Assembly (NCBI GenBank): GCA_038045705.1 | Contig: JBBSXO010000001.1 | Span: 32,001-96,000 of the forward strand | Length of the DNA: 64,000 nt | Reading direction: 5' to 3' | DNA from: Nanobdellota archaeon | GTDB lineage: Archaea > Nanobdellota > Nanobdellia > Pacearchaeales > GW2011-AR1 | Shown here: piece by piece, positions 1 through 64,000 of the stretch | Layout of the letters: every line of letters begins with the position of its first letter | How positions within the stretch are numbered: the stretch's first letter is position 1 | Position numbers and translations under genes: made by a program | The notes under the pieces: model-generated | Told to the model about the DNA's origin: nothing | What the model saw: the letters and a program-made list of their open reading frames with translations, nothing else | The model's database searches: none

Positions 1-229
1 GGCTGTAAGAATGATTTCCAATTTCATGTCCTTCATTTATTATCCTTCTAATAATTTTTTCTCTTCCAAAAGTTTTCCTTCCTATTACAAAGAAAGTAGC
101 CATTATTTTCTCCTTTTTTAATAAATTTAGTATTTTTGAAGTTTCTTCAGATGGACTATCGTCAAATGTAAGAGCAACTTGTTTTTTATTTCTATCTCCA
201 TGGAAGATTATATTTCCTAAGTTAATCAT
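1..229 (-). CDS. polysaccharide deacetylase (NodB/CE4 family), N-terminal part, runs off window
   Basis: Manual translation from ATG at 229: MINLGNIIFHGDRNKKQVALTFDDSP...ATFFVIG...GHEIGNHSYS, giving the TFDD and H(S)xxH-type CE4 motifs. Confidence 0.85.
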   Translation of the reverse strand, partial: MINLGNIIFHGDRNKKQVALTFDDSPSEETSKILNLLKKEKIMATFFVIGRKTFGREKIIRRIINEGHEIGNHSYS

Positions 230-481
230 CTACATTTTCCACCTATTTACCTTTTCACAAGAATTACATTCAACAGTTTTATACCTTTTTGATAATCTAA
301 ATATTCCATTACTCAAATCCGAATAACATTTTTTGCAAAATCTCTTTCGATATTCTTTAAGACGAATACGATGAGCCATTGCAAATCTTTTAATTTTTCT
401 TGTTTGTCGAGGTTCAAGTTTATTTTTAGAAAAATAATCCTCTATTTTGTTTTTAGCTTCTATCTTCGATAAATCTTTCAT
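230..481 (-). CDS. rnp4: ribonuclease P protein component 4 (Rpp21)
   Basis: AMAHRIRL...RKRFCKKC...VECNSC..VNRW zinc-ribbon pattern typical of Rpp21. Confidence 0.8.
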   Translation of the reverse strand: MKDLSKIEAKNKIEDYFSKNKLEPRQTRKIKRFAMAHRIRLKEYRKRFCKKCYSDLSNGIFRLSKRYKTVECNSCEKVNRWKM

Positions 482-1077
482 TAATCAAGTTTTATCCCAA
501 GCTCCTTAGATAAATGCTCTAATTCGCCCTCTGCAAATTTTGACCCTCTTAGATATGGAACAGCCATCGAATTTCCAATATACAATTCAAGTCTTGAATC
601 TCTGGTTTCTTCTATCTTTGAACCTTGTGGGCCAATTATAGGAAATTCTCCTAGTTTTTGATATTCTTCCCAATCGATAATAGGAGCCTCAGGAGGTTCG
701 TCCATATCTGCAAGAAGGAGTAATCCTTTGAATCCAACTCCTTGAAACTGGGCCGGCTCTAATCTTATGAATTTTCCATCTGTTAGATAAAATGCACATT
801 CAAGACCTGAGATAAGAAAATTTTGATTACTTGGTTCTGCTAAGTCTCTAAAAACTGTTCTTTCTGTAATTTTTCCTACTTCTAATCTATTTTCCACGCT
901 GTAAATATCAATAGGACCATGAGAAGTAAATCTCTGTCCTTCATAATCTCTAGAAACAGCAACTACTAATTCTTCAGAAAATCTGCTAATCTTCTTTTGA
1001 AGTCTTATTCTTGTTTCCTCAAATCTTTTTTGAATTCCTTGATAATCTATGATTGCAAGAATTTTTGGTAAACTCAT
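481..1077 (-). CDS. hypothetical protein
   Basis: ORF 481..1125; likely start ATG 1077 (MSLPKIL), with TAATG overlap into rnp4; no recognisable motif. Confidence 0.6.
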   Translation of the reverse strand: MSLPKILAIIDYQGIQKRFEETRIRLQKKISRFSEELVVAVSRDYEGQRFTSHGPIDIYSVENRLEVGKITERTVFRDLAEPSNQNFLISGLECAFYLTDGKFIRLEPAQFQGVGFKGLLLLADMDEPPEAPIIDWEEYQKLGEFPIIGPQGSKIEETRDSRLELYIGNSMAVPYLRGSKFAEGELEHLSKELGIKLD

Positions 1078-1151
1078 AATTTGAATTGTCCTCTCTAAAA
1101 TATAAGCTTTTGCATACTTTCGCATTTAAATGATTTTTTAAAGAAAAAATC

Positions 1152-1265
1152 GAAGACAGCATCCTTGGTTTGCCTCTTGACGGAGACTACAACAACGGAC
1201 GTGAAAGGCTTAACTTCTGTGTTCGGAATGAGAACAGGTGTTTCCCCAGCACTATGACTGTCTTC
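1152..1265 (-). rRNA. rrf: 5S ribosomal RNA
   Basis: Reverse complement GAAGACAGTCATAGTGCTGGGGAAACACCTGTTCTCATTCCGAACACAGAAGTTAAGCC...GCTGTCTTC contains the conserved CCGAAC/GAAGTTAAG core, and its ends are complementary (helix I); 114 nt. Confidence 0.93.
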
Positions 1266-1286
1266 AAAATGGAGTTAAATGTTACA

Positions 1287-1294
1287 TTTATAAA
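1287..1294. promoter_or_regulatory. palindromic TATA box (TTTATAAA) between divergent 5S rRNA and tRNA-Leu
   Basis: Centred in the 52-nt gap, about 22-30 nt from both 5' ends. Confidence 0.55.
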
Positions 1295-1317
1295 ACTTCC
1301 TATCGCACTATTTTCAA

Positions 1318-1401
1318 GCAAGAGTAGCGAAGTGGTCAAACGCGGAAGACTCAAAATCTTCTGGCTTAGTGCCTTCAGAGGTTCGAATCCTCTCTCTTGC
1401 A
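1318..1401 (+). tRNA. tRNA-Leu(CAA)
   Basis: Acceptor GCAAGAG/CTCTTGC, anticodon arm GAAGA-CTCAAAA-TCTTC, long variable arm, GTTCGAATC T-loop; CCA not encoded. Confidence 0.95.
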
Positions 1402-1417
1402 TTTATTTACAAAATAT

Positions 1418-1492
1418 GCGCCCGTAGCTCAGCCTGGATAGAGCAACTCCCTCCTAAGGCGTAGGTCGTAGGTTCAAATCCTATCGGGCGCG
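1418..1492 (+). tRNA. tRNA-Arg(CCT)
   Basis: Acceptor GCGCCCG/CGGGCGC, D-arm AGCTCAGCCTGGATAGAGC, anticodon loop CTCCTAA, GTTCAAATC T-loop; one T-C mismatch in the anticodon stem. Confidence 0.92.
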
Positions 1493-2101
1493 TATAGTTG
1501 CTTTGATAATCTTTCTCTTTATTGAGCTGTCTCTTCTAATAGGCTTAAATGTTTTTTCCTCTATTTTTATATTTTTAAAATCATTAAACAAATCAATTAT
1601 TTCATCCTTTTCAAAAAAATGACATATCAATCCATTTTGCTTTTGAATAGTATTCTTCTCTATCTTCTTGATATATCTCTTTGCTCTAAAATCTCCAACA
1701 GCGAAATCTTCAAATAATATTGTTCCATTTTGTTTAAGAAGAGATTTTATTTTTTTAATTACTTTTATTCTATTTTTTTTCTTGAAATTATTTAGAAAAT
1801 AGTAACAGACAATTATATCAAATTTCTTATTGATATTCAAACTAAGAATATCTGATTTTAGAAAAATTATTTTGTCTGACTTTATAGATTCTTTAGCCTT
1901 TTTTAGTGCCTCTTGCGAAATATCTAAAGCAACAACTTCTTTTGGTTTTTGACTAAGTATTGTTTTTAGAGTTTTTCCATTGCCAACTCCAAGTTCCAAA
2001 ACAGATTTTTTATAGATAATTTCTTTAATATCCATGGTGTTCTTTTTCCAAAATAATCCTTCCTCATATAATTTATTCCATACAAATTCTTGGTTTTTCA
2101 T
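1481..2101 (-). CDS. class I SAM-dependent methyltransferase
   Basis: VLELGVGNGK motif I, VALDIS, FDIIVCYYFL. Confidence 0.85.
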   Translation of the reverse strand: MKNQEFVWNKLYEEGLFWKKNTMDIKEIIYKKSVLELGVGNGKTLKTILSQKPKEVVALDISQEALKKAKESIKSDKIIFLKSDILSLNINKKFDIIVCYYFLNNFKKKNRIKVIKKIKSLLKQNGTILFEDFAVGDFRAKRYIKKIEKNTIQKQNGLICHFFEKDEIIDLFNDFKNIKIEEKTFKPIRRDSSIKRKIIKATIRAR

Positions 2102-2213
2102 GAAATTGATGCGGTTTAAGAGTTATTTAACTTGTTTTAATAAATTTCTATAGTCAATACTGTAAAAGAGGCGAACACAATCTTTAAAATCCCTCTTTAT
2201 GAAAGAATATAAA

Positions 2214-2284
2214 GCGCCATTGGTTTAGTGGTAGAACTTCTGATTTCCAATCAGACGGGAGGGGTTCGATTCCCCTATGGCGCA
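2214..2284 (+). tRNA. tRNA-Gly(TCC)
   Basis: Acceptor GCGCCAT/ATGGCGC, anticodon arm TCTGA-TTTCCAA-TCAGA, GTTCGATTC T-loop. Confidence 0.95.
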
Positions 2285-2292
2285 TACTAAAA

Positions 2293-3213
2293 ATGGAAAA
2301 CATACAACATCATCCACCACAACAAACGCATCCACATGTGAGTAAAAAACACTGGTATGACAAATATTACAAAATAATGTTATTTATCCCAGTTGTTTTG
2401 TTAGTAATCTGTTTAATCTACTTATTCTCTTTTTATGCTAAGAATAATGATATTATCTACAAAGATCCCAGCCTTTCTGGAGGAACAACAATAACATTAA
2501 GTGAAGAAGTTGATGTAATCTCGCTAGAAGAAAGCTTACAACAGTCAATACCAGATGTCCATATAAGAACTATTTCAGATATTTCTACAGGCAATCAAAT
2601 AGCAGTTTTAATTGAGTCTTCAAGTTCACCAGAAGTTCTAACACCACTAGTTGAAGAATTTATAGGACATGAATTAACAAGTGAAAACTCAAGCATAGAG
2701 TTTAGTGGATCAAGTCTATCTGATAACTTCTATAAGCAATTAGCAATAGCAGTACTAATCTCTTTTGTGCTTATGTCTTTAGTAATATTCTTTCTTTTCA
2801 AATCATTCATCCCTAGCATTGCAGTAATATTCTCAGCATTTGCAGACATAGTTATGGCTCTGACAGTGGCCAATATTTTAGAAATAAGACTTTCAGCAGC
2901 AGGAATAGCAGCATTTCTTATGCTGATAGGTTATTCTGTAGACAGCAACATTTTATTGACTATGAGAGTCATAAAAAAGAGAGGAGAATCTGTTAATTAT
3001 AGAATTTATAGTTCATTTAAGACAGGGATATTTATGACAATTACTGGATTAGCTGCGCTAATTCCAGCCTTTTTTATAGTAACTGGTCTTCCAGACTCAT
3101 TCAGACAAATATTCTTCATTCTTGCAATAGGACTTTCTGCAACAATAATAAATACATGGCTCACAAATGCATCCATAATAAAATGGTATGCAGAGTATAA
3201 AAAAATAGGATAA
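2293..3213 (+). CDS. secF: protein translocase subunit SecF
   Basis: LSGGTTIT, AAFLMLIGYSVDSNILL and six-TM SecD/F architecture. Confidence 0.92.
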   Translation: MENIQHHPPQQTHPHVSKKHWYDKYYKIMLFIPVVLLVICLIYLFSFYAKNNDIIYKDPSLSGGTTITLSEEVDVISLEESLQQSIPDVHIRTISDISTGNQIAVLIESSSSPEVLTPLVEEFIGHELTSENSSIEFSGSSLSDNFYKQLAIAVLISFVLMSLVIFFLFKSFIPSIAVIFSAFADIVMALTVANILEIRLSAAGIAAFLMLIGYSVDSNILLTMRVIKKRGESVNYRIYSSFKTGIFMTITGLAALIPAFFIVTGLPDSFRQIFFILAIGLSATIINTWLTNASIIKWYAEYKKIG

Positions 3214-4733
3214 TGGCAAAACTAACTTTTAGAATTTGGATTTTAATCATTTCTTTAGTCTTAGCGCTACTAATGATTTCCCCTACATTTAAGGAAGGAA
3301 TCATAATAAAAAATGTAGATAAGGACTCAAAAGCATATGATTCAGGATTAAGATCTGGGATGATCTTAAAAAATATCAACTCCGAAGAAATAAAATCTCT
3401 AAAAGAATATTCTTTAGTATCATCAGGGTTCTTGAGTAATAATGAAGAAAAAAGAATTTCAATAACAACTGAAGAAGATTCTTTTGTATTTTTAGATTCA
3501 AATATATCTTCTATTACTGTTGGAAAGCTTCCTAAATCTAATATAAAAACAGGTCTTGATTTAAGTGGTGGAGCTAGAGCACTAGTTAAACCTGTAAATG
3601 GAACGTTAACAGATTTAGAAGTTTCTGACCTAGTAGAAATCACAAATCAAAGATTAAATGTATTTGGTTTGACAGATTTAACCATCAGATCAGTTAAAGA
3701 TTTAGCAGGAAATAATTTTATGCTTGTAGAAGTTGCAGGGGCTTCTAGAGAAGACATAGCAGATTTAGTTGCAAAACAAGGTAATTTCGAAGCAAAAATA
3801 GGGAATCAAACAGTTTTCAGAGGAGGCGAACAAGATATTACACATGTGTTTCGCGATGCAACACAGTCAGCAGTTTATCAACCAGAATCATTAGGGGATG
3901 GTACATATTTAAGCAGATTTACTTTCACAATAACTCTTAGTCCGGAAGCAGCACAGCGTCACGCAGATATAACCAATTCAATATCTATCGATCCAAATTC
4001 AGGAGGACAATATCTGTCTGAGAATCTTACTTTAGTCTTAGATGGGGAAATAGTTGATGAATTAAGAATAAGTTCAGGATTAAAGGGTCAAGTAACAACT
4101 CAGATTTCTATTCAAGGATCTGGTACGGGCACTACACCAGAGATAGCAACTTCTGAAGCAAGAGCACAAATGCATAAGCTCCAGACATTATTATTAACTG
4201 GAAGTATTCCATACCAATTAGAAATAGTAAAATTAGATACAATTTCACCTTCTTTAGGTGAGCAGTTTACTAAAACAATAATAATTTTAGGATTGACTGT
4301 TTTCCTAATAGTTTCTTTAGTTTTATTTGTAAAATATAGAAAAATAAAAATCACTTTAGCCGTTATTTTAACAATGTTTTCTGAAGCGTTTATAACACTG
4401 GGGATTGCAGCACTACTACGTTGGAATTTAGACGCAGCGAGTATAGCTGGAATAATAGCAGGTTTAGGTCTTGGAGTAAATGATCAAATAGTCATAATTG
4501 ATGAATCAAGGTCAAAAGATAATTCAAGCATGAAAGAAAAAATAAAGAAAGCTTTATTCGTAGTGGTCGGAGCATTCTTCACTATAATTGCAGCAATGCT
4601 TCCTCTTTTCTGGGCAGGAGCAGGTCTTTTGAGAGGTTTTGCATTTACAACTATAATTGGAATAACTGTTGGAATATTAATTACAAGACCTGCATTTGCA
4701 GATATTATTAGAAAGATTGGAGAAAAAGAATAA
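3213..4733 (+). CDS. secD: protein translocase subunit SecD
   Basis: GLDLSGGARAL, RLNVFGL, ISPSLGEQF, IAGIIAGLGLGVNDQIVI, GFAFTTIIG; TAATG-coupled to secF. Confidence 0.93.
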   Translation: MAKLTFRIWILIISLVLALLMISPTFKEGIIIKNVDKDSKAYDSGLRSGMILKNINSEEIKSLKEYSLVSSGFLSNNEEKRISITTEEDSFVFLDSNISSITVGKLPKSNIKTGLDLSGGARALVKPVNGTLTDLEVSDLVEITNQRLNVFGLTDLTIRSVKDLAGNNFMLVEVAGASREDIADLVAKQGNFEAKIGNQTVFRGGEQDITHVFRDATQSAVYQPESLGDGTYLSRFTFTITLSPEAAQRHADITNSISIDPNSGGQYLSENLTLVLDGEIVDELRISSGLKGQVTTQISIQGSGTGTTPEIATSEARAQMHKLQTLLLTGSIPYQLEIVKLDTISPSLGEQFTKTIIILGLTVFLIVSLVLFVKYRKIKITLAVILTMFSEAFITLGIAALLRWNLDAASIAGIIAGLGLGVNDQIVIIDESRSKDNSSMKEKIKKALFVVVGAFFTIIAAMLPLFWAGAGLLRGFAFTTIIGITVGILITRPAFADIIRKIGEKE

Positions 4734-5177
4734 ATGCTTCCTCGCTGGCATGTATTTTTTGGAATTGTCTTTTGTTTTATATTCAAATTAATCTCTCCAG
4801 ATACAAGTTACATCTCTCTTTTTTTAATTTGGTTTGCTTCAGTATTCATAGACTTCGATCATTATCTCTCTGCAGGCTTAATCCATAATAAATGGAGTCC
4901 AGCAGAAGCAATTAATCATGGTTATAATGTAAGAGAAAAAATTTTAGATCAAAAATCTGAATTTGGGATGTGTGAAAAAGGAAACTTTCACTTTTTTCAC
5001 ACTGTAGAGTCTCACCTATTAGTGGGCTTAATTGCTATATTTTTTTCACCATTTTATTTCATATTCATTGGAATGGTATTGCATTCTTTACTCGACATAA
5101 TATGGATGGTCAGACATGATGTCTTAGACTCAAGAGAATTTTTCTTAATCTCTAAATTCAGAAATATGTTGTTATAA
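4734..5177 (+). CDS. membrane-bound metal-dependent hydrolase (YdjM/LexA-binding-like)
   Basis: N-terminal H, IDFDH, FHTVE and HSLLD motifs with TM segments. Confidence 0.65.
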   Translation: MLPRWHVFFGIVFCFIFKLISPDTSYISLFLIWFASVFIDFDHYLSAGLIHNKWSPAEAINHGYNVREKILDQKSEFGMCEKGNFHFFHTVESHLLVGLIAIFFSPFYFIFIGMVLHSLLDIIWMVRHDVLDSREFFLISKFRNMLL

Positions 5178-5450
5178 AAAACTAGCAACACTTTTAGACA
5201 TAAGAAACAGACTCAAAACCCAAATCAAAAGAGTCCATGGTGTAAAGAACATTCCGGTAAAAAGGGTTATTGAGGCAATTAAGTCTACAATACTCAAAAA
5301 GTCTCCTCTTAATATAAACAAACCTTTAATAAAAAGCAGACCACCAATAAATAATATTAGTTGAAAATTTAAATCTAAAGAAAAAATCATACACAGCAAC
5401 ATTATTGAAGCAACTAAATCAATCAGTCCAAGAATTTTTACTAAAACCAT
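5172..5450 (-). CDS. small membrane protein
   Basis: 92 aa, almost entirely hydrophobic, internal DLxAS repeat. Confidence 0.65.
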   Translation of the reverse strand: MVLVKILGLIDLVASIMLLCMIFSLDLNFQLILFIGGLLFIKGLFILRGDFLSIVDLIASITLFTGMFFTPWTLLIWVLSLFLMSKSVASFL

Positions 5451-5520
5451 ATGTTTATGCTTTGTATTCCAATTATAAATTTATAGATTAATTTAAATAT
5501 CTCTAATTTGGGATTTAATT

Positions 5521-6060
5521 ATGGACTATAAAGAATATTCAATTGAAGATAATGAGCTTGTAGAACTTTCTAAATTAAAAGTTGGTTTTATTCCTAAAGA
5601 AGATTTTATAAAAATTCATCAAAATTCCATAATCGTTACAGTAGATATTCTGATTTGGTATAATAGTGGTTTCTTGCTTGTTCAAAGAGATAATGTTCCA
5701 GCTAATGGTGAGTTGTGGAATATAGGTGGCAGGATAGAAAGAGGAGTTAGTTTAGAGGAATCAGTTAGAAAAAAAGTGAAATCTGAGTGCAATCTTAGTC
5801 TTAAAAATATGAAAAATTTAGGAGTTTCAAGATCTTTATGGAAAACAGATCCATTTGGACATGGAAAAGGAACGGATACTCTAACTTTTATGTATCTTGC
5901 AGAAGGAGTAGGGGAGTTAAAATTAGATAAACTTCACTCAAATCCTCTAATTGTGGATAAAAAGAAATTTGAAGAAATTAAGCATTCATTTCATCCATTT
6001 ATGAGTGATTTTTTTGAAATAGCTTTTAAAGATAAATGGTTTCTAAATTTAAATGAATAA
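5521..6060 (+). CDS. NUDIX hydrolase, GDP-mannose mannosyl hydrolase (Gmm/WcaH)-like
   Basis: F..IHQNSIIVTVDILI...LLVQRDNVPANGELWNIGGRIERGVSLEESVRKKVKSECNL, a modified Nudix box typical of GDPMH. Confidence 0.7.
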   Translation: MDYKEYSIEDNELVELSKLKVGFIPKEDFIKIHQNSIIVTVDILIWYNSGFLLVQRDNVPANGELWNIGGRIERGVSLEESVRKKVKSECNLSLKNMKNLGVSRSLWKTDPFGHGKGTDTLTFMYLAEGVGELKLDKLHSNPLIVDKKKFEEIKHSFHPFMSDFFEIAFKDKWFLNLNE

Positions 6061-6820
6061 AAAATTAATGATTCTTATAGTAGCCTACAATGCTGAGAGC
6101 ACCATAAAACCACTTCTAGAAAGAATGCCTAATGAAGTTTGGAAAAGAGCATCTGAAATAGTAATAGCAGATGATGCATCAAAAGATTTTACTTCAGTAG
6201 TTGCAAACGAATACAAATTAAGAAACAAAAAAAAGAAATTGACTATAATAAAACACCAAAAGAACAAAGGATATGGCGGAAACCAAAAATGGGGTTACAT
6301 TTATGCAATGAAGAAAGGATATGATATAACTGTAATGATTCATGGAGATGCCCAATACCCTCCAGAATATATAATAAAACTAATAAAACCAATTGAAGAA
6401 AATAATGCTGATTTTGTATTCGGTTCAAGAATGGCAGGACACCCAATAAAGGGAGGCATGCCAATATACAAATATTTAGGAAACGTTTTTTTAACGACAA
6501 CAGAAAATATTGTTCTAGGAACAAGACTAACAGAATTCCATTCAGGATTCAGAGCCTATTCTATTCAAGTTTTAAAGAAGATTCCTCTTCATCTAGATTC
6601 TGATGGATTTCACTTTGACTCTGAGATAATAATGCAATTCGTTCGTTCTAAGAAAAAGATAAAAGAAATAGTTATTCCTACATTTTACGGTGATGAGAAA
6701 TGCAATGTTAAAGTAATAAGCTATGGTCTTAACATCCTCAAAGAACTTTTGAAGTATGTTCTTACAAAATACAAAATCAAATCTTATCCAAAATACGACT
6801 TAAAGAATTTCAAGAAATAA
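6053..6820 (+). CDS. GT2 glycosyltransferase, DPM1-like (polyprenol-phosphate sugar synthase)
   Basis: IVAYNAE, ADDASKD, NKGYGG, HGDAQYPP, VFGSR, EFHSGFRAY. Confidence 0.88.
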   Translation: MNKKLMILIVAYNAESTIKPLLERMPNEVWKRASEIVIADDASKDFTSVVANEYKLRNKKKKLTIIKHQKNKGYGGNQKWGYIYAMKKGYDITVMIHGDAQYPPEYIIKLIKPIEENNADFVFGSRMAGHPIKGGMPIYKYLGNVFLTTTENIVLGTRLTEFHSGFRAYSIQVLKKIPLHLDSDGFHFDSEIIMQFVRSKKKIKEIVIPTFYGDEKCNVKVISYGLNILKELLKYVLTKYKIKSYPKYDLKNFKK

Positions 6821-6885
6821 AAAAGTTCTTGATTTTGAACTTTTGGATGATCAAAGTGTTCTATCAAGATACAATTTGACATAAT

Positions 6886-7626
6886 CTATTTTTTTCTAGC
6901 AACAATCATTACAATACTTGAATTCTTGCTATTATTTAATAAATAAGCCAAATAAATTATTCCAAAAAGAAAATCATTTATTATTTTGAATCCTTCCATT
7001 TTTAGTTTGCTTATTTTCATAGGTTTCTGATTTATTGCTCTTTTAACTAAGAATTTAGTAAGTTCTCTTTCAAGAAAACTTCCTATAGGTCTATTTTCTA
7101 GTATTTCGAATCCTTCATCCCCTATCTCCTTTGCTAATTTCCTTGGATCAAATCTTCTTAAATGGCCAACATAATCATCGTCAAAAGCCCAGTAAGTCAT
7201 ATGTGTGGGTACAGTTAGGAATAGAACTCCACTTTTCTTTAAGACCCTTGCAAATTCCTTTATACTTTTTTTGTAATTGCGTACATGTTCAAGAACTTCA
7301 GAAGAAAAAACAGCATTTACGCTTTCATTCTTAGCATGTATTTTTTCTACATCTCCAAGCCTAGTTTTATACCCTAATTTTTTTAGAATATTCATAGCAT
7401 TTTTATCTGAATCTATGAAAACGGTTTTTGACTTCACAGGAGAAACAGGAGATATACCACAGCCAACATCGAGTATCTTTTCGCTTTTCTTTGAATACTT
7501 ATTATAAACTTTAGCTAACATAAATTTTCTAAATCTATAATTAAAAAGCTGATTTTTTAGTTTAATATAGTCTGTAGAAACAAAAAACTTAGAGAATTCA
7601 TTTTTATTATTATCTTCCTCAACCAT
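6886..7626 (-). CDS. class I SAM-dependent methyltransferase (Methyltransf_11-like)
   Basis: ILDVGCG, SEVLEHV, LFLTVP, DDYVGHLRRF. Confidence 0.85.
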   Translation of the reverse strand: MVEEDNNKNEFSKFFVSTDYIKLKNQLFNYRFRKFMLAKVYNKYSKKSEKILDVGCGISPVSPVKSKTVFIDSDKNAMNILKKLGYKTRLGDVEKIHAKNESVNAVFSSEVLEHVRNYKKSIKEFARVLKKSGVLFLTVPTHMTYWAFDDDYVGHLRRFDPRKLAKEIGDEGFEILENRPIGSFLERELTKFLVKRAINQKPMKISKLKMEGFKIINDFLFGIIYLAYLLNNSKNSSIVMIVARKK

Positions 7627-7677
7627 TATGATAAAGTGATAAAATAGCTATTTAAATGAGCTTAATCTACAAAATAT

Positions 7678-9480
7678 ATGGTCTTGAAATATAATTTAAT
7701 AAAAGAAAAGATCAATTATTTCTTCCACTCTAATGAATCAAAATATGCAAGATACACTCTTTACTTAACCCTCATAGGACTTGTTTTGAGATTTATTGGT
7801 GCGATACATTTGGACGTTTTAGCAGATGATATGGTATATGCATCCCAGAGTGCTGGAATAATTGGCTCTAAAATAATATCCACACACTCCAATCCCCCAT
7901 TATTTTTCTATTTGACTGATTTGGCATACAATATTTTTGGTTATTCTACATTTGCAGCGAGATTTTGGCCTATGATTACAGGTACGCTTCTTATTCCTCT
8001 AATTTATTTAATTTCTAATCACTTGTTAAAAAACAGAAAACAATCTTTCTTCGTAGCGTTGTTTGTGACATTTTCTAGCTTCTTGATAAGAATGACATTT
8101 ACAGAACAAAGCCTAGTTGTTTTCTTCTTCATATTTGCAGGAGTATACTTTGGAATGTTATTTATGGAAAAACAATCCCATAAATTTCTTTTATTATCTT
8201 CAGTATTTTTTGGCTTAGCACTGTTAACAAAGTATAATGCCCCATTCTTTATCATATCATTTGGAATCTATGCTATTTACTCTAATTTTTCTAAAAATAA
8301 TAAATTTTTAACATTAAAAAACACCATTTTATTTATTGGAATATTAGTTTTATTTGCTCTTCCATTCTTATCATTTAATTATATTCTTTATGATCAAAAA
8401 GGAATTGTAGATGTTTATTTTAGTAGATTGGTTCATCTAGATTCAACTCAAGAACTTTATGGGGGTCTTGGCGGACAGGAAAAGTCTTTCTTAGATAATC
8501 TATTTAATCCAGGCAATTACGGAAATTATAAACTTCCATTATTCACAGATCCGCTTTTAGTTCTGTTTGCTCTTTATGGTTTATTCTTATTTTATTTACA
8601 TAATAAGAAAGCTTTCTACTTTATTCTTATTTTCTTATTAATCCCATTTGTTCTTCAAAGTGCAGGGGCGCCTTTGCAAAAACACTTTGCATTCATGTAT
8701 ATTTTATTAGCAATACCAGCAGGTCTGGGATTTAGTACAGCCATCTCAAATTTAAAGAGTAGGAACTTAAAGATAATTTCATTGGTAGTCTTTTTGCTAA
8801 TCGCAATATATTGCTTAGGTATTTCCAATGGGACACCATCTCATTATTTTGCAAAAGGACCTAATGCAGGGCTTAAATATTTCATTAATGATGAAGTAAG
8901 CGACTCAAGTTTAATTGTTTTTGATTCTAGAATATATACTGCAAGATTGATGTGGTTGGCAACAGATAAGGCTTATTTGACTTTTGAACAATCGGTGCCC
9001 ATACTACAACAGGTTTTCGCACAGAATATATCATCTGTTCATCCTATGAAGGTCTATTTTATCGAATGTGTTGTAGAAGACTGTGGATGGGGTTGGGTGG
9101 CTAGTAACCAAAATTTAAACAGTTCATCAGAATATTTTATTGATTCAATTTCGGAAACAGCAGATGTAGTTTCGATAATAGAATCTCCTCGCTTTGATGG
9201 AAATGAATTATTTAATTCTGTTCCACAAGAGTATTACAAGGTCTATTCTGTAGATCTTAGAATACCTCAACCAGCCCTAGAACAAATTAAACAATCTCAA
9301 AGTTTTTACTTCGTGCCTTACTTGTATAAAAATATGGAAAATTATCTTTATAATTACAAAACTATTGACCCATTTTCAGATTTATTGGATAATTCCTCAT
9401 ATGCAATAATTATAGCCTCAATTATACTTGCTATCTTATGTTTGATTTTTGTAATTTTTGTATTTTTAATATTTTCTTAA
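7678..9480 (+). CDS. GT-C fold glycosyltransferase (ArnT/PMT_2, GT39/83-like)
   Basis: LRF..ADDMVY, HSNPPLFFYL, FAARFW, GLALLTKY; many TM helices and a C-terminal external domain. Confidence 0.82.
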   Translation: MVLKYNLIKEKINYFFHSNESKYARYTLYLTLIGLVLRFIGAIHLDVLADDMVYASQSAGIIGSKIISTHSNPPLFFYLTDLAYNIFGYSTFAARFWPMITGTLLIPLIYLISNHLLKNRKQSFFVALFVTFSSFLIRMTFTEQSLVVFFFIFAGVYFGMLFMEKQSHKFLLLSSVFFGLALLTKYNAPFFIISFGIYAIYSNFSKNNKFLTLKNTILFIGILVLFALPFLSFNYILYDQKGIVDVYFSRLVHLDSTQELYGGLGGQEKSFLDNLFNPGNYGNYKLPLFTDPLLVLFALYGLFLFYLHNKKAFYFILIFLLIPFVLQSAGAPLQKHFAFMYILLAIPAGLGFSTAISNLKSRNLKIISLVVFLLIAIYCLGISNGTPSHYFAKGPNAGLKYFINDEVSDSSLIVFDSRIYTARLMWLATDKAYLTFEQSVPILQQVFAQNISSVHPMKVYFIECVVEDCGWGWVASNQNLNSSSEYFIDSISETADVVSIIESPRFDGNELFNSVPQEYYKVYSVDLRIPQPALEQIKQSQSFYFVPYLYKNMENYLYNYKTIDPFSDLLDNSSYAIIIASIILAILCLIFVIFVFLIFS

Positions 9481-9524
9481 CACTATTTATAAAGTATTAA
9501 ATAACAACTTACCCAATCTAAAAT

Positions 9525-11072
9525 ATGGCTGAAAATGAAGAAGTCAATAAAAATCTAACTATACTTGTAAAAGGTTCTATAGTAGTATTTATAGGAATAT
9601 TTTTTTCCAAATTTTTAACTTATTTCTACAAAATTATTATTGCAAGAAGTTTTGGTCCTGAAAGTTACGGTTTATTTTCCCTTGCCCTTATTATAGCAAC
9701 TCTTTTCTCAACAGTTGCTTCTCTAGGTTTATCAGAAGGTCTATTGAGATATGCTTCACTTTATAACAGTAATAAAGAAATCAAAAAAATAAAACCTTTG
9801 TTAAAATTCTCCCTTATATTTTCCTGTTTTTCTAGTCTAATATTTGCAACAATTTTATTTACCTATTCAGATTTAATTGCCATTATTTTTCATGACCCAT
9901 CTCTAACTAATTATCTTGTCTATTTCAGCATAGCAATACCATTTATCTTAATCTCTAATTTATTTTTATCAATAATAAAGGCAAATATGATGGTCTTCAG
10001 ATATACCTTTATTATAAACATACTTCAGAACGCATTAAGACTATTTGGATTATTCTTGTTTATCTTATTAGGTCTAAAGAGTCATGCAATAATAGGTTCA
10101 TATCTTTTAGGAATAATTTCAATAGCAATTGGTTCTTATTTTGCAGCCAGAATTTATTTATCGAAAATAATGTCTCAAAAAGATATAGACTCTAAAAGTG
10201 AAAAGTCTCTTAAAAGAGAATTTATTTCATATTCATGGCCAGTGATATTTGTAGGATTTATTGGAACAGTTCTTTATTGGATAGATTCTCTAGTAATAGG
10301 TTATTTAGTTGATACGACAAGTGTTGGAATATATGGGGCAGCCTTTACAATAGTTTCTCTTTTAGGTATTGCTCCAGAATTATTTATGCAGATGTTTCTA
10401 CCAGTGATTCTAAAAGAATACTCAAAAGGAAGAATTGATGTAATTGGTCAAACAAGTAAACAAGTTTCAAAATGGATAGGCTTGCTAAATATTCCTGCAT
10501 TTACTTTGATGTTTATATTTCCTGAAATAATAATTAATTCTATATTTGGAGCACAATATTTAGGCGCATCATCATCTTTAAGGATTTTAGCAGTAGGAGG
10601 TTTCTTTTCCTCTTTCATCTCATTAAACACAAGTTTATTGTCAATGAAAGGAAAATCAAAATCAATACTTTTAACCCTAATTATAGCATCAATTACTAAT
10701 TTAGTTTTAAGTTTCTTCTTAGTTTCTAGTTACGGTATTCAAGGAGCAGCAATTACAACTAGCATAATATGGTTTTTGACTTTAGTTGTTCTTTCAGCTC
10801 AAGTATATAAATCAACTGGAATATTTGCTGTTAGAAGAAATTTAGTGAAAATAATTATCTTATCGATAATCCCTGCAGTGATCTTAGTTATTTTGAATAG
10901 TCATACCCCTAATAGTTATTTTTGGTTTTTTATAAAAGCAATTATTTATGGAATAATTTATATAACCTTTATTATTTTATGTAAAAGCTTAGATTATAAT
11001 GATTATAATATAATCAGAGCCTTTAACAATAAATTAAATCTAAATATCTTAAGATATGAAAAACCAATTTAA
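9525..11072 (+). CDS. polysaccharide flippase (Wzx/AglR, MOP family)
   Basis: ARSFGPESYGLFSLAL, IDSLVIGY, VGIYGAA, YGIQGAAI; about 14 TM. Confidence 0.88.
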   Translation: MAENEEVNKNLTILVKGSIVVFIGIFFSKFLTYFYKIIIARSFGPESYGLFSLALIIATLFSTVASLGLSEGLLRYASLYNSNKEIKKIKPLLKFSLIFSCFSSLIFATILFTYSDLIAIIFHDPSLTNYLVYFSIAIPFILISNLFLSIIKANMMVFRYTFIINILQNALRLFGLFLFILLGLKSHAIIGSYLLGIISIAIGSYFAARIYLSKIMSQKDIDSKSEKSLKREFISYSWPVIFVGFIGTVLYWIDSLVIGYLVDTTSVGIYGAAFTIVSLLGIAPELFMQMFLPVILKEYSKGRIDVIGQTSKQVSKWIGLLNIPAFTLMFIFPEIIINSIFGAQYLGASSSLRILAVGGFFSSFISLNTSLLSMKGKSKSILLTLIIASITNLVLSFFLVSSYGIQGAAITTSIIWFLTLVVLSAQVYKSTGIFAVRRNLVKIIILSIIPAVILVILNSHTPNSYFWFFIKAIIYGIIYITFIILCKSLDYNDYNIIRAFNNKLNLNILRYEKPI

Positions 11073-12261
11073 GAAAGTAATCCTTTTTTATCCACCAAAT
11101 GAGAAGAAACATAGCTTATATGGGGAAACAATAGCCTTTTTATCTAAACATCATCATCTTCTTTATACTCCTTCAAAAAGTTATTCCTCTTATTCTTTAA
11201 TGAGGTTATCAAGGAACTATTTTCTTAGAAAAATATATCTTAATTTTATTAGACCTCATATTTCTTTCATAGAATTGAAAAACATATTTTTTCCTAACAA
11301 AAATATTCAAAAAAGCAAGAATCTAAAATTTGATCTTATTTATTCTACAAATTATATTCCTTCTATTCCAGGATCATATATTTTAGATTTAGAAAATGTT
11401 TCAGCATTAGGTGGATATGATTATTATAGGTTAAATAAATCAAAAATTGGCCAATCATTTGAAAGTGATGACTGTAAGGCGATTATTTGTTGGAACGAAG
11501 CATCAAAGGAATCATTATTAGCGACAATTAAATCTGAAAAGTTTATTAAAAAGATACACGTTCTTCCATTTGCTATAAAAAAAGAAAGAATTAAAAAGAA
11601 ATTACAAATTGGAAAAATAAGGCTTCTGTTTGTATCTTCTATAAATAATCCTCAAGATTTTGAGATGAAAGGTGGTATTATTGCTCTTGAAGTGTATAAA
11701 GAACTTGTGGACAGATTTAATAATATAGAATTTGTTATTAGGTCGAAGTTATCAAACAGAATAAAGAAGAAATATTCTAACTTAAAAAATTTAGTCCTTA
11801 TTGAAGAATATCTCTCAGATAAAGAGTTTTCAAAGTTGTTAAGTGAGACAGATATCCTACTTGAACCGATTCCAGGCATTCAGTTGATGATAGAGTGTTT
11901 AAAATTTAGAATTCCTGCAGTTGTTTTTGATTTCTGGGCAGCTCCAGAGATAATATTTGATGGTAAAAACGGATTTATTATAGATTCTAGGAGTATATTC
12001 GGAGACAAGAAAAATATGAAAAAATATATTCAAAACATGGGTCATAACTTTTTAAAGCTATATTCTCCAGTAAAGAAAAGTGTATTTAATGAATATATTA
12101 ACAAAACTTCTATTTTAATTTCCAATAAAATGTTGAGAGATAAAATGATGAGATATGCTAATAATTTATTAAATAAAGGCAGACCATATAATTCACAACA
12201 GAGAAATAAACTTCTTCTCAACATAATAAACAGGGCCACTAAATCCTCTGTAAAAATTTAA
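11056..12261 (+). CDS. GT4-like glycosyltransferase
   Basis: LLFVS...KGG, ECLKFRIPAVV, APEIIFDGKNGFII GT-B C-terminal motifs. Confidence 0.75.
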   Translation: MKNQFKKVILFYPPNEKKHSLYGETIAFLSKHHHLLYTPSKSYSSYSLMRLSRNYFLRKIYLNFIRPHISFIELKNIFFPNKNIQKSKNLKFDLIYSTNYIPSIPGSYILDLENVSALGGYDYYRLNKSKIGQSFESDDCKAIICWNEASKESLLATIKSEKFIKKIHVLPFAIKKERIKKKLQIGKIRLLFVSSINNPQDFEMKGGIIALEVYKELVDRFNNIEFVIRSKLSNRIKKKYSNLKNLVLIEEYLSDKEFSKLLSETDILLEPIPGIQLMIECLKFRIPAVVFDFWAAPEIIFDGKNGFIIDSRSIFGDKKNMKKYIQNMGHNFLKLYSPVKKSVFNEYINKTSILISNKMLRDKMMRYANNLLNKGRPYNSQQRNKLLLNIINRATKSSVKI

Positions 12262-12312
12262 CAAAATCAAAACAACTAAATGTTTATATATACCCTTTTT
12301 TGAAATAATAAA

Positions 12313-13374
12313 ATGCAAGATGGTAAAAAAGTAGCTTTAATAACTGGAATTGGTGGTCAAGACGGATCTTACCTTGCAGAACTCCTTCTTGAGAAAGGAT
12401 ATTTAGTTAGGGGAATTGTAAGAAGAGCAAGCCATCCAAATACTAAAAGGATAGACCATTTATTGAACCAATATCCAGATGACAATGATAAAAATAATCC
12501 TTTCATCTTGGCTTATGCAGATCTAACTGATTCACAAAGCCTTAGAAATGTTTTGGAACGATTCAGACCTGATGAAGTTTACAATCTTGCAGCGCAAAGC
12601 CATGTAGGCATAAGTTTTGATAATGCAGAATCAACAATTAATATCAATCTACTTGGCCCTCTTAGATTACTTGAAGCAATACGTCAAATGAGTTATCCTG
12701 TAAAATACTATCAAGCCTCTTCTTCAGAAATGTTTGGAGCAACACCCCCTCCTCAAAGTGAATCTACCCCATTCAAACCTCAAAGTCCATATGGCATAGC
12801 TAAAGTAGGTGCTTTTCATATAACTAGATTGTACAGAGATGCTTACAAATTATTCGCTGCAAATGGCATCCTCTTCAATCACGAATCTCCAAGGAGGGGT
12901 TTGAATTTTGTAACTAAAAAGATAACTGGAGATGTAGTAAAAATTGTTAATGGAGAAAAGAATGAGATAGTCTTAGGAAACTTAGATGCAAAAAGAGATT
13001 GGGGATTCTCTAAAGAATATGTTGAAGCAATGTGGAAAATATTACAACACAATGAACCAGATGATTTTGTAATTGCTACAGAAGAAACTCATACAGTAAG
13101 AGAATTCATTGAAGAATGTTTTAATTTATTAGGGACAGATTATAGAAAGTTTATTAGGACAAGCGATCGTTATTTACGTCCGGCAGAAGTACCTGCATTA
13201 CTTGGAGATTCTACTAAAGCAAAAAATGTCTTAAAATGGGAACCAAAGACTAAGTTTAAGGAGTTGGTTAAAATAATGCTAGAACATGATTTTAGAGAAA
13301 AAGACATGACTCTAGAGCAGGCCAGAGAGAAAATGAAATTATTAAGCCAACAAAAAGATGAACCAAAGAATTAA
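12313..13374 (+). CDS. gmd: GDP-mannose 4,6-dehydratase
   Basis: ALITGIGGQDGSYLAELLL, YNLAAQSHV, YQASSSEMFG, SPYGIAK, GILFNHESPRRG, LGNLDAKRDWG. Confidence 0.97.
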   Translation: MQDGKKVALITGIGGQDGSYLAELLLEKGYLVRGIVRRASHPNTKRIDHLLNQYPDDNDKNNPFILAYADLTDSQSLRNVLERFRPDEVYNLAAQSHVGISFDNAESTININLLGPLRLLEAIRQMSYPVKYYQASSSEMFGATPPPQSESTPFKPQSPYGIAKVGAFHITRLYRDAYKLFAANGILFNHESPRRGLNFVTKKITGDVVKIVNGEKNEIVLGNLDAKRDWGFSKEYVEAMWKILQHNEPDDFVIATEETHTVREFIEECFNLLGTDYRKFIRTSDRYLRPAEVPALLGDSTKAKNVLKWEPKTKFKELVKIMLEHDFREKDMTLEQAREKMKLLSQQKDEPKN

Positions 13375-14464
13375 CTGGAATGAGCCAAGATTTGATCAAG
13401 AAGATATAGATAATGTAACAGAAGTTTTAAGAAACAACTACGTTAATGAAGGTCCAAAAACAAAAGAACTTGAAGAAACCTTACAAAAATATTTAGGGGT
13501 CAAACATATAATTATGACCTCTAATTGCACAGCTTCTCTTTTTATGGCTATAAAGGCAGATGCTATCATTAAAAAGATAATAGACTTTGAGGTTATCGTT
13601 CCAGATATGACTATGATTGCTTCAGCGACAGCAGTTGGATGGGCAGGTGGAAAGGTCGTATTAGTAGAAGTTGAAAAAGATACTGGTTTAATCAGTTTAG
13701 AAGACCTAAGGAGTAAAATAACTAATAAAACAATTGCATTAATCTCAGTAGACATTCTTGGTAGATCTCCAGATTACAAAGAGTTAAAAAAAATTGCCAA
13801 TGAAAAGAATCTTTCTATAATCGAAGATGCTGCAGGAGCGCTTTCTTCAAAATATGATAAAAAATATTTAGGAACATTCGGAAAAGTGGGTTGCTATTCA
13901 TTACAGTCCAATAAAATAATTACTTGCGGACAGGGAGGGTTTGTTTCAACAGACGATGATGAATATTATGAGGTAATGAGAAGGATAAGAGATTTTGGAA
14001 GATTTAGTAATAAAGAGTTTATTCATGAAAAAGAAGGATACAACCTTAAATTTAGCGATTTAGCTGCTGCCTTGACATTGAGTCAATTGAATAAAATAAA
14101 TTCTCGTAAAAATTTGCTCATTGAGCAAAGAAAATTATATGAAAAAGAATTAGGTGGAATAAAAGAAATCCAATTTCCAAAATTCAATTTAGCTAGTGGA
14201 GAAGTTCCTTTATGGATAGAGATTCTCGTATCCAATAGGGAGGGCTTAGTAGCACACTTAAAATCGAATAATATTTTTGCAAGAGATTGCTGGCCTGCAG
14301 TACATAGAAACCCCCCCTATAGCCACCTTGGAAATGACGAGAAATTTCCAAATGCATCTTACCTGGCAGATCATTCTCTGTGGTTACCAAATGGACCCCA
14401 TTTAACTGAAAATGATATAATTTATATTTGTGGAAAAGTCAAGGATTTTTATGGCAACTCTTAA
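13358..14464 (+). CDS. DegT/DnrJ sugar aminotransferase, probable GDP-perosamine synthase
   Basis: EDAAGA, SLQSNKIITCGQGG (PLP lysine), GYNLKFSD; overlaps gmd. Confidence 0.85.
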   Translation: MNQRINWNEPRFDQEDIDNVTEVLRNNYVNEGPKTKELEETLQKYLGVKHIIMTSNCTASLFMAIKADAIIKKIIDFEVIVPDMTMIASATAVGWAGGKVVLVEVEKDTGLISLEDLRSKITNKTIALISVDILGRSPDYKELKKIANEKNLSIIEDAAGALSSKYDKKYLGTFGKVGCYSLQSNKIITCGQGGFVSTDDDEYYEVMRRIRDFGRFSNKEFIHEKEGYNLKFSDLAAALTLSQLNKINSRKNLLIEQRKLYEKELGGIKEIQFPKFNLASGEVPLWIEILVSNREGLVAHLKSNNIFARDCWPAVHRNPPYSHLGNDEKFPNASYLADHSLWLPNGPHLTENDIIYICGKVKDFYGNS

Positions 14465-15278
14465 AAAAATTATTCTTGCAGGCAGGGGAACGTTAGCAAC
14501 AAAAGTTCTAGATCACTTAATAGAATCTGGAATAAATGATTTGGTTGTTATTCCAGCAACATGTTTAACCAAAGATTCAACACAAAAAAATCTGAAACAA
14601 GAGGCTGAAAAAAGAGGTATAAAAGTTTATAATGGTAATGCAAGTGATTACCAAAAAGATGTAGATTTAGCTTTTTCAATAGGTTATAACTTAAGATTTA
14701 GGGAAGATTTTCTTAGAAAATGTTCAGGCATTAATCTACACCTATCTCCTCTCCCGAGGTATGGAGGGTTTAATCCATTTTATTGGGCAATTAGAAGTGG
14801 GGATACGGAGTATGGAGTCACATTACATGAAATGGGTTTGGAATTTGACGTAGGTAATATAATTTCTCAAAAAAGATTTTCTATACTCCCAAGTGACAAT
14901 GCAAGAGACCTTTTTGATAGGGCAGGAGATGAAGCATTAATTATGTTTAAAGAAATATTCCCTTCGATTTTAAGCGGAACATATGCGAGCATCCCTCAAG
15001 ATCTTACTAAAAAAACTTATTACCAAAAAGATGCAGTTGACTTCAAAGAAACAATTCCTCTTGAGGGTAGTACAAAAGAACTGCATAATCGAATAAGAGC
15101 CACAATATTTCCCCCTTTACCTAATCCTAAAATTTACCTTTTAGATAGAATTTATTCTGTGGAGTCATCACTACCTCATTATGGGGTAAAAATTGATGGT
15201 TCTAAGATAATTGAAGAAGATAGGGTTTTAGTTGCAACAACTGACAGCAGTGTAGAATTAAAGGTTAAAAAAGCTTAA
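14451..15278 (+). CDS. sugar N-formyltransferase (10-formyl-THF dependent)
   Basis: INLHLSPLPRYGG, GVTLHEM..EFDVGNI formyltransferase motifs; likely start ATG 14451; directly follows the aminotransferase. Confidence 0.82.
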   Translation: MATLKKIILAGRGTLATKVLDHLIESGINDLVVIPATCLTKDSTQKNLKQEAEKRGIKVYNGNASDYQKDVDLAFSIGYNLRFREDFLRKCSGINLHLSPLPRYGGFNPFYWAIRSGDTEYGVTLHEMGLEFDVGNIISQKRFSILPSDNARDLFDRAGDEALIMFKEIFPSILSGTYASIPQDLTKKTYYQKDAVDFKETIPLEGSTKELHNRIRATIFPPLPNPKIYLLDRIYSVESSLPHYGVKIDGSKIIEEDRVLVATTDSSVELKVKKA

Positions 15279-15697
15279 TCTGAGCCTATTTTTACTTTAT
15301 CATTACTTCTTCCATTATAAGGACCGTTTTTAAATTCATAGAATTTAGTATTTTCTTCAAGCAATTTAAAGCCGTGCCCTCCGTCAAAATACATATAGCA
15401 ATCCCCAGGGTAAAGAGTTGCCTTTTCTATTATCTTATCATCTAAATCATACATTGTTACTTCAACGCTACCGTTTATAATCACCCATGATTCTTGAGTC
15501 TTATTTATTGTTCTTTCCTGATCTAAATGTCTATGTGGACCACTAAACGTATGTCCTACTGGAAGACCTCCACAGAAAGCAATTTGTAAGAACTCTCCAG
15601 GATCAATAAGACATTTCCTGCCTTCTATTTTATTATCATTTCTCTGAATCAAGTGTAAAACCTTTTCAGGTTTTATTTTAGAGTATATTTCTTGCAT
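15275..15697 (-). CDS. cupin-fold protein (WbuC-like)
   Basis: PHRH...TQESWVIINGSVEV...GGHGF...FYEFKNGPY. Confidence 0.7.
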   Translation of the reverse strand: MQEIYSKIKPEKVLHLIQRNDNKIEGRKCLIDPGEFLQIAFCGGLPVGHTFSGPHRHLDQERTINKTQESWVIINGSVEVTMYDLDDKIIEKATLYPGDCYMYFDGGHGFKLLEENTKFYEFKNGPYNGRSNDKVKIGSD

Positions 15698-15775
15698 GTT
15701 TTTAGATATAAACTTAGTTTATAAATATTACACAGCAAGCATTATCTTTTTAAATGAGGCATATTCAAGAAAAAT

Positions 15776-17404
15776 ATGCTCAATGAAAAAATCTTGTTTG
15801 CAGCATGGTCTTGTAATAATCCAAATTATTTTGCTTATCAAACTTGGAATTCTCCACTAAAAAAGCTGTTTAAGAAAGTTATATCATTTGATCCACAAGA
15901 GAACACTTACAAATTTGGCAAGGATAGAATGAATAAAGATTTCCTTAAAATAATTGCAAAAGAAAAACCAGAATATCTGTTTTTATGGTTAATTTATGAT
16001 GAATTCTATCCTAAAACTCTTTTCTCGATAAAGAAAATCTCGCCTAAAACAAAGGTAATCAACTTTTGCGGGGATGATGACGCACAGTTTTATGATTATT
16101 CTAGCCTTAATTCATTCTTTGTAGATTATTCCCTCATCACTCATAAAGAATTTATTAAAAATTACAAAAATAAGGCATTTTTTTCAGTAGGAACCAATAC
16201 GGATCAGTTTAAGCCACTAGGTCTAGAAAAGAAGTATGATGTAACTTTTATAGGCACTCCTAAGACAGACAGAGCAGAATTTGTTTCTTACCTAATGAAT
16301 AAAGGTGTAAAAATAAGGGTTTTTGGAGCAGGTTGGGGTCAATATCCAGAATTTAAGAAAATTTACGGTGGATTTCTTGACAAAGAAGACTATACTAAAG
16401 TAATAAATCAAAGTAGGATAAACTTATGCTTCAATAAAAATTATTTAGGTACAACTCACGTCATCCAAAAGTTCTTTGAAATTAACGCCTGTAAATCATT
16501 TATGCTTACAGAATACTGTAAGGGGTACTCTGATCTTTTTATTTCGGGAAAAGAATTAGTCATGTTTAAGGATTCAAAAGAGTTATATGAAAAAGTAATT
16601 TATTATCTTAAAAATGAGAATGAAATGGAGAAAATAGCAGAGAGCGCTTACGAAAAGATAATCGCTGATTATTCTTCCAAAGTTGAGTTAGATAACATAT
16701 TCACTCAAATCCGCAATTATGGGGATAAAATACCTAAGAAGAAATTACCTGAAATAAAAGAAAAAATCCATTACCTTTCCGTTACGGAGCTCAGTAAAAA
16801 TCAAAATGAATTGAAAAAGATTTTAAAAGATGTTGATTATATTTCATTTAAGACAGGCTCACAAAGTCTGCCCTACAGAAACTTATTTCAAATTACTGCA
16901 ATGAAAATGTTTAATAAAGAAATTAGCTGTTGCGACTCATATCTTTACTCGAGAGGCCTAGGAGATTACTTAGTTTTATACTCAAATTTAGCATTTAAAA
17001 CCCTAAAGCCAGATGAATTCGCTAAATCTATAAGTTTAGATCAATTAGTTGTCAAAAAGAAGTTTTTTATATTTAATTTTAAAAGTTTTTTAGAATTCTC
17101 AAAAGGAAAGCCTATAGATATAATAACACAAAAAAATACTGCATTTGTTACTAGACCGTTCGTCCGCTTAAATAGTAGTCCAGCAATAGATTATCAAACC
17201 GTAAAGAAGATTTTATGGCCAAAATATGAAGAAAACTTGCGTTCCTGGTTATATAGGAGAAATCCTGTTGCTCTTTGGTATATCTTATCCATTTTCTTTA
17301 GTAGATTCTCGAGAAATAAAATAATCTTTAATCATTTAAGTGAAACAATTTCGACAAGAATGAAAAAAAGCAGAATTATTTCTTCTTTGAAAAAGATTTT
17401 TTAG
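15776..17404 (+). CDS. glycosyltransferase (DUF3880/CgeB, Glyco_trans_1_2-like) with C-terminal extension
   Basis: KYDVTFIGT, RVFGAGW, SRINLCF, FFEINACKSFMLT, IAESAYE. Confidence 0.75.
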   Translation: MLNEKILFAAWSCNNPNYFAYQTWNSPLKKLFKKVISFDPQENTYKFGKDRMNKDFLKIIAKEKPEYLFLWLIYDEFYPKTLFSIKKISPKTKVINFCGDDDAQFYDYSSLNSFFVDYSLITHKEFIKNYKNKAFFSVGTNTDQFKPLGLEKKYDVTFIGTPKTDRAEFVSYLMNKGVKIRVFGAGWGQYPEFKKIYGGFLDKEDYTKVINQSRINLCFNKNYLGTTHVIQKFFEINACKSFMLTEYCKGYSDLFISGKELVMFKDSKELYEKVIYYLKNENEMEKIAESAYEKIIADYSSKVELDNIFTQIRNYGDKIPKKKLPEIKEKIHYLSVTELSKNQNELKKILKDVDYISFKTGSQSLPYRNLFQITAMKMFNKEISCCDSYLYSRGLGDYLVLYSNLAFKTLKPDEFAKSISLDQLVVKKKFFIFNFKSFLEFSKGKPIDIITQKNTAFVTRPFVRLNSSPAIDYQTVKKILWPKYEENLRSWLYRRNPVALWYILSIFFSRFSRNKIIFNHLSETISTRMKKSRIISSLKKIF

Positions 17405-18212
17405 TTTTTATCAAGTAACTTTTATCCAAATAATTTGATTTAACCAGATTTGTTTTTTTCAAATCTTCAAATTCCATTTTCATATTTCGAAAGATTATAA
17501 CATAACCTATCAAATTAGGAGCAAATATTTTACCTTTGAACAGTTTTTTATGATTATAATTAGGAAATAGCAAGTTGTATTTGCCTTTTTCTAGGTTAGG
17601 ATTAGCTAAATCCAAAGAACACTCTTTATTTCCATATTTATCATAAACAAATCTTCTGTCTCCTTCAACTTTAAAGTCATCAATCGAAATAACGGCAGAA
17701 GGTATGTTTTTAGAGATTATTTTAAGTTCATCCTCTAGTGGCCAATCATCTAACCAGTGGGCATCTAAATAAAATAGTGGCCTTTCTCCAATTAGATTAT
17801 TTTTAAGAAGATGGTTTAGAAATTTTGGAGATGTTCCAAGGTAGTTATGTACATTCTTGAATTTTTTCAGGTTTTTCTGTGATTTTTTATAAAAATCTGA
17901 ATTTATTTCTGCAGTATATACTTGCAAGTTGGGAAAGTTCTCTGCAAATAAAGCAGTAGTGTATCCTAAAAATGTACCGGTTTCAACTATAGAAGTTATT
18001 TTGTAATCTTTTACTATTTTTTTTAAGGTTTCAAGGTGGATTGTATCTCCATGAAGCCTAAACCTAGAAAGTAGCCATGTGCCATAAGTACTACCTAGAA
18101 AATTTCTAACTCTTCGCAGAGTATTTATTTTTTTTAATAAATTGTAAGTTCTTCCCTTTCTAAATTTCCTATATACTCTAAGAAGATCATCTGAAATCAT
18201 AAAACCATTCAA
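17376..18212 (-). CDS. putative SAM-dependent methyltransferase
   Basis: IVETGTFLGYTT, YTAEIN, FYLDAHW, IDDF; ATG alternative at 18200. Confidence 0.65.
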   Translation of the reverse strand: MNGFMISDDLLRVYRKFRKGRTYNLLKKINTLRRVRNFLGSTYGTWLLSRFRLHGDTIHLETLKKIVKDYKITSIVETGTFLGYTTALFAENFPNLQVYTAEINSDFYKKSQKNLKKFKNVHNYLGTSPKFLNHLLKNNLIGERPLFYLDAHWLDDWPLEDELKIISKNIPSAVISIDDFKVEGDRRFVYDKYGNKECSLDLANPNLEKGKYNLLFPNYNHKKLFKGKIFAPNLIGYVIIFRNMKMEFEDLKKTNLVKSNYLDKSYLIKTKKSFSKKK

Positions 18213-18295
18213 TAAAGTCTATTTTTAATCATTGTTATCGGCACAAATTATCTCAAATTCGCTAATTTTTTAAACACTCTAAATCTAAACTGATT

Positions 18296-19156
18296 ATGCC
18301 AATTTTAAAATCAAAGCCATTTAATGAAAAATATCCACTGGTTTCTTCAATAATTCCAGCATATAAGGAGGAAGAAAACATTGTAGCATGCATAGACGCT
18401 CTGCTTAAACAATCTTACTCAAATATGGAAATAATCGTTGTTGAGAACGGAGAATCAAATGATCGAACATATGAAATAGCCAAGTCTTATGAAAAGAAGA
18501 CTAAAGGAAAAGTTAAAGCCTTTACAATTCCAGGAAAACAAAGAGGACCAGGAAATGCTTTAATCTATGGTTTCAAAAAAACCAGAGGCAAGGTAATCTC
18601 TCTAGTAGGAGCAGATTTAGTATATGGAAAAGATTATATCTCAAAAGGAATTATTCCAATATTAAAAGGAGAAACTGTAGGAGTAAACCATAAAGAAGAA
18701 GTTTGTAAAAATCTTAATAATTTGTGGGCAAGAGCATTTTTCTATAAAAGATCTTTTATCCAGTCCAGTGGTTTAAGTAAGGTTTTCACAATTATTCGCA
18801 AAGATTATCTAAAAGATCATTTGTGGGACCCCTCGCTAGGATATGCAGATGATCAGACAATCTATAGAAAATATGGGATAGAATTTAAAGGACTAGACTT
18901 AGAAATCTATCAAAATAATCCTTCATCATTTAAAGAGATATGGGAACACGCTTCATGGGTAGGAAAATCTATGAAAATTAATCCTTTATTAGTTATATTA
19001 AGTTTTCCACTATTTCCATTATATGCTCTGTACAAAACAATTAGACATTTAGCCAAAGACGACTTTTACATTCCATTTATAATATTTCTTCCAATCTATT
19101 ATTCTGTTAGGTATATAGCTTATTTTAAAGAGTCGTTAAAGAAGCTCCTTACATGA
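18296..19156 (+). CDS. GT2 glycosyltransferase
   Basis: VSSIIPAYKEE, IIVVENGESND, GAD. Confidence 0.85.
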   Translation: MPILKSKPFNEKYPLVSSIIPAYKEEENIVACIDALLKQSYSNMEIIVVENGESNDRTYEIAKSYEKKTKGKVKAFTIPGKQRGPGNALIYGFKKTRGKVISLVGADLVYGKDYISKGIIPILKGETVGVNHKEEVCKNLNNLWARAFFYKRSFIQSSGLSKVFTIIRKDYLKDHLWDPSLGYADDQTIYRKYGIEFKGLDLEIYQNNPSSFKEIWEHASWVGKSMKINPLLVILSFPLFPLYALYKTIRHLAKDDFYIPFIIFLPIYYSVRYIAYFKESLKKLLT

Positions 19157-20226
19157 TTAATAACATAATTTGTTTCTTCATCAGTCATTCCAGGAAATAT
19201 TGGTAGTGAAATGATCGTATCTGCATAATTTTCAGATTTTGGAAAGTCTCCTTTTTTATATCCTAAATATTCAAATGCTTTTTGGAGGTGTATTGGAACA
19301 GGGTAATGCAGTCCAGAATCTATGTTTTTTTCTTTTAGATAATTCATTAAAGCATCTCTTTTATCTGTCCTTATTACAAATAAATGGTAAATATGATCTC
19401 TATCTTTGCTAATTTGAGGTAGCTCTACTAGACCATTGAGGGATAAAATATAATTTTCAGCAACTTTCTTTCTTTCTGCATTCCATCTATCTAAATGTTT
19501 TAATTTTATTATAAGTATGCTTGCCTGTATCGTATCCAGTCTTGAATTTAAGCCAGCTATATCATGATAATATTTTTTAGATTGCCCGTAATTTCTAATC
19601 ATTTTCATTTTTTGGGATAGGCTAGAATCGTTTGTCGTGATAAATCCCCCATCACCAAAAGCGCCAAGATTCTTTCCAGGATAAAAAGAAAAAGCAGCAG
19701 CATGACCAAGACTGCCAGCTCTTTTGTTTTTATATATTGAACCATGAGCTTGACAGGCATCTTCAATAACATATAAGTTGTATTTTTTTGCAATACTCAT
19801 TATTTCATCCATATCACATGCCTGCCCATATAAGTGAACAGGCATAATTGCTTTAGTTTTACTTGTTATTTTTTGTTCTATAAGAGAGGAGTCAATTGTA
19901 AAGTCTTCTTTTGCGTCTATGAGTATAGGTATTGCCCCAACAGAAACAATAGAAGCAGCGGTAGCGTTGAAAGTGTTTGCAACAGTTATTACTTCATCTC
20001 CTTTGCCAATGTTCATCGCGCGCATAATAATTTCTAGTGCCTGTAATCCATTAGCTACACTTATTCCGTGTTCAGCTTGGCAGTAATCTGCAAATTCTTT
20101 CTCAAATTTTTCAACAGCCACACCTAAAATAAAATCATTTTTTGTTAGATGCTCATCCAGTTTTTCAATAATCTCTTTATGAAGTGGTTGATGAATCCTA
20201 TTTAAGTCTAAAAATGGTACTTTCAT
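19120..20226 (-). CDS. DegT/DnrJ/EryC1 sugar aminotransferase (WbpE/FdtB-like)
   Basis: PVHLYGQ, EDACQAHG, SFYPGKNLGAFGDGG, NSRLDTIQA, HYPVPIHLQ. Confidence 0.92.
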   Translation of the reverse strand: MKVPFLDLNRIHQPLHKEIIEKLDEHLTKNDFILGVAVEKFEKEFADYCQAEHGISVANGLQALEIIMRAMNIGKGDEVITVANTFNATAASIVSVGAIPILIDAKEDFTIDSSLIEQKITSKTKAIMPVHLYGQACDMDEIMSIAKKYNLYVIEDACQAHGSIYKNKRAGSLGHAAAFSFYPGKNLGAFGDGGFITTNDSSLSQKMKMIRNYGQSKKYYHDIAGLNSRLDTIQASILIIKLKHLDRWNAERKKVAENYILSLNGLVELPQISKDRDHIYHLFVIRTDKRDALMNYLKEKNIDSGLHYPVPIHLQKAFEYLGYKKGDFPKSENYADTIISLPIFPGMTDEETNYVINHVRSFFNDSLK

Positions 20227-21230
20227 AACTTTACTTCTGCGCCCCCCAGGCTTTTAGATTTTTCCGCTGCTTCTAATATTTTTACAACTTCCATCCCTTC
20301 ATTTCCATCACTCATACATTTTTCCACACCATTAACACATTTAAGAAAATGATCAAATTGCGTAATAAGAGGTTGAGATAAATTTAGTTTGGGAATAAGA
20401 ATATCTCCTTCTCTAGTTCCAGCTTGAAATTCAGAGAAATTATTTGGATTAGGTAAGTATTCAATAGATCTATCATAAATTGTTAACTTTTCAGAAGGAT
20501 GAATATCATCAAAAACAATGGCTTTTTTTGTGCCTCCTATGACTAATTTCCTTTCTTTAATGGGATGGATCCAATTAGCATAGGCTGTGGCAATAACTTT
20601 TCCAGGAAATCTCATATTAACAGAAACAATATCATCAACTCCATTAAGATAACTTTCCCCAGTATAACTAACGCTTAAAGGTTTTGAACCAGTTAGATAC
20701 ATAAAAATGTAAACTTCATGAGATATCAAATCCCACAAAGCACTTGCATCTTGTCTAACCGGACCCAAGGCAACACGCCTTGCGTCAAGATATTTTATTT
20801 GACCTATCTCTCCAGAGTCTATTCTTCTCTTAACTTCTCTAAGAGCAGAGTTGTACTTGAATATATGTCCAACCATCAAAATTTTTCCTTTTTCTTTAGC
20901 CAATTTAATAAGCTTTTCAGAATCTTCTAATTTAAGGGTCAGAGGTTTTTCTATCAAAACATTTTTTCCAGCCATAAGAGCCTGTAAAGCAATATCAAAA
21001 TGAGATTTAGTAGGTGTAGCAATTATAACTGCTTCAACTTCAGGATCAGACAAAACTACAGAAATATCTTGAGTGAAAGTTACTTCTTTTTGAAGATTTT
21101 TACTTGGCTTTTTTATGTCATTGATATATTTAAGTTGAGCATTTCCAAAAGAACCCTCATGGCCGAATAAATTAAGATAATTTTTACCCCAATAGCCACA
21201 GCCAATAAGAGCAAGATTTAGTTTTTGCAT
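20223..21230 (-). CDS. Gfo/Idh/MocA NAD-dependent sugar oxidoreductase (WbpB/WlbA-like)
   Basis: LIGCGYWG, IATPTKSH, LIEKPL, MVGHIFKY, LWDLISHE. Confidence 0.88.
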   Translation of the reverse strand: MQKLNLALIGCGYWGKNYLNLFGHEGSFGNAQLKYINDIKKPSKNLQKEVTFTQDISVVLSDPEVEAVIIATPTKSHFDIALQALMAGKNVLIEKPLTLKLEDSEKLIKLAKEKGKILMVGHIFKYNSALREVKRRIDSGEIGQIKYLDARRVALGPVRQDASALWDLISHEVYIFMYLTGSKPLSVSYTGESYLNGVDDIVSVNMRFPGKVIATAYANWIHPIKERKLVIGGTKKAIVFDDIHPSEKLTIYDRSIEYLPNPNNFSEFQAGTREGDILIPKLNLSQPLITQFDHFLKCVNGVEKCMSDGNEGMEVVKILEAAEKSKSLGGAEVKL

Positions 21231-21276
21231 AAACTTCCTAAGAAATAGTATTTTTAAGAATATCTATAAAAGAGTT

Positions 21277-22308
21277 CTATGTTCTTCTATTGACTATTTT
21301 ATCTATATCTTCAATAGTGGGGTTGCAAGGGTTTGTTTTTGTACATATATCCATTCTGATTTTTTCATAATCTGCTGAATATACAGAAGATAAATCCAAT
21401 TCTAAACTATTTAGGAATTTCTCAAAAACCTCTATAAAATTAGATTCATTAACATTTTTGCAAGAATTTAGTTTAGAGTATACATTGCTATTCTTTTTGT
21501 TGAGTCTTAGGACGTCAAGCAAGTATAGGGATACAGCTCTGCCATGAGTTAAGCCATGTTTTGGCCCTATATTATGAGCAATTCCATGAATGAGCCCTAC
21601 TGAAGCTGTACTTTGAACAATTCCAGCTATAAACCCTGCAGCTTGTAATTTAGATAATGCTTCAATATCTTTAGACTGATATGCTACTTTTCCATTTTCT
21701 AAAATTGTGTCTATAGATTTTGTAGCTAATATATCATTTAAATTATTTGAGTTTCTTGAAGCAAGACCTTCAATAGAATGAGCTAACGCATCAACAATTG
21801 AAAAAGCAAGTACTTTATTATTAGCAGTTGCACAAAAAGCAGGATTAAATATTACTGTCTCAGGCAATAGTTGGTTGGAAGCAAACACTTTCTTATTTTT
21901 ATTTTCATCAAGAAGAACAGCATATTGGCTTGCTTCAGAACCACTTCCTATAGTGGTTGGGATAAGGATACATTCTAAATTTTCACCCATCTTTACAATT
22001 TTAGTTAAGTCCATTACAGATCCACCACCAATTCCAAGAATTATTTCTGATTTATTCTTTTTTAGTTGATTCTGTACATCTTCTTTATCTTTTAGAGTTG
22101 GTTCATTATTAAGCATAAAAAAACTCAACTCTGACCCAGTTAGAACTAATTTTATCTTTTCTTCATTTTTTTCGTAAAATGTCTTAGAAATAATTATGAA
22201 TATCTTTTTATTTAATGATTTTAAAAACCTCTCTCCAGATTTTGCATCCATAACCATATTTGGAAAGAAAGACTTAGGTAAGAGGCTTAGAATTTTAGAT
22301 TCAATCAT
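21277..22308 (-). CDS. iron-containing alcohol dehydrogenase
   Basis: GIGGGSVMDLTK, IPTTIGSGSEAS, DALAHSIEG, HGIAH...HG iron ligands. Confidence 0.88.
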   Translation of the reverse strand: MIESKILSLLPKSFFPNMVMDAKSGERFLKSLNKKIFIIISKTFYEKNEEKIKLVLTGSELSFFMLNNEPTLKDKEDVQNQLKKNKSEIILGIGGGSVMDLTKIVKMGENLECILIPTTIGSGSEASQYAVLLDENKNKKVFASNQLLPETVIFNPAFCATANNKVLAFSIVDALAHSIEGLASRNSNNLNDILATKSIDTILENGKVAYQSKDIEALSKLQAAGFIAGIVQSTASVGLIHGIAHNIGPKHGLTHGRAVSLYLLDVLRLNKKNSNVYSKLNSCKNVNESNFIEVFEKFLNSLELDLSSVYSADYEKIRMDICTKTNPCNPTIEDIDKIVNRRT

Positions 22309-23729
22309 TTTCTTAACATACTCCTTTTTATTTTACCAGAGTCTGTTTTAGGTAGATCTTTAACAATAATTATTTTTTTCGGCATTTTATATGACTCTAT
22401 CTTACCATTTAAAGACTTAATTATTTCTTCTATCGATTTATTAGGTGAAACTACATATAAGTGAACTACTTCTCCAAATAAATTATCCTTTGCTCCGACG
22501 GCAGCTACATCTTGAGCAATCCCTAGACTCTTTATTATTCCTTCAATTTCTTCAGGGTAAACCTTTTCTCCATTTACATTGATTATATCATCAACTCTTC
22601 CAGTAATATGTATATATCCTTTATCATCAAAATATCCGCTGTCTCCAGTATAAAGCCATCCATCTTTTATTTTTTTAGATGCTTCTTCATCATTCCAGTA
22701 CTGACTTATAACGTGTTTTCCATTTATACATATTTCTCCATTTCTCACTTCTATTTTTGTATTTGGACTTGCTTTTCCTACAGATCCAATTCCTTCTTTT
22801 TCTCTTCTAAAATTAATGAATGATGAGCGTGAAGCTTCTGTAAGACCATAATAGTAATATAAGTTGGTTTTATTGAGGTCGTCTAAAATAGAATTAACAA
22901 GTTCTTTAGATATAGGTCCGGTGTTTGTAATTATTCCTTTGAGTTTTATAGCTTTTTTTCTAAAATAATCTTTATGTTCATTTACAAGCATGTTTAAAGT
23001 TGCAGGGGTTGCAGCTAAAATTGTTGCATTGTTTTCAAGCATATTATCTAATACCCTCTTTAAATTAATGAAATTTCTTTCTAATATGAATTTTCCTCCA
23101 GCAAATATTGAAGAATGGAGGTTTCCTAACCCAAAAGAGTGAGATAAAGGCAATCCGCTTATGAATATATCGGAAGAATCATTTTTTATGAACTCTTTTA
23201 TATTTTCTGTAGCCCGTACAACGTTTTTGTGCTGTAAAAGAACACCTTTTGATTTTGAAGTAGTTCCAGATGTGTAAATAATACTGCATGCATCTTCTGA
23301 AAATACCTCTCTTGTCTTATTCTCTTCTGATATATAATTTTTTGCAGATTTTTTTAATAATATAGTATGTTTCTGCGCATTAATTCTTTTCATTTTTTCA
23401 TCTAGTTTATCTTCATATATTAGGAAAGATGGTTGACAGTCTTTTATTTCAAAGAGTAAGTTATCATCAGATATATTTGTAGGAAACAATACTGCAATGC
23501 ATCCAGCTTTCAGTATACCAAAGTAAGCTATGATAAATTCAATTGAGTTATCAAGTAATATTCCTATTCTTTCTCCTTTTTTACACTTGCTACAAAAATA
23601 ATTCCTTATTTTATCAGATTCATCATTCAGATGACTGTAGCTTATTTTTTCGAGCTCAAAAATTACAGCAGTCTTTTCAGGATTTTTTTTTGAAGAATTT
23701 TCTAAGAAAGAATTAATGGTTTTTTCCAT
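22305..23729 (-). CDS. AMP-dependent acyl-CoA/acyl-ACP ligase (ANL superfamily)
   Basis: IIYTSGTTSKSKG, PLSHSFG, YGLTEA, TGD, GRVDDIINVNGEKVYP, PKTDSGKI. Confidence 0.92.
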   Translation of the reverse strand: MEKTINSFLENSSKKNPEKTAVIFELEKISYSHLNDESDKIRNYFCSKCKKGERIGILLDNSIEFIIAYFGILKAGCIAVLFPTNISDDNLLFEIKDCQPSFLIYEDKLDEKMKRINAQKHTILLKKSAKNYISEENKTREVFSEDACSIIYTSGTTSKSKGVLLQHKNVVRATENIKEFIKNDSSDIFISGLPLSHSFGLGNLHSSIFAGGKFILERNFINLKRVLDNMLENNATILAATPATLNMLVNEHKDYFRKKAIKLKGIITNTGPISKELVNSILDDLNKTNLYYYYGLTEASRSSFINFRREKEGIGSVGKASPNTKIEVRNGEICINGKHVISQYWNDEEASKKIKDGWLYTGDSGYFDDKGYIHITGRVDDIINVNGEKVYPEEIEGIIKSLGIAQDVAAVGAKDNLFGEVVHLYVVSPNKSIEEIIKSLNGKIESYKMPKKIIIVKDLPKTDSGKIKRSMLRK

Positions 23730-23937
23730 TTTTAGAAGAAATTATTCTTAAGATGTCTTGTGCAGATTCTATTGAAACAACCTCATCAACAGTCAAAGCT
23801 ACGCCAAATCTACTTTCTACTTCAGAAACTAACTCCATATGAGCAAAAGAATCCCATCTTTCATATTCTTGTTGCTTCTTTATCGAGTCATAGCTACCAA
23901 GAACTTTGATAAATATTCCTTTTAGTTTTTCTTCCAT
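23713..23937 (-). CDS. acyl carrier protein
   Basis: 74 aa, acidic; WDSFAHMELVSEVESRFGV with the phosphopantetheine Ser (DSL-like DSF). Confidence 0.85.
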   Translation of the reverse strand: MEEKLKGIFIKVLGSYDSIKKQQEYERWDSFAHMELVSEVESRFGVALTVDEVVSIESAQDILRIISSKNGKNH

Positions 23938-24281
23938 TTTTCCTCCAAAATCGCAAAAGCAACAGCCATTGTTTTTGCATGGGTAATACTTAAGTGAACC
24001 CTATACTTCTTATTTAAATCTTTTTCTACGAATAAAATCGATGGTATTGTTCCATCTTTTATTACTTCTATTTCATTAAACATTAAATTAATTCCTGTAT
24101 TTGCTAGTGCTTTTTTTACTGCTTCTTTTGCACAGAACCTTGCCGCAAATCTTTCTTTAGGATTTGAAGATTCAAGGCAATATTCTATTTCTTTTTGAGT
24201 AAATAGTTTTTTAGCAAGGTCTTTTTTTAAGTGAGAAAATCTATTTACATTTTCACAGTCAACACCAATTCCAACAATCAT
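23922..24281 (-). CDS. acpS: holo-ACP synthase (AcpS-type phosphopantetheinyl transferase)
   Basis: IVGIGVD, FTQKE, AARFCAKEAVKKAL, HLSITH. Confidence 0.92.
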   Translation of the reverse strand: MIVGIGVDCENVNRFSHLKKDLAKKLFTQKEIEYCLESSNPKERFAARFCAKEAVKKALANTGINLMFNEIEVIKDGTIPSILFVEKDLNKKYRVHLSITHAKTMAVAFAILEEKWKKN

Positions 24282-24922
24282 TTTAATTCACTCTCCTTTA
24301 GGTTTCTTACTTTTCTTAACGGGTTTCCTACATAAATCCCCTGAGAGGTTACCGGTTTAGAAATAACAGAACCTGCTCCAATTATTATATTATCTCCAAT
24401 TGTTATTCCGGGTAGGATTGATGAATTTTCTCCTATTGCAGAATTACTTCCAATAGTTATTTTATCCAGTATGTTTGCAGGCAGTCTAAGCATGTACTTA
24501 TCTAAAGCCATAGAAACATGAGGTCCAATAAAAGTGTTTTCTCCTATAGTAGTCTTTTCTCCTATAAGAGCTCCTGCTTGAATGCGTACGCCTTTACTAA
24601 GAATGACATCAAATTCAACAATAGCATTTTTTCCAACTCTTACTTTCTCTCCTAAAACACATCCTTCTCTTACAATAGCTGCATCAGAAACAATGACTTC
24701 TTTTCCTATTGTAGTACCTGCATAAATTATAGCATTTGTACCTATCAAAGATCCTTCCCCTATAGTTACTGGTCCTCTTTCCTGAAGTTTCAATGTGGAG
24801 CTTGCAAGAGTTTTAGGTTGTTTACCTATTACCGCACCATCTTGTATAATAACATTATCTTCAATAATTGTACCTGGGTAAATTACAACGTTTTGTCCTA
24901 TTGAAATATTTTTTCCTTTCAT
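24278..24922 (-). CDS. hexapeptide-repeat (left-handed beta-helix) N-acyltransferase, WbpD/WbeO-like
   Basis: Many [IV]G hexads, GAVIGKQP, IGAGSVI, GNP; likely start 24922 (ATGA overlap with luxC-like stop); ORF extends to 24940. Confidence 0.85.
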   Translation of the reverse strand: MKGKNISIGQNVVIYPGTIIEDNVIIQDGAVIGKQPKTLASSTLKLQERGPVTIGEGSLIGTNAIIYAGTTIGKEVIVSDAAIVREGCVLGEKVRVGKNAIVEFDVILSKGVRIQAGALIGEKTTIGENTFIGPHVSMALDKYMLRLPANILDKITIGSNSAIGENSSILPGITIGDNIIIGAGSVISKPVTSQGIYVGNPLRKVRNLKESELK

Positions 24923-26082
24923 TTCCATGTTACAATCCACCTTACCATTCTATCTATGGCAAACATACCATCCCAAGGAGAGCCAAATAATGTCATTTCA
25001 CCAACTTTCGGACATCTATCTGCACCAAACATAGTTAAATTATCAACAAAGTCTTCTCTTGAATTATTTTTCATAGCTAGTCCAACTGTTTGCTGATGTC
25101 TGGTATTTAATCCTTTCAGATTTAAATCTTTAAGAGGTTTGACAAAAGCAACTCTAGAAAAGCATGGTTGAGCTAGACCAATTTCTTCAGAATAAATTAC
25201 AGTCCAATCAGTGTTCTCTGAAGAAAAAACTTGTCCTTTTATTATTCCTTCTGCTCTAGCAGATAAAATTTCCATCTTTTTACCAGGTTCAGTATGTCCT
25301 TTAGGGATCATTAGTCTGTTGACTTTATCCAGTTCCTGAGCAAGAAGTTTAGCAAAATCAAGAGCTCTTTCTTCAACAAAAATTGTATGCGGGGAAGAAC
25401 AGGCAGTTTGGTCAAATGTAGAAATATCAAATGCAAGCTTTCTTGCAGAATCAGAATTGGCATTTTCTTTATCAACGACAGCATAGGAATATTTTGGCCC
25501 ATAAACTATATCTTCACAAAATATATTTTTTTTATAGTTGGTAATAGCCTCAATAGCTTCATATCCTCCCCAAGCTATTCTTATATCAGCTGCTTTAGAC
25601 ATTTCTTCATTTTTTTCCTTGTCTTTACTATCTACTAGAACAAGAGCAAACGTTTTAGAGAATTCTTTCCCGTTAATCTTGTTTGTGTTGACTGCAGAAA
25701 AGTTATCCAGTAATTTCTTTAATCCTTGATAAGAAGATGAAGATGTTCTGACTAATGAAACATTCTTTGTAATCATTGCTTGTATTATAGAATAGATTCC
25801 GAGATTCTCTACATTTCCAGCAACCCAGTGAACTGCTAGACCTCTTGGTTGTGCATGATATAGTCTGCCATCTTTAAGAGTCATAAATTCATCCAAAACT
25901 CTATAGTTGCCACGTAACGCAATATCCATCATTAATTTAAGATTATCTTTTGATATAAATTTCTTTATTTCTTTTATACCTATTTTTTCACCAACTTTTT
26001 CTAAATATTCAAGTAAATCATCTGTTTTAATGCTATGAGCATATTCTCTTGCATTTCTTAACGATTCTATAACTTCTTTCAT
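24919..26082 (-). CDS. acyl-CoA/acyl-protein reductase (LuxC-like)
   Basis: PRGLAVHWVAGNV, IAWGG, YGPKYS, FDQTACSSP (catalytic Cys), WDGMF; likely start 26082. Confidence 0.88.
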   Translation of the reverse strand: MKEVIESLRNAREYAHSIKTDDLLEYLEKVGEKIGIKEIKKFISKDNLKLMMDIALRGNYRVLDEFMTLKDGRLYHAQPRGLAVHWVAGNVENLGIYSIIQAMITKNVSLVRTSSSSYQGLKKLLDNFSAVNTNKINGKEFSKTFALVLVDSKDKEKNEEMSKAADIRIAWGGYEAIEAITNYKKNIFCEDIVYGPKYSYAVVDKENANSDSARKLAFDISTFDQTACSSPHTIFVEERALDFAKLLAQELDKVNRLMIPKGHTEPGKKMEILSARAEGIIKGQVFSSENTDWTVIYSEEIGLAQPCFSRVAFVKPLKDLNLKGLNTRHQQTVGLAMKNNSREDFVDNLTMFGADRCPKVGEMTLFGSPWDGMFAIDRMVRWIVTWK

Positions 26083-27128
26083 CTCAATGTATCTCCACAA
26101 CCCTTAAGTTCAGCATCTTTTGCTCTTTCCTTAAAAATAAAATATTTACCCTTTCTTCCACAATGGCAATCATCTTCTCCAATAATTTTACCTATATCTT
26201 CTGTGAGAAGAGATATACCAGGGTAACTATGTGGGACAGGACTTATTAACTGAATAAATCCTTCTTGCGATGGTTTTAGATTATCTATATTCCTCATTAA
26301 AATTTCAGAATATAATGGTATATGTTTGTATCCTTCTTCACAATCAATGTAAATTGTCCCAAGCTGTTCAGTCATTCCATACATATCATATATATTAGAT
26401 GTGCCAATATTATTTTTTATTTTCTTGTTGAACTCTTCTTTACTGACCATCATATCAGTGAGTTTTTTCCAACCACCTATATGTAAGACTTTGCTATTCT
26501 TTAATTTAATAGGGTTTAATTGTAACAATGTTTTATATAAAAGCCAAGTAAAACCAAAGAAACATACTTCTTGGTCATTTATTTTTTCTATAGTTTCATT
26601 AAGTTTTTCAGCATCAAGATTTAGTTCATTATCTAAAACAAAATTAATTGATTTTGCAAATGGCATTAACCCTCTTATCGCAGAGCCTCGTGAAGATATT
26701 TCCCCTTCTTTTGAAGTGATAGTTCTTTCTGTATCAAATATTATAAAATTTAATCTTTTGTTTCCTATAAATGAAGAAAGTATAGAATTTAGACATTTTA
26801 TTTGTCTTTTGCGTGTAACCTCATCGATATAGATTGTGCTTGGTATTCCAGTAGTAATTGCGCTTGATTTTATCACAGATACAATTTGGTCATCAGGTAC
26901 GGAAGTCAATTTCATTTTTTTGAATAAACTAATAGGTAAGTAAGGAATCAATTCAATGTTTTGAGGAAATTTATCTTGTCCAGAATTGTCAATTATTTTC
27001 TTAAATTCTACTGAATTTGAGTAATGAAAATCAATAGCTTCTTTCATTGCAGCAAGAAACAGTTTATATTTTTCATTTTTACCAATATCAAAAGGTTTAT
27101 TCTCAAGTAAAGAATCTATAGGGTTCAT
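26079..27128 (-). CDS. acyl-protein synthetase (LuxE-like)
   Basis: IPYLPISLFK, SSAITTG, HIGGWKK, DMYGMTEQ, SYPGISLLTED, GCGD C-terminal Cys. Confidence 0.88.
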   Translation of the reverse strand: MNPIDSLLENKPFDIGKNEKYKLFLAAMKEAIDFHYSNSVEFKKIIDNSGQDKFPQNIELIPYLPISLFKKMKLTSVPDDQIVSVIKSSAITTGIPSTIYIDEVTRKRQIKCLNSILSSFIGNKRLNFIIFDTERTITSKEGEISSRGSAIRGLMPFAKSINFVLDNELNLDAEKLNETIEKINDQEVCFFGFTWLLYKTLLQLNPIKLKNSKVLHIGGWKKLTDMMVSKEEFNKKIKNNIGTSNIYDMYGMTEQLGTIYIDCEEGYKHIPLYSEILMRNIDNLKPSQEGFIQLISPVPHSYPGISLLTEDIGKIIGEDDCHCGRKGKYFIFKERAKDAELKGCGDTLR

Positions 27129-27224
27129 TATAATCTGGACAGATTTAACTAAAAATACCAGCGAAGCAAGTAATTTTAAATGTATCTATGGTTGCTTTTA
27201 AATAAACCCTATATTTCTAATTAT

Positions 27225-28382
27225 ATGGATAAAATCAAGATTCTTGAGTTATGCCACTTTTCTGAAGGAATATGTGGGGTTTGGAACAGGGTTAAGGAAG
27301 AATCTACGAGATTAGCTGATAAAGGATATGAAGTGAGTGTCTTTTCATCAAATGCAATTAAAGGAAGCAATGAGGTAGCAAGTGCTAATGAAATTATAGG
27401 TAATTTTAAAATCAAAAGATTCCCTTACATCAAATTAGGAGGAGAATCATTTTCATTCTGGAATTTTACAAAAGAAGCATTAGATTATTCTCCAGATATT
27501 ATAATCGCTCACGTATATAGACAAATACATACAACTAAAGCATTAGAAATAAAAAAAGAGCTGAAAAGATTAGGAAAGAAATGTGTAGTATTTTTAGTAA
27601 CTCATGCACCCTTTAATCAAGATAATTCTGAAAGGGGCATACTAGCAAGTCTTTCAGTTAAATTTTATGATAAATTCATAGGTAAAAGAATAATAAATAA
27701 ATTTGACAGAGTTATTACAATTTCTAATTGGGAAGTATCTCACTTAAAAAAAATAGGAGTCCAGAATAAAAGACTTTTCTATATACCAAATGGAGTTCCA
27801 GAGATATTTTTCAGATCTGAATCAAAACAAGGAGACGATAATAAAATATTATTTTTAGGAAGAGTAAGTCCTGTAAAGAATTTAGAGATAGTTATATCTG
27901 TCTTAAATAAAGTTGATAAACAATACTATTTTGAGATAGTTGGACCTATAGAAGGAAATTACAAAGAAAAATTACAATATTTAGCAAAAAAACAAGGTGT
28001 CGAAAAAAGAATTATCTTTTCTAAAAAAATTTATGATATTAAAGAAAAGATAAGAAAACTTGACTCATCACTATTCTTTATTCTTTCAAGTAAAAGAGAG
28101 GGTATGCCTCAGTCACTAATAGAAGCAATGGCTCGCGGGAGAATATGTATTGGTTCAGATGTAGATGGAATAAAAGACTTAATAAAAAATAAAATAAATG
28201 GTTTTACATTCGAGAAGGGCAATATAGTGTCTTTAGCAGACTTATTAAATAATATTAATAAATTAGATTATAAAAAGTTAAGATCTATAAGTAAACAGTC
28301 AGTTATTTTTGCATCCAAATTTAAATTAGACATGATAGCAAATAAATTAAATAACCTCATTAAAGAAGAATTAAGCAAATAA
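27225..28382 (+). CDS. GT4 glycosyltransferase
   Basis: IPNGV, LFLGRVSPVKN, SKREGMPQSLIEAMA; likely start ATG 27225. Confidence 0.9.
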   Translation: MDKIKILELCHFSEGICGVWNRVKEESTRLADKGYEVSVFSSNAIKGSNEVASANEIIGNFKIKRFPYIKLGGESFSFWNFTKEALDYSPDIIIAHVYRQIHTTKALEIKKELKRLGKKCVVFLVTHAPFNQDNSERGILASLSVKFYDKFIGKRIINKFDRVITISNWEVSHLKKIGVQNKRLFYIPNGVPEIFFRSESKQGDDNKILFLGRVSPVKNLEIVISVLNKVDKQYYFEIVGPIEGNYKEKLQYLAKKQGVEKRIIFSKKIYDIKEKIRKLDSSLFFILSSKREGMPQSLIEAMARGRICIGSDVDGIKDLIKNKINGFTFEKGNIVSLADLLNNINKLDYKKLRSISKQSVIFASKFKLDMIANKLNNLIKEELSK

Positions 28383-28383
28383 A

Positions 28384-29859
28384 ATGGCAGAAACAAAAAG
28401 TATCTTTCAAAATAAATTAAACTTAATCTTAGTTGGTATAATCTTATTTGGAACAATAATTAGATTTTACTTTTTTAATTTAGTAAAAAACCAAGCTCAC
28501 TGGTGGGATTCACTTGCATATGGAAGTCTTGCAAAAAATATGATATATCATAGATGGGATAATCTACCATTTATTATGCATGAGGCAGTTATACGTCCTC
28601 CTCTTCTTCCAGTTGTTTGGAGTTGGTTAATAAGTCTTGGAGCTTCAGATTATGCAGTAATTATCTTAACAAATATAATCCCTTCAATAATTTCAATATA
28701 TTTAATATATTTAATTGGAAAAGAGATGTATAATAAAAAAGTTGGTTTGGTTGCAGCTATTTTTGCATCAATATCTTGGATTCACTTGTTTTATTCAATA
28801 AGAATAATGACGGATATTCCATCAATGTGTTTAGTTTTAGCAAGTATTTACTTCTTCGTTAAATCTTATGAATCTCTTAATCTTAAGAATTGGTTATTTT
28901 CGGTGCTTCTTTTATCTTTAGCAGTACTCTTCAGATATTCTCATGCAGTTATGGCAGTCGCTTATATTATATTCTTAATTTTTGTTCACAAGACAAGCTT
29001 GTTTAAAAGTAAGAAATTTTGGATAGGTGGAATAATAGGAGCAATTCCATTAATTTTATTTATTTTAATAAACTTATTTGCATATGGCTCGCTTTTGCCA
29101 GCAACTTCAGAATATACTTCAAGTGCTAGCGAAAAAACAAGTTTTGGTTGGTATACAATTGGTTTCATTAATTATATATTGATGAGCCCAGCAGTCTTTT
29201 TATTTTATTTTGGGATTTTGCTAGCTCTTTTCAAAGTTGGGATGAGTTATGGATTTATTTCAAAACACAAAGAATTAAGGATGCATCTCTTAAATCTGAT
29301 TTTGCTTATTTTTGTTCTTTCATTCTTTATATTTGGAATAAAAGCTTCAGAAGATAGATATTTACTTGGGATTTCTAGCGTACTATTTATTATGCCCGCA
29401 GTGGCACTCCTCTATTTATATAAAATTATCTCGAAATATAAGAAAGAGATAGGCGTTGCTGTTTGTATTGCCTTAATTGCTTGGTCGATTTATGCTCAAA
29501 TTTCATTTGCCAATGGTCTTATTCTTGATAAAAAAGAATCTTATAAAGAGATGAAAGAAGCCTATGAATGGATAAAATATAATACTCCTGAAGAGGCAAT
29601 AATAGTAGGTGATTGGGGAGAGCCTTATGCAATATACTACGCAGATAGGGATGTGCAAATTTGGCCAGAAGACTTAGACTTCTCCAATTTTACATTAGAA
29701 GCAGATTATGTGATTTTAACCGCAGTTCATCAACCAAATGAAAAAGTGGTAAGTTATGTCAACGATTTAGCAGAAAATGAGATTGTTATTCCAATAAAAG
29801 TATTTTTCTTTGATTCTGCACAAACTCAACCTGCAGTAATAATTTACAAAAAGTTATAA
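28384..29859 (+). CDS. GT-C fold glycosyltransferase (ArnT/PMT_2-like)
   Basis: IRF...WWDSLAY, RPPLLP, IMTDIP, LFRY, EDRYLL; multi-TM. Confidence 0.82.
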   Translation: MAETKSIFQNKLNLILVGIILFGTIIRFYFFNLVKNQAHWWDSLAYGSLAKNMIYHRWDNLPFIMHEAVIRPPLLPVVWSWLISLGASDYAVIILTNIIPSIISIYLIYLIGKEMYNKKVGLVAAIFASISWIHLFYSIRIMTDIPSMCLVLASIYFFVKSYESLNLKNWLFSVLLLSLAVLFRYSHAVMAVAYIIFLIFVHKTSLFKSKKFWIGGIIGAIPLILFILINLFAYGSLLPATSEYTSSASEKTSFGWYTIGFINYILMSPAVFLFYFGILLALFKVGMSYGFISKHKELRMHLLNLILLIFVLSFFIFGIKASEDRYLLGISSVLFIMPAVALLYLYKIISKYKKEIGVAVCIALIAWSIYAQISFANGLILDKKESYKEMKEAYEWIKYNTPEEAIIVGDWGEPYAIYYADRDVQIWPEDLDFSNFTLEADYVILTAVHQPNEKVVSYVNDLAENEIVIPIKVFFFDSAQTQPAVIIYKKL

Positions 29860-30504
29860 TTATGATTTTATAGCAAGTATTGCAATCTCATTTCCACTGT
29901 TGCTATGTTTAGAATATTCAAAGTCAATTAATTTTGAAAAAACACTCACTTTCTTTTTTAATAGATATTTTGCAAAGAAGTGCATATATAGAGCCGTGAG
30001 TTCAAATATAGACCCTCCAGCAAAAACCTTTTTTATTTTAAATCCTTTTTTTCCCAGTAAACTAGTTATTTGGCTAATAGTATAGTGTCTTTCATGCTGA
30101 ACATAGCGGACAGGGTTGAGATAGCTAAGCAAAGTATCGTTAGGTACGCAAATAGCGAGCTTTCCACCTTTCTTTAGAACCCTGTTTATCTCATCCAAGG
30201 CCTTTTCATGATCTTTGATGTGTTCTAAAACATCTAGGATTATTACCTGTGAGAAATATCCATTTTTGAATGGAATATTTGTAGCATCACATTTCACTTT
30301 ATTTATTGATTTGTTGCTTATGCCAAGATTCTTCTTGTCAAGATCAGATGACGTAAAGTTTTTATTGTTTAAGAAAAGTTGGTTTTCAATCCATTGCATC
30401 TCACCAGCACCGATGTTTAGGGTCCTTCCATTTATTTGAGCATCTATGATACTAGCGCAAACTCGTTCTCTTCCATATAGCATTTTATCTTTTTCTTCTT
30501 GCAT
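29860..30504 (-). CDS. class I SAM-dependent methyltransferase
   Basis: LNIGAG, CDATNIPF, DVLEHI, LKKGG..ICVPN, HERHY. Confidence 0.85.
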   Translation of the reverse strand: MQEEKDKMLYGRERVCASIIDAQINGRTLNIGAGEMQWIENQLFLNNKNFTSSDLDKKNLGISNKSINKVKCDATNIPFKNGYFSQVIILDVLEHIKDHEKALDEINRVLKKGGKLAICVPNDTLLSYLNPVRYVQHERHYTISQITSLLGKKGFKIKKVFAGGSIFELTALYMHFFAKYLLKKKVSVFSKLIDFEYSKHSNSGNEIAILAIKS

Positions 30505-31453
30505 TTTGTGTCACCGCATAGACAATTGATGAAGTTGAAACAATGTTTATGGCTGGCTCGTTCAAGAAGCAAGAATCTCTGTATTTTAATGATTTATATG
30601 TTGCATTTATAATTGGTAATATAAAAGAAAAAGTGTAGATCATCCATATTCCTACCTTTGCCCAATCTCTCTTCCAATCAATCCATTTGAATAATCTCAC
30701 ATTTCGATTAGGAAAATATGTTCTTTGTAGATTCCTTACACGTTTTCTTGATAATTCAGGTAAGCTTCTTAGTAAGTAATGGTGGATTCCGGTCTGAGGC
30801 ACATATGCAAAGTTTTTGTGTCCTACATTAAATAAAGCAACAGGAATATCGTTATCAATAAGTTGAGTTTTGTCTTTTATATAATTTTTAATTAAGCTTT
30901 TACGGTAGATCATCAGTCCCTGAGGAGGTATTTTTTTATCTGTAAGGATGCATAAGTAGTAAGATTTTCTTTTTTCTACAATTATATCTTTTGGAGAAAC
31001 AGTGAAGAATCTAAAGATAGGATCTCTTTGCCAAGCATCATATGACAAAGTTCTAGTCAAAGGATGGTGTTTTGGATTTACTAAGAATCTAACAAAAACG
31101 CCTGCAACTTTAGTAGAATCATAGAAAGGAGATAACATCTGTTCAATGAATGAATCATTTGACAGAGTCATATCTGCATCCATATACATGAAAAATTTTC
31201 CATTCGACTCCCTAAAACCTTTCATCTTGCTTATTTCAGCATCCTTAACTTTATTGAATAAGATCTTTAGATTTATCTTTTTAGAGAATCTTTTTGCAAT
31301 CTCAATAGTTTGGTCTATTGAATAATTATCTACTATTATTACTTCAAATTTATTTTTTTCAATTTTCTGCATTGCTATGGATTCCAAACAAGACAGTATA
31401 TCTATCTCTTCATTATATGTAGGTATAACTATGCTAAGGAGGGGTTTATCCAT
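30485..31453 (-). CDS. GT2 glycosyltransferase
   Basis: LSIVIPTYNEE, IVDNYSID, MDAD. Confidence 0.88.
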   Translation of the reverse strand: MDKPLLSIVIPTYNEEIDILSCLESIAMQKIEKNKFEVIIVDNYSIDQTIEIAKRFSKKINLKILFNKVKDAEISKMKGFRESNGKFFMYMDADMTLSNDSFIEQMLSPFYDSTKVAGVFVRFLVNPKHHPLTRTLSYDAWQRDPIFRFFTVSPKDIIVEKRKSYYLCILTDKKIPPQGLMIYRKSLIKNYIKDKTQLIDNDIPVALFNVGHKNFAYVPQTGIHHYLLRSLPELSRKRVRNLQRTYFPNRNVRLFKWIDWKRDWAKVGIWMIYTFSFILPIINATYKSLKYRDSCFLNEPAINIVSTSSIVYAVTQNARRKR

Positions 31454-31457
31454 TAAT

Positions 31458-32465
31458 TCAAGCAAAATCTAACGCTTTAAATGTCTTTTTGTCCCTAATA
31501 AAGTGGTCTAAAGCTATACTTCTTGGATATATTAGATAGGCATTTCGTTTGATGGTTTCCCTATTCAAATGTTCTTTTTTTGAGAAGAACAGGTAATAAA
31601 TAATAGAAGGGATGCTCATTAAAAAAGGAAGGCCCCTTTTTATAGGAAATCTCATTAGAGAAATTATTTCAAGGCCTAATTTCCACGCTAGAAGATACAA
31701 TCTTCTCCCACCTGTAGTATTTTTTATTAAACAAATTATATGGTTTTTTGATATAAGGTATTCTTTCTTGAAATTAATCTTCTCATTATTTACACTAAAA
31801 CTACCAATATGATAAATTATAGATTGCGGAGAGTACCAAATCTCTTTTCCACTATTATTAGCTCTCCAGCAAAAGTCCAGTTCTTCAGCATACATAAAGA
31901 AAGATTCATCAAACCCTCCCAACCTAATAAATTCTTTTCTTTCGACTAGGAGCGATACTCCACATCCCCAAAATACCCTTATTTCATCATCATATTGGCC
32001 ATTATCTTTTTCAACTGTCTGAAAAATTCTACCCCTACAAAACGGATAACCATATTTATCAATAAAACCTCCAGCAGCTCCAGCATTCTCAAAATATTCT
32101 TTTTTATAGTAAGACTTAATTTTTGATTGAACAGCTATACAGTTTTTATGTCTTTTAATTGTTTTTAATAATTCAAATTTCCAGCCCTTTCCTACAATTG
32201 TATCATTGTTTAGAAAGATGGCATATTTTGAAGTTGATTTTTTAATTAAATAATTACAAGACTCTGCAAAACCTAATCTTTCTTTTGATTCATATATCTC
32301 AACATTTGGCCAGTTCTTTTTAACTAATTTGACAGAATTGTCTGTTGTCTGATTAAATAATATTTTTATTTTTGCTTTTTTGTCATCTTTAAAAATAGAT
32401 TTCAAGCAATTAGCTATTACTTCTTCTCCATTAAGGTGGATAATTAAAATATCAATAGAATCCAT
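31458..32465 (-). CDS. GT2 glycosyltransferase (rhamnosyl/WbbL-like subgroup)
   Basis: GFAESCN, FLNNDT, GGFDESFFMYAEELDFCWR, IYHIG. Confidence 0.88.
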   Translation of the reverse strand: MDSIDILIIHLNGEEVIANCLKSIFKDDKKAKIKILFNQTTDNSVKLVKKNWPNVEIYESKERLGFAESCNYLIKKSTSKYAIFLNNDTIVGKGWKFELLKTIKRHKNCIAVQSKIKSYYKKEYFENAGAAGGFIDKYGYPFCRGRIFQTVEKDNGQYDDEIRVFWGCGVSLLVERKEFIRLGGFDESFFMYAEELDFCWRANNSGKEIWYSPQSIIYHIGSFSVNNEKINFKKEYLISKNHIICLIKNTTGGRRLYLLAWKLGLEIISLMRFPIKRGLPFLMSIPSIIYYLFFSKKEHLNRETIKRNAYLIYPRSIALDHFIRDKKTFKALDFA

Positions 32466-33259
32466 TATTCTATCAAAGAATGATTTAGTTTTAATATTCT
32501 TGGTAGTTTATCATAAACTCTTACAATAAATCCAAATGGGGAGTAAATAAGTCTTAATCTTAAAGTTCCGGAAAACATCTTTATTGAAGCTCTTATTGTA
32601 TCAACTGTTGTATTTCCATCATCAGCCCATGCAGTTGGAAATTCTAGTATTCTAAGACCATTTAGTTTACAAAGATATAATATATTTATATCAAATGCCC
32701 ACTGAGTTATGAATATTTTATTTACTATTTTTTTCAACTCATTAACCTTAAACAGCTTTGCCCCACACTGGGTGTCGTTGTATTTCATAAAAAACATTAT
32801 TCTTACCATAAAATTATATATTCTGCTAGCAAATCTTCTAATGATGTTTTGTTTTTTATCTATCTTAGATTCAATGGACCATCTATTCCCAATTATGCCA
32901 GAGTAACCGTCAATATTGTTTACTAAATCATAAAATGCATCTGGTGAAGTCGCTAAATCTGAATCTACAAAACCAGCCATATCAAATTTTTTTGATATGA
33001 AATACTTGAATCCTTCAGTAACTGCATAACCCTTACCACCTTTCTTAAGGCTAATATAAGCTACATTATTTGGTTTTTTAATAAAATTTTTAACAATTTC
33101 TTCGGTTTTATCTTTTGTGTTATTTATTACGACTAATATTGAATATTGGTTCTTTTCTACCTTGCTTTTTTTCAAGAAATAAGGAGAATATTCTTCAAGT
33201 TTTCTTTGGATTCTCTTCTCTTCATTATAAGCTGGGATAACTATTCCTATCTTCTTCAT
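32465..33259 (-). CDS. dolichyl-phosphate glycosyltransferase (Alg5/AglJ-like GT2)
   Basis: IVIPAYNEE, GKGYAV, FVDSDLAT, IGNR, DTQCGAKLF, WAFDINIL. Confidence 0.85.
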   Translation of the reverse strand: MKKIGIVIPAYNEEKRIQRKLEEYSPYFLKKSKVEKNQYSILVVINNTKDKTEEIVKNFIKKPNNVAYISLKKGGKGYAVTEGFKYFISKKFDMAGFVDSDLATSPDAFYDLVNNIDGYSGIIGNRWSIESKIDKKQNIIRRFASRIYNFMVRIMFFMKYNDTQCGAKLFKVNELKKIVNKIFITQWAFDINILYLCKLNGLRILEFPTAWADDGNTTVDTIRASIKMFSGTLRLRLIYSPFGFIVRVYDKLPRILKLNHSLIE

Positions 33260-34467
33260 TTTCTAAGTAAGGCTAAAGAGCCTATAAAAAAGATTACATT
33301 TGAGATAAAAAATCCAAAAGAGTAATATATCAAGTTACCAGACAATAAATATAAGATTATTATTTCCACAAAAAGACCAATAGATAACCATTGATAACCA
33401 TTTGTCATACCCCTCGATAGTTTATAATACAGTATCGTACTTGATAATGATAACATCATAGTGCCTAATGACAATAATTTTGTAGGTATATTTGCTTCAG
33501 GGATATATCTTCCAGACAGTAAATAAATTATTAGATCAGTGAAAAAGGTTATTATTAAAATAGCTACAAAACATATTGAAATAACTATTCCAATAGCTAG
33601 TTTAAAATTACGATTTGAGGATTTATTTTGATTAAATTCAACTACTGAAATCGGAAAGAGTACTTTGTTTATAGGTTGAACTGCTATGAATATTATAAGA
33701 GCTATTGTTGAAGCTATAGCATAGATTCCTGCCTCGAAGTCTCCAAAGATATTTCCTGCAATTAAAACATCTACATTAATAAATAAAATTAGCATAGAAG
33801 TAATTAAAAAAACTGGTTTACTATAAGATCTTATGCCATCTAGTTGTGCAGTTTCTATTTTACTTGATAGAACATCTTTAAGATAAAATAATGAAAGCAC
33901 AAAAGAAAGTATGATACTTATAACGACACCCCATACAGCTCCTAGAACTCCTAAGCCAAAATAAACCAACAAAAATGATGCTCCTATCTTTAAGATAGCC
34001 TCTCCAAGCATAGAAAAACCTAGTGCAAAAAATCTCTGTTGTCCTTGTAAAATTCCCCTGGCAATCGGTACAAACATAGAAAATAGGATAAATATGGAAG
34101 TAGCAAATAAAAGTGAATATGCTATATTAAATACTGGAGAAATTATTAAAGAGATTAATAAAAAAACTATCAAAACTATAATTGAAGGAAATATAATTTC
34201 TCTGTTACTTCTTAAAAAAATGTTTTTAAGCTTTCCATCATTTTTACGAAAATTAGATGAATATTTTACAACTACTGTCTGAACAGATTCCATAAATATT
34301 GCACCTATATATAAAAAAGCAAAAACTCTTTTTAACATTCCAAAATCTTCTACAGGCATAATTCTAACCATTAGTAAATGATATACAAAATTCAAAACAT
34401 TAAATATTCCTACGAGAGACAATAAAACTAAACTCCCTCTAACAAGTTTACTTTTAAAATCGATCAT
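33256..34467 (-). CDS. oligosaccharide flippase (MOP family)
   Basis: NFVYHLLMVR, RGILQG, GLGVLGA, DVLIA, AGIYAIAS; about 12 TM; ATGA-coupled to aglB. Confidence 0.82.
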   Translation of the reverse strand: MIDFKSKLVRGSLVLLSLVGIFNVLNFVYHLLMVRIMPVEDFGMLKRVFAFLYIGAIFMESVQTVVVKYSSNFRKNDGKLKNIFLRSNREIIFPSIIVLIVFLLISLIISPVFNIAYSLLFATSIFILFSMFVPIARGILQGQQRFFALGFSMLGEAILKIGASFLLVYFGLGVLGAVWGVVISIILSFVLSLFYLKDVLSSKIETAQLDGIRSYSKPVFLITSMLILFINVDVLIAGNIFGDFEAGIYAIASTIALIIFIAVQPINKVLFPISVVEFNQNKSSNRNFKLAIGIVISICFVAILIITFFTDLIIYLLSGRYIPEANIPTKLLSLGTMMLSLSSTILYYKLSRGMTNGYQWLSIGLFVEIIILYLLSGNLIYYSFGFFISNVIFFIGSLALLRK

Positions 34468-37166
34468 GCTAATCTTATTGAGTCTGGGTAATCTGTCTCA
34501 AGATAAGATTGATTGAATTGAATATTTGAAGGATAATTAACTTTCCATATTTTTATAGGTCCTCTAAACTCATTGAAATAAACAAAGTCTCCAACATTTA
34601 TCCCTTGGTTCTTCAGTATTTCCACTATAAAATCAGGCTCAGAATGAACTAACTCAAGGTTGCTATCTTGATGACCATACAAATAATATCTAGCAAGATT
34701 AGTTTTTGAAACTCTAGGACTCAAATAAAGAAGAGCACCTCTTGCTTCAACATCTCCCCCACCAAGAGAATTCTGAACAACTCTTGGATAAATTACAACT
34801 CCTGCTTCAATGCCTTTTTCTGTATCAACGAAACCATTTTCTAGACTCCAGTAGTATCTAATTGGTATCTGATATGTTTTATCTTGGAAGAAATATATTC
34901 CATATACCTCAGAAATATTATTATTTTTATTTACTGAAAGAACTGTGGCTGCAATATAAGCTTTTCCCTCAGGAAGAAATACTTCATTTCCATCTAGCAA
35001 GTATTTTATATCTTCATCTATTGTCGAACCTCCAGGATATACAAAAACAGTGTTATTTTTGCGTTCAGTAGTTTGTGAATTGTCTAACAATAGAGTAGGT
35101 ATCCAGCTTCTTCTATCATAAGTTGCATTAGATCCTATTGTCGAAAATGCAGAGTATTTCCCAATATCTGTAGAGTCAATTAAAAAATGAGTTATATTAT
35201 GAGCATACAAAAATTCAAGAGTATTATCTAAATTACTTTCCGTCAGAGCATATCTTCCCATTAAATGATTCCAATAAGGTATGCTGTTTCCACCATCTAG
35301 CGCTGTAGCTCTTTCTCCCATAGACTGCACCCAATAACCATAATCCCACCAGTGTCCAAATACAGCATTCGTGGGTGTTTGAGATCTAACCCACTCCATA
35401 GATTTTTGCCATTGTTGAGTATAAGGTGAAGGGGCATAACTACTTGCAAGACTTTTGCTAGAAGCATATAATTGATATATTGAAAATAATAATACTATTA
35501 TTAAAATAGATCCTAAAAATACAGTAAGTAGCTTCTCCTTATTTTTAACCTTCTTAACAATTGTGTGTATGCTCATAGCGGCGATATATCCTATAGCAAT
35601 AGATGCTGGGGGCACCAATATCATTACTAGTCTTATGAATCCTCTAGCAGAAATAAGAGCTATGAATAAAAATGAAATAAATATCAAAAGCTCAAATCTA
35701 ATTGATTTGAATTTATCCATTTCTCCTTTTTTATCCGCTACATAATAATGCCTAATAAATGCTCCAATGAATGTTAATATTCCCGCTCCATAAAATATCA
35801 AACTAATAGTATTTTGACCGTTGAAAATTGAAGATGGTGAATATCTACTATATATTATTGCAACAAGCATAAATGCAAAGAAAAGCGTGAATCTTATTCT
35901 TTCATTTCTTGAAAATTTATAGATCATATTCCAGAACATTAAAACAGCTCCAATCAAAAATATCCAGAATGAAATGAATATGCTTCCAACTTGAGGACCA
36001 AAATTGCCTATCCATTCAGTTAAATAAGGCTGTCTATTTTCAGCCACTGTTTGAATTAATCTAGATGTTGCAGGTTTAACAAAATTAGAATATATTTCGT
36101 CAAATCTGTTTATTATAAATCCTGGACCAAGTAAAATGGATGCTATTAAAACAAGTCCAAATCCAAATAATACCATTGCCAATAATCTAGAAGGCACTTT
36201 AGACAATGTTTTGTTTCTAGTTATTTTGCTTTCTATTTTATGATAAAAGAAGTGATAAAGACAAACCCCTAATAAAAGCGCTAATGCAGCACCTCTATCA
36301 AATGAAGTAAATGTTGTAAAGAAACCATATCTGTTAGAGAAAGGTATCATTAAAACTAAAGCAGACAATAACCACAAACTATAACTAATTATTTGTTTCT
36401 TTTCAAAATTACCTACAAGGAAACTGATGAAAGCTGCAGGAACAATAATGAAAAATATGTAAGAATAAGCTCCCCAAATGAGTGCCATTAAACCAGTAGA
36501 TATACCTGCAAGAGTACCGAATATAATTCTTCCTTTATTGCTTGAATTATTCCATGATTGCATAAGGAAGTAAATTGCCAAGAACATAAACAAGAAAGCT
36601 GACGATTCTTTTTCAGGAATTCCTGCTATCGTTCTAGGTATAAACACAGGGAATAAACTGAAAAGCAATGTTGAAACTATTGCACCGATGCTTGAATATC
36701 TTTCATCAAAATAAGTGCTTATTATTTTTTTAGATAATAAGAAAAAAGCAATTGCAGTCAATGCAAACATTACAACTGGAAATATAGATGCAGACTGATC
36801 TACGGAAGAACTGCCTAAAATGCTTGCAATTTTATGGAACCAAGCTATAGAGTAATAATGCAATGAAAAGTCTCCAGTTTCTAAGCCTAAGGGTACATAA
36901 CGCATATAGTCTATAGTAGCTAAACTTCCAGTCTCAACTATTTCTTTAGCATATCTGAGGAATAAGAATGGGTCTAAGTCTGGCCCTAAAGTCCAACCAC
37001 CTGTTGTAATATCTCTTAACCCGGCAAGATTTCTTGTTCTTAACCAAACCGCAATGTAAACAACAAGTGCTAAAGCAATATAAATAAACCAGTTAGCATT
37101 TTTCTTAACAAAATGTATTACTTTTTTTCTTCTTTCATCTAGGATAGGACTATTCACATCATCCAT
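34464..37166 (-). CDS. aglB: oligosaccharyltransferase AglB (STT3)
   Basis: DLDPFL, RTIAG..EKE, TVAEN, WWDYG and DxxK (DIGK) motifs; 900 aa multi-TM. Confidence 0.95.
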   Translation of the reverse strand: MDDVNSPILDERRKKVIHFVKKNANWFIYIALALVVYIAVWLRTRNLAGLRDITTGGWTLGPDLDPFLFLRYAKEIVETGSLATIDYMRYVPLGLETGDFSLHYYSIAWFHKIASILGSSSVDQSASIFPVVMFALTAIAFFLLSKKIISTYFDERYSSIGAIVSTLLFSLFPVFIPRTIAGIPEKESSAFLFMFLAIYFLMQSWNNSSNKGRIIFGTLAGISTGLMALIWGAYSYIFFIIVPAAFISFLVGNFEKKQIISYSLWLLSALVLMIPFSNRYGFFTTFTSFDRGAALALLLGVCLYHFFYHKIESKITRNKTLSKVPSRLLAMVLFGFGLVLIASILLGPGFIINRFDEIYSNFVKPATSRLIQTVAENRQPYLTEWIGNFGPQVGSIFISFWIFLIGAVLMFWNMIYKFSRNERIRFTLFFAFMLVAIIYSRYSPSSIFNGQNTISLIFYGAGILTFIGAFIRHYYVADKKGEMDKFKSIRFELLIFISFLFIALISARGFIRLVMILVPPASIAIGYIAAMSIHTIVKKVKNKEKLLTVFLGSILIIVLLFSIYQLYASSKSLASSYAPSPYTQQWQKSMEWVRSQTPTNAVFGHWWDYGYWVQSMGERATALDGGNSIPYWNHLMGRYALTESNLDNTLEFLYAHNITHFLIDSTDIGKYSAFSTIGSNATYDRRSWIPTLLLDNSQTTERKNNTVFVYPGGSTIDEDIKYLLDGNEVFLPEGKAYIAATVLSVNKNNNISEVYGIYFFQDKTYQIPIRYYWSLENGFVDTEKGIEAGVVIYPRVVQNSLGGGDVEARGALLYLSPRVSKTNLARYYLYGHQDSNLELVHSEPDFIVEILKNQGINVGDFVYFNEFRGPIKIWKVNYPSNIQFNQSYLETDYPDSIRLA

Positions 37167-37204
37167 TATTTAATTGACGAAATATCTTATTTAAAGCTTC
37201 TTAA

Positions 37205-38068
37205 CTAAGCAAAAAACAACGGAGTAATAAACACTTCAATCAATGCAGAAACAAACAACAAGATTATAGCTAATATAATCAAATTAAGGGAATCTTGTAA
37301 AACTTTCCAGAACCTCTCTGTTCCTATTTCTCTCCTAATAACTGCAAAAGATATCATTCCACCTGCAAGAGCAGCTATAAAATAAGACCCTATTTCAGGT
37401 AACCCATGTACAAAATAACGTAGCATTGCAGTAGGCAAATAATTTAAGTCAGATCTAGTAAATATGGCAATGGCTGCTGCAATTACACTAGCATTCCATG
37501 CAAGAATAAAAACAACTCCTGCACCAAACAACAATGAGAAAATAAGAGTAAATATCAAAACATAAGTATTGTTGGCAAAAATCAAAAACATTCTTTCCTT
37601 GTTTGTTGCAAAAGCTGTAGGGCTTGTTTGAGCTGACCTATAAAGTATAGTTTCAGCACAATCTTCAACACCAGGTCTATTTATGTTGCAAAAGGTATCA
37701 AGTTGTTGTTCAAGCGTAGTTGTTGTAGGCAAAAGTATGTACCAAAATGAATATCCTATAACAAATCCCACAAAAAGCCACATAAATGCCCACAATGCTT
37801 TTCTATGATCTTTAATCAGTTGAAAAGCTCCGGTTCCATCTTGTGATGATTTTGTCTCTTCAATTCTAAACATGTAGAACATGAAAGGAATAGAAAACAT
37901 AACTGTAAAAGTGACTACTAATATCCCACCAGCACGACTTAAAACTGGATCATTCTTAAATATCCACTCAACAAGCAGTATTGAAATACTAGCATAAAAA
38001 ACTCCTACAAAAAACATTTCCCATGGCTTACGTTCAGCCTTAGCAGGATTAATCAACATCTCAAACAT
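37205..38068 (-). CDS. SpoIIM/DUF95 family membrane protein
   Basis: IFANN, LAWNASVI, HGLPEI, ALAGG, SALIE. Confidence 0.8.
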   Translation of the reverse strand: MFEMLINPAKAERKPWEMFFVGVFYASISILLVEWIFKNDPVLSRAGGILVVTFTVMFSIPFMFYMFRIEETKSSQDGTGAFQLIKDHRKALWAFMWLFVGFVIGYSFWYILLPTTTTLEQQLDTFCNINRPGVEDCAETILYRSAQTSPTAFATNKERMFLIFANNTYVLIFTLIFSLLFGAGVVFILAWNASVIAAAIAIFTRSDLNYLPTAMLRYFVHGLPEIGSYFIAALAGGMISFAVIRREIGTERFWKVLQDSLNLIILAIILLFVSALIEVFITPLFFA

Positions 38069-38127
38069 AATTCATCACAAAACAAAAAAATCACTCACCT
38101 TTTTATATATGTTGTCTCTATAACCTC

Positions 38128-38925
38128 ATGGATAAGTTCTCGCAAATTTGTCAGGATATAAAATCAATAAAAATTCAAGGTGCTACGAACGTTGCAAAAG
38201 CAGCAGTCAAAGCTTATTGTATTCGCCCTAAAAAAAGCTCAATAAAAATTTTAACAAAATTGAGACCTACAGAGCCAATGTTAGTTAACGCCCTAAATAT
38301 AGCTAGAAAATCCTCAGCGGAGAATGTTCTAAACCATTTTGATAATACTCAAGAATTTATTAATCATTACATTCAAAAAATAATAAATCAAAACTCTGTT
38401 ATATTTACCCATTGTCATTCCAGTACATTGGTGCAAGCTCTGATTTCTGCGCATAAAAATCACAAAAAATTTTCAGTAATAAATACAGAAACTAGACCAT
38501 TATATCAAGGCTATCTAACTTCAAAACAGCTTTCAAAGGCTGGAATAAAAGTTACTATGTCTATAGATTCAGCAATTCTTCAAGACATAAAGGAATCTGA
38601 TATTATTATGTTAGGGGCAGATGCAGTTACAAAAAAAGGAGTTTTGAACAAAATAGGTAGTGGGTTAATAGCAAAAATAGCTTTAGACTTAAAGAAACCT
38701 CTTTACATAATTATAGATTCATGGAAATTTTCTGCGAAAAAAGTCATTATAGAAAAAAGATCTTGGAAAGAAATTTGGTCAAAGGCTCCTAAGCAAATCA
38801 ATATAGAAAATCCAGCCTTTGAACTAATTCCAAATAAACAAATAGCTTATGTAGTTTCTGAGTTAGGCATATTAACGCATAAAGAATTTCTTAAAGAAGC
38901 TAAAAAGTCTCTGAAGAATTATTGA
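38128..38925 (+). CDS. e2b2: ribose-1,5-bisphosphate isomerase (eIF2B-alpha-like fold)
   Basis: IKIQGATNVA, RPTEP, THCHSST (catalytic Cys), ETRPLYQG, GADA, NKIGS, NPAFE. Confidence 0.88.
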   Translation: MDKFSQICQDIKSIKIQGATNVAKAAVKAYCIRPKKSSIKILTKLRPTEPMLVNALNIARKSSAENVLNHFDNTQEFINHYIQKIINQNSVIFTHCHSSTLVQALISAHKNHKKFSVINTETRPLYQGYLTSKQLSKAGIKVTMSIDSAILQDIKESDIIMLGADAVTKKGVLNKIGSGLIAKIALDLKKPLYIIIDSWKFSAKKVIIEKRSWKEIWSKAPKQINIENPAFELIPNKQIAYVVSELGILTHKEFLKEAKKSLKNY

Positions 38926-39294
38926 CTAAATGATTAAGCTCTTTAATTCTTTAGTTATATTATCAATTTCAGATGCTATTTGAATCTTGAAAGACTCAAG
39001 TCTCTGTTTTTGTTCAAGAATAACTTCCTTTGTTTCATTAATTTCTTTTTTAATAAAGTATCCAGAGCCAACTTCAACAAGTAACTTTTTATTACTATCA
39101 ATTTTTACAGGCGCAAATACAGATTTGCCTATTGGTGCAAGTATCTCTTGCCCATTATTCTCTTTAATGATTTCGAGTTCTTCATTAAATAAACCAAGCT
39201 CTAAAATTTGCTGATCAACAATTTTCAACTGTTCAACAAACATTTCGTATCTTGCATTTAAACCATTCAAAACTTCTATATTTTCATTGTACAT
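38926..39294 (-). CDS. pfdA: prefoldin subunit alpha
   Basis: Coiled coil - EILAPIGKSVF...LLVEVGSGYFIKK - coiled coil. Confidence 0.88.
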   Translation of the reverse strand: MYNENIEVLNGLNARYEMFVEQLKIVDQQILELGLFNEELEIIKENNGQEILAPIGKSVFAPVKIDSNKKLLVEVGSGYFIKKEINETKEVILEQKQRLESFKIQIASEIDNITKELKSLII

Positions 39295-39329
39295 GTTATC
39301 AAATCTAAGAATATGTTATAAAAACCTTT

Positions 39330-41156
39330 CTAAATACCTCGAGGGTTGCTCATATTACCAGGTATACTAGTTCCATTACCTGGAATTGAGCTATTTCCTG
39401 GAAAAGGCAATGTAATTACTGGGCATGAAGATTTGAGTATAACTCCACGCCCTGAATTATCTTCAACAAGATAGCCTCTAAGTTTATGCCCCCACCATGT
39501 TCCTGCTTTAGGGGAGTAATCAAAATATTGAACTGGTATTGGATAATCTACATCACACCATCCATCTGGCTGAGAATCAACACAAGTTGGGCTGTATTCA
39601 TTCCACCAGTTATTTTGCCACAAAGTAGATTGTGGAGGAAAAGCTATAAAAGATTGAGGGTGCTGAGTATTATTTTCAAAATCATTATTCCATGCCTCTA
39701 TCTCATTAGTCTGCCCTGTTTGTTTAATGCCCAGAAGATTTGAGCCAATATAATTTGATCTTACCACAAGATAGTCTCCCATATTAGGTATTGTATTGCT
39801 CATAACATTATGGAAGAAAATTCCCTCCAAAGTATTACCTTCTATAATATTTTTATCTCTTATATATACAGTAGGATAAGAAAGCTCTTCTACTTTTATC
39901 CCTTCTAAACTGTTAGAAAGAATATCATTGCAATCAATTTCAAAATCACTCCATCCAGGTACGCCATAGTGAGTTGGATAACCAGAAATATAAATCCCTC
40001 GTTCTAAATTATAGTTAATCTTATTTTGTAGAATAAAAGAGGATAGTGCAACATTGCTGTACTGACCAAGATGGAGAGATATAGGAATTGAAGAAAACAA
40101 GATACCATTCCTATTGTTGTTTATGATATTCTTAAAAATGTTATTTATGGATACCAAATTATAGTTTAATTCTCCTGCACCCAAAGGTAAAATTACTGAG
40201 ATCCCATCAAGATTATTGAAGGTTATAGTATTATCAATAGCATAATCAAAATTTGCATTCCTTCCAGAAAAGAATGAAGCGTTAATAATCTCATTACTGT
40301 AATTTGCTAGGAGAGATATTCCTGAACCGTTATTTGAACTTATAAGATTTCTAGCAACTAGAGAGACACCTCGAATGTTAGGATTTGGATTGTAATTATA
40401 AGAGCTAAATCCTGTATTGATTATGCCGTCACCTTGATTATGTTGAATAATGTTGTCTGTAATAGAAAGGATAGAACTTATGTTTATCTGATTATTAGGA
40501 GAAGGAACTCTAAAATAATAATTGAAAGCATCCAAATGAATACCATTTTTCTGATTACTCTCAATATTGTTACTATTCAAAATAATAGATTCAGGAAATA
40601 AAAGAACAGGGATGCTATTATTAGCATCAGGAATATGGCGCGAAGTCAGTGTAACTCCATTAAGACGATTAAAATCAAAATTACTATCCTCAACAAGAAT
40701 ATTTTTTGTGTTTCCATCAAGTCTTAAACCATCATTACCATTGTTTGTAGAAAAAATGTTAATTAAGGTTATATTTGAAGCTAATCTATTTTGTTGACCA
40801 GTAATATAAGCTCCATGTCCTGCAAAGTTACTAAATGAACACCCGTTTACCACAATATTATTTTTCCCAATTATTGTAAGCCCATCTTTGGTTCTCGAAG
40901 AGGTTCCGTTAAAAAGAGTACCAACTTGACAGCTAACTTGTATATTATTCGCACCAATACCTATTCCATAATTATACACTCTAGGACAAATAGTTCCAGA
41001 TTGCATAATTAATTGAGGATATATTGGGGGAGTAATACAAGTAGGTTTTACTTGCGGAGCAAGTGAAATATCAAAAATATTCAATTCATAAATTGTAAAA
41101 ACCACTAAAAGAGATATAACAACAAAAGCAATCAACATCGACCTACCCTTATTCAT
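39330..41156 (-). CDS. secreted/membrane-anchored right-handed parallel beta-helix protein (NosD/CASH-like), paralog A
   Basis: N-terminal TM, many N.I..N...GI repeats, C-terminal NWW..Y....D..PDGWCD.P motif; many N-x-S/T sequons. Confidence 0.8.
   Translation of the reverse strand: MNKGRSMLIAFVVISLLVVFTIYELNIFDISLAPQVKPTCITPPIYPQLIMQSGTICPRVYNYGIGIGANNIQVSCQVGTLFNGTSSRTKDGLTIIGKNNIVVNGCSFSNFAGHGAYITGQQNRLASNITLINIFSTNNGNDGLRLDGNTKNILVEDSNFDFNRLNGVTLTSRHIPDANNSIPVLLFPESIILNSNNIESNQKNGIHLDAFNYYFRVPSPNNQINISSILSITDNIIQHNQGDGIINTGFSSYNYNPNPNIRGVSLVARNLISSNNGSGISLLANYSNEIINASFFSGRNANFDYAIDNTITFNNLDGISVILPLGAGELNYNLVSINNIFKNIINNNRNGILFSSIPISLHLGQYSNVALSSFILQNKINYNLERGIYISGYPTHYGVPGWSDFEIDCNDILSNSLEGIKVEELSYPTVYIRDKNIIEGNTLEGIFFHNVMSNTIPNMGDYLVVRSNYIGSNLLGIKQTGQTNEIEAWNNDFENNTQHPQSFIAFPPQSTLWQNNWWNEYSPTCVDSQPDGWCDVDYPIPVQYFDYSPKAGTWWGHKLRGYLVEDNSGRGVILKSSCPVITLPFPGNSSIPGNGTSIPGNMSNPRGI
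41059..41127. repeat. 69-bp exact direct repeat, copy 1 (5' end of beta-helix paralog A)
   Basis: GCAAGTGAAATATCAAAAATATTCAATTCATAAATTGTAAAAACCACTAAAAGAGATATAACAACAAAA, identical to 58997..59065. Confidence 0.9.
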
Positions 41157-41202
41157 ATAACTTTTATATCAAAAACGTTATTTATATACTTTCTTGTAAA
41201 AT

Positions 41203-41727
41203 CTAATGAACTTTCAATATCTTTCTGAAGATTATTGAGAATATAATAAAGAACACAATATACCCCCAAAGTCCAGACATGAATCCTAATATTTTCGCTG
41301 GATTTTCTTTAAAGTAATCTCCAAACCATCTAATAAGTAGGATGAAGGGTATTGCAGTATAAACAACTGGTCTCATTGTTATTGGAAATGTTTTGAAAGC
41401 AAGTTCCATAGATTTCTTTGATAGTTCCATAGTTTTCTCAGGATTACTTTTGTAAAGCTTCATTTCTTCATTCACAAGCTTTTGTTCTTCCTTTATTTGT
41501 TTTAACAAGTCCTGGTCCGTAACATGTTTATGCAATAAAGTAGTTATCAAATTAAGGATAGCAGTAATTATCAACAATCCAATAGTAACATCCCAGTTTA
41601 GCAATGCTCCTAAAGAAGGATCAAACGCAATATGGACAACCTCACCTATTATTGGAACTTTATCCCATAAAGTAGCAACTGCTAATGAAACAATCATCAC
41701 CAAAAATATCATTCCCATTCCTTTCAT
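41203..41727 (-). CDS. DUF106/EMC3-TMCO1 (Oxa1 superfamily) membrane insertase
   Basis: TM - coiled coil - MRP..YTAIP..L..W - WGYI pattern; directly downstream of secY. Confidence 0.82.
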   Translation of the reverse strand: MKGMGMIFLVMIVSLAVATLWDKVPIIGEVVHIAFDPSLGALLNWDVTIGLLIITAILNLITTLLHKHVTDQDLLKQIKEEQKLVNEEMKLYKSNPEKTMELSKKSMELAFKTFPITMRPVVYTAIPFILLIRWFGDYFKENPAKILGFMSGLWGYIVFFIIFSIIFRKILKVH

Positions 41728-41814
41728 TTTAATCAATAAATAGAATAAAGAATGTTTTTAAATTGAACTGTTTCATGAATAAAACATAAATTATTTCAAA
41801 CCCAAGATGATGAG

Positions 41815-43200
41815 TTAACCCATCATCTTTCTAAGAGCTGGATGCATATCAAGAGAATGTTGTTGTCCAATATTTTGGTATAGCTGATATAATATCATAA
41901 CTGCTAGTAATATAGAAACTCCAGAAGTTAGGGCTCCAAGTAAGTCTGCAAAAGCTGCTAAAAGCCCAATAGCAAAACCACCCATCACAGTTAGTGGGAA
42001 TATATATCGACCCAATATACTTTCTATTATTCTAGGATCCTTTCTGAAACCCGCAACTTGTAATCCTGAAGATGCGATGTTTTTTGCTTGACCAGCAGGA
42101 TCCATACCTGTTGTTTTTACCCAGAATATAGAAAATATGACAGAAAATATTACATAAAATAGTATGTGGAAAATAGCCTGGAATATCTGAGAGGTAAGTA
42201 AACTCCCAGTTAATAAAGATTGTAACAAGTTAGGAGCTCCAATCCAGAAAGCAAGTCCCGAAATTGGTTGTCCATTTTGGAATCCTCCTAAAAATGTAGG
42301 TCTTCCAAGCCAACTTTCAAACAAACTTCCAAATAATTGTAAGTTTGCGGAAAGTGCGGCAACTAATATAACTGGCAAGGTAGAAGCATAAAAGAATTGT
42401 AATGGCCACTTAACTCCGTAACCCCTCAATCTATCATAGCTTAAAGGAATTTCAACTTTCAAGCTTTGCGCCCAAACAACACCCAAGAAAACCAATGCAG
42501 TCACAGCGATAACAGCAGCGGCAAGCAAAGCGCCTGTGGCATCACCATTAATTATAGATTGAATAATAACTAAAACTCTACCAGAACAAGGAGTATTTCC
42601 AAAGTCAACTAAACAGTTGGAACCGTCAGACCCAATGAACTGGAATAATCCTATGAATAACTGCAATGCAACTCCTGCAACTATGAAAAGAGAGACTCCT
42701 GAGCCAAAACCCCATTTCGCAACAACTTCATCCATAAACATTATCGCAAGACCACCAAGAATTAACTGGAATATTACTATTGATTCAAATCCTGGATTTG
42801 CTTCAAGACCCTTCATCAATACAAATATACATGCCTCAAAAACTATAAAAAATAGAGTTCCAAGTTTTTGTATTCCTTGGAACATTTTTTTACCTTCTTC
42901 TGTTTTAGTATTTAAGCTCAATATTCCAGATCCAACAAGTAACTGCAAAATAATGGATGAAGTTACGATAGGTCCAATACCCAAGCTTATTATTGCACCA
43001 AAATCAGTTCCAAGTATTGTTGATAAAAAGTCAAATCTTTCAAGAGCGTTTCTACTAAGTCCATATAATTTGATATTGTACATTACGAAAAAGAATCCAA
43101 GAATAGTTAACGTCCATTTTAATTTCTCATTAAAGGATATTTTTTTCTCGACAGGTTTTTTTACTTCAGGAAGAAACTGAATAATCTCTTTAAGCACCAT
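41815..43200 (-). CDS. secY: protein translocase subunit SecY
   Basis: KLKWT, LGIGPIVTSSIILQLL, KWGFGSGVSLFI, FYASTLPVIL, GFRKD, RYI, SGVSILLAV. Confidence 0.97.
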   Translation of the reverse strand: MVLKEIIQFLPEVKKPVEKKISFNEKLKWTLTILGFFFVMYNIKLYGLSRNALERFDFLSTILGTDFGAIISLGIGPIVTSSIILQLLVGSGILSLNTKTEEGKKMFQGIQKLGTLFFIVFEACIFVLMKGLEANPGFESIVIFQLILGGLAIMFMDEVVAKWGFGSGVSLFIVAGVALQLFIGLFQFIGSDGSNCLVDFGNTPCSGRVLVIIQSIINGDATGALLAAAVIAVTALVFLGVVWAQSLKVEIPLSYDRLRGYGVKWPLQFFYASTLPVILVAALSANLQLFGSLFESWLGRPTFLGGFQNGQPISGLAFWIGAPNLLQSLLTGSLLTSQIFQAIFHILFYVIFSVIFSIFWVKTTGMDPAGQAKNIASSGLQVAGFRKDPRIIESILGRYIFPLTVMGGFAIGLLAAFADLLGALTSGVSILLAVMILYQLYQNIGQQHSLDMHPALRKMMG

Positions 43201-43308
43201 TCCATATATCATAAATACAGGTTTTTAAATGTTAAAGTTTCTAGAAAATTTAGTAAACTAGCTTTTAATAACTATAAACTATATATAGTGTTCAAAATTC
43301 AGATTATT

Positions 43309-44538
43309 ATGAGATCCAGAAAAACTAAAATCAAAAGTAGATCATCTGTTTTAATTTTCTTATGGATAATATCTATAATTGCTTTATCCAGCTATTTTAT
43401 TTTCTCTAATGTCTCAGCACGTTATCAAGAAATAACTCCTTATTGTACTACACCAATTGCTATTATCAATCATTCACAGTACTCAAGTTCAAGCAATCCT
43501 GATATTTATGGGAGAACTATGGTTTATTCATTTCAGGGTTCATTGAAATTTTATGATTCAGGCCAAGATAGTCGGTTTGGAACTGCTGATGATCTGGGAA
43601 TTAGAATGCCTGCACAGTTTCAACGTGGAAATTATTCTTACTCTGCCCCAAGAATTTTTAAAGATGACATTGTGTTTATTAGATCCAATTTCACAAGTGG
43701 GCAAAGCGATTTAATGATTTATTCATTGGGTCCAGATTTAATCATAGGAACTTCTGATGACCGTGGACCAGTTCCTATAATTAGTGCACCATCTCAAACT
43801 TTTTCAACAAATCAGATTTATATAGATCAGAATTTAGTTTCTTTTAAAATTTTCAATTCATTGTCTTTTTTAGTTGATACTTATTATTGTACTACCGACT
43901 TTCCATCAGGAACATGTTGGAATTCTATACCTCAACAAATCATACAAAACATGTTTAGGTCAAACATGGTAAGAAATTTTATTGCAACAAAATCTGTATA
44001 TGATCAAGCTCCACTTTTCTTCTTTCAAAAACAACAATCTTCATTTGAGAACCTTTATTTTTCAGAACCAGGGGTTTCTCAAGAGGGACCATTTTATAAT
44101 ATTCCAGCAAATATTTATGAAACCCTAGAAGATATTTCATTTCCATTTATTTTAACTACATTTCATACTGGCCAATTAGATAATAAAGTCAGGATAGGCT
44201 TTACTTATCAAAACTCTCCTTATTTCCAAATATCTCCCAATAATTTAGAACATTCTTCTTACTCTATTTATGATAAGTTTGCAAGTATCTCAAGAGTGAT
44301 TTCTAGTGATAGAAGGTATGGCTTAGTTTCATGGATAAGAAAAGATTCAGAAGATATGCTAGTTGATAATTATGTAATCTCAAATGTGATGATTATTAAC
44401 GGAACTCTATCTTCAAGCGGTGTTGAGGTTATAATCCCTCGTAATATTGTTATTCCAATTTCACCTCCGAAAGTTTACAAAGACACTGCAGTATTTAGTG
44501 ACGGAAATAGGATATATATTTCTGAATGCTTCTTTTAA
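43309..44538 (+). CDS. secreted hypothetical protein, beta-propeller-like repeats
   Basis: N-terminal basic + TM signal; PDIYG/PRIFK/PKVYK blade motifs; two GxDxxxGTxDD loops; ORF from 43288, ATG at 43309. Confidence 0.65.
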   Translation: MRSRKTKIKSRSSVLIFLWIISIIALSSYFIFSNVSARYQEITPYCTTPIAIINHSQYSSSSNPDIYGRTMVYSFQGSLKFYDSGQDSRFGTADDLGIRMPAQFQRGNYSYSAPRIFKDDIVFIRSNFTSGQSDLMIYSLGPDLIIGTSDDRGPVPIISAPSQTFSTNQIYIDQNLVSFKIFNSLSFLVDTYYCTTDFPSGTCWNSIPQQIIQNMFRSNMVRNFIATKSVYDQAPLFFFQKQQSSFENLYFSEPGVSQEGPFYNIPANIYETLEDISFPFILTTFHTGQLDNKVRIGFTYQNSPYFQISPNNLEHSSYSIYDKFASISRVISSDRRYGLVSWIRKDSEDMLVDNYVISNVMIINGTLSSSGVEVIIPRNIVIPISPPKVYKDTAVFSDGNRIYISECFF

Positions 44539-44583
44539 TTAGTCCATCTTAAAGTATTAATAGTCTTTTAATTAAATGCTCTA

Positions 44584-45063
44584 ATGGTAAAAAAAGAGAA
44601 TCAAAATTACAATGGTGCTGTAGTTTTAGGGCTTAATGATGCATTAGTTGAATTATCTGGAGCATTAGTCGGTTTGAGTTTTGCACTTACAGAAACAAAA
44701 ATTATTGCAACAGTTGGTCTAATTACTGGTTTTGCGGCCGCTTTATCAATGGCTGCTTCAGAATATTTATCTGCAAAAGAAGAAAAAAATAAAATGCCCA
44801 TAAAAGCTGCAACATATACAGGAATAGCATACATCTTAGCAGTTATTTTGTTAGTAGCCCCTTACTTTATTTTACAAAACATATACTTAGCGACCGCAAT
44901 AATGTTCTCGTTAGTAATCATAATAATCGCAAGTTATACAAAATATATTTCTTCAATGAATAATGTAAGTTTCAGATTAAAGTTCTTTGAAATGCTTACA
45001 ATAACTCTATCAGTATCTGTGATAAGTTTCTTGTTTGGAACTTTAGTCAAGAAGTTGGTTTAG
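44584..45063 (+). CDS. VIT1/CCC1 family Fe/Mn transporter (membrane domain only)
   Basis: VLGLNDALVE, GLITGFAAALSMAASEYLS. Confidence 0.85.
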   Translation: MVKKENQNYNGAVVLGLNDALVELSGALVGLSFALTETKIIATVGLITGFAAALSMAASEYLSAKEEKNKMPIKAATYTGIAYILAVILLVAPYFILQNIYLATAIMFSLVIIIIASYTKYISSMNNVSFRLKFFEMLTITLSVSVISFLFGTLVKKLV

Positions 45064-45123
45064 TTAATTCTATACAAACACCACACTTTAGCATGTAGTT
45101 TTGCATCGATTTTTTATTTTAAT

Positions 45124-45170
45124 ATTTAACACTACAAAAAAGAAAGACTTGTAAATATGTAGTGTTAAAT
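45124..45170. repeat. perfect 13-bp inverted repeat with 21-nt spacer
   Basis: ATTTAACACTACA (45124-45136) / TGTAGTGTTAAAT (45158-45170). Confidence 0.8.
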
Positions 45171-45383
45171 TAATTCAAGTAATTCGTGGAGCTAATCCAG
45201 ATTCTTATGATCAAACTCTCTATTATCTAGATCCGGCTCAATGGGGTGTTAAATATACAGAAACTATCCATGATGAATATGTTGTTCTTGGTTGTGCTGT
45301 GAAATGTTTGGATTTACAAGATGAACTTATTAAAAAATACCAACCACATTTAAGAAGAAAAATTTAATTTTTACTATCTAAAA

Positions 45384-45785
45384 TCACTTCAAAGTGATTT
45401 TTCCACCATGTTTCTCAACAGACTTGATTGCACTTTTACTTGCAGCACCAGCTGTTATATTAAGTTTAATATTTTTACTTAAACTTCCAACAATTTTATA
45501 ATCTGAATAATCGGCTCCATCTTTAATACTATCAGAAATTCTTTCTAAGTTAAGTGTCTTTAATCTTCCTTTCCCAAAACGCATTTTTGTCTGCCTCTTG
45601 CCGAAATATTCGTCCATTCCAATTTTCAGAATACTAGTTTTTTTCTGATCTCCTCTCTTTCCTGTTCCAGCCATTCCAAATCCCCCACGGTGTCCACTAC
45701 CTCTCGCTTTCTTTTTACCACCGCGACCATGAGTGTGACTGCCTCTAAATCTACTTGATTTTCTTCTTTTTTTCATTCGAACCAT
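45384..45785 (-). CDS. rpl15: 50S ribosomal protein uL15
   Basis: RGSHTHGRGGKKKARGSGHRGGFGMAG, ASKSAIKSVEKHGG; likely start 45785. Confidence 0.93.
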   Translation of the reverse strand: MVRMKKRRKSSRFRGSHTHGRGGKKKARGSGHRGGFGMAGTGKRGDQKKTSILKIGMDEYFGKRQTKMRFGKGRLKTLNLERISDSIKDGADYSDYKIVGSLSKNIKLNITAGAASKSAIKSVEKHGGKITLK

Positions 45786-45973
45786 TATTCTTCCCCCCAA
45801 TCCTTAGCTCTAATCTCTTCCATTAAATTTTCATCTGCAAGTTCCACAACATCATCTTCATCAGCTTCAACATAAGTTCCTTCTTCACCGCATCGTTTAC
45901 ATTCCTCTGGGGGAAGCTTACCATAAGCAATTGATCCGCATTGACATTCCCAAGTTGTTTTTAATTTAGTCAT
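45785..45973 (-). CDS. small rubredoxin-like/zinc-ribbon protein with acidic tail
   Basis: WECQCG...PPEECKRCG then EADEDDVVELADE; coupled to rpl30 and rpl15. Confidence 0.7.
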   Translation of the reverse strand: MTKLKTTWECQCGSIAYGKLPPEECKRCGEEGTYVEADEDDVVELADENLMEEIRAKDWGEE

Positions 45974-46389
45974 AACATTCTCTCCAAAAGTGAATTTATA
46001 TGCTCTTTGTTATCTCCAAGAACTCCCTTTCCAACTCCAAAGTGCTTTTTACTTTCAATACCTTTTCTAGGAGGATGCAGTCTAAAGAATGGTTTCATTC
46101 CCTGTTCACGCAATGATTTCTTTTCAATATTTTTTGCAATAGATTCAGCATCAATTTTCCCTTTTTTATCAGATTTCTCTCCTCTCAAGGATATCAACTT
46201 AACAAGATTCTCATTAGTTATTGTTCCAAATGCAACAAAACTTCTTACTTTATTTAAGAGTTTCATATTTTCAGGAGTTTCAGGCATTAAAATTGCAGCA
46301 TATTTTCTTCTCAAATTTATATTATGAAGTATGTAATTAACATTTTCAGATACATCAACCATTCCAGAAATTCTTATTACTATTATCAT
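45970..46389 (-). CDS. rpl30: 50S ribosomal protein uL30 (archaeal long form)
   Basis: IVIRISG, LRRK, FFRLHPPRKG, INSLLERML. Confidence 0.93.
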   Translation of the reverse strand: MIIVIRISGMVDVSENVNYILHNINLRRKYAAILMPETPENMKLLNKVRSFVAFGTITNENLVKLISLRGEKSDKKGKIDAESIAKNIEKKSLREQGMKPFFRLHPPRKGIESKKHFGVGKGVLGDNKEHINSLLERML

Positions 46390-47117
46390 GACAAGCTCCT
46401 TGTGTTCTTAAGAGCTTCAATACATGCATTAGCTGCGTTTATTGTTGTTCTTCCTTGTCCTTTAGCATATGAATATACATCCTTTATTCCAGCAAGTCTC
46501 AAAATCTTTTTACATTCATCGCTAACTACAAGACCAGTTCCTTGAGGGGCAGGTATTAATTTGATAACTACACTTCCACATTTACCTTCAACTGCAAAAG
46601 GAATACTATGTAATTCAGAGCAAGAACAATCAAAGTGACCGCACCCTCTAGTAACTTTTATTACATTTAACTTAGCAAGTCTCACTGCTTTTTCTCTTGA
46701 AGGAAGTGTTTCTTTTGATTTTCCTAATCCTATCCCAACATGTCCATTTTTATCACCAACAACAGCCATAGATGAGAAAGTAAGAATATTCCCTTCCATT
46801 GTTTTCTTTTGAGTCTGTCTCCAAGCTCTTCTTTTACCTCCTCCAAATTTACCCTTTGATTGCCCAACAAGAAGCAAATCTTTTTCTAAAGTTATCAGGC
46901 TGTCAACAATCTCAGATTCGAGTATTTTTTTACCACTCAATAAAATCTCATCTATATTTTTTATTTTCCCATTCCTAACATCCTTCCCAATCTGAGTTTT
47001 AGGATTCCATGATTGAACAGGTGTATGTTCTTTTATATTTTCTAACATCAAAGCTTCTTCGCTTACTGGAACCTCTAAAGCAATTCCTATTTCTTCTTGT
47101 TTTATTTCAGTTTTCAT
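46386..47117 (-). CDS. rps5: 30S ribosomal protein uS5
   Basis: WNPKTQIG, AVVGDKNGHVG, RGCG, GKCGSV..KLIPAPQGTGL, GRTTIN. Confidence 0.96.
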   Translation of the reverse strand: MKTEIKQEEIGIALEVPVSEEALMLENIKEHTPVQSWNPKTQIGKDVRNGKIKNIDEILLSGKKILESEIVDSLITLEKDLLLVGQSKGKFGGGKRRAWRQTQKKTMEGNILTFSSMAVVGDKNGHVGIGLGKSKETLPSREKAVRLAKLNVIKVTRGCGHFDCSCSELHSIPFAVEGKCGSVVIKLIPAPQGTGLVVSDECKKILRLAGIKDVYSYAKGQGRTTINAANACIEALKNTRSLS

Positions 47118-47596
47118 TTTAGCTTTTCCTTGAGTTGATTAATAAGTTTTGCTGTCTCTGTTTTTCTATTAATCATTTCATCATCTGGTAAGACTTCTTC
47201 ATTTACAGGAATCTCAAAACCTGCATCTTTCATTCCTTTAACAAAAGCATAAATCCTTGATTTTGGAACATGGCTTAAGAGTCCTATGTCTAAAACTCCG
47301 CTTTTAATTTCAGTTCGTTTAGCAAGTAAATACCCCATCAAATAAGCAGCAGGTAAACTTTTCAAACTTCCAGATAATTTTTCAGGCCAACCAAATTTTA
47401 TCAAATCCTTTGTACTTACATTAACTATTACCCTGTCTTTAGCTATTTCAGAGATAACAACCTGGGCTTGTAAGAATCTATTTGTTTTTCTAAATACTAC
47501 TCTTGGTTTGCCAGATTTAAGAAGGAAAAATCTAGCCTTGTAATCTGTCCTTCCTTCATGTCTTCTTCTTCTAACTGTTTTTTGTACGCCTTGCAT
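47114..47596 (-). CDS. rpl18: 50S ribosomal protein uL18
   Basis: RRRHEGRTDYKAR, RVVFRKTN, PAAYLMG, VLDIGL. Confidence 0.95.
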   Translation of the reverse strand: MQGVQKTVRRRRHEGRTDYKARFFLLKSGKPRVVFRKTNRFLQAQVVISEIAKDRVIVNVSTKDLIKFGWPEKLSGSLKSLPAAYLMGYLLAKRTEIKSGVLDIGLLSHVPKSRIYAFVKGMKDAGFEIPVNEEVLPDDEMINRKTETAKLINQLKEKLK

Positions 47597-47597
47597 T

Positions 47598-48008
47598 TTA
47601 TTTAACCACCTTCATAAGTTGTATATGCTCTTTTAAATGTGTTTTATTTCTGAAAGTCTTGCTTCTTACTCCCTTCCTTAATGTCATAAATTCATCATTA
47701 TTTATTTTTCCATGTTTTCTAATCTCTGCCAAGTATGATCTCAACTTTCTTGTTAAAATGATATATTCTCCTTTTCTGTTATTTGGCCTCATGCGTATAC
47801 TTCCAGCCCTTCTTCTCTTTCTAGGTGTATTGGCTTTTCTTCCTTTAATGTCATTAACAAAAATAGCTTTTGATGTAACCAAATCTCTAATATCTTGTTT
47901 AGTAATTGCTTCTTTAATTTCATTAATATTATGCATATTGAATCTAATTCTTCCTTCTCCAACTCCAAGAGTTCTTGAAGCAAGAGCCTTTTTTTTACTT
48001 AGATCCAT
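47598..48008 (-). CDS. rpl19e: 50S ribosomal protein eL19
   Basis: KKALASRTLGVGEGRI, AITKQDIRDL, RRRAGS, FRNKTHL. Confidence 0.93.
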   Translation of the reverse strand: MDLSKKKALASRTLGVGEGRIRFNMHNINEIKEAITKQDIRDLVTSKAIFVNDIKGRKANTPRKRRRAGSIRMRPNNRKGEYIILTRKLRSYLAEIRKHGKINNDEFMTLRKGVRSKTFRNKTHLKEHIQLMKVVK

Positions 48009-48357
48009 TTTCAACTCCTGATTTCACATTTAATATTTCTAAATTCATTTCATTAGCTTTTTTTATCATCTCAATTTTTTTCCTAGCTCCAATTGTTCTT
48101 GCAATGATTATTATGTTTTCTTTGCTTGTTTTTGAGAAGTCAGCCATATTTGTAATTCTAATTGGAATTTTTCCATTAATTTTTCCAGATTCGTTTCTAG
48201 GAGACTTGAATCCAATGCGAGGAGATTTAGTATAGCCAAATCTGTTTTTTCTTATTTTGCTATGTCTTCCTACTGCAGCTCTCCATCTTTGTAGTTTGCG
48301 TCTACCTAAACCCATTCTGCTGAACTTCAATGTACTTCTTCTAACTACTCTTTTCAT
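47995..48357 (-). CDS. rpl32e: 50S ribosomal protein eL32
   Basis: WRAAVGRHSKIR, PRIGFKSP, IGARKKIE, ILN. Confidence 0.92.
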   Translation of the reverse strand: MKRVVRRSTLKFSRMGLGRRKLQRWRAAVGRHSKIRKNRFGYTKSPRIGFKSPRNESGKINGKIPIRITNMADFSKTSKENIIIIARTIGARKKIEMIKKANEMNLEILNVKSGVENGSK

Positions 48358-48896
48358 ATTCCAGCCCCAGGTTTTTTAGTTATAAATATTCCATCTTGGA
48401 AAATTCTTCTATCTTTTTTGGTAACAGTAGACGCTTTTTCTATATTAGCTGCAGTCTGTCCAGCTTTTTCAACATCCGCGCTTGAAATAATAACCTTTGT
48501 TCCATTTACTTTAATTTCAACACCTGGTAAAATCTTAGCATTCCTTGGAACCTTTTCTCCTAAAAAATTTGTGATTATAAAATTATCTTTATCAACTTTA
48601 ACAGTCATTGGGAAATGAACATTACATATTTCCATTTCATAAACAAATCTTTCATTCAGTCCTTGAAATAAATTTTTTATATGGGCTACAATTGAATTTA
48701 CATTAGCAATTCCTTTTCTATTTGCACTCTTACAAACTATTAACATTACCATTCCATTAACAGAAATAGTCATGTTATGCACCCCAAAATTTCTGACCAA
48801 TTGAGTATTACCTTTAGAACAATGCAATTCATCTCCAGATAATTTACAGTTTATTCCTTCAGGAATTTCAATAGACATTTCGTAGTTGTTTTTCAT
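48354..48896 (-). CDS. rpl6: 50S ribosomal protein uL6
   Basis: HIKN, HFPMTV, NFLGEK, GQTAANIE, KDRRIFQDGIFI. Confidence 0.96.
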   Translation of the reverse strand: MKNNYEMSIEIPEGINCKLSGDELHCSKGNTQLVRNFGVHNMTISVNGMVMLIVCKSANRKGIANVNSIVAHIKNLFQGLNERFVYEMEICNVHFPMTVKVDKDNFIITNFLGEKVPRNAKILPGVEIKVNGTKVIISSADVEKAGQTAANIEKASTVTKKDRRIFQDGIFITKKPGAGI

Positions 48897-49271
48897 TTAG
48901 TAAAAGTAAGCGACAATGCTTCCCCCTATTCCTTTATCAAAAGCTGTTTGGTGAGTAACAAGACCCTTACTTGTAGAAATTATTATAGTTCCAATACCTC
49001 TAGCAGGCAAATATCTTCTTACATACTTGTCTATATCTTTCACTTTTACAACATAACGAGGTTTAACTGCCTTACATTTATGCAAATTCTTGAACTCTAC
49101 AAAAAGACCTTTAGGAGTGACTGAATATTCTGAAATGTAATCTTTCAATTTTCCTATTGCTAATATGTTTTGTAAGAATTTGGAATGGTGTTTCAAAGTT
49201 ATGCTTGCTTGCCCAGCTAGTTTAGCATTCATTATTCGATTTAAACCATCTGAAACTATATCTTGACTCAT
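48897..49271 (-). CDS. rps8: 30S ribosomal protein uS8
   Basis: KPRY, YLPARGIG.IIISTSKG, GG.IVAYFY. Confidence 0.95.
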   Translation of the reverse strand: MSQDIVSDGLNRIMNAKLAGQASITLKHHSKFLQNILAIGKLKDYISEYSVTPKGLFVEFKNLHKCKAVKPRYVVKVKDIDKYVRRYLPARGIGTIIISTSKGLVTHQTAFDKGIGGSIVAYFY

Positions 49272-49272
49272 G

Positions 49273-49503
49273 TTAACTATATTTTTTGAAACCTATTTCC
49301 TCCGCAATTTCTCTAAAGCAATGTCTACATAAATGTAAGTCATATTGGTTCAAATGAGCACCAAATCTTCCGCAACGTTTACATTTTTGAGCAGCAATTC
49401 CAGTTTTTCGATCTTTTGGCTTGTTAAATTTCAAGAACTTTTTAGCTATAGCTGGTTTGTTTTTAATCTGTTTCAATATCTTATTCCAATCACTTGCTGT
49501 CAT
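49273..49503 (-). CDS. rps14: 30S ribosomal protein uS14 (Zn-binding)
   Basis: CKRCG...YDLHLCRHCFREIAEEIGFKKY. Confidence 0.95.
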   Translation of the reverse strand: MTASDWNKILKQIKNKPAIAKKFLKFNKPKDRKTGIAAQKCKRCGRFGAHLNQYDLHLCRHCFREIAEEIGFKKYS

Positions 49504-49504
49504 A

Positions 49505-50014
49505 TTACTCTATAATCTCCGTTTTATATGTATCCTTCATATAATCAATTATCTCTTCAGGTGTTACATGTTGTCTGCTAGGAACTTTTCCAGTTTTAAT
49601 TCTTCTTTTCTTAACTCTTAACCCTGGCCTTTCAAATACGACCGTAACATTAAATCCACGAATACCAATTTCTCTAAGATATTTCACTCCAGGTATATTG
49701 ATGTATTCAGGTATACCAAATGAGAAATTATTTTTATCTATTTGTGAGACTTTAAGTTTGTTATCAATAGCACCAAGCAATTTTCTTAATATTTCAATAG
49801 CTTCTTGATTTCTTAATGTAACATTAGTTCCCAATTCCATTTTAGGTTTAACTCCAAAAGCAGGGATTCTCATTCTAGGTCCAGACTTTGTTATTTGAGC
49901 TTTCTTTTCAGAAATTATTTCAAGCAATTTCTTTGCTTTTTCTAAATCTTTATCGATAGCACCAGCACTCAAGACAACTCTAGTTATTTTAGGGATTCTC
50001 ATTACGTTAATCAT
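49505..50014 (-). CDS. rpl5: 50S ribosomal protein uL5
   Basis: NVMRIPKI, VTLR, NFSFGIPEYI, RPGLRV. Confidence 0.95.
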   Translation of the reverse strand: MINVMRIPKITRVVLSAGAIDKDLEKAKKLLEIISEKKAQITKSGPRMRIPAFGVKPKMELGTNVTLRNQEAIEILRKLLGAIDNKLKVSQIDKNNFSFGIPEYINIPGVKYLREIGIRGFNVTVVFERPGLRVKKRRIKTGKVPSRQHVTPEEIIDYMKDTYKTEIIE

Positions 50015-50628
50015 ATTACCATAACTTGTGCTTTACTAAGCACAACGTCCTCATTGTCAAATTTAACTGTTATTTTATTTTCGGAAATGTTCTGAATGTT
50101 TCCAGACTTTCCAATATAGTTTCCAGATACCACAAAAACATCTTTTTCTTTATCAAATTTAATATATCTTATAGTTTTATTCTCATGATTCAGTATTAAT
50201 GTATCTCCAACAAAATAGTTTTTTTCAGAAGCAATATTAGTCCCATCATGCAGTGAGTATTGTAATTTCCCATTTCTTACTAGTCTCTTTCCAGTAATCT
50301 TCAATTTTCTATCTGTTTCTTCTGTTTCAACAAAAGAAAATCTTCCAGTAGGAAGCATAGTCAATAAATAAGTTTTGTCAGCATCAATAATGCAAAAAAG
50401 ACAAATTGGGTCTGTAAGATTTTTAGCAAGATTTCCATTAATCTTTATTTTTTTATTATGAATCATTCCCTTTACTTCCTTACTAGTGTTTGCAAGCTTA
50501 AGCATATCTCTTATTGCAACAACTAGTGGTACTGAATTAGAACTATTACGCATCGCGCGAGCTACATATTTAGTGCCTTTTCTTGCTAGCGGTAACGCTT
50601 TGATAACTTCACTTCGTGTTTGGTGCAT
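50011..50628 (-). CDS. rps4e: 30S ribosomal protein eS4
   Basis: SVPLVVAIRDMLKLA..KE, KING, QYSLHDGTN, VSGNYIG; likely start 50628. Confidence 0.9.
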   Translation of the reverse strand: MHQTRSEVIKALPLARKGTKYVARAMRNSSNSVPLVVAIRDMLKLANTSKEVKGMIHNKKIKINGNLAKNLTDPICLFCIIDADKTYLLTMLPTGRFSFVETEETDRKLKITGKRLVRNGKLQYSLHDGTNIASEKNYFVGDTLILNHENKTIRYIKFDKEKDVFVVSGNYIGKSGNIQNISENKITVKFDNEDVVLSKAQVMVI

Positions 50629-51037
50629 TGTTTTTTTCCTCAGATTTCTTCGACTCGCCATTGTTGCCTTTTAAAGCAATTCTGCGCAAATCATCGAGCT
50701 TCAACACAATTATTTGCAATTTACTTGGGTTGAAATACACATTTATTTTTGTCCCATCTGCCTTCTTCCTTGTGATGCCCTCAAGAGTTACTCTACCCTT
50801 GTTGACTTCGACATTTAGGACCTTAGCTTTTTGGGAAGTAAATGTTCCACGCAAAATCTTAACTTCATCTCCTGTTCTCACAGAAAGACTACGTCTTCCA
50901 TATTTTTTGCGTAGTTCCTTTGATAAAGGTGCGCTTAAAAACTTATGCTTTATATGAAGTGGAGCTTCATATCTGTATTTACGCTGTTTTCTAGCTTGAG
51001 AACTAGCTTTCCAAGATGTATTAAATTTAGTTTTCAT
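50609..51037 (-). CDS. rpl24: 50S ribosomal protein uL24
   Basis: SSQARKQRK, APLH, LSKELRKKYG, GDEVKILRG, PSKL. Confidence 0.95.
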   Translation of the reverse strand: MKTKFNTSWKASSQARKQRKYRYEAPLHIKHKFLSAPLSKELRKKYGRRSLSVRTGDEVKILRGTFTSQKAKVLNVEVNKGRVTLEGITRKKADGTKINVYFNPSKLQIIVLKLDDLRRIALKGNNGESKKSEEKNNAPNTK

Positions 51038-51038
51038 T

Positions 51039-51341
51039 TTAATCTCGATACTCCCAAAGTTCTTCTTTACCTTTAGATTCTTTTCCCCACATAAATATTA
51101 CTCTAAGGTCGTCAATTTCTCTGTCCCTAAATCTAACTTTTTCTACCATCGCTTCAACATAATCTCCATTTTGTATATGGGGGACATATTTACCAGTTAA
51201 CAAAACTTTAACTTTTCTCTCGCCAGTTCTTATGCTAAATGAAACAAAATTTCTTGGAAGACCAGATGCATGTGATTCTTTTGAATTAGAGTAGACTAAT
51301 CTTACAACTCTTCCTTCAAGATTAGTTAATTCAGGTTTCAT
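51039..51341 (-). CDS. hypothetical protein, OB-fold-like, inserted between rpl14 and rpl24
   Basis: Likely start 51341 (ATGA overlap with rpl14 stop); LEGRVVRL...FSI...VKVLLTG...IQNGDYVEA beta-strand pattern. Confidence 0.6.
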   Translation of the reverse strand: MKPELTNLEGRVVRLVYSNSKESHASGLPRNFVSFSIRTGERKVKVLLTGKYVPHIQNGDYVEAMVEKVRFRDREIDDLRVIFMWGKESKGKEELWEYRD

Positions 51342-51739
51342 AATACAAATTGAGCAATCTTTGCAACTGCTTTCCACCTTTCAAAAACTTCTTTGCTTAT
51401 CGGACCTTTAATAAAGGTGCCTTTAGGATTTCCTTTTTCATCTTTTAATAAACAAACAGCATTATCTTCAAACATTACTCTTTCTCCAGTATTTCTTTTG
51501 TAAGATTTTTTTTGTCTTATAACAATAGCATCAAAAACTTGTCCCTTCATATCAGGTTTTCCAGCACGAACAGAAACTTTAACATAATCTCCAACTTTAG
51601 CATATTGTTGTGTTCCCTTAGATGATTTTCCTTTCTTTACACCAACAATTCTAACAAGTCTAGCACCACTATTATCACTTGCAACAACAACACTTCCTAA
51701 ATTCAATCCCCTCGTTACTCTTGCAGGCATAGCTTTCAT
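51338..51739 (-). CDS. rpl14: 50S ribosomal protein uL14
   Basis: DNSGAR, VGD.VKVSV, AIVIRQKK, FEDNA, PKGT.IKGP. Confidence 0.96.
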   Translation of the reverse strand: MKAMPARVTRGLNLGSVVVASDNSGARLVRIVGVKKGKSSKGTQQYAKVGDYVKVSVRAGKPDMKGQVFDAIVIRQKKSYKRNTGERVMFEDNAVCLLKDEKGNPKGTFIKGPISKEVFERWKAVAKIAQFVL

Positions 51740-52053
51740 TTTATTTCTCCTTCAACCTTTTTTATAATTTGTATAACTACTGAATGAATCATCTTACTCA
51801 AAGGGCGACATTCCTGAACTTTAACATAATCTCCAACGTTAACTTGCATCCCAACAGGTATTCTAGAGTGAACTCTAGTTGTCTTTCTCATAAACCTTTC
51901 GTACTTAATAACTTTAACAGTCCTAGCAAATTCAACAACTGCTCTATTGTCAAATTTCTTTACAACTGTTCCTTCAAAAGTTCTCCCTCTAGTTCCAACT
52001 AAGGGTTTGTTTTCATTAACTCGCATTTTGTTTTCTGTTTTTTTGTTTGCCAT
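51736..52053 (-). CDS. rps17: 30S ribosomal protein uS17
   Basis: RGRTFEGTVV, KYERF, GDYVKVQECRPLSK; likely start 52053. Confidence 0.95.
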   Translation of the reverse strand: MANKKTENKMRVNENKPLVGTRGRTFEGTVVKKFDNRAVVEFARTVKVIKYERFMRKTTRVHSRIPVGMQVNVGDYVKVQECRPLSKMIHSVVIQIIKKVEGEIK

Positions 52054-52054
52054 T

Positions 52055-52354
52055 TTATTCCTCAATCGATTCGTCAGAGAATCCAATTTTTACTAAGATT
52101 ACTCTAACTTGTCTTTTATGATCTCCTTGAAGTTCAATGATTTGGTCTTTTATTGTACCTCCGCAAGCAAGTCCTTCTTTCAAAGATTTTGCGGTAGCTT
52201 TTAAATCAATGCCTTTGTCAAAGCCTGAAACAAGGGTGATAACCTTGCCATAACGACGTTTTTCAGTCGCTATCTTTATCTTCTGTTGGCTTTTAGCCAA
52301 GTCTTCCCAAGCAATTGTAGTAACTGGTAATCCTGTTCTTGGGTCTATTTCCAT
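52055..52354 (-). CDS. sui1: translation initiation factor aIF1 (SUI1)
   Basis: TGLP, KRRYGKVIT, LACGGT, IELQGDH. Confidence 0.95.
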   Translation of the reverse strand: MEIDPRTGLPVTTIAWEDLAKSQQKIKIATEKRRYGKVITLVSGFDKGIDLKATAKSLKEGLACGGTIKDQIIELQGDHKRQVRVILVKIGFSDESIEE

Positions 52355-52357
52355 ATT

Positions 52358-52555
52358 TTACTTTCTCTTCCCTGCAGTTTGAACCGCATTGAATGTGTGT
52401 AATCTTGCAATAGCCCTTTTTATCTCTTTTGTTTTACCTGCAGACTTTTGAGCCCCTACTTGAGATTTCATTAATTCCAATTTCAATTCCTTTAATTTTT
52501 CAGCTATATCTTTTTGATTCATTTTAGCAACGTCTTTCGCTTTCAGTAATGCCAT
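52358..52555 (-). CDS. rpl29: 50S ribosomal protein uL29
   Basis: KLKELKLELMK, KEIKRAIARLHT. Confidence 0.92.
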   Translation of the reverse strand: MALLKAKDVAKMNQKDIAEKLKELKLELMKSQVGAQKSAGKTKEIKRAIARLHTFNAVQTAGKRK

Positions 52556-53256
52556 TATTCACTAACCTCTTTCTTTTTTCGAGTTTTTTTCTTTTCAACT
52601 TTTTCAGATTCAGCAATCTTATTTGATTCAGCAATCTTATTTTGTTGTATTAATTGAAGCAAAGCATCATTAACTTTAATCTGGTCATGAATATGAGCAT
52701 TAGGTGGAAGTATACTTACCTTTATTCCAATAACTCCCATCTGAGTCCTTGCTTGAGCAGTTGCTTTATGAACTACTTTAGAAGGATCTCCTGTCTTCTT
52801 CAGATATCCTTGAGAGAATCTCCATGTCTTAGCACGATCACTAGGTAACTTACCCGATAAGGCTAGTTCAACGCCTAAAGCCCCTGCTTTCATTATGCTG
52901 TCAAGAGCCTTATAAGCAATTATCTTGAATTTCAAAGAACCTTTTCTCTCAAGTTGAATAGCAATAGAGTCAGCAACTAATTGAGCATCAAGAGCTTCAT
53001 TAGAAATTTCTTTTATATCAATGTGAGGGTTATCAAGATTAAATCTCTTCCTCAAAACAACTGTTAATTCTTCAATTTTTTCCCCTTTCTTTCCAATCAC
53101 AAGACCAGGTCTGTTTGTTGCAATGATTATTTTTTCTCCAACTGGAGTATATTCAATAGAAACATCACTAATTCTTCCCTTTCCTAAAGAATGTTTAACA
53201 TATTCTTTTATTCCAAGTTCATCTTGTTTAAATTTAACAAATTTTTTCTCTTCCAT
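52555..53256 (-). CDS. rps3: 30S ribosomal protein uS3
   Basis: RPGLVIGKKG KH domain, GALGVE..LSGKL, GYLKKTG, GVIGIKVSI. Confidence 0.96.
   Translation of the reverse strand: MEEKKFVKFKQDELGIKEYVKHSLGKGRISDVSIEYTPVGEKIIIATNRPGLVIGKKGEKIEELTVVLRKRFNLDNPHIDIKEISNEALDAQLVADSIAIQLERKGSLKFKIIAYKALDSIMKAGALGVELALSGKLPSDRAKTWRFSQGYLKKTGDPSKVVHKATAQARTQMGVIGIKVSILPPNAHIHDQIKVNDALLQLIQQNKIAESNKIAESEKVEKKKTRKKKEVSE
52607..52642. repeat. 18-bp perfect tandem duplication in the rps3 3' end
   Basis: GATTCAGCAATCTTATTT x2, encoding NKIAES-NKIAES. Confidence 0.9.
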
Positions 53257-53257
53257 T

Positions 53258-53836
53258 TTATACCTTTACCTCACGAGCTTCAATAGTAACTGAAGCTCTC
53301 TTTCCTTTTGTTCCGCCTCTCCTTTGAGGTCTAGGCGCAAAGTTAGTATAAGCAGATGATATTCTAGTCTTTGTGATGTCCATACCGTTAAACAAAACAG
53401 CTCCCTTTAAGTTCTTAAGCATAGGAATAAATATTTTTGAAGCAGCAACAGGGTATCTTCCAGACATCATATCTCCTTTTCTGTGAGGAATTTCCCCTTT
53501 GAATGGAACTGCCCTTTTCAAGATTATTACATCTTCCAAGTCAGAGATAGCCTTGTCAATATGCTTTCCTTTAATGAACGAGCAAATATAAATTCCATGT
53601 CTCTTTGAAATGTGAACACTAGCGTTCCTAACAATAGCATGATCTTTCTTAACTCTTGGTTTTTCCTTAACAACTTCTTTTTTGATTTCTATTTTCTTCC
53701 CATCATGCTTGTGCTCATGAACTTCTTTATTTTTAATTTCATGTTTATGGTCAGCATGATCATGTTTTTCTCCATCTTTATGCTCATGACTATGTTCATG
53801 TTTCTCTTCTTCCATTGTTGTTTTTTTAGTTTCCAT
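53258..53836 (-). CDS. rpl22: 50S ribosomal protein uL22 with His-rich N-terminal extension
   Basis: ISKRH..IC..IKG, AVPF, GRYPV core; likely start 53836. Confidence 0.92.
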   Translation of the reverse strand: METKKTTMEEEKHEHSHEHKDGEKHDHADHKHEIKNKEVHEHKHDGKKIEIKKEVVKEKPRVKKDHAIVRNASVHISKRHGIYICSFIKGKHIDKAISDLEDVIILKRAVPFKGEIPHRKGDMMSGRYPVAASKIFIPMLKNLKGAVLFNGMDITKTRISSAYTNFAPRPQRRGGTKGKRASVTIEAREVKV

Positions 53837-53837
53837 T

Positions 53838-54239
53838 CTACTTCTTAGCCGCCTTTGAACCTCTAGTTGCACCTATACCAGCAGCAGAGTGGTTTACCTT
53901 CTGTCTTGTCAATGCAAACTCTCCTAATCTGTGGCCAATCATTTCAATATCAACAGTAACATCTTCAAAACTTTTTCCATTATAAACTTGAATATTCATT
54001 CCAACCATCTTAGGAACAATTATCAAATCTCTCAAGTGAGTTCTAACTCTTTTTTTCCTAGATATTTTTTCTTCAGCAGATTTAATGAACTTATCTATCA
54101 TTTCAGGATGTCTTAAAACGGAACGTCTACTTCTTGCAGGCATATAATCTGAAATATCTTTCAAAGACAACGTTTTTAAGTGTTCCAAATTAAGACCACA
54201 GAATTTTCTTTCACGCATTTTTATTACTTCTTTAGCCAT
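53838..54239 (-). CDS. rps19: 30S ribosomal protein uS19
   Basis: RTHLRD.IIVP.MVG, YNGK, MIGHRLGEFALTR, GIGATRGS. Confidence 0.96.
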   Translation of the reverse strand: MAKEVIKMRERKFCGLNLEHLKTLSLKDISDYMPARSRRSVLRHPEMIDKFIKSAEEKISRKKRVRTHLRDLIIVPKMVGMNIQVYNGKSFEDVTVDIEMIGHRLGEFALTRQKVNHSAAGIGATRGSKAAKK

Positions 54240-54940
54240 TATCGCTTAGTCCTTCCTGTTCTTCTTGGTCTTAGGTGTCCTACTCTTCTCCCTGGAGGAG
54301 CGTTTCTCTTAGCAGTCTTAGATTTAATTCTCTTTCCTCTTCCAGAACCGAATGGGTGATCAATTGCGTTAGTACTTACAGCAGATATTCTAGGCCATAA
54401 TTTATTTCTTGCCTTAGCTTTGTAATGGTGAACTCCAGCTTTCATCATTGGTTTTTGCTTCCTTCCATCTCCAGCAACGACTCCAATAGTAGCCCTACAT
54501 TCTCCATCAAGTTTTAATTCATTTCTATTAGGCATAAGAACTCCTATTTTTCCATCATCATATTTTTTATAAAGCTGAGCACTACTTCCAGAAGTTCTTA
54601 TCATTTTTCCACCATCTCCAGGGTTTAATTCGATATTGTAAATCTTAGTTGATACGGGAATATCTTTTAAAGATATAACATTCCCTTTAGAAAAATCAAC
54701 CCCTCCAAAAACAACACCTTGTCCTGTTATTACTCCGTCAAAAGCTACATTATAAAAAATAGTTTTTCCAAGCTTTAACTTTATCAATGGAGCAGAATGA
54801 GCAACTGAATGTAATATCTTAATAACTTCTGCCTTTCCTGTTGCAATAGGATACCCAACTCTATAAATAAATGCCTGTTTTCTTGCTTGATAAGATAAAC
54901 TTCCCTTACCTCTTGCCTGTGAAATTATTCTTTTACCCAT
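54239..54940 (-). CDS. rpl2: 50S ribosomal protein uL2
   Basis: MGKRIISQARGKG, NIELNPGDGGK, ATIGVVAG, NAIDHPFGSG, APPGRRVG. Confidence 0.97.
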   Translation of the reverse strand: MGKRIISQARGKGSLSYQARKQAFIYRVGYPIATGKAEVIKILHSVAHSAPLIKLKLGKTIFYNVAFDGVITGQGVVFGGVDFSKGNVISLKDIPVSTKIYNIELNPGDGGKMIRTSGSSAQLYKKYDDGKIGVLMPNRNELKLDGECRATIGVVAGDGRKQKPMMKAGVHHYKAKARNKLWPRISAVSTNAIDHPFGSGRGKRIKSKTAKRNAPPGRRVGHLRPRRTGRTKR

Positions 54941-55179
54941 TAGATCATTCCTAGTTTTGTCGCGACATCAATTGCCGGATCTTCTTTAGATAGTTTAACA
55001 TAAGCATATTTTTTATTTCCACGAGTTAATGTCCTCACCTTTGCAACCTTGACTTTGAATATACTAGACACTTCCTTTGCAATCACATCCTTAGTCTCAC
55101 GTCTGTCTGTCTCAAACAATAATGTATTCTCTAAGTCTATTAATTTTACTGCTTTTTCAGATGTAATTGGTTTTAACAT
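54940..55179 (-). CDS. rpl23: 50S ribosomal protein uL23
   Basis: PITSEKA, NTLLF, KVRTL, KYAYVKL, DVATKLG. Confidence 0.95.
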   Translation of the reverse strand: MLKPITSEKAVKLIDLENTLLFETDRRETKDVIAKEVSSIFKVKVAKVRTLTRGNKKYAYVKLSKEDPAIDVATKLGMI

Positions 55180-55180
55180 A

Positions 55181-55945
55181 TTATTTTAACTCCTTTAGCG
55201 ATTGTTCCGTATATAAAGTAAGTCTTCCTAAGGGGTATAAATCTGAAATCTTTAACTCATGGGCAGATACAACATCAACACCACTCAATGATATTTTTTC
55301 ATCTTTCGATTTAACAATTAATAATCCTGCACTCGATTTATATTTTCTACTTCTCATTTTTCCTTTTCCTGAGCGTACATCCTTTTTCTGTAATGCAATC
55401 TCATATTTGTCTCCAAGCATCTTTTTTAATAATTCAATTAATTGTTTTGTTTTCATGTTTTCTGCATTTGAGACAACAAAAGGTATTTGACCAGAGAATT
55501 CATTTAGGCTCGAATACCTCTTTGAAACAAATTCTTTCTTAGCAGTAGAAGCAATAGCTGAATGTATTGCAACAGTCATTTCTTTTTCATTTATTTTCCT
55601 CTCCCTATAAAATATTTTTGGAGTATGGACTGCTCTTCCACCTCTTGCCATATTTATTTCAGCACCAACCCAATAAAATTGTTCTCCTCTTCTCCACATC
55701 GCTTTTCTAGGAGTACGAGAGATACCTTTACCATAATGCCCCTTCCACTCATGTCTTCTGTGGCTTATAGTCCCAGAAGCAGAATGTTTTCTTCCTGCAA
55801 GAGGAGAAGGTGCATAAGGGTGGAAAGTTTTGTCAGCCTCATAATACTTCAAAGCAATATCTTCTCTTATTTTTGTAGAAAAAATGCTTGGTAAATTTAT
55901 TTCATAATTTTTCTGATTCTTTAAATCATAAACATTTGATTTCAT
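55181..55945 (-). CDS. rpl4: 50S ribosomal protein uL4
   Basis: GKGISRTPR, GGRAVH, KINEKE, RSGKGKMR, GRLTLYT. Confidence 0.95.
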   Translation of the reverse strand: MKSNVYDLKNQKNYEINLPSIFSTKIREDIALKYYEADKTFHPYAPSPLAGRKHSASGTISHRRHEWKGHYGKGISRTPRKAMWRRGEQFYWVGAEINMARGGRAVHTPKIFYRERKINEKEMTVAIHSAIASTAKKEFVSKRYSSLNEFSGQIPFVVSNAENMKTKQLIELLKKMLGDKYEIALQKKDVRSGKGKMRSRKYKSSAGLLIVKSKDEKISLSGVDVVSAHELKISDLYPLGRLTLYTEQSLKELK

Positions 55946-56868
55946 ATATGCACCTCAACCATTTCTAGTTTCTTACGAGTTTGTTTTAAGCTAGGCCTCA
56001 AAGGGGTTGTTAGTAAAATCTGTCTTTTTGCAGGACCTTGAACACTCCCATGCAAAACAACATAATTTGTTTTAATATTTCCATAATTCTTAAATGGCTT
56101 CAATTTGATTTTATCTAATGCATTAGTGCTTGAAGCTAAGACTTTTAAGTTATAGTGTAAACGAGAAAACATACCTAGTTGTCCTGATAATGGGACTCTA
56201 AAAATAACTCTTGCTGGATGCCATGGACCTAAACTACCAGGTTTTCTTACTCCTTTCTCAGATTTATGCTGTTTTAAACTAATTCCAAAACGATGAACTG
56301 GACCAGAAAGACCCTTACCCTTTGTTAATCCGCGAACATCAAATAAATCTCCTTTTATGTCTGCAACAGTAATATCTTTTCCAATATAATTCTTAACAAA
56401 ATTCAACTTATCTTTTCCACCAATACCAATTTCAACCATATCAGGTGTTTTTTTTAAGTCAATTTCTTTAGGAACAGAATAAGCAATTACTCTTAGATTA
56501 TCAAAATCTTTTACTTCATCAATATTTTTAATAGGATTTTTCATAACTTTTACAATTCTTTTCAATTCTCTATCTTTAGAAACAACAATTTCAGTCATTA
56601 CTTTACCATTCTTGTAAAATCTTACGGAATATATCCTCATAGGAGGCATTTCAAGAAATGTAACTGGAACCGCCATTTTTTTCCCAGGAGTCATTGATTT
56701 AGGAGTAGAGTCTTTTACTATTGCAGTAGCCATTCCAGCTTTGTAAAAAATAAATCCTAAGAAACCTTCACCATTTATTGCATCCCAGTTAACACTAGGT
56801 AAAAATCGTTCAGCCCTTTTACGTGGCCAAAACTGCAAACTTCCATATCTCGGTCTTGATATTTTCAT
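55942..56868 (-). CDS. rpl3: 50S ribosomal protein uL3
   Basis: PRYGSLQFWPRKRA, YKAGM, TKGKG..GPV.RFG, GSLGPWHP, GSVQGP. Confidence 0.97.
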   Translation of the reverse strand: MKISRPRYGSLQFWPRKRAERFLPSVNWDAINGEGFLGFIFYKAGMATAIVKDSTPKSMTPGKKMAVPVTFLEMPPMRIYSVRFYKNGKVMTEIVVSKDRELKRIVKVMKNPIKNIDEVKDFDNLRVIAYSVPKEIDLKKTPDMVEIGIGGKDKLNFVKNYIGKDITVADIKGDLFDVRGLTKGKGLSGPVHRFGISLKQHKSEKGVRKPGSLGPWHPARVIFRVPLSGQLGMFSRLHYNLKVLASSTNALDKIKLKPFKNYGNIKTNYVVLHGSVQGPAKRQILLTTPLRPSLKQTRKKLEMVEVHI

Positions 56869-57234
56869 ATTCCATATTGTTTATGGTACAACTCTCCAAA
56901 TTTAAATATCTTAACGTTAGCAACCGTTAGATATTCAGTTCAATTTCTACTTCTATCTCTTAGAAATTGAGTATTTAAATCTTACTCATATTTCTACAAG
57001 GTTTGGATTATAGTTAACGACTTTAGTTTTTCAATTTATGAATAGCCATAATTACTAAATCGTTTTATATTAAAACCATATTCAAACCTTTCTGTCTTAT
57101 TATAAAACGATAATGGAAATAGAACAAAACGAAAGTTTCTAATTAGAATTTTTACAACAAAGCAAGCTACGAGGTATTAAACCAAAAAAATTCTATAATA
57201 AAGATTTCTTACCCAATTCTTCCAAGTCAACCGC

Positions 57235-59094
57235 TCAAGTACTTCCAGTAGTCCCTGTAGTTCCAGATCCGCCAGGAGGATTGCTCACATTACCAGGAAT
57301 ACTGCTGGTGCCTCCAAAGTTAGGAACGGTTATAATTGGCAGAGGAGGTAATATAATCGTTTGGCAAGATGTTTTAGGAACTACTCCAGGATTAGCTCTT
57401 ACAAAATACCCTCTATTCTTGTGTCCCCACCAAGATCCTGCTTTAGGTTGTATATCTTGATTAGCTATGGGTATTGGTCTAGGAACATCGCACCATCCAT
57501 CAGGCTGGCTATCAACACAAGTAGGGCTGTAATCACTCCACCAATTTCGCTCAAAAACATCATTAGGGGAGTTTACATCCAAGGCCTGAAGCAAAATATT
57601 TTGATCAAAATCGTTAGATCTTACAAATGAACTTTCATTAGAATTATTAAATTCCAAACCTATTTTATTAAAACCAAAATAGTTATTAGTAGCATAAATA
57701 TCTGGAGATATAGATGTGTCTTCTACATTTTCTATAAGCAATCCAATCAAATTATTACCTATAATGTTAGCACCCCTTATTACAACAGAAACTCTATCAC
57801 TCTCTCTAATTTCTATCCCATTACTATTCCCATTAGTTTGGATTCCATTATAAATTATATCATTACAAATAATTTCTGATCCAACATGGCTAAATATATC
57901 TGGATTAGTTTTTCCATTTAGATAAACGCCTTCTCTTCCATTATAAATTATATCATTTTGTAAAAGTACATTTTCGGTTGAAAGAGAATCAATTATAGAG
58001 CTGTCAGCAAAATTAGATGAAACTCCATATCTATTGTTTTGAGAGATATAATTTGCAAAAACATCTCCAACATTAATATTCATTCCAGTACAAAGTTGCC
58101 CGGGATGAGAGATACAGGCAGGAAGAGAATTATTTCCTACAATATGAGGAATATGTAAATATATTCCATCAACTGCATTGTTAATTATATCATTTGAAAT
58201 AATGTAATTAAAGTTAGTCACAAATGAGGTATATGGTCCGCTTGTCAATATTTTGGGAGATTTTGAAGCAATAATTGCAATCCCAGATCCATTTAAATAA
58301 AAGCCGTTAGAGTTAATAAAGTTGTTTTTTATCTGGCTCTGAGCAGAATCAGTCCAGAATCCCAAATTCTGGATACCACTTTTATAATTTTCACTAATAT
58401 TATTTTCAGATATCAAAATAGAATTGTTTATTAAATACGGGCTTACAGGTAGATAAGCATCGTAATCAAAAGCATCAAAATTAATTCCATTTAGTCTATT
58501 ATTTATAATTCTATTTTTAAATAAATATATTCCTGCAGGAAACAATGTAGAATTAGAATAATTTACTAACCCAAAATGAGTTGATGTAAAAAGAACACCA
58601 TCCTTATTATTATTTCTAATGTCACTTAAGTTTACATGAATATTTACTACATTATATCCAACAAATAACCCACTCCCATTATTAAGGCTAGATTTAACAG
58701 CTAATAGATTAATTTCCGAAGTATAATTTGTAACGTTTCCTACAAATATTCCGTTACCTTTAAAATTTGCAAAGTCACACCCTTCAACAGTTACATTTCT
58801 TCTTCCAGAAATTGTTAATCCATTTGCTCCAGTCCAAGAATTACCATTAAAAAGGTTTCCAGGCTGACAAGTTATTTTAACATTATCTGATCCAATACCT
58901 ATTCCATAATTATATACTCTAGGACAAATAGTTACAGATTGCATAATCAGTTGAGGATATGCAGGAGGTGTAATGCAAGGTTGTTTTCTGGAAGGTGCAA
59001 GTGAAATATCAAAAATATTCAATTCATAAATTGTAAAAACCACTAAAAGAGATATAACAACAAAAACAATCAACAAACCTCTACTCTTATTCAT
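57235..59094 (-). CDS. secreted/membrane-anchored right-handed parallel beta-helix protein, paralog B
   Basis: Same architecture as 39330..41156; near-identical N-terminus and NWW..YSPTCVDSQPDGWCDV block; G/T/S/P-rich tail. Confidence 0.8.
   Translation of the reverse strand: MNKSRGLLIVFVVISLLVVFTIYELNIFDISLAPSRKQPCITPPAYPQLIMQSVTICPRVYNYGIGIGSDNVKITCQPGNLFNGNSWTGANGLTISGRRNVTVEGCDFANFKGNGIFVGNVTNYTSEINLLAVKSSLNNGSGLFVGYNVVNIHVNLSDIRNNNKDGVLFTSTHFGLVNYSNSTLFPAGIYLFKNRIINNRLNGINFDAFDYDAYLPVSPYLINNSILISENNISENYKSGIQNLGFWTDSAQSQIKNNFINSNGFYLNGSGIAIIASKSPKILTSGPYTSFVTNFNYIISNDIINNAVDGIYLHIPHIVGNNSLPACISHPGQLCTGMNINVGDVFANYISQNNRYGVSSNFADSSIIDSLSTENVLLQNDIIYNGREGVYLNGKTNPDIFSHVGSEIICNDIIYNGIQTNGNSNGIEIRESDRVSVVIRGANIIGNNLIGLLIENVEDTSISPDIYATNNYFGFNKIGLEFNNSNESSFVRSNDFDQNILLQALDVNSPNDVFERNWWSDYSPTCVDSQPDGWCDVPRPIPIANQDIQPKAGSWWGHKNRGYFVRANPGVVPKTSCQTIILPPLPIITVPNFGGTSSIPGNVSNPPGGSGTTGTTGST
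58997..59065. repeat. 69-bp exact direct repeat, copy 2
   Basis: Identical to 41059..41127. Confidence 0.9.
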
Positions 59095-59116
59095 ATAACT
59101 CTTAGATTGAAAATGC

Positions 59117-59133
59117 TATATATATATATATAT
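59117..59133. repeat. (TA)8T microsatellite at the TATA-box position of beta-helix paralog B
   Basis: TATATATATATATATAT, 23-39 nt upstream of the ATG at 59094. Confidence 0.85.
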
Positions 59134-59176
59134 TTCGAAATTAAAAAAATAACAAAAAAATAAAATCTAATCTAAT

Positions 59177-59524
59177 TTATCTTGACTTCTTCAGTATCAA
59201 ATAGTTTGAAGCTATGACTAAGTGCATCAAGAATGTAGGCCAGTTGCCCCAAGCAACAGTAAACGCTGCGACAAGCATGATTACTATTGGTGGCCAAACA
59301 GTATATTCTAACTTCCAGCTAGCTAAAATCGCTATACCGAAAACAATCTCTGAAAGTATCAAAACCCACGCCCAGAAGCCTGGAGCCCAGGAAAATAATA
59401 CATTACTGCTAAGCATTCCAACAACCGCGTCTGAACCAATTACAAACAGTTTCAGCAATCCTGGAACAAGCATTACAAGCCCAAGAAGGATGCGGTTTGC
59501 AGTCATAATATTTTTATGATTCAT
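59177..59524 (-). CDS. DoxX family membrane protein
   Basis: RILLGLVML.PGLLKL...EIVFGIAIL; GGAGG upstream of ATG 59524. Confidence 0.8.
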   Translation of the reverse strand: MNHKNIMTANRILLGLVMLVPGLLKLFVIGSDAVVGMLSSNVLFSWAPGFWAWVLILSEIVFGIAILASWKLEYTVWPPIVIMLVAAFTVAWGNWPTFLMHLVIASNYLILKKSR

Positions 59525-59575
59525 AAAACCTCCCAAGATACTAATTTCAAAGAGCTATATAAACATTTCACTAAA

Positions 59576-60274
59576 TCAAGCAGAGAAAAGATAATCTTTT
59601 ATACTTTCAGCCTCATTGACTTTTAGCTTGCGAATAATATTTCCTTTCCGCACAGCTCTTTCGCGCATTTTTAATGGATCTTTCTCATCTTTAGGAACTT
59701 CAATATCTTTAATTTCAAAGTCATGTCTAGCTTCAGCAGTTTTAAATTCATGAATCTCAAAAAATAGTTTCTTTGCAAATTCAGGATTTTTTGTCTTTAA
59801 TTTACAAAAATCTACTTTCACATCATCTGAGTTAGTTCCTGGTTTAGCTGATTTTGGAGCTTTTGGTTTTATTTTTAGTTCACTTTTAGGAGTAGAAAAA
59901 GAAAGGGCAATAAATGCTCTAGGAACAGAATCACAAATAGAAATAATTTGGTCTCCAGTTAATTCCTGAGATATTGAATATTTTTTAACACCCATAAATT
60001 GACTTATATCTCCATATTTGATGTTTTCAGGAAGAGCTTTAGTTGAAATTATGACTCCCTCAACTTTAGTGCTTGAGTTTCCAAGTTCCTCAGCACAAGC
60101 TCTAACAAAATCGCTAGCATATTCATTAGTGGTTACAAAAGAATAATCTCCTTTAGAATATTTACCTCTAACTATTGCTTTATTTGCAAAAAGTCCACGA
60201 CTATATTTTTCAAACTGTAAGTGCACCAAATCATCTGTTTTACCAGAGCAGAGTTTATGAATAAAAAAATCCAT
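59576..60274 (-). CDS. conserved hypothetical protein
   Basis: 232-aa ORF with normal composition (VHLQFEKYSRG, LKIKPKAPKS). Confidence 0.7.
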   Translation of the reverse strand: MDFFIHKLCSGKTDDLVHLQFEKYSRGLFANKAIVRGKYSKGDYSFVTTNEYASDFVRACAEELGNSSTKVEGVIISTKALPENIKYGDISQFMGVKKYSISQELTGDQIISICDSVPRAFIALSFSTPKSELKIKPKAPKSAKPGTNSDDVKVDFCKLKTKNPEFAKKLFFEIHEFKTAEARHDFEIKDIEVPKDEKDPLKMRERAVRKGNIIRKLKVNEAESIKDYLFSA

Positions 60275-60442
60275 AGATTATTCTGCAAATCTTACTTTAT
60301 AAATATGCCACAATTTACATAAATTATAGATAATCAAAAATCCAAAATGGGAAAACAAGAATTTTTTTTAGTTCCAAACAATCTTCTCAATTTCATCTGA
60401 AGTCTTACTAAACTTTATATATAGAAAGACCGTCGGTAAAGC

Positions 60443-61477
60443 ATGCCATTATCCAATAAAGATATAAGACGTATATTTGTATCCGCTGTTCTTCTTTTTC
60501 TAGTAATTGCAGCATTTCTTATTATAAGACCAATTGTCCTATCAATTTTTGGAGGATTAATACTAGCCTATATTTTTTCACCTATATATAAAATAGTTTA
60601 TAGAACAATTCATTCTAGAAACACCGTTGCAACATTGATGTGCATTTTAGTCTTATTGATAATTATAGTCCCTTTATGGTTTACAATACCTATAATTATC
60701 CAGCAAATTTTTGATTTATTCAATTTAAGTCAAAACGTTGATTTTTCACAAGTAGTCTCAAAAGTTTTTCCTTCAGCAACACCAGAATTTAATGAAAGAT
60801 TAACAACTATAATTATTCAGTTTACTGGAAACATAGCTTCAACAATATTCAACTTTTTTATAGGTCTGCTACAGAGCTTACCCACCCTTTTACTCAATCT
60901 TGCGGTTGTTTTGTTTGTATTCTTTTTCTCATTAAGAGATCAAGAGAATTTAAGAGAATTTATCTCAGGAATATCTCCGTTTAGAAAAGATAAAGAAACT
61001 GTTCTCGTAACAAGATTCAAGGATATAACCTCTTCTATTATTTACGGTTATATAATAGTGGGAATAATACAAGGTCTTGCTCTAGGTCTTGGTTTATTAA
61101 TATTTGGAGTTCCAAAAGCCCTAACATTAACAATACTCGGGGCATTTGCATCTATGCTTCCCATGATAGGTCCATGGTTTATTTGGATCCCAGTAACATT
61201 AAGTATGCTTATAGCAGGTAATGTAGGAGTAGCTGTAGCTTTTGCAGTTTATTGTGCATTTTTCGTTTCAACAATAGACAACATCTTGAGACCTTACATA
61301 GTCTCTAGAAAAGCAGGAGTCTCTTCAGTAATAGTTTTAGTTGGGATGATCGGAGGATTATTTGTATTTAATATAATGGGCCTTATTTTAGGACCATTAA
61401 TCTTAGCTTATCTCATATTGTTCCTTAAAGCATACAAAGATGGCACTCTTTCAGACATGTTCTCCCCAGCGGAATAA
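60443..61477 (+). CDS. AI-2E (PerM/UPF0118) family transporter
   Basis: LAYIFSPIY, IIQG, LPMIGP, DNILRP, GMIGG, GLILGP. Confidence 0.92.
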   Translation: MPLSNKDIRRIFVSAVLLFLVIAAFLIIRPIVLSIFGGLILAYIFSPIYKIVYRTIHSRNTVATLMCILVLLIIIVPLWFTIPIIIQQIFDLFNLSQNVDFSQVVSKVFPSATPEFNERLTTIIIQFTGNIASTIFNFFIGLLQSLPTLLLNLAVVLFVFFFSLRDQENLREFISGISPFRKDKETVLVTRFKDITSSIIYGYIIVGIIQGLALGLGLLIFGVPKALTLTILGAFASMLPMIGPWFIWIPVTLSMLIAGNVGVAVAFAVYCAFFVSTIDNILRPYIVSRKAGVSSVIVLVGMIGGLFVFNIMGLILGPLILAYLILFLKAYKDGTLSDMFSPAE

Positions 61478-61509
61478 TTTTTAAACATCTTTTACTTGTT
61501 CAAGAAGAG

Positions 61510-62979
61510 ATGAGATTAAAATTAAAGCTTCTAAAGATTTCAGCAGGCAAACCAGTAATTTTCTTACATGAGTCATCTGCCAAAAAGATGGGGATTCATA
61601 CAGGAGATAGAGTAGCCATAAGAAAAAACGGAGATATATTTGTTGCAATCGTAGATTTAGCAAGAGGTTTAATTAAAAAAAACGAAGTAGCTATATCAGA
61701 GGAGCTGGCTTCATCAATTAAACATCATAAGGGATATGTAGAAATTCTCCCATCAGAAGTGGCCGAAAGCTCATTCATTTTGCAAAATCAAAAAGGTTGT
61801 AGAGAATATTCAGCAAAAGAATTAGAAAAAATAATGTCTGATATTGTAAATAATTTGTTAACTGAAGCAGAAATTGCCTATTTCATCTCCACGATGGTTC
61901 ATTGTGATCCTTCTCTAGAAGAAGCAATAAATCTAACAAAAGCAATAGTAAAAACTGGAAATACTATTTCTTGGCCTTATAAAATAGTTGCAGATAAACA
62001 CTCAATCGGAGGAATACCTGGGAACAGAACAACACCAATAGTTGTTTCAATATGTGCATCTGCTGGAATAATAATGCCCAAAACATCATCAAGAGCAATA
62101 ATTTCTGCAGCAGGTACAGCAGATACTATAGAATCTATTTCTCCCGTAAGCTTATCTATAAATGAACTAAAAAGAGTTGTAAAAAAGACAGGTGCCTGTC
62201 TGGTTTGGGGTGGTTCTCTAGGCCTCGCTCCAGCAGATGACAAATTAATAAGAGTGGAAAAGTTACTTAGAGTGGATCCAGAAGCTCAATTAATTGCTTC
62301 AATTTTAGCTAAGAAAATTTCTGTAGGCAGTACACATGTTCTAATAGATATACCATATGGTGATGGAGCAAAAGTATCTAAAGAAAGAGGAGAAAAACTA
62401 AGCAAGCTATTTATCTTAATAGGCAACAAATTAGGTCTTAAAATAAAAACAATTTTAACTGATGGCAAGGAACCAATAGGGCACGGAATAGGTCCAATTT
62501 TAGAAATGAAAGATGTTTTAAAAGTTTTAAAACAAGATAACCCTCCGAGAGACTTAGAAGAAAAAGCATTAATTCTTGCCGGAATTATAATCGAAATGGT
62601 GGGAAAAGCAAAGCCTGGCAAAGGTATAATTAAAGCAAAAGAGATTTTGTATTCAGGAGTGGCATATAAAAAATTCTCAGAAATAATCTCTGCTCAAGGC
62701 GGTGACGCAAAAACATGGCTTCCAGAAGCAAAATTTAATCATACTATAATTTCAAGTCACTCTGGCATAATTCAAAAAATAAACAATCAAAACATAAACT
62801 ATCTAGCAAGGATCACAGGTTGCCCCATAGACAAAGCCTCAGGTATTTACATCTATAAGCATATAGGTGAGAAAATATTCAAAGGTGATAAATTAGCAAC
62901 TTTATTTTCAGAATCAAAATTAAAATTAAATGAATCGATAAAGTTCTTTAAAAAACAAAAACCAATAATGATAGTATAA
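61510..62979 (+). CDS. deoA: AMP phosphorylase
   Basis: N-terminal extra domain, DKHSIGGIPGNRTT, PKTSSRAI.SAAGTAD, WGGSLGLAPADD, SILAKK. Confidence 0.9.
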   Translation: MRLKLKLLKISAGKPVIFLHESSAKKMGIHTGDRVAIRKNGDIFVAIVDLARGLIKKNEVAISEELASSIKHHKGYVEILPSEVAESSFILQNQKGCREYSAKELEKIMSDIVNNLLTEAEIAYFISTMVHCDPSLEEAINLTKAIVKTGNTISWPYKIVADKHSIGGIPGNRTTPIVVSICASAGIIMPKTSSRAIISAAGTADTIESISPVSLSINELKRVVKKTGACLVWGGSLGLAPADDKLIRVEKLLRVDPEAQLIASILAKKISVGSTHVLIDIPYGDGAKVSKERGEKLSKLFILIGNKLGLKIKTILTDGKEPIGHGIGPILEMKDVLKVLKQDNPPRDLEEKALILAGIIIEMVGKAKPGKGIIKAKEILYSGVAYKKFSEIISAQGGDAKTWLPEAKFNHTIISSHSGIIQKINNQNINYLARITGCPIDKASGIYIYKHIGEKIFKGDKLATLFSESKLKLNESIKFFKKQKPIMIV

Positions 62980-63013
62980 CAATCTTTTTATACATAAGGA
63001 AACAAAAAATAAT

Positions 63014-63295
63014 ATGCAAAAAGATGAGACTTATTTGACTGGAACTGTTAATTATATAAAAAGAAATTTAAGAAAGGGATATAACAAAGAATCATTAAAG
63101 TGGATGCTCATAAAACAAGGTACAAGTAGATCAGAAGTTGAAAAAGCATTTGTTCAAGCAGAGAAAGAAATAATAAATGAGCAAATAGCTGAATCAAGAA
63201 GACTTCAGTCAATGCAACCTGCTCCAAGAATAGAACCTATTATGCCAGAAGTAGAAAAGAAGAAAGGCTTTTTCTCAAGACTATTCGGAAATTAA
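63014..63295 (+). CDS. hypothetical protein
   Basis: YIKRNLRKGY..ESLKW.L..QG helical motif; C-terminal KKGFFSRLFG amphipathic tail. Confidence 0.7.
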   Translation: MQKDETYLTGTVNYIKRNLRKGYNKESLKWMLIKQGTSRSEVEKAFVQAEKEIINEQIAESRRLQSMQPAPRIEPIMPEVEKKKGFFSRLFGN

Positions 63296-63765
63296 TACCC
63301 AACAGGTGGTTTTAATTTCTTTCCAAGCATTTTAACTTTAAGTTTGAATAACTGTTCATTTATACTATCTACTTCTTTGTTCAATTCATCAAATGACAAA
63401 TCTCTTTCTTTTATTAATTCTCCAACATATGCCTCTGTTTTTGTATAATCATTCTTGAATTTCTGATTAACATCTTTCCACTTAATTCCTTTAAGCCATT
63501 GAGCAAAAAATGGATTGTAACTAATAATTCCATTAGTCAAAAGCAAAGCAATACAAGGATAACTTAAAGTATCTGTGTAGTAAGAAGTATTATCATTACA
63601 CATAATTGAATTAGTTTTAGAATCAAAATTTACATTGTAAAATTTATTTCTTGATGAAGAATATACCTTAGCACCATTATTCAAATCAATTTCTATTCTT
63701 TTATCACTTATACATCCAAGAGCCTCATAAACATGCTTTCTCTTTGTAGAAACAACCCATTCCAT
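63292..63765 (-). CDS. hypothetical protein
   Basis: YEALG...AKVYSSSRNKFY.V...CNDN...YP; ORF to 63774, ATG at 63765. Confidence 0.65.
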   Translation of the reverse strand: MEWVVSTKRKHVYEALGCISDKRIEIDLNNGAKVYSSSRNKFYNVNFDSKTNSIMCNDNTSYYTDTLSYPCIALLLTNGIISYNPFFAQWLKGIKWKDVNQKFKNDYTKTEAYVGELIKERDLSFDELNKEVDSINEQLFKLKVKMLGKKLKPPVGY

Positions 63766-63795
63766 AAATTTCAAAGAAATCTTTTATTTTTATAA

Positions 63796-64000
63796 TTAAT
63801 CTTTATTTCCTGTTAACTTAACTTCAGCTATTGCTAGTGCTTGAACTAATTTGCTCAACGTGCTAAATCCTTTCTCTCCCCCAAGATCCTTATCTAATCT
63901 CAAATTAAGGCTTCTTCTAGTTGCTTTAGCAATCCCAACTGGGCTTTGATAATGTCCAAAAAAATCAAGTGTAGTATAAGATCTTCCTAAATCATGTAAA
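63796..64000 (-). CDS. C-terminal part of a CDS entering from beyond the window
   Basis: Manual translation ...LHDLGRSYTTLDFFGHYQSPVGIAKATRRSL...LTGNKD*; open to the window edge. Confidence 0.5.
   Translation of the reverse strand, partial: LHDLGRSYTTLDFFGHYQSPVGIAKATRRSLNLRLDKDLGGEKGFSTLSKLVQALAIAEVKLTGNKD

Follow-up and report, generated by a model that had tools for sequence, protein, structure and literature searches.

A nine-gene archaeal operon that may assemble an acyl group on a carrier protein and attach it to a 3-amino sugar of a surface glycan

Within the window, by which we mean the whole 64,000-nucleotide stretch of DNA analyzed, seven translationally coupled open reading frames (ORFs) occupy positions 21277 to 27128 on the minus strand. 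In the direction of reading they encode a LuxE-like acyl-protein synthetase (26079 to 27128; 349 amino acids; PF04443, 5e-60), a LuxC-like acyl-thioester reductase (24919 to 26100; 393 amino acids from a TTG codon; PF05893, 8e-80), a QdtC-like hexapeptide (LbH) N-acyltransferase (24278 to 24940; 220 amino acids from a GTG codon; PF00132, 1e-30), an AcpS-type 4'-phosphopantetheinyl transferase (23922 to 24281; 119 amino acids; PF01648, 2e-16), an acyl carrier protein (ACP) of 74 amino acids (23713 to 23937; PF00550, 1.8e-4, the score of 22.1 bits lying just above the cut-off of 20.8), an ANL-superfamily adenylating ligase (22305 to 23729; 474 amino acids; PF00501, 6e-63), and an iron-containing alcohol dehydrogenase (Fe-ADH; 21277 to 22308; 343 amino acids; PF00465, 3e-24, and PF25137, 5e-24). 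The coordinates given for these ORFs in the first-pass annotation were exact, and the Pfam domains agreed with its description of a seven-gene minus-strand module. The overlapping start and stop codons that it reported were also observed. The LbH/AcpS and ANL/Fe-ADH overlaps are 4 nucleotides each, the AcpS/ACP overlap is 16, and the ACP/ANL overlap is 17; the LuxE/LuxC and LuxC/LbH overlaps become ATGA if the internal ATG codons at 26082 and 24922, respectively, are the true starts. The LuxC protein is probably 387 amino acids long, as in its database entry, starting at ATG 26082, while the LbH transferase is probably 214 amino acids long, starting at ATG 24922.

The seven genes do not form the complete unit, however. 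A GFO/IDH/MocA oxidoreductase gene (20223 to 21230; 335 amino acids; PF01408, 3e-25) begins 46 nucleotides past the Fe-ADH gene on the same strand and is overlapped by 4 nucleotides by the gene for a QdtB-like, DegT-family PLP aminotransferase (19120 to 20226, same strand; 368 amino acids; PF01041, 1e-119). These two genes extend the module from its proposed boundary at 21277 to position 19120, giving an operon of nine genes. At the other end, a 51-nucleotide A+T-rich stretch read from the sequence (27129 to 27179) separates luxE from a divergent GT4 glycosyltransferase gene and, from its position, is the probable site of the promoters for both units.

All of the catalytic motifs previously quoted for LuxC, LuxE, ACP, AcpS, the ANL ligase, and Fe-ADH are present, and the quoted positions are kept in at least 90% of orthologs drawn from up to 81 related loci. 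LuxC carries FDQTACSSP at residues 229 to 237 (numbering of the 393-amino-acid ORF), of which Cys234 is invariant in alignment A1 and kept in at least 90% of 82 sequences. LuxE carries GCGD at 343 to 346, including the thioester residue Cys344, and this motif is kept in at least 90% of 80 sequences. The ACP has a WDSF motif with Ser30, and W28-D29-S30 is invariant among 32 sequences. AcpS contains AKEA at 51 to 54, with D8 and K52/E53 conserved. The ANL ligase has YTSGTT at residue 152, and its HSFGLG and YGLTEASRS motifs are kept in at least 90% of 72 cassette ligases, Vibrio-type ones included. In Fe-ADH, the GGGS loop and residues D173, H177, H241, H245, and H255 are present and conserved.

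The operon is flanked by GT2, GT4, and PMT_2 genes and a flippase gene, and a 900-amino-acid STT3/AglB protein is encoded 7 kb away, so that the description of the setting as an archaeal glycosylation island is borne out. It was through bioluminescence that LuxC and LuxE first became known, and the cassette is rare in the lineage: of 401 genomes of the phylum, 3 have a LuxE match above cut-off, and none of the 27 genomes of the family does. Such facts could suggest that the genes have no part in glycan synthesis but serve a lipid or aldehyde pathway, in which a Lux-type fatty acid reductase yields fatty aldehyde or alcohol, or that they are an assembly chimera or a decaying import. We regard these readings as highly improbable. 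Neither luciferase nor LuxD was found in a Pfam survey of the window, sugar genes surround the operon both here and in relatives, and every frame is intact with its catalytic residues conserved. The contig also bears archaeal ribosomal, prefoldin, aIF-2B, and STT3 genes, the GC content of the cluster (0.314) is equivalent to that of the window (0.313), and collinearity with a Pacearchaeota metagenome-assembled genome (MAG) extends over 20 island genes at 42 to 88% identity. The contig is archaeal, a bacterial chimera is ruled out by the collinearity and GC content, and the three readings are together largely refuted.

The gene set is widespread across organisms, commonly in the order ACP-ANL-FeADH-LuxE-LuxC-LbH. 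In a tree of LuxC, the clade that contains the operon protein mixes DPANN archaea, Nitrososphaerota, CPR bacteria, and a few Gammaproteobacteria. AcpS is co-located in 15 of the 17 rows of this clade, and LuxE and LuxC are split in 16, the contig of one row stopping inside LuxC. The separate luxE and luxC genes and the co-located acpS pointed out in the first-pass annotation are thus real features of this locus, but they are typical of an inter-domain clade rather than peculiar to this genome. GFO homologs (at least 130 bits), each accompanied by an LbH homolog, a DegT homolog, or both, recur in cassette loci from one Aenigmarchaeote (L016), one Thaumarchaeote (L018), and two Gammaproteobacteria (L021 and L031); all three genes were found in L016, L018, and L021, whereas a DegT match was missing in L031. 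At least one sugar-pathway or LbH gene adjoins the cassette in 9 of 9 archaeal loci examined; in other genomes, too, the cassette is tied to sugar genes. Our literature search found no description of such a carrier-protein glycan-acylation pathway in archaea.

In Vibrio cholerae O1, the wbeK-wbeO genes (rfbK-rfbO, VC0248-VC0252) have been proposed to direct synthesis of 3-deoxy-L-glycero-tetronate (2,4-dihydroxybutanoate) and N-acylation of perosamine. In published accounts, this function is a proposal from sequence and mutants rather than enzymology, the conversion of a dicarboxylate via an omega-hydroxyacyl-ACP to an N-acyl sugar is likewise proposed, and deletion of wbeL leads to loss of the O1 antigen. 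Comparison with the locus of V. cholerae ATCC 14035 showed that LuxE matches the N-terminal half of WbeN (36% identity, 8e-72), LuxC its C-terminal half (38%, 1e-75), the ANL ligase WbeL (30% over 485 amino acids, 5e-50), Fe-ADH WbeM (29%, 2e-33), and the ACP WbeK (43% over 37 amino acids, 8e-10). The claim that the archaeon carries the WbeK/L/M/N/O set therefore stands for K, L, M, and N, to which five proteins correspond at 29 to 43% identity, a level too low to fix substrates. It fails for WbeO: the LbH transferase matches that protein at only 33% over 64 amino acids (3e-6), is closer to QdtC, and was rejected as a WbeO relative. Both systems bring together an ACP, an ANL ligase, an Fe-ADH, LuxE and LuxC modules, and a hexapeptide transferase in a glycan locus, and the common order of the cassette family equals K-L-M-N-O. 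However, the archaeal order is circularly permuted (LuxE-LuxC-LbH-AcpS-ACP-ANL-FeADH), the bacterial locus lacks AcpS, WbeN is one fused LuxE-LuxC protein whereas the archaeon has two genes, the archaeal sugar enzymes suggest a 3-amino sugar instead of the 4-amino sugar perosamine, and the host is an archaeon. The flagellin glycosylation islands of Aeromonas group II and Enterobacteriaceae, as described in published reports, share the ACP, ANL, LuxE, and LuxC core within a protein-glycosylation island, in "fatty-acid-synthesis-like" sets of ACP, FabG-type reductase, AMP-ligase, LuxE, and LuxC genes. They differ in having a short-chain dehydrogenase/reductase (3-oxoacyl-ACP reductase) in place of Fe-ADH, in accompanying pseudaminic-acid genes without AcpS, and in their bacterial hosts.

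The closest solved counterpart of the reductase pair is the LuxC-LuxE reductase of luminous bacteria (PDB 7XC6), which comprises the same two families. Cys344 of LuxE aligns with the acyl-carrying Cys364 of 7xc6_E, and Cys234 of LuxC aligns with the cysteine of the DQxAC motif in 7xc6_A, although the E values are only 2.9e-18 and 4.9e-27, respectively. By analogy, LuxE and LuxC most likely act in the same manner, by adenylation, self-acylation of the C-terminal cysteine, transfer to the LuxC cysteine, and reduction with NADPH. LuxE is predicted to adenylate a carboxylate and hold it as a thioester on Cys344, and LuxC to convert the LuxE-bound acyl group to an aldehyde, which Fe-ADH would reduce to an alcohol. 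The operon lacks luxA, luxB, and luxD, and both proteins score far under the long-chain NCBIfam equivalog cut-offs (128.9 versus 750 for LuxC and 73.4 versus 550 for LuxE); their substrate is probably a short polar acid, not myristate. V. cholerae has a LuxE-LuxC fusion of about 830 amino acids, and so do roughly half of the 81 other tree rows. This fusion, like the solved LuxC-LuxE complex, suggests that LuxE is paired with LuxC for reduction, leaving the ANL ligase and ACP for transfer. The Fe-ADH gene was undetected in 28 of 80 related loci, all three Nitrososphaerota among them, suggesting that the alcohol step is not universal.

Profile searches of the genome showed that the operon AcpS (TIGR00556, 69.2 bits versus a cut-off of 45.35), ACP, and ANL ligase are its sole ACPS, PP-binding, and AMP-binding matches, respectively. 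As each is unique, they can serve only the nine-gene operon, and the suggestion that the module has an AcpS of its own for the ACP holds up. The ACP is 85% identical to its Pacearchaeota ortholog. The ANL ligase would load an acid onto holo-ACP; its closest solved relatives are oxalate-, o-succinylbenzoate-, and malonyl-CoA ligases, all of which act on dicarboxylates. Neither CoA-synthesis markers nor a sugar nucleotidyltransferase (NTP_transferase) was found in the 91.5%-complete genome. The earlier view of the module as self-sufficient was therefore overstated, and the pathway would rely on imported CoA and nucleotide sugars.

The remaining three proteins point to the acceptor. The best solved relative of the LbH transferase, which is 88% identical to its Pacearchaeota ortholog, is QdtC (3fs8, 6e-29), followed by the 3-amino-sugar N-acetyltransferases 4mzu, 7s3u, and 3mqg; that of the aminotransferase is QdtB (3frk, 1.8e-117), ahead of WbpE (6e-74) and, more weakly, perosamine synthetase (1e-63). 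The best NCBIfam match of the GFO protein is the archaeal UDP-GlcNAc 3-dehydrogenase NF040723 (1.7e-41), and its PDB matches include 7bvj (7e-21), which we take to be GnnA. Both the GFO and LbH proteins fall outside characterized equivalogs (142.7 bits versus a 450-bit cut-off for NF040723, and 100.7 versus 160.8 for NeuD/PglB/VioB). From these relationships, the GFO protein is a candidate NDP-sugar 3-dehydrogenase forming a 3-keto sugar, and the aminotransferase may convert this to a 3-amino sugar. The dTDP-Quip3NAc (QdtB/QdtC), WbpB/WbpE/WbpD, and archaeal UDP-GlcNAc 3-dehydrogenase/aminotransferase/acetyltransferase routes to 3-acetamido sugars follow the same course, from 3-keto sugar to 3-amino sugar to N-acylation by a hexapeptide transferase. 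QdtC-type enzymes take acetyl-CoA as the donor, and in the characterized QdtB/QdtC- and Wbp-type routes an acetyl group is moved from it. In contrast, the operon transferase comes together with a module that builds acyl groups on an ACP, making acyl-ACP a candidate donor, and the operon lacks a QdtA-type isomerase and dTDP-glucose dehydratase.

Given the QdtC-like transferase and the 3-dehydrogenase-like and QdtB-like genes within the operon, the acyl group probably goes to a 3-amino sugar and not to perosamine. A perosamine-type branch (12313 to 14464) nevertheless lies nearby and could in principle supply the acceptor: its Gmd exceeds the curated cut-off (435.6 versus 415), the adjoining DegT protein is of the 4-aminotransferase type, and perosamine is the sugar said to be acylated in the published V. 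cholerae work. The same acyl chemistry could then end on the 4-amino group of a perosamine-type sugar. Alternatively, a carboxyacyl group might be transferred first and its free carboxyl reduced by LuxE, LuxC, and Fe-ADH on the sugar nucleotide, an order that, on chemical reasoning, would avoid the lactonization to which a gamma-hydroxyacyl thioester could be prone. Such variants of acceptor or order seem unlikely to us. The perosamine-type branch is on the other strand, 4 to 5 kb away, with its own formyltransferase directly downstream; the operon transferase and aminotransferase best match 3-amino-sugar enzymes; and the GFO-DegT-LbH trio accompanies the cassette in other lineages.

The presumed GnnA match also brings to mind the GnnA/GnnB and Lpx route to GlcN3N lipid A. 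By that model, a fatty acid of medium or long chain length, scavenged from a host, would be placed on the ACP by the ligase for LpxA/LpxD-like N-acylation of a 3-amino sugar, giving a lipid-anchored sugar; the LuxE/LuxC/Fe-ADH branch would modify the chain or produce a fatty alcohol. LpxD (3e-23) and LpxA are among the weaker NCBIfam matches of the transferase, but in the PDB search the transferase is far nearer to QdtC than to either (about 1e-9 to 1e-7). The top NCBIfam match of the ligase is a "long-chain-fatty-acid--CoA ligase" subfamily (1.6e-90, under cut-off), whereas its best solved relatives activate short dicarboxylates. In their reports, the flagellin-island authors guessed at a lipid or fatty-acid component for related gene sets, while those on the homologous V. 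cholerae set assign a C4 hydroxy acid. With a monocarboxylic fatty acid, moreover, the LuxE/LuxC/Fe-ADH and ANL/ACP branches would compete for one carboxyl, and the LuxC and LuxE scores noted above argue against long chains. A lipid-anchored product is thus unlikely.

We favor, with a probability of roughly 0.62, a reading in which the product of the nine-gene operon is a 3-amino sugar bearing an N-acyl group, destined for a surface glycan of this very small DPANN (Pacearchaeota-like) archaeon. The GFO-type dehydrogenase would act on a nucleotide sugar (most likely UDP-GlcNAc) by oxidizing C3, and the QdtB-like enzyme would aminate the 3-keto sugar. LuxE would adenylate one carboxyl of a small, malate-like dicarboxylic acid and keep it as a thioester on Cys344, LuxC would take the acyl group onto Cys234 and reduce it to the aldehyde with NAD(P)H, and Fe-ADH would complete an omega-hydroxy acid, for instance 2,4-dihydroxybutyrate or 4-hydroxybutyrate. 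In the order that we infer, reduction precedes carrier loading: the ANL ligase would then adenylate the remaining carboxyl and load it on the Ser30-phosphopantetheine of the dedicated ACP, primed by the operon AcpS with scavenged CoA. The QdtC-like transferase would take the acyl group off the ACP and attach it to the 3-amino group, and the neighboring glycosyltransferases, flippase, and GT-C/AglB proteins would carry the sugar into a cell-surface glycan.

Open reading frame calling combined with Pfam profiles recovered the seven minus-strand genes that the first-pass annotation had placed at 21277-27128, and the coordinates were exact. These encode LuxE (PF04443; 26079-27128; 5e-60, 203.8 bits against a cut-off of 24.9), LuxC (PF05893; 24919-26100; 8e-80, 269.1 bits against 21), a left-handed beta-helix (LbH) hexapeptide acyltransferase (PF00132; 24278-24940; 1e-30), AcpS (PF01648; 23922-24281; 2e-16, 60.3 bits against 25), an acyl carrier protein (ACP) with a marginal PP-binding match (PF00550; 23713-23937; 1.8e-4, 22.1 bits against 20.8), an AMP-binding ligase of the ANL type (PF00501; 22305-23729; 6e-63, 213.4 bits against 29.9) and an Fe-ADH (21277-22308; PF00465, 3e-24, 86.2 bits against 31.3; PF25137, 85.5 bits against 27). 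The module had been thought to end at the Fe-ADH gene, but two further minus-strand genes extend the unit to nine: a GFO/IDH/MocA oxidoreductase gene (GFO; 20223-21230), which follows after a spacer of 46 nt, and a DegT aminotransferase gene (19120-20226), which overlaps the GFO gene by 4 nt. The same nine-gene order was found in a Pacearchaeota metagenome-assembled genome (MAG; L007/L008). Taking the internal ATGs at 26082 and 24922 as the true starts makes the LuxE/LuxC and LuxC/LbH junctions ATGA overlaps, and the database copy of LuxC, at 387 aa, agrees with the internal ATG; the remaining cassette junctions are overlaps of 4, 16, 17 and 4 nt. The cassette genes are translationally coupled.

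We compared the predicted proteins with characterized relatives and curated family models. The LuxC cysteine within FDQTACSSP (Cys234 in 393-aa numbering, Cys228 from the ATG start) did not vary among 15 aligned sequences, was conserved in at least 90% of a set of 82 and aligned to the Cys of the DQxAC motif in the solved LuxC 7xc6_A. LuxE Cys344, in the C-terminal GCGD, pairs with residue 364 of 7xc6_E, and a review describes Cys364 of LuxE as the thioester carrier that hands the acyl group to LuxC (PMC12041015). Scores were far under the equivalog cut-offs for both proteins, at 128.9 versus 750 bits for LuxC against the long-chain-fatty-acyl-CoA reductase model NF052251 and 73.4 versus 550 bits for LuxE against the LuxE model NF052244, indicating that these are not the bioluminescence enzymes. 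A bioluminescence or fatty-aldehyde role for the cassette was rejected on Pfam, NCBIfam and gene-context evidence. The LuxC of the window and its two closest relatives are 386 to 388 aa long, and the other 117 homologs among the matches listed span 367 to 452 aa, nearly all being at least 405 aa; judged by these lengths, the window LuxC belongs to a sub-lineage without approximately 35 N-terminal residues.

The predicted ACP carries the conserved D-S serine, and its W28-D29-S30 was invariant in 32 sequences. AcpS passed TIGR00556 (69.2 against a cut-off of 45.35) and narrowly missed the acpS equivalog-domain model TIGR00516 (57.3 versus 59.8); its D8 and K52/E53 are present and conserved across related sequences. 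The ligase carries all of the ANL core motifs (YTSGTTSKSKG, YGLTE, YTGD, GRVDD and PKTDSGKIKR), including the C-terminal catalytic Lys, and belongs to the superfamily. It passed no NCBIfam equivalog cut-off, and therefore family membership does not fix its substrate class. In the Fe-ADH, a GGGS loop at position 94 and residues D173, H177, H241, H245 and H255, which we take from the family to be the metal ligands, are present and conserved.

The genome from which the window derives (844 kb in 10 contigs, 91.5% complete) is archaeal in its gene content across the window, which encodes a ribosomal-protein operon with L19e, L32e, S4e and SUI1, together with prefoldin, aIF-2B, SecY and a 900-aa STT3/AglB. 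The GC content of the cluster (0.314) equals that of the window (0.313), and 20 consecutive island genes (15776-37166) are collinear with a Pacearchaeota contig at 42 to 88% amino acid identity. These data argue against both an assembly chimera and a fresh import, each of which we consider ruled out. The cassette does lie, as first proposed, within an archaeal glycosylation island, which extends from approximately 6 to 37 kb and contains GT2 and GT4 glycosyltransferases, methyltransferases, PMT_2-type GT-C enzymes (7678-9480 and 28384-29859), two Wzx-like flippases (9525-11072 and 33256-34467) and AglB (34464-37166). The island may therefore specify two or more glycans or routes of glycosylation. 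Two right-handed beta-helix proteins of approximately 610 aa are also encoded in the window, at 39330-41156 and 57235-59094 (minus strand), and are possible surface proteins and candidate glycan carriers.

The cassette had been likened to the Vibrio cholerae proteins WbeK to WbeO, whose tetronate pathway was reportedly first proposed in 1995. A profile of gammaproteobacterial fused LuxE-LuxC proteins led us to the V. cholerae ATCC 14035 wbe locus (L094), whose ORF sizes agree with the published 471 aa for WbeL, 1125 nt for wbeM and 2478 nt for wbeN. By blastp, LuxE matched the N-terminal half of WbeN (36% identity, 8e-72), LuxC its C-terminal half (38%, 1e-75), the ligase WbeL (30%, 5e-50), the Fe-ADH WbeM (29%, 2e-33) and the ACP WbeK (43% over 37 aa, 8e-10). 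The parallel thus held for the five proteins of the acyl-building part, at 29 to 43% identity, but not for the transferase, whose match to WbeO was weak (33% over 64 aa, 3e-6). In contrast to V. cholerae, where LuxE and LuxC are fused in WbeN, the window encodes them in two genes joined by an ATGA overlap; fusions were found at loci of V. cholerae, V. fortis, Bacteroidota and Bacillota, and a single polypeptide combines LuxE and LuxC in V. cholerae as well as in about half of the 81 rows other than the window in the LuxC tree described below. In the V. cholerae studies, the tetronate (2,4-dihydroxybutanoate) genes are termed "predicted" or "putative," strains deleted for wbeL lose the O1 antigen, and mutation of wbeN or wbeM confers phage resistance (PMC3441752, PMC12208996, PMC9915646). 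Published accounts of related gene sets, all of them predictions, cover V. cholerae O1, Riemerella, and the flagellin islands of Aeromonas group II and Enterobacteriaceae. Searches of the open-access literature for LuxC/LuxE in archaea and for ACP-dependent glycosylation in DPANN archaea, screened by title and abstract, found no description of an archaeal version, and the open-access papers found on O-antigens, ACP and acyl-protein synthetases were all bacterial by title and abstract. The window's cassette combines a Wbe-type acyl-building core with a split LuxE/LuxC, its own AcpS, a permuted gene order and a 3-amino-sugar branch, within an archaeal glycosylation island.

The fusion of LuxE to LuxC, and the solved LuxC-LuxE complex, in which LuxE is described as passing its thioester directly to LuxC (PMC12041015), suggest that LuxE, LuxC and the Fe-ADH would act in this order as a line that reduces a carboxyl group to an alcohol. 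The ligase, ACP and AcpS would form a second activation line. If both lines act on one molecule, that molecule needs two carboxyl groups, which is the logic behind the conversion of malate to 2,4-dihydroxybutyrate. The closest solved relatives of the ligase are oxalate-, o-succinylbenzoate- and malonyl-CoA ligases, which lend mild support to the dicarboxylate idea. Furthermore, at least 90% of 72 cassette ligases, Vibrio-type enzymes among them, share the segments HSFGLG and YGLTEASRS, which line the acyl pocket in the ANL superfamily, and this conservation hints at one substrate class across the cassette ligase family. Aeromonas sets carry an SDR in place of the Fe-ADH. No Fe-ADH gene was found at cassette loci L013, L015, L018 (Nitrososphaerota), L023, L036, L057, L060 and others, where the product may stay an aldehyde or may be handled by another enzyme.

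The enzymes linked to the cassette point to the position that would be acylated. The closest solved relatives of the LbH transferase were QdtC (6e-29), 4mzu (1.6e-19), 7s3u (1.7e-17) and WlbB (3mqg; 1e-8); from the PDB titles, 7s3u is a Helicobacter pullorum enzyme crystallized with a dTDP-3-amino-3,6-dideoxy sugar and WlbB is a 3-N-acetyltransferase. Its similarity was thus highest to characterized 3-N-acetyltransferases of the QdtC type; it scored below the curated cut-off of the NeuD/PglB/VioB family (TIGR03570; 100.7 versus 160.8 bits) and gave no match to the PglD-type N-terminal domain. The DegT aminotransferase was most similar to QdtB (1.8e-117), followed by WbpE (6e-74) and, more weakly, perosamine synthetase (1e-63). 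The top NCBIfam match of the GFO protein was the archaeal UDP-GlcNAc 3-dehydrogenase NF040723 (1.7e-41), of which it is not a member (142.7 versus a curated cut-off of 450 bits), so that its sugar substrate is a prediction from likeness; its PDB matches include 7bvj, which we take to be GnnA. At four other cassette loci, a GFO homolog of at least 130 bits occurs alongside an LbH homolog, a DegT homolog or both; these loci belong to an Aenigmarchaeote (L016), a Thaumarchaeote (L018) and two Gammaproteobacteria (L021 and L031, the latter with no DegT match), and the order in L018 is NTP-transferase-DegT-GFO-AcpS-ACP-ANL-LuxE-LuxC-LbH. These similarities and this co-occurrence lead us to propose a 3-amino sugar as the acceptor, with UDP-GlcNAc3N as the simplest candidate.

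The alternative, by analogy with V. cholerae, is that a 2,4-dihydroxybutanoyl group is placed on the 4-amino group of perosamine. A second amino-sugar branch does lie 4 to 5 kb from the operon, at 12313-15278 on the plus strand, and encodes Gmd, a DegT protein of the 4-aminotransferase type and a sugar formyltransferase; the GDP-mannose 4,6-dehydratase scored above its curated cut-off (435.6 versus 415). The three genes together suggest that an N-formyl-perosamine-like sugar is made in the same island. This perosamine-type branch carries its own formyltransferase, and the operon-linked enzymes favor the 3-amino acceptor, making the 4-amino alternative the less fitting of the two.

A structural model of the LbH transferase was also examined. 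The AlphaFold2 model, which covers the protein encoded at 24278-24922 and was built from a 12-row alignment, had a pLDDT of 79.9. Foldseek returned no match at E ≤ 0.001 among 401 rows for this shallow-alignment model, the top rows being right-handed beta-helices and pentapeptide proteins. VIA-align ranked LpxD, GlmU, LpxA and WlbB top by Z (18.7 to 14.5), yet at approximately 11.8 Å rmsd, whereas right-handed helices superposed at 2.6 to 3.1 Å. Since only right-handed helices superposed well, the handedness of the model is probably wrong, and we dropped it as fold evidence. The same error is possible in other beta-helix models built from shallow alignments.

The module had been called self-sufficient. 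Genome-wide scans for PP-binding, ACPS and AMP-binding domains matched no proteins besides the ACP, AcpS and ligase of the cassette in the 91.5%-complete genome, indicating that all three are dedicated to the cassette operon. In contrast, no match to DFP (CoaBC), DUF359 (the archaeal dephospho-CoA kinase), CTP_transf_like (PPAT) or NTP_transferase was detected in the same 91.5%-complete genome, although the control genomes all scored. The genes may lie in the part of the genome missing from the assembly, but the result suggests that the cell obtains from elsewhere the CoA used in priming and the nucleotide sugars that the pathway starts from. An ACP that has been primed once would need far less CoA than a free pool of CoA thioesters. 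Fatty-acid-synthesizing bacteria would prime a cassette ACP with their housekeeping AcpS, and archaea and CPR bacteria would have to carry the enzyme with the cassette.

A database search with the LuxC-like protein gave 348 relatives at E ≤ 0.001 from 3825 candidates. Those closest to it among the named ones are archaeal, with Pacearchaeota at 70%, followed at 47 to 53% by Nanoarchaeota, Nitrosopumilaceae, Aenigm-, Woese- and Micrarchaeota. Species-representative genomes scanned with a profile yielded 158 LuxC relatives, of which the best 80 were analyzed as loci with the window proteins as phmmer queries; the ligase was found in 74 of the 80, the Fe-ADH in 52, the ACP in 48 and AcpS in 14, and short or divergent proteins may escape these counts. 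Database and profile searches together place the cassette in many phyla, and its cultured carriers include Marinomonas polaris DSM 16579 and isolates of Winogradskyella, Maribacter and Formosa. Within lineages it is rare: of 401 genomes in the phylum of the window, 3 had a LuxE match above cut-off, as did none of 27 in its family and 1 of 201 in the family of the Nitrosopumilus genome, namely, the query genome itself. The proposed tie to sugar genes was borne out at other loci, as a scan of 88 flanking ORFs found an adjoining sugar-pathway, sugar-modifying or LbH gene at 9 of 9 archaeal loci, with L012 (only an LbH transferase) and L010 (only DegT) as the minimum. The cassette is flanked by genes for B12-binding radical SAM proteins at a Nanoarchaeote locus (L009:133-1599 and L009:9985-11487) and a Nitrosopumilus locus (L013:12072-13508), and these may add tailoring to the acyl group or the sugar. 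An IS605 OrfB/Cas12f-like TnpB gene lies approximately 5 kb from the cassette on an Aenigmarchaeota contig (L014:13169-14368).

An unrooted LuxC tree was built by a quick method from 82 rows (the window, the best 80 of 158 loci, and L002). The window grouped with the Pacearchaeota copy (SH-aLRT 100); between the window and L008 of this MAG, identity was highest for the acyltransferase (88%) and the ACP (85%), lowest for AcpS (55%) and 60 to 70% for the other cassette enzymes. Both fell in a 17-row clade (SH-aLRT 100) in which DPANN archaea are interleaved with three Nitrososphaerota, three CPR bacteria and three Gammaproteobacteria. Separate ORFs encode LuxE and LuxC in 16 of these rows, the contig of the 17th (L010) ending within LuxC, and AcpS is co-located in 15, one of the two others being cut at a contig end; no AcpS match was obtained in the 65 rows outside the clade. 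The split LuxE/LuxC and co-located acpS, which had been presented as special to the window, are therefore traits common to this clade. The mixing of domains in the tree implies repeated transfer, and because the tree is unrooted, it gives no direction for it.

A more far-reaching and tentative reading, to which we assign a probability of roughly 0.4, is that the AcpS-bearing clade represents a mobile "glycan acylation kit" common to ultra-small organisms of different domains that are CoA auxotrophic or free of fatty acid synthase (DPANN, Nitrososphaerota and CPR), that this would be the first case of a pathway in the glycosylation of archaeal proteins or cell surfaces that depends on a carrier protein, and that a once-primed ACP would let a symbiont that makes no CoA decorate its coat with an unusual hydroxy-acyl 3-amino sugar from trace scavenged CoA. 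ACP and its priming enzyme are described in one study as absent from most archaea and not ancestral there (PMC3533463); here, the pair serves only a sugar decoration operon. If the proposed pathway operates, archaeal surface glycans can bear acyl groups built on a carrier protein, a chemistry that has been put forward only in bacteria, for O-antigens and flagellins. The archaeal version, with its small split proteins and own AcpS, would be convenient for in vitro reconstitution and for identification of substrate and product. The cassette also bears on how DPANN archaea divide host-supplied CoA and nucleotide sugars from a self-made coat, as dependence on the former may coexist with an elaborate sugar-tailoring island in the same cell.
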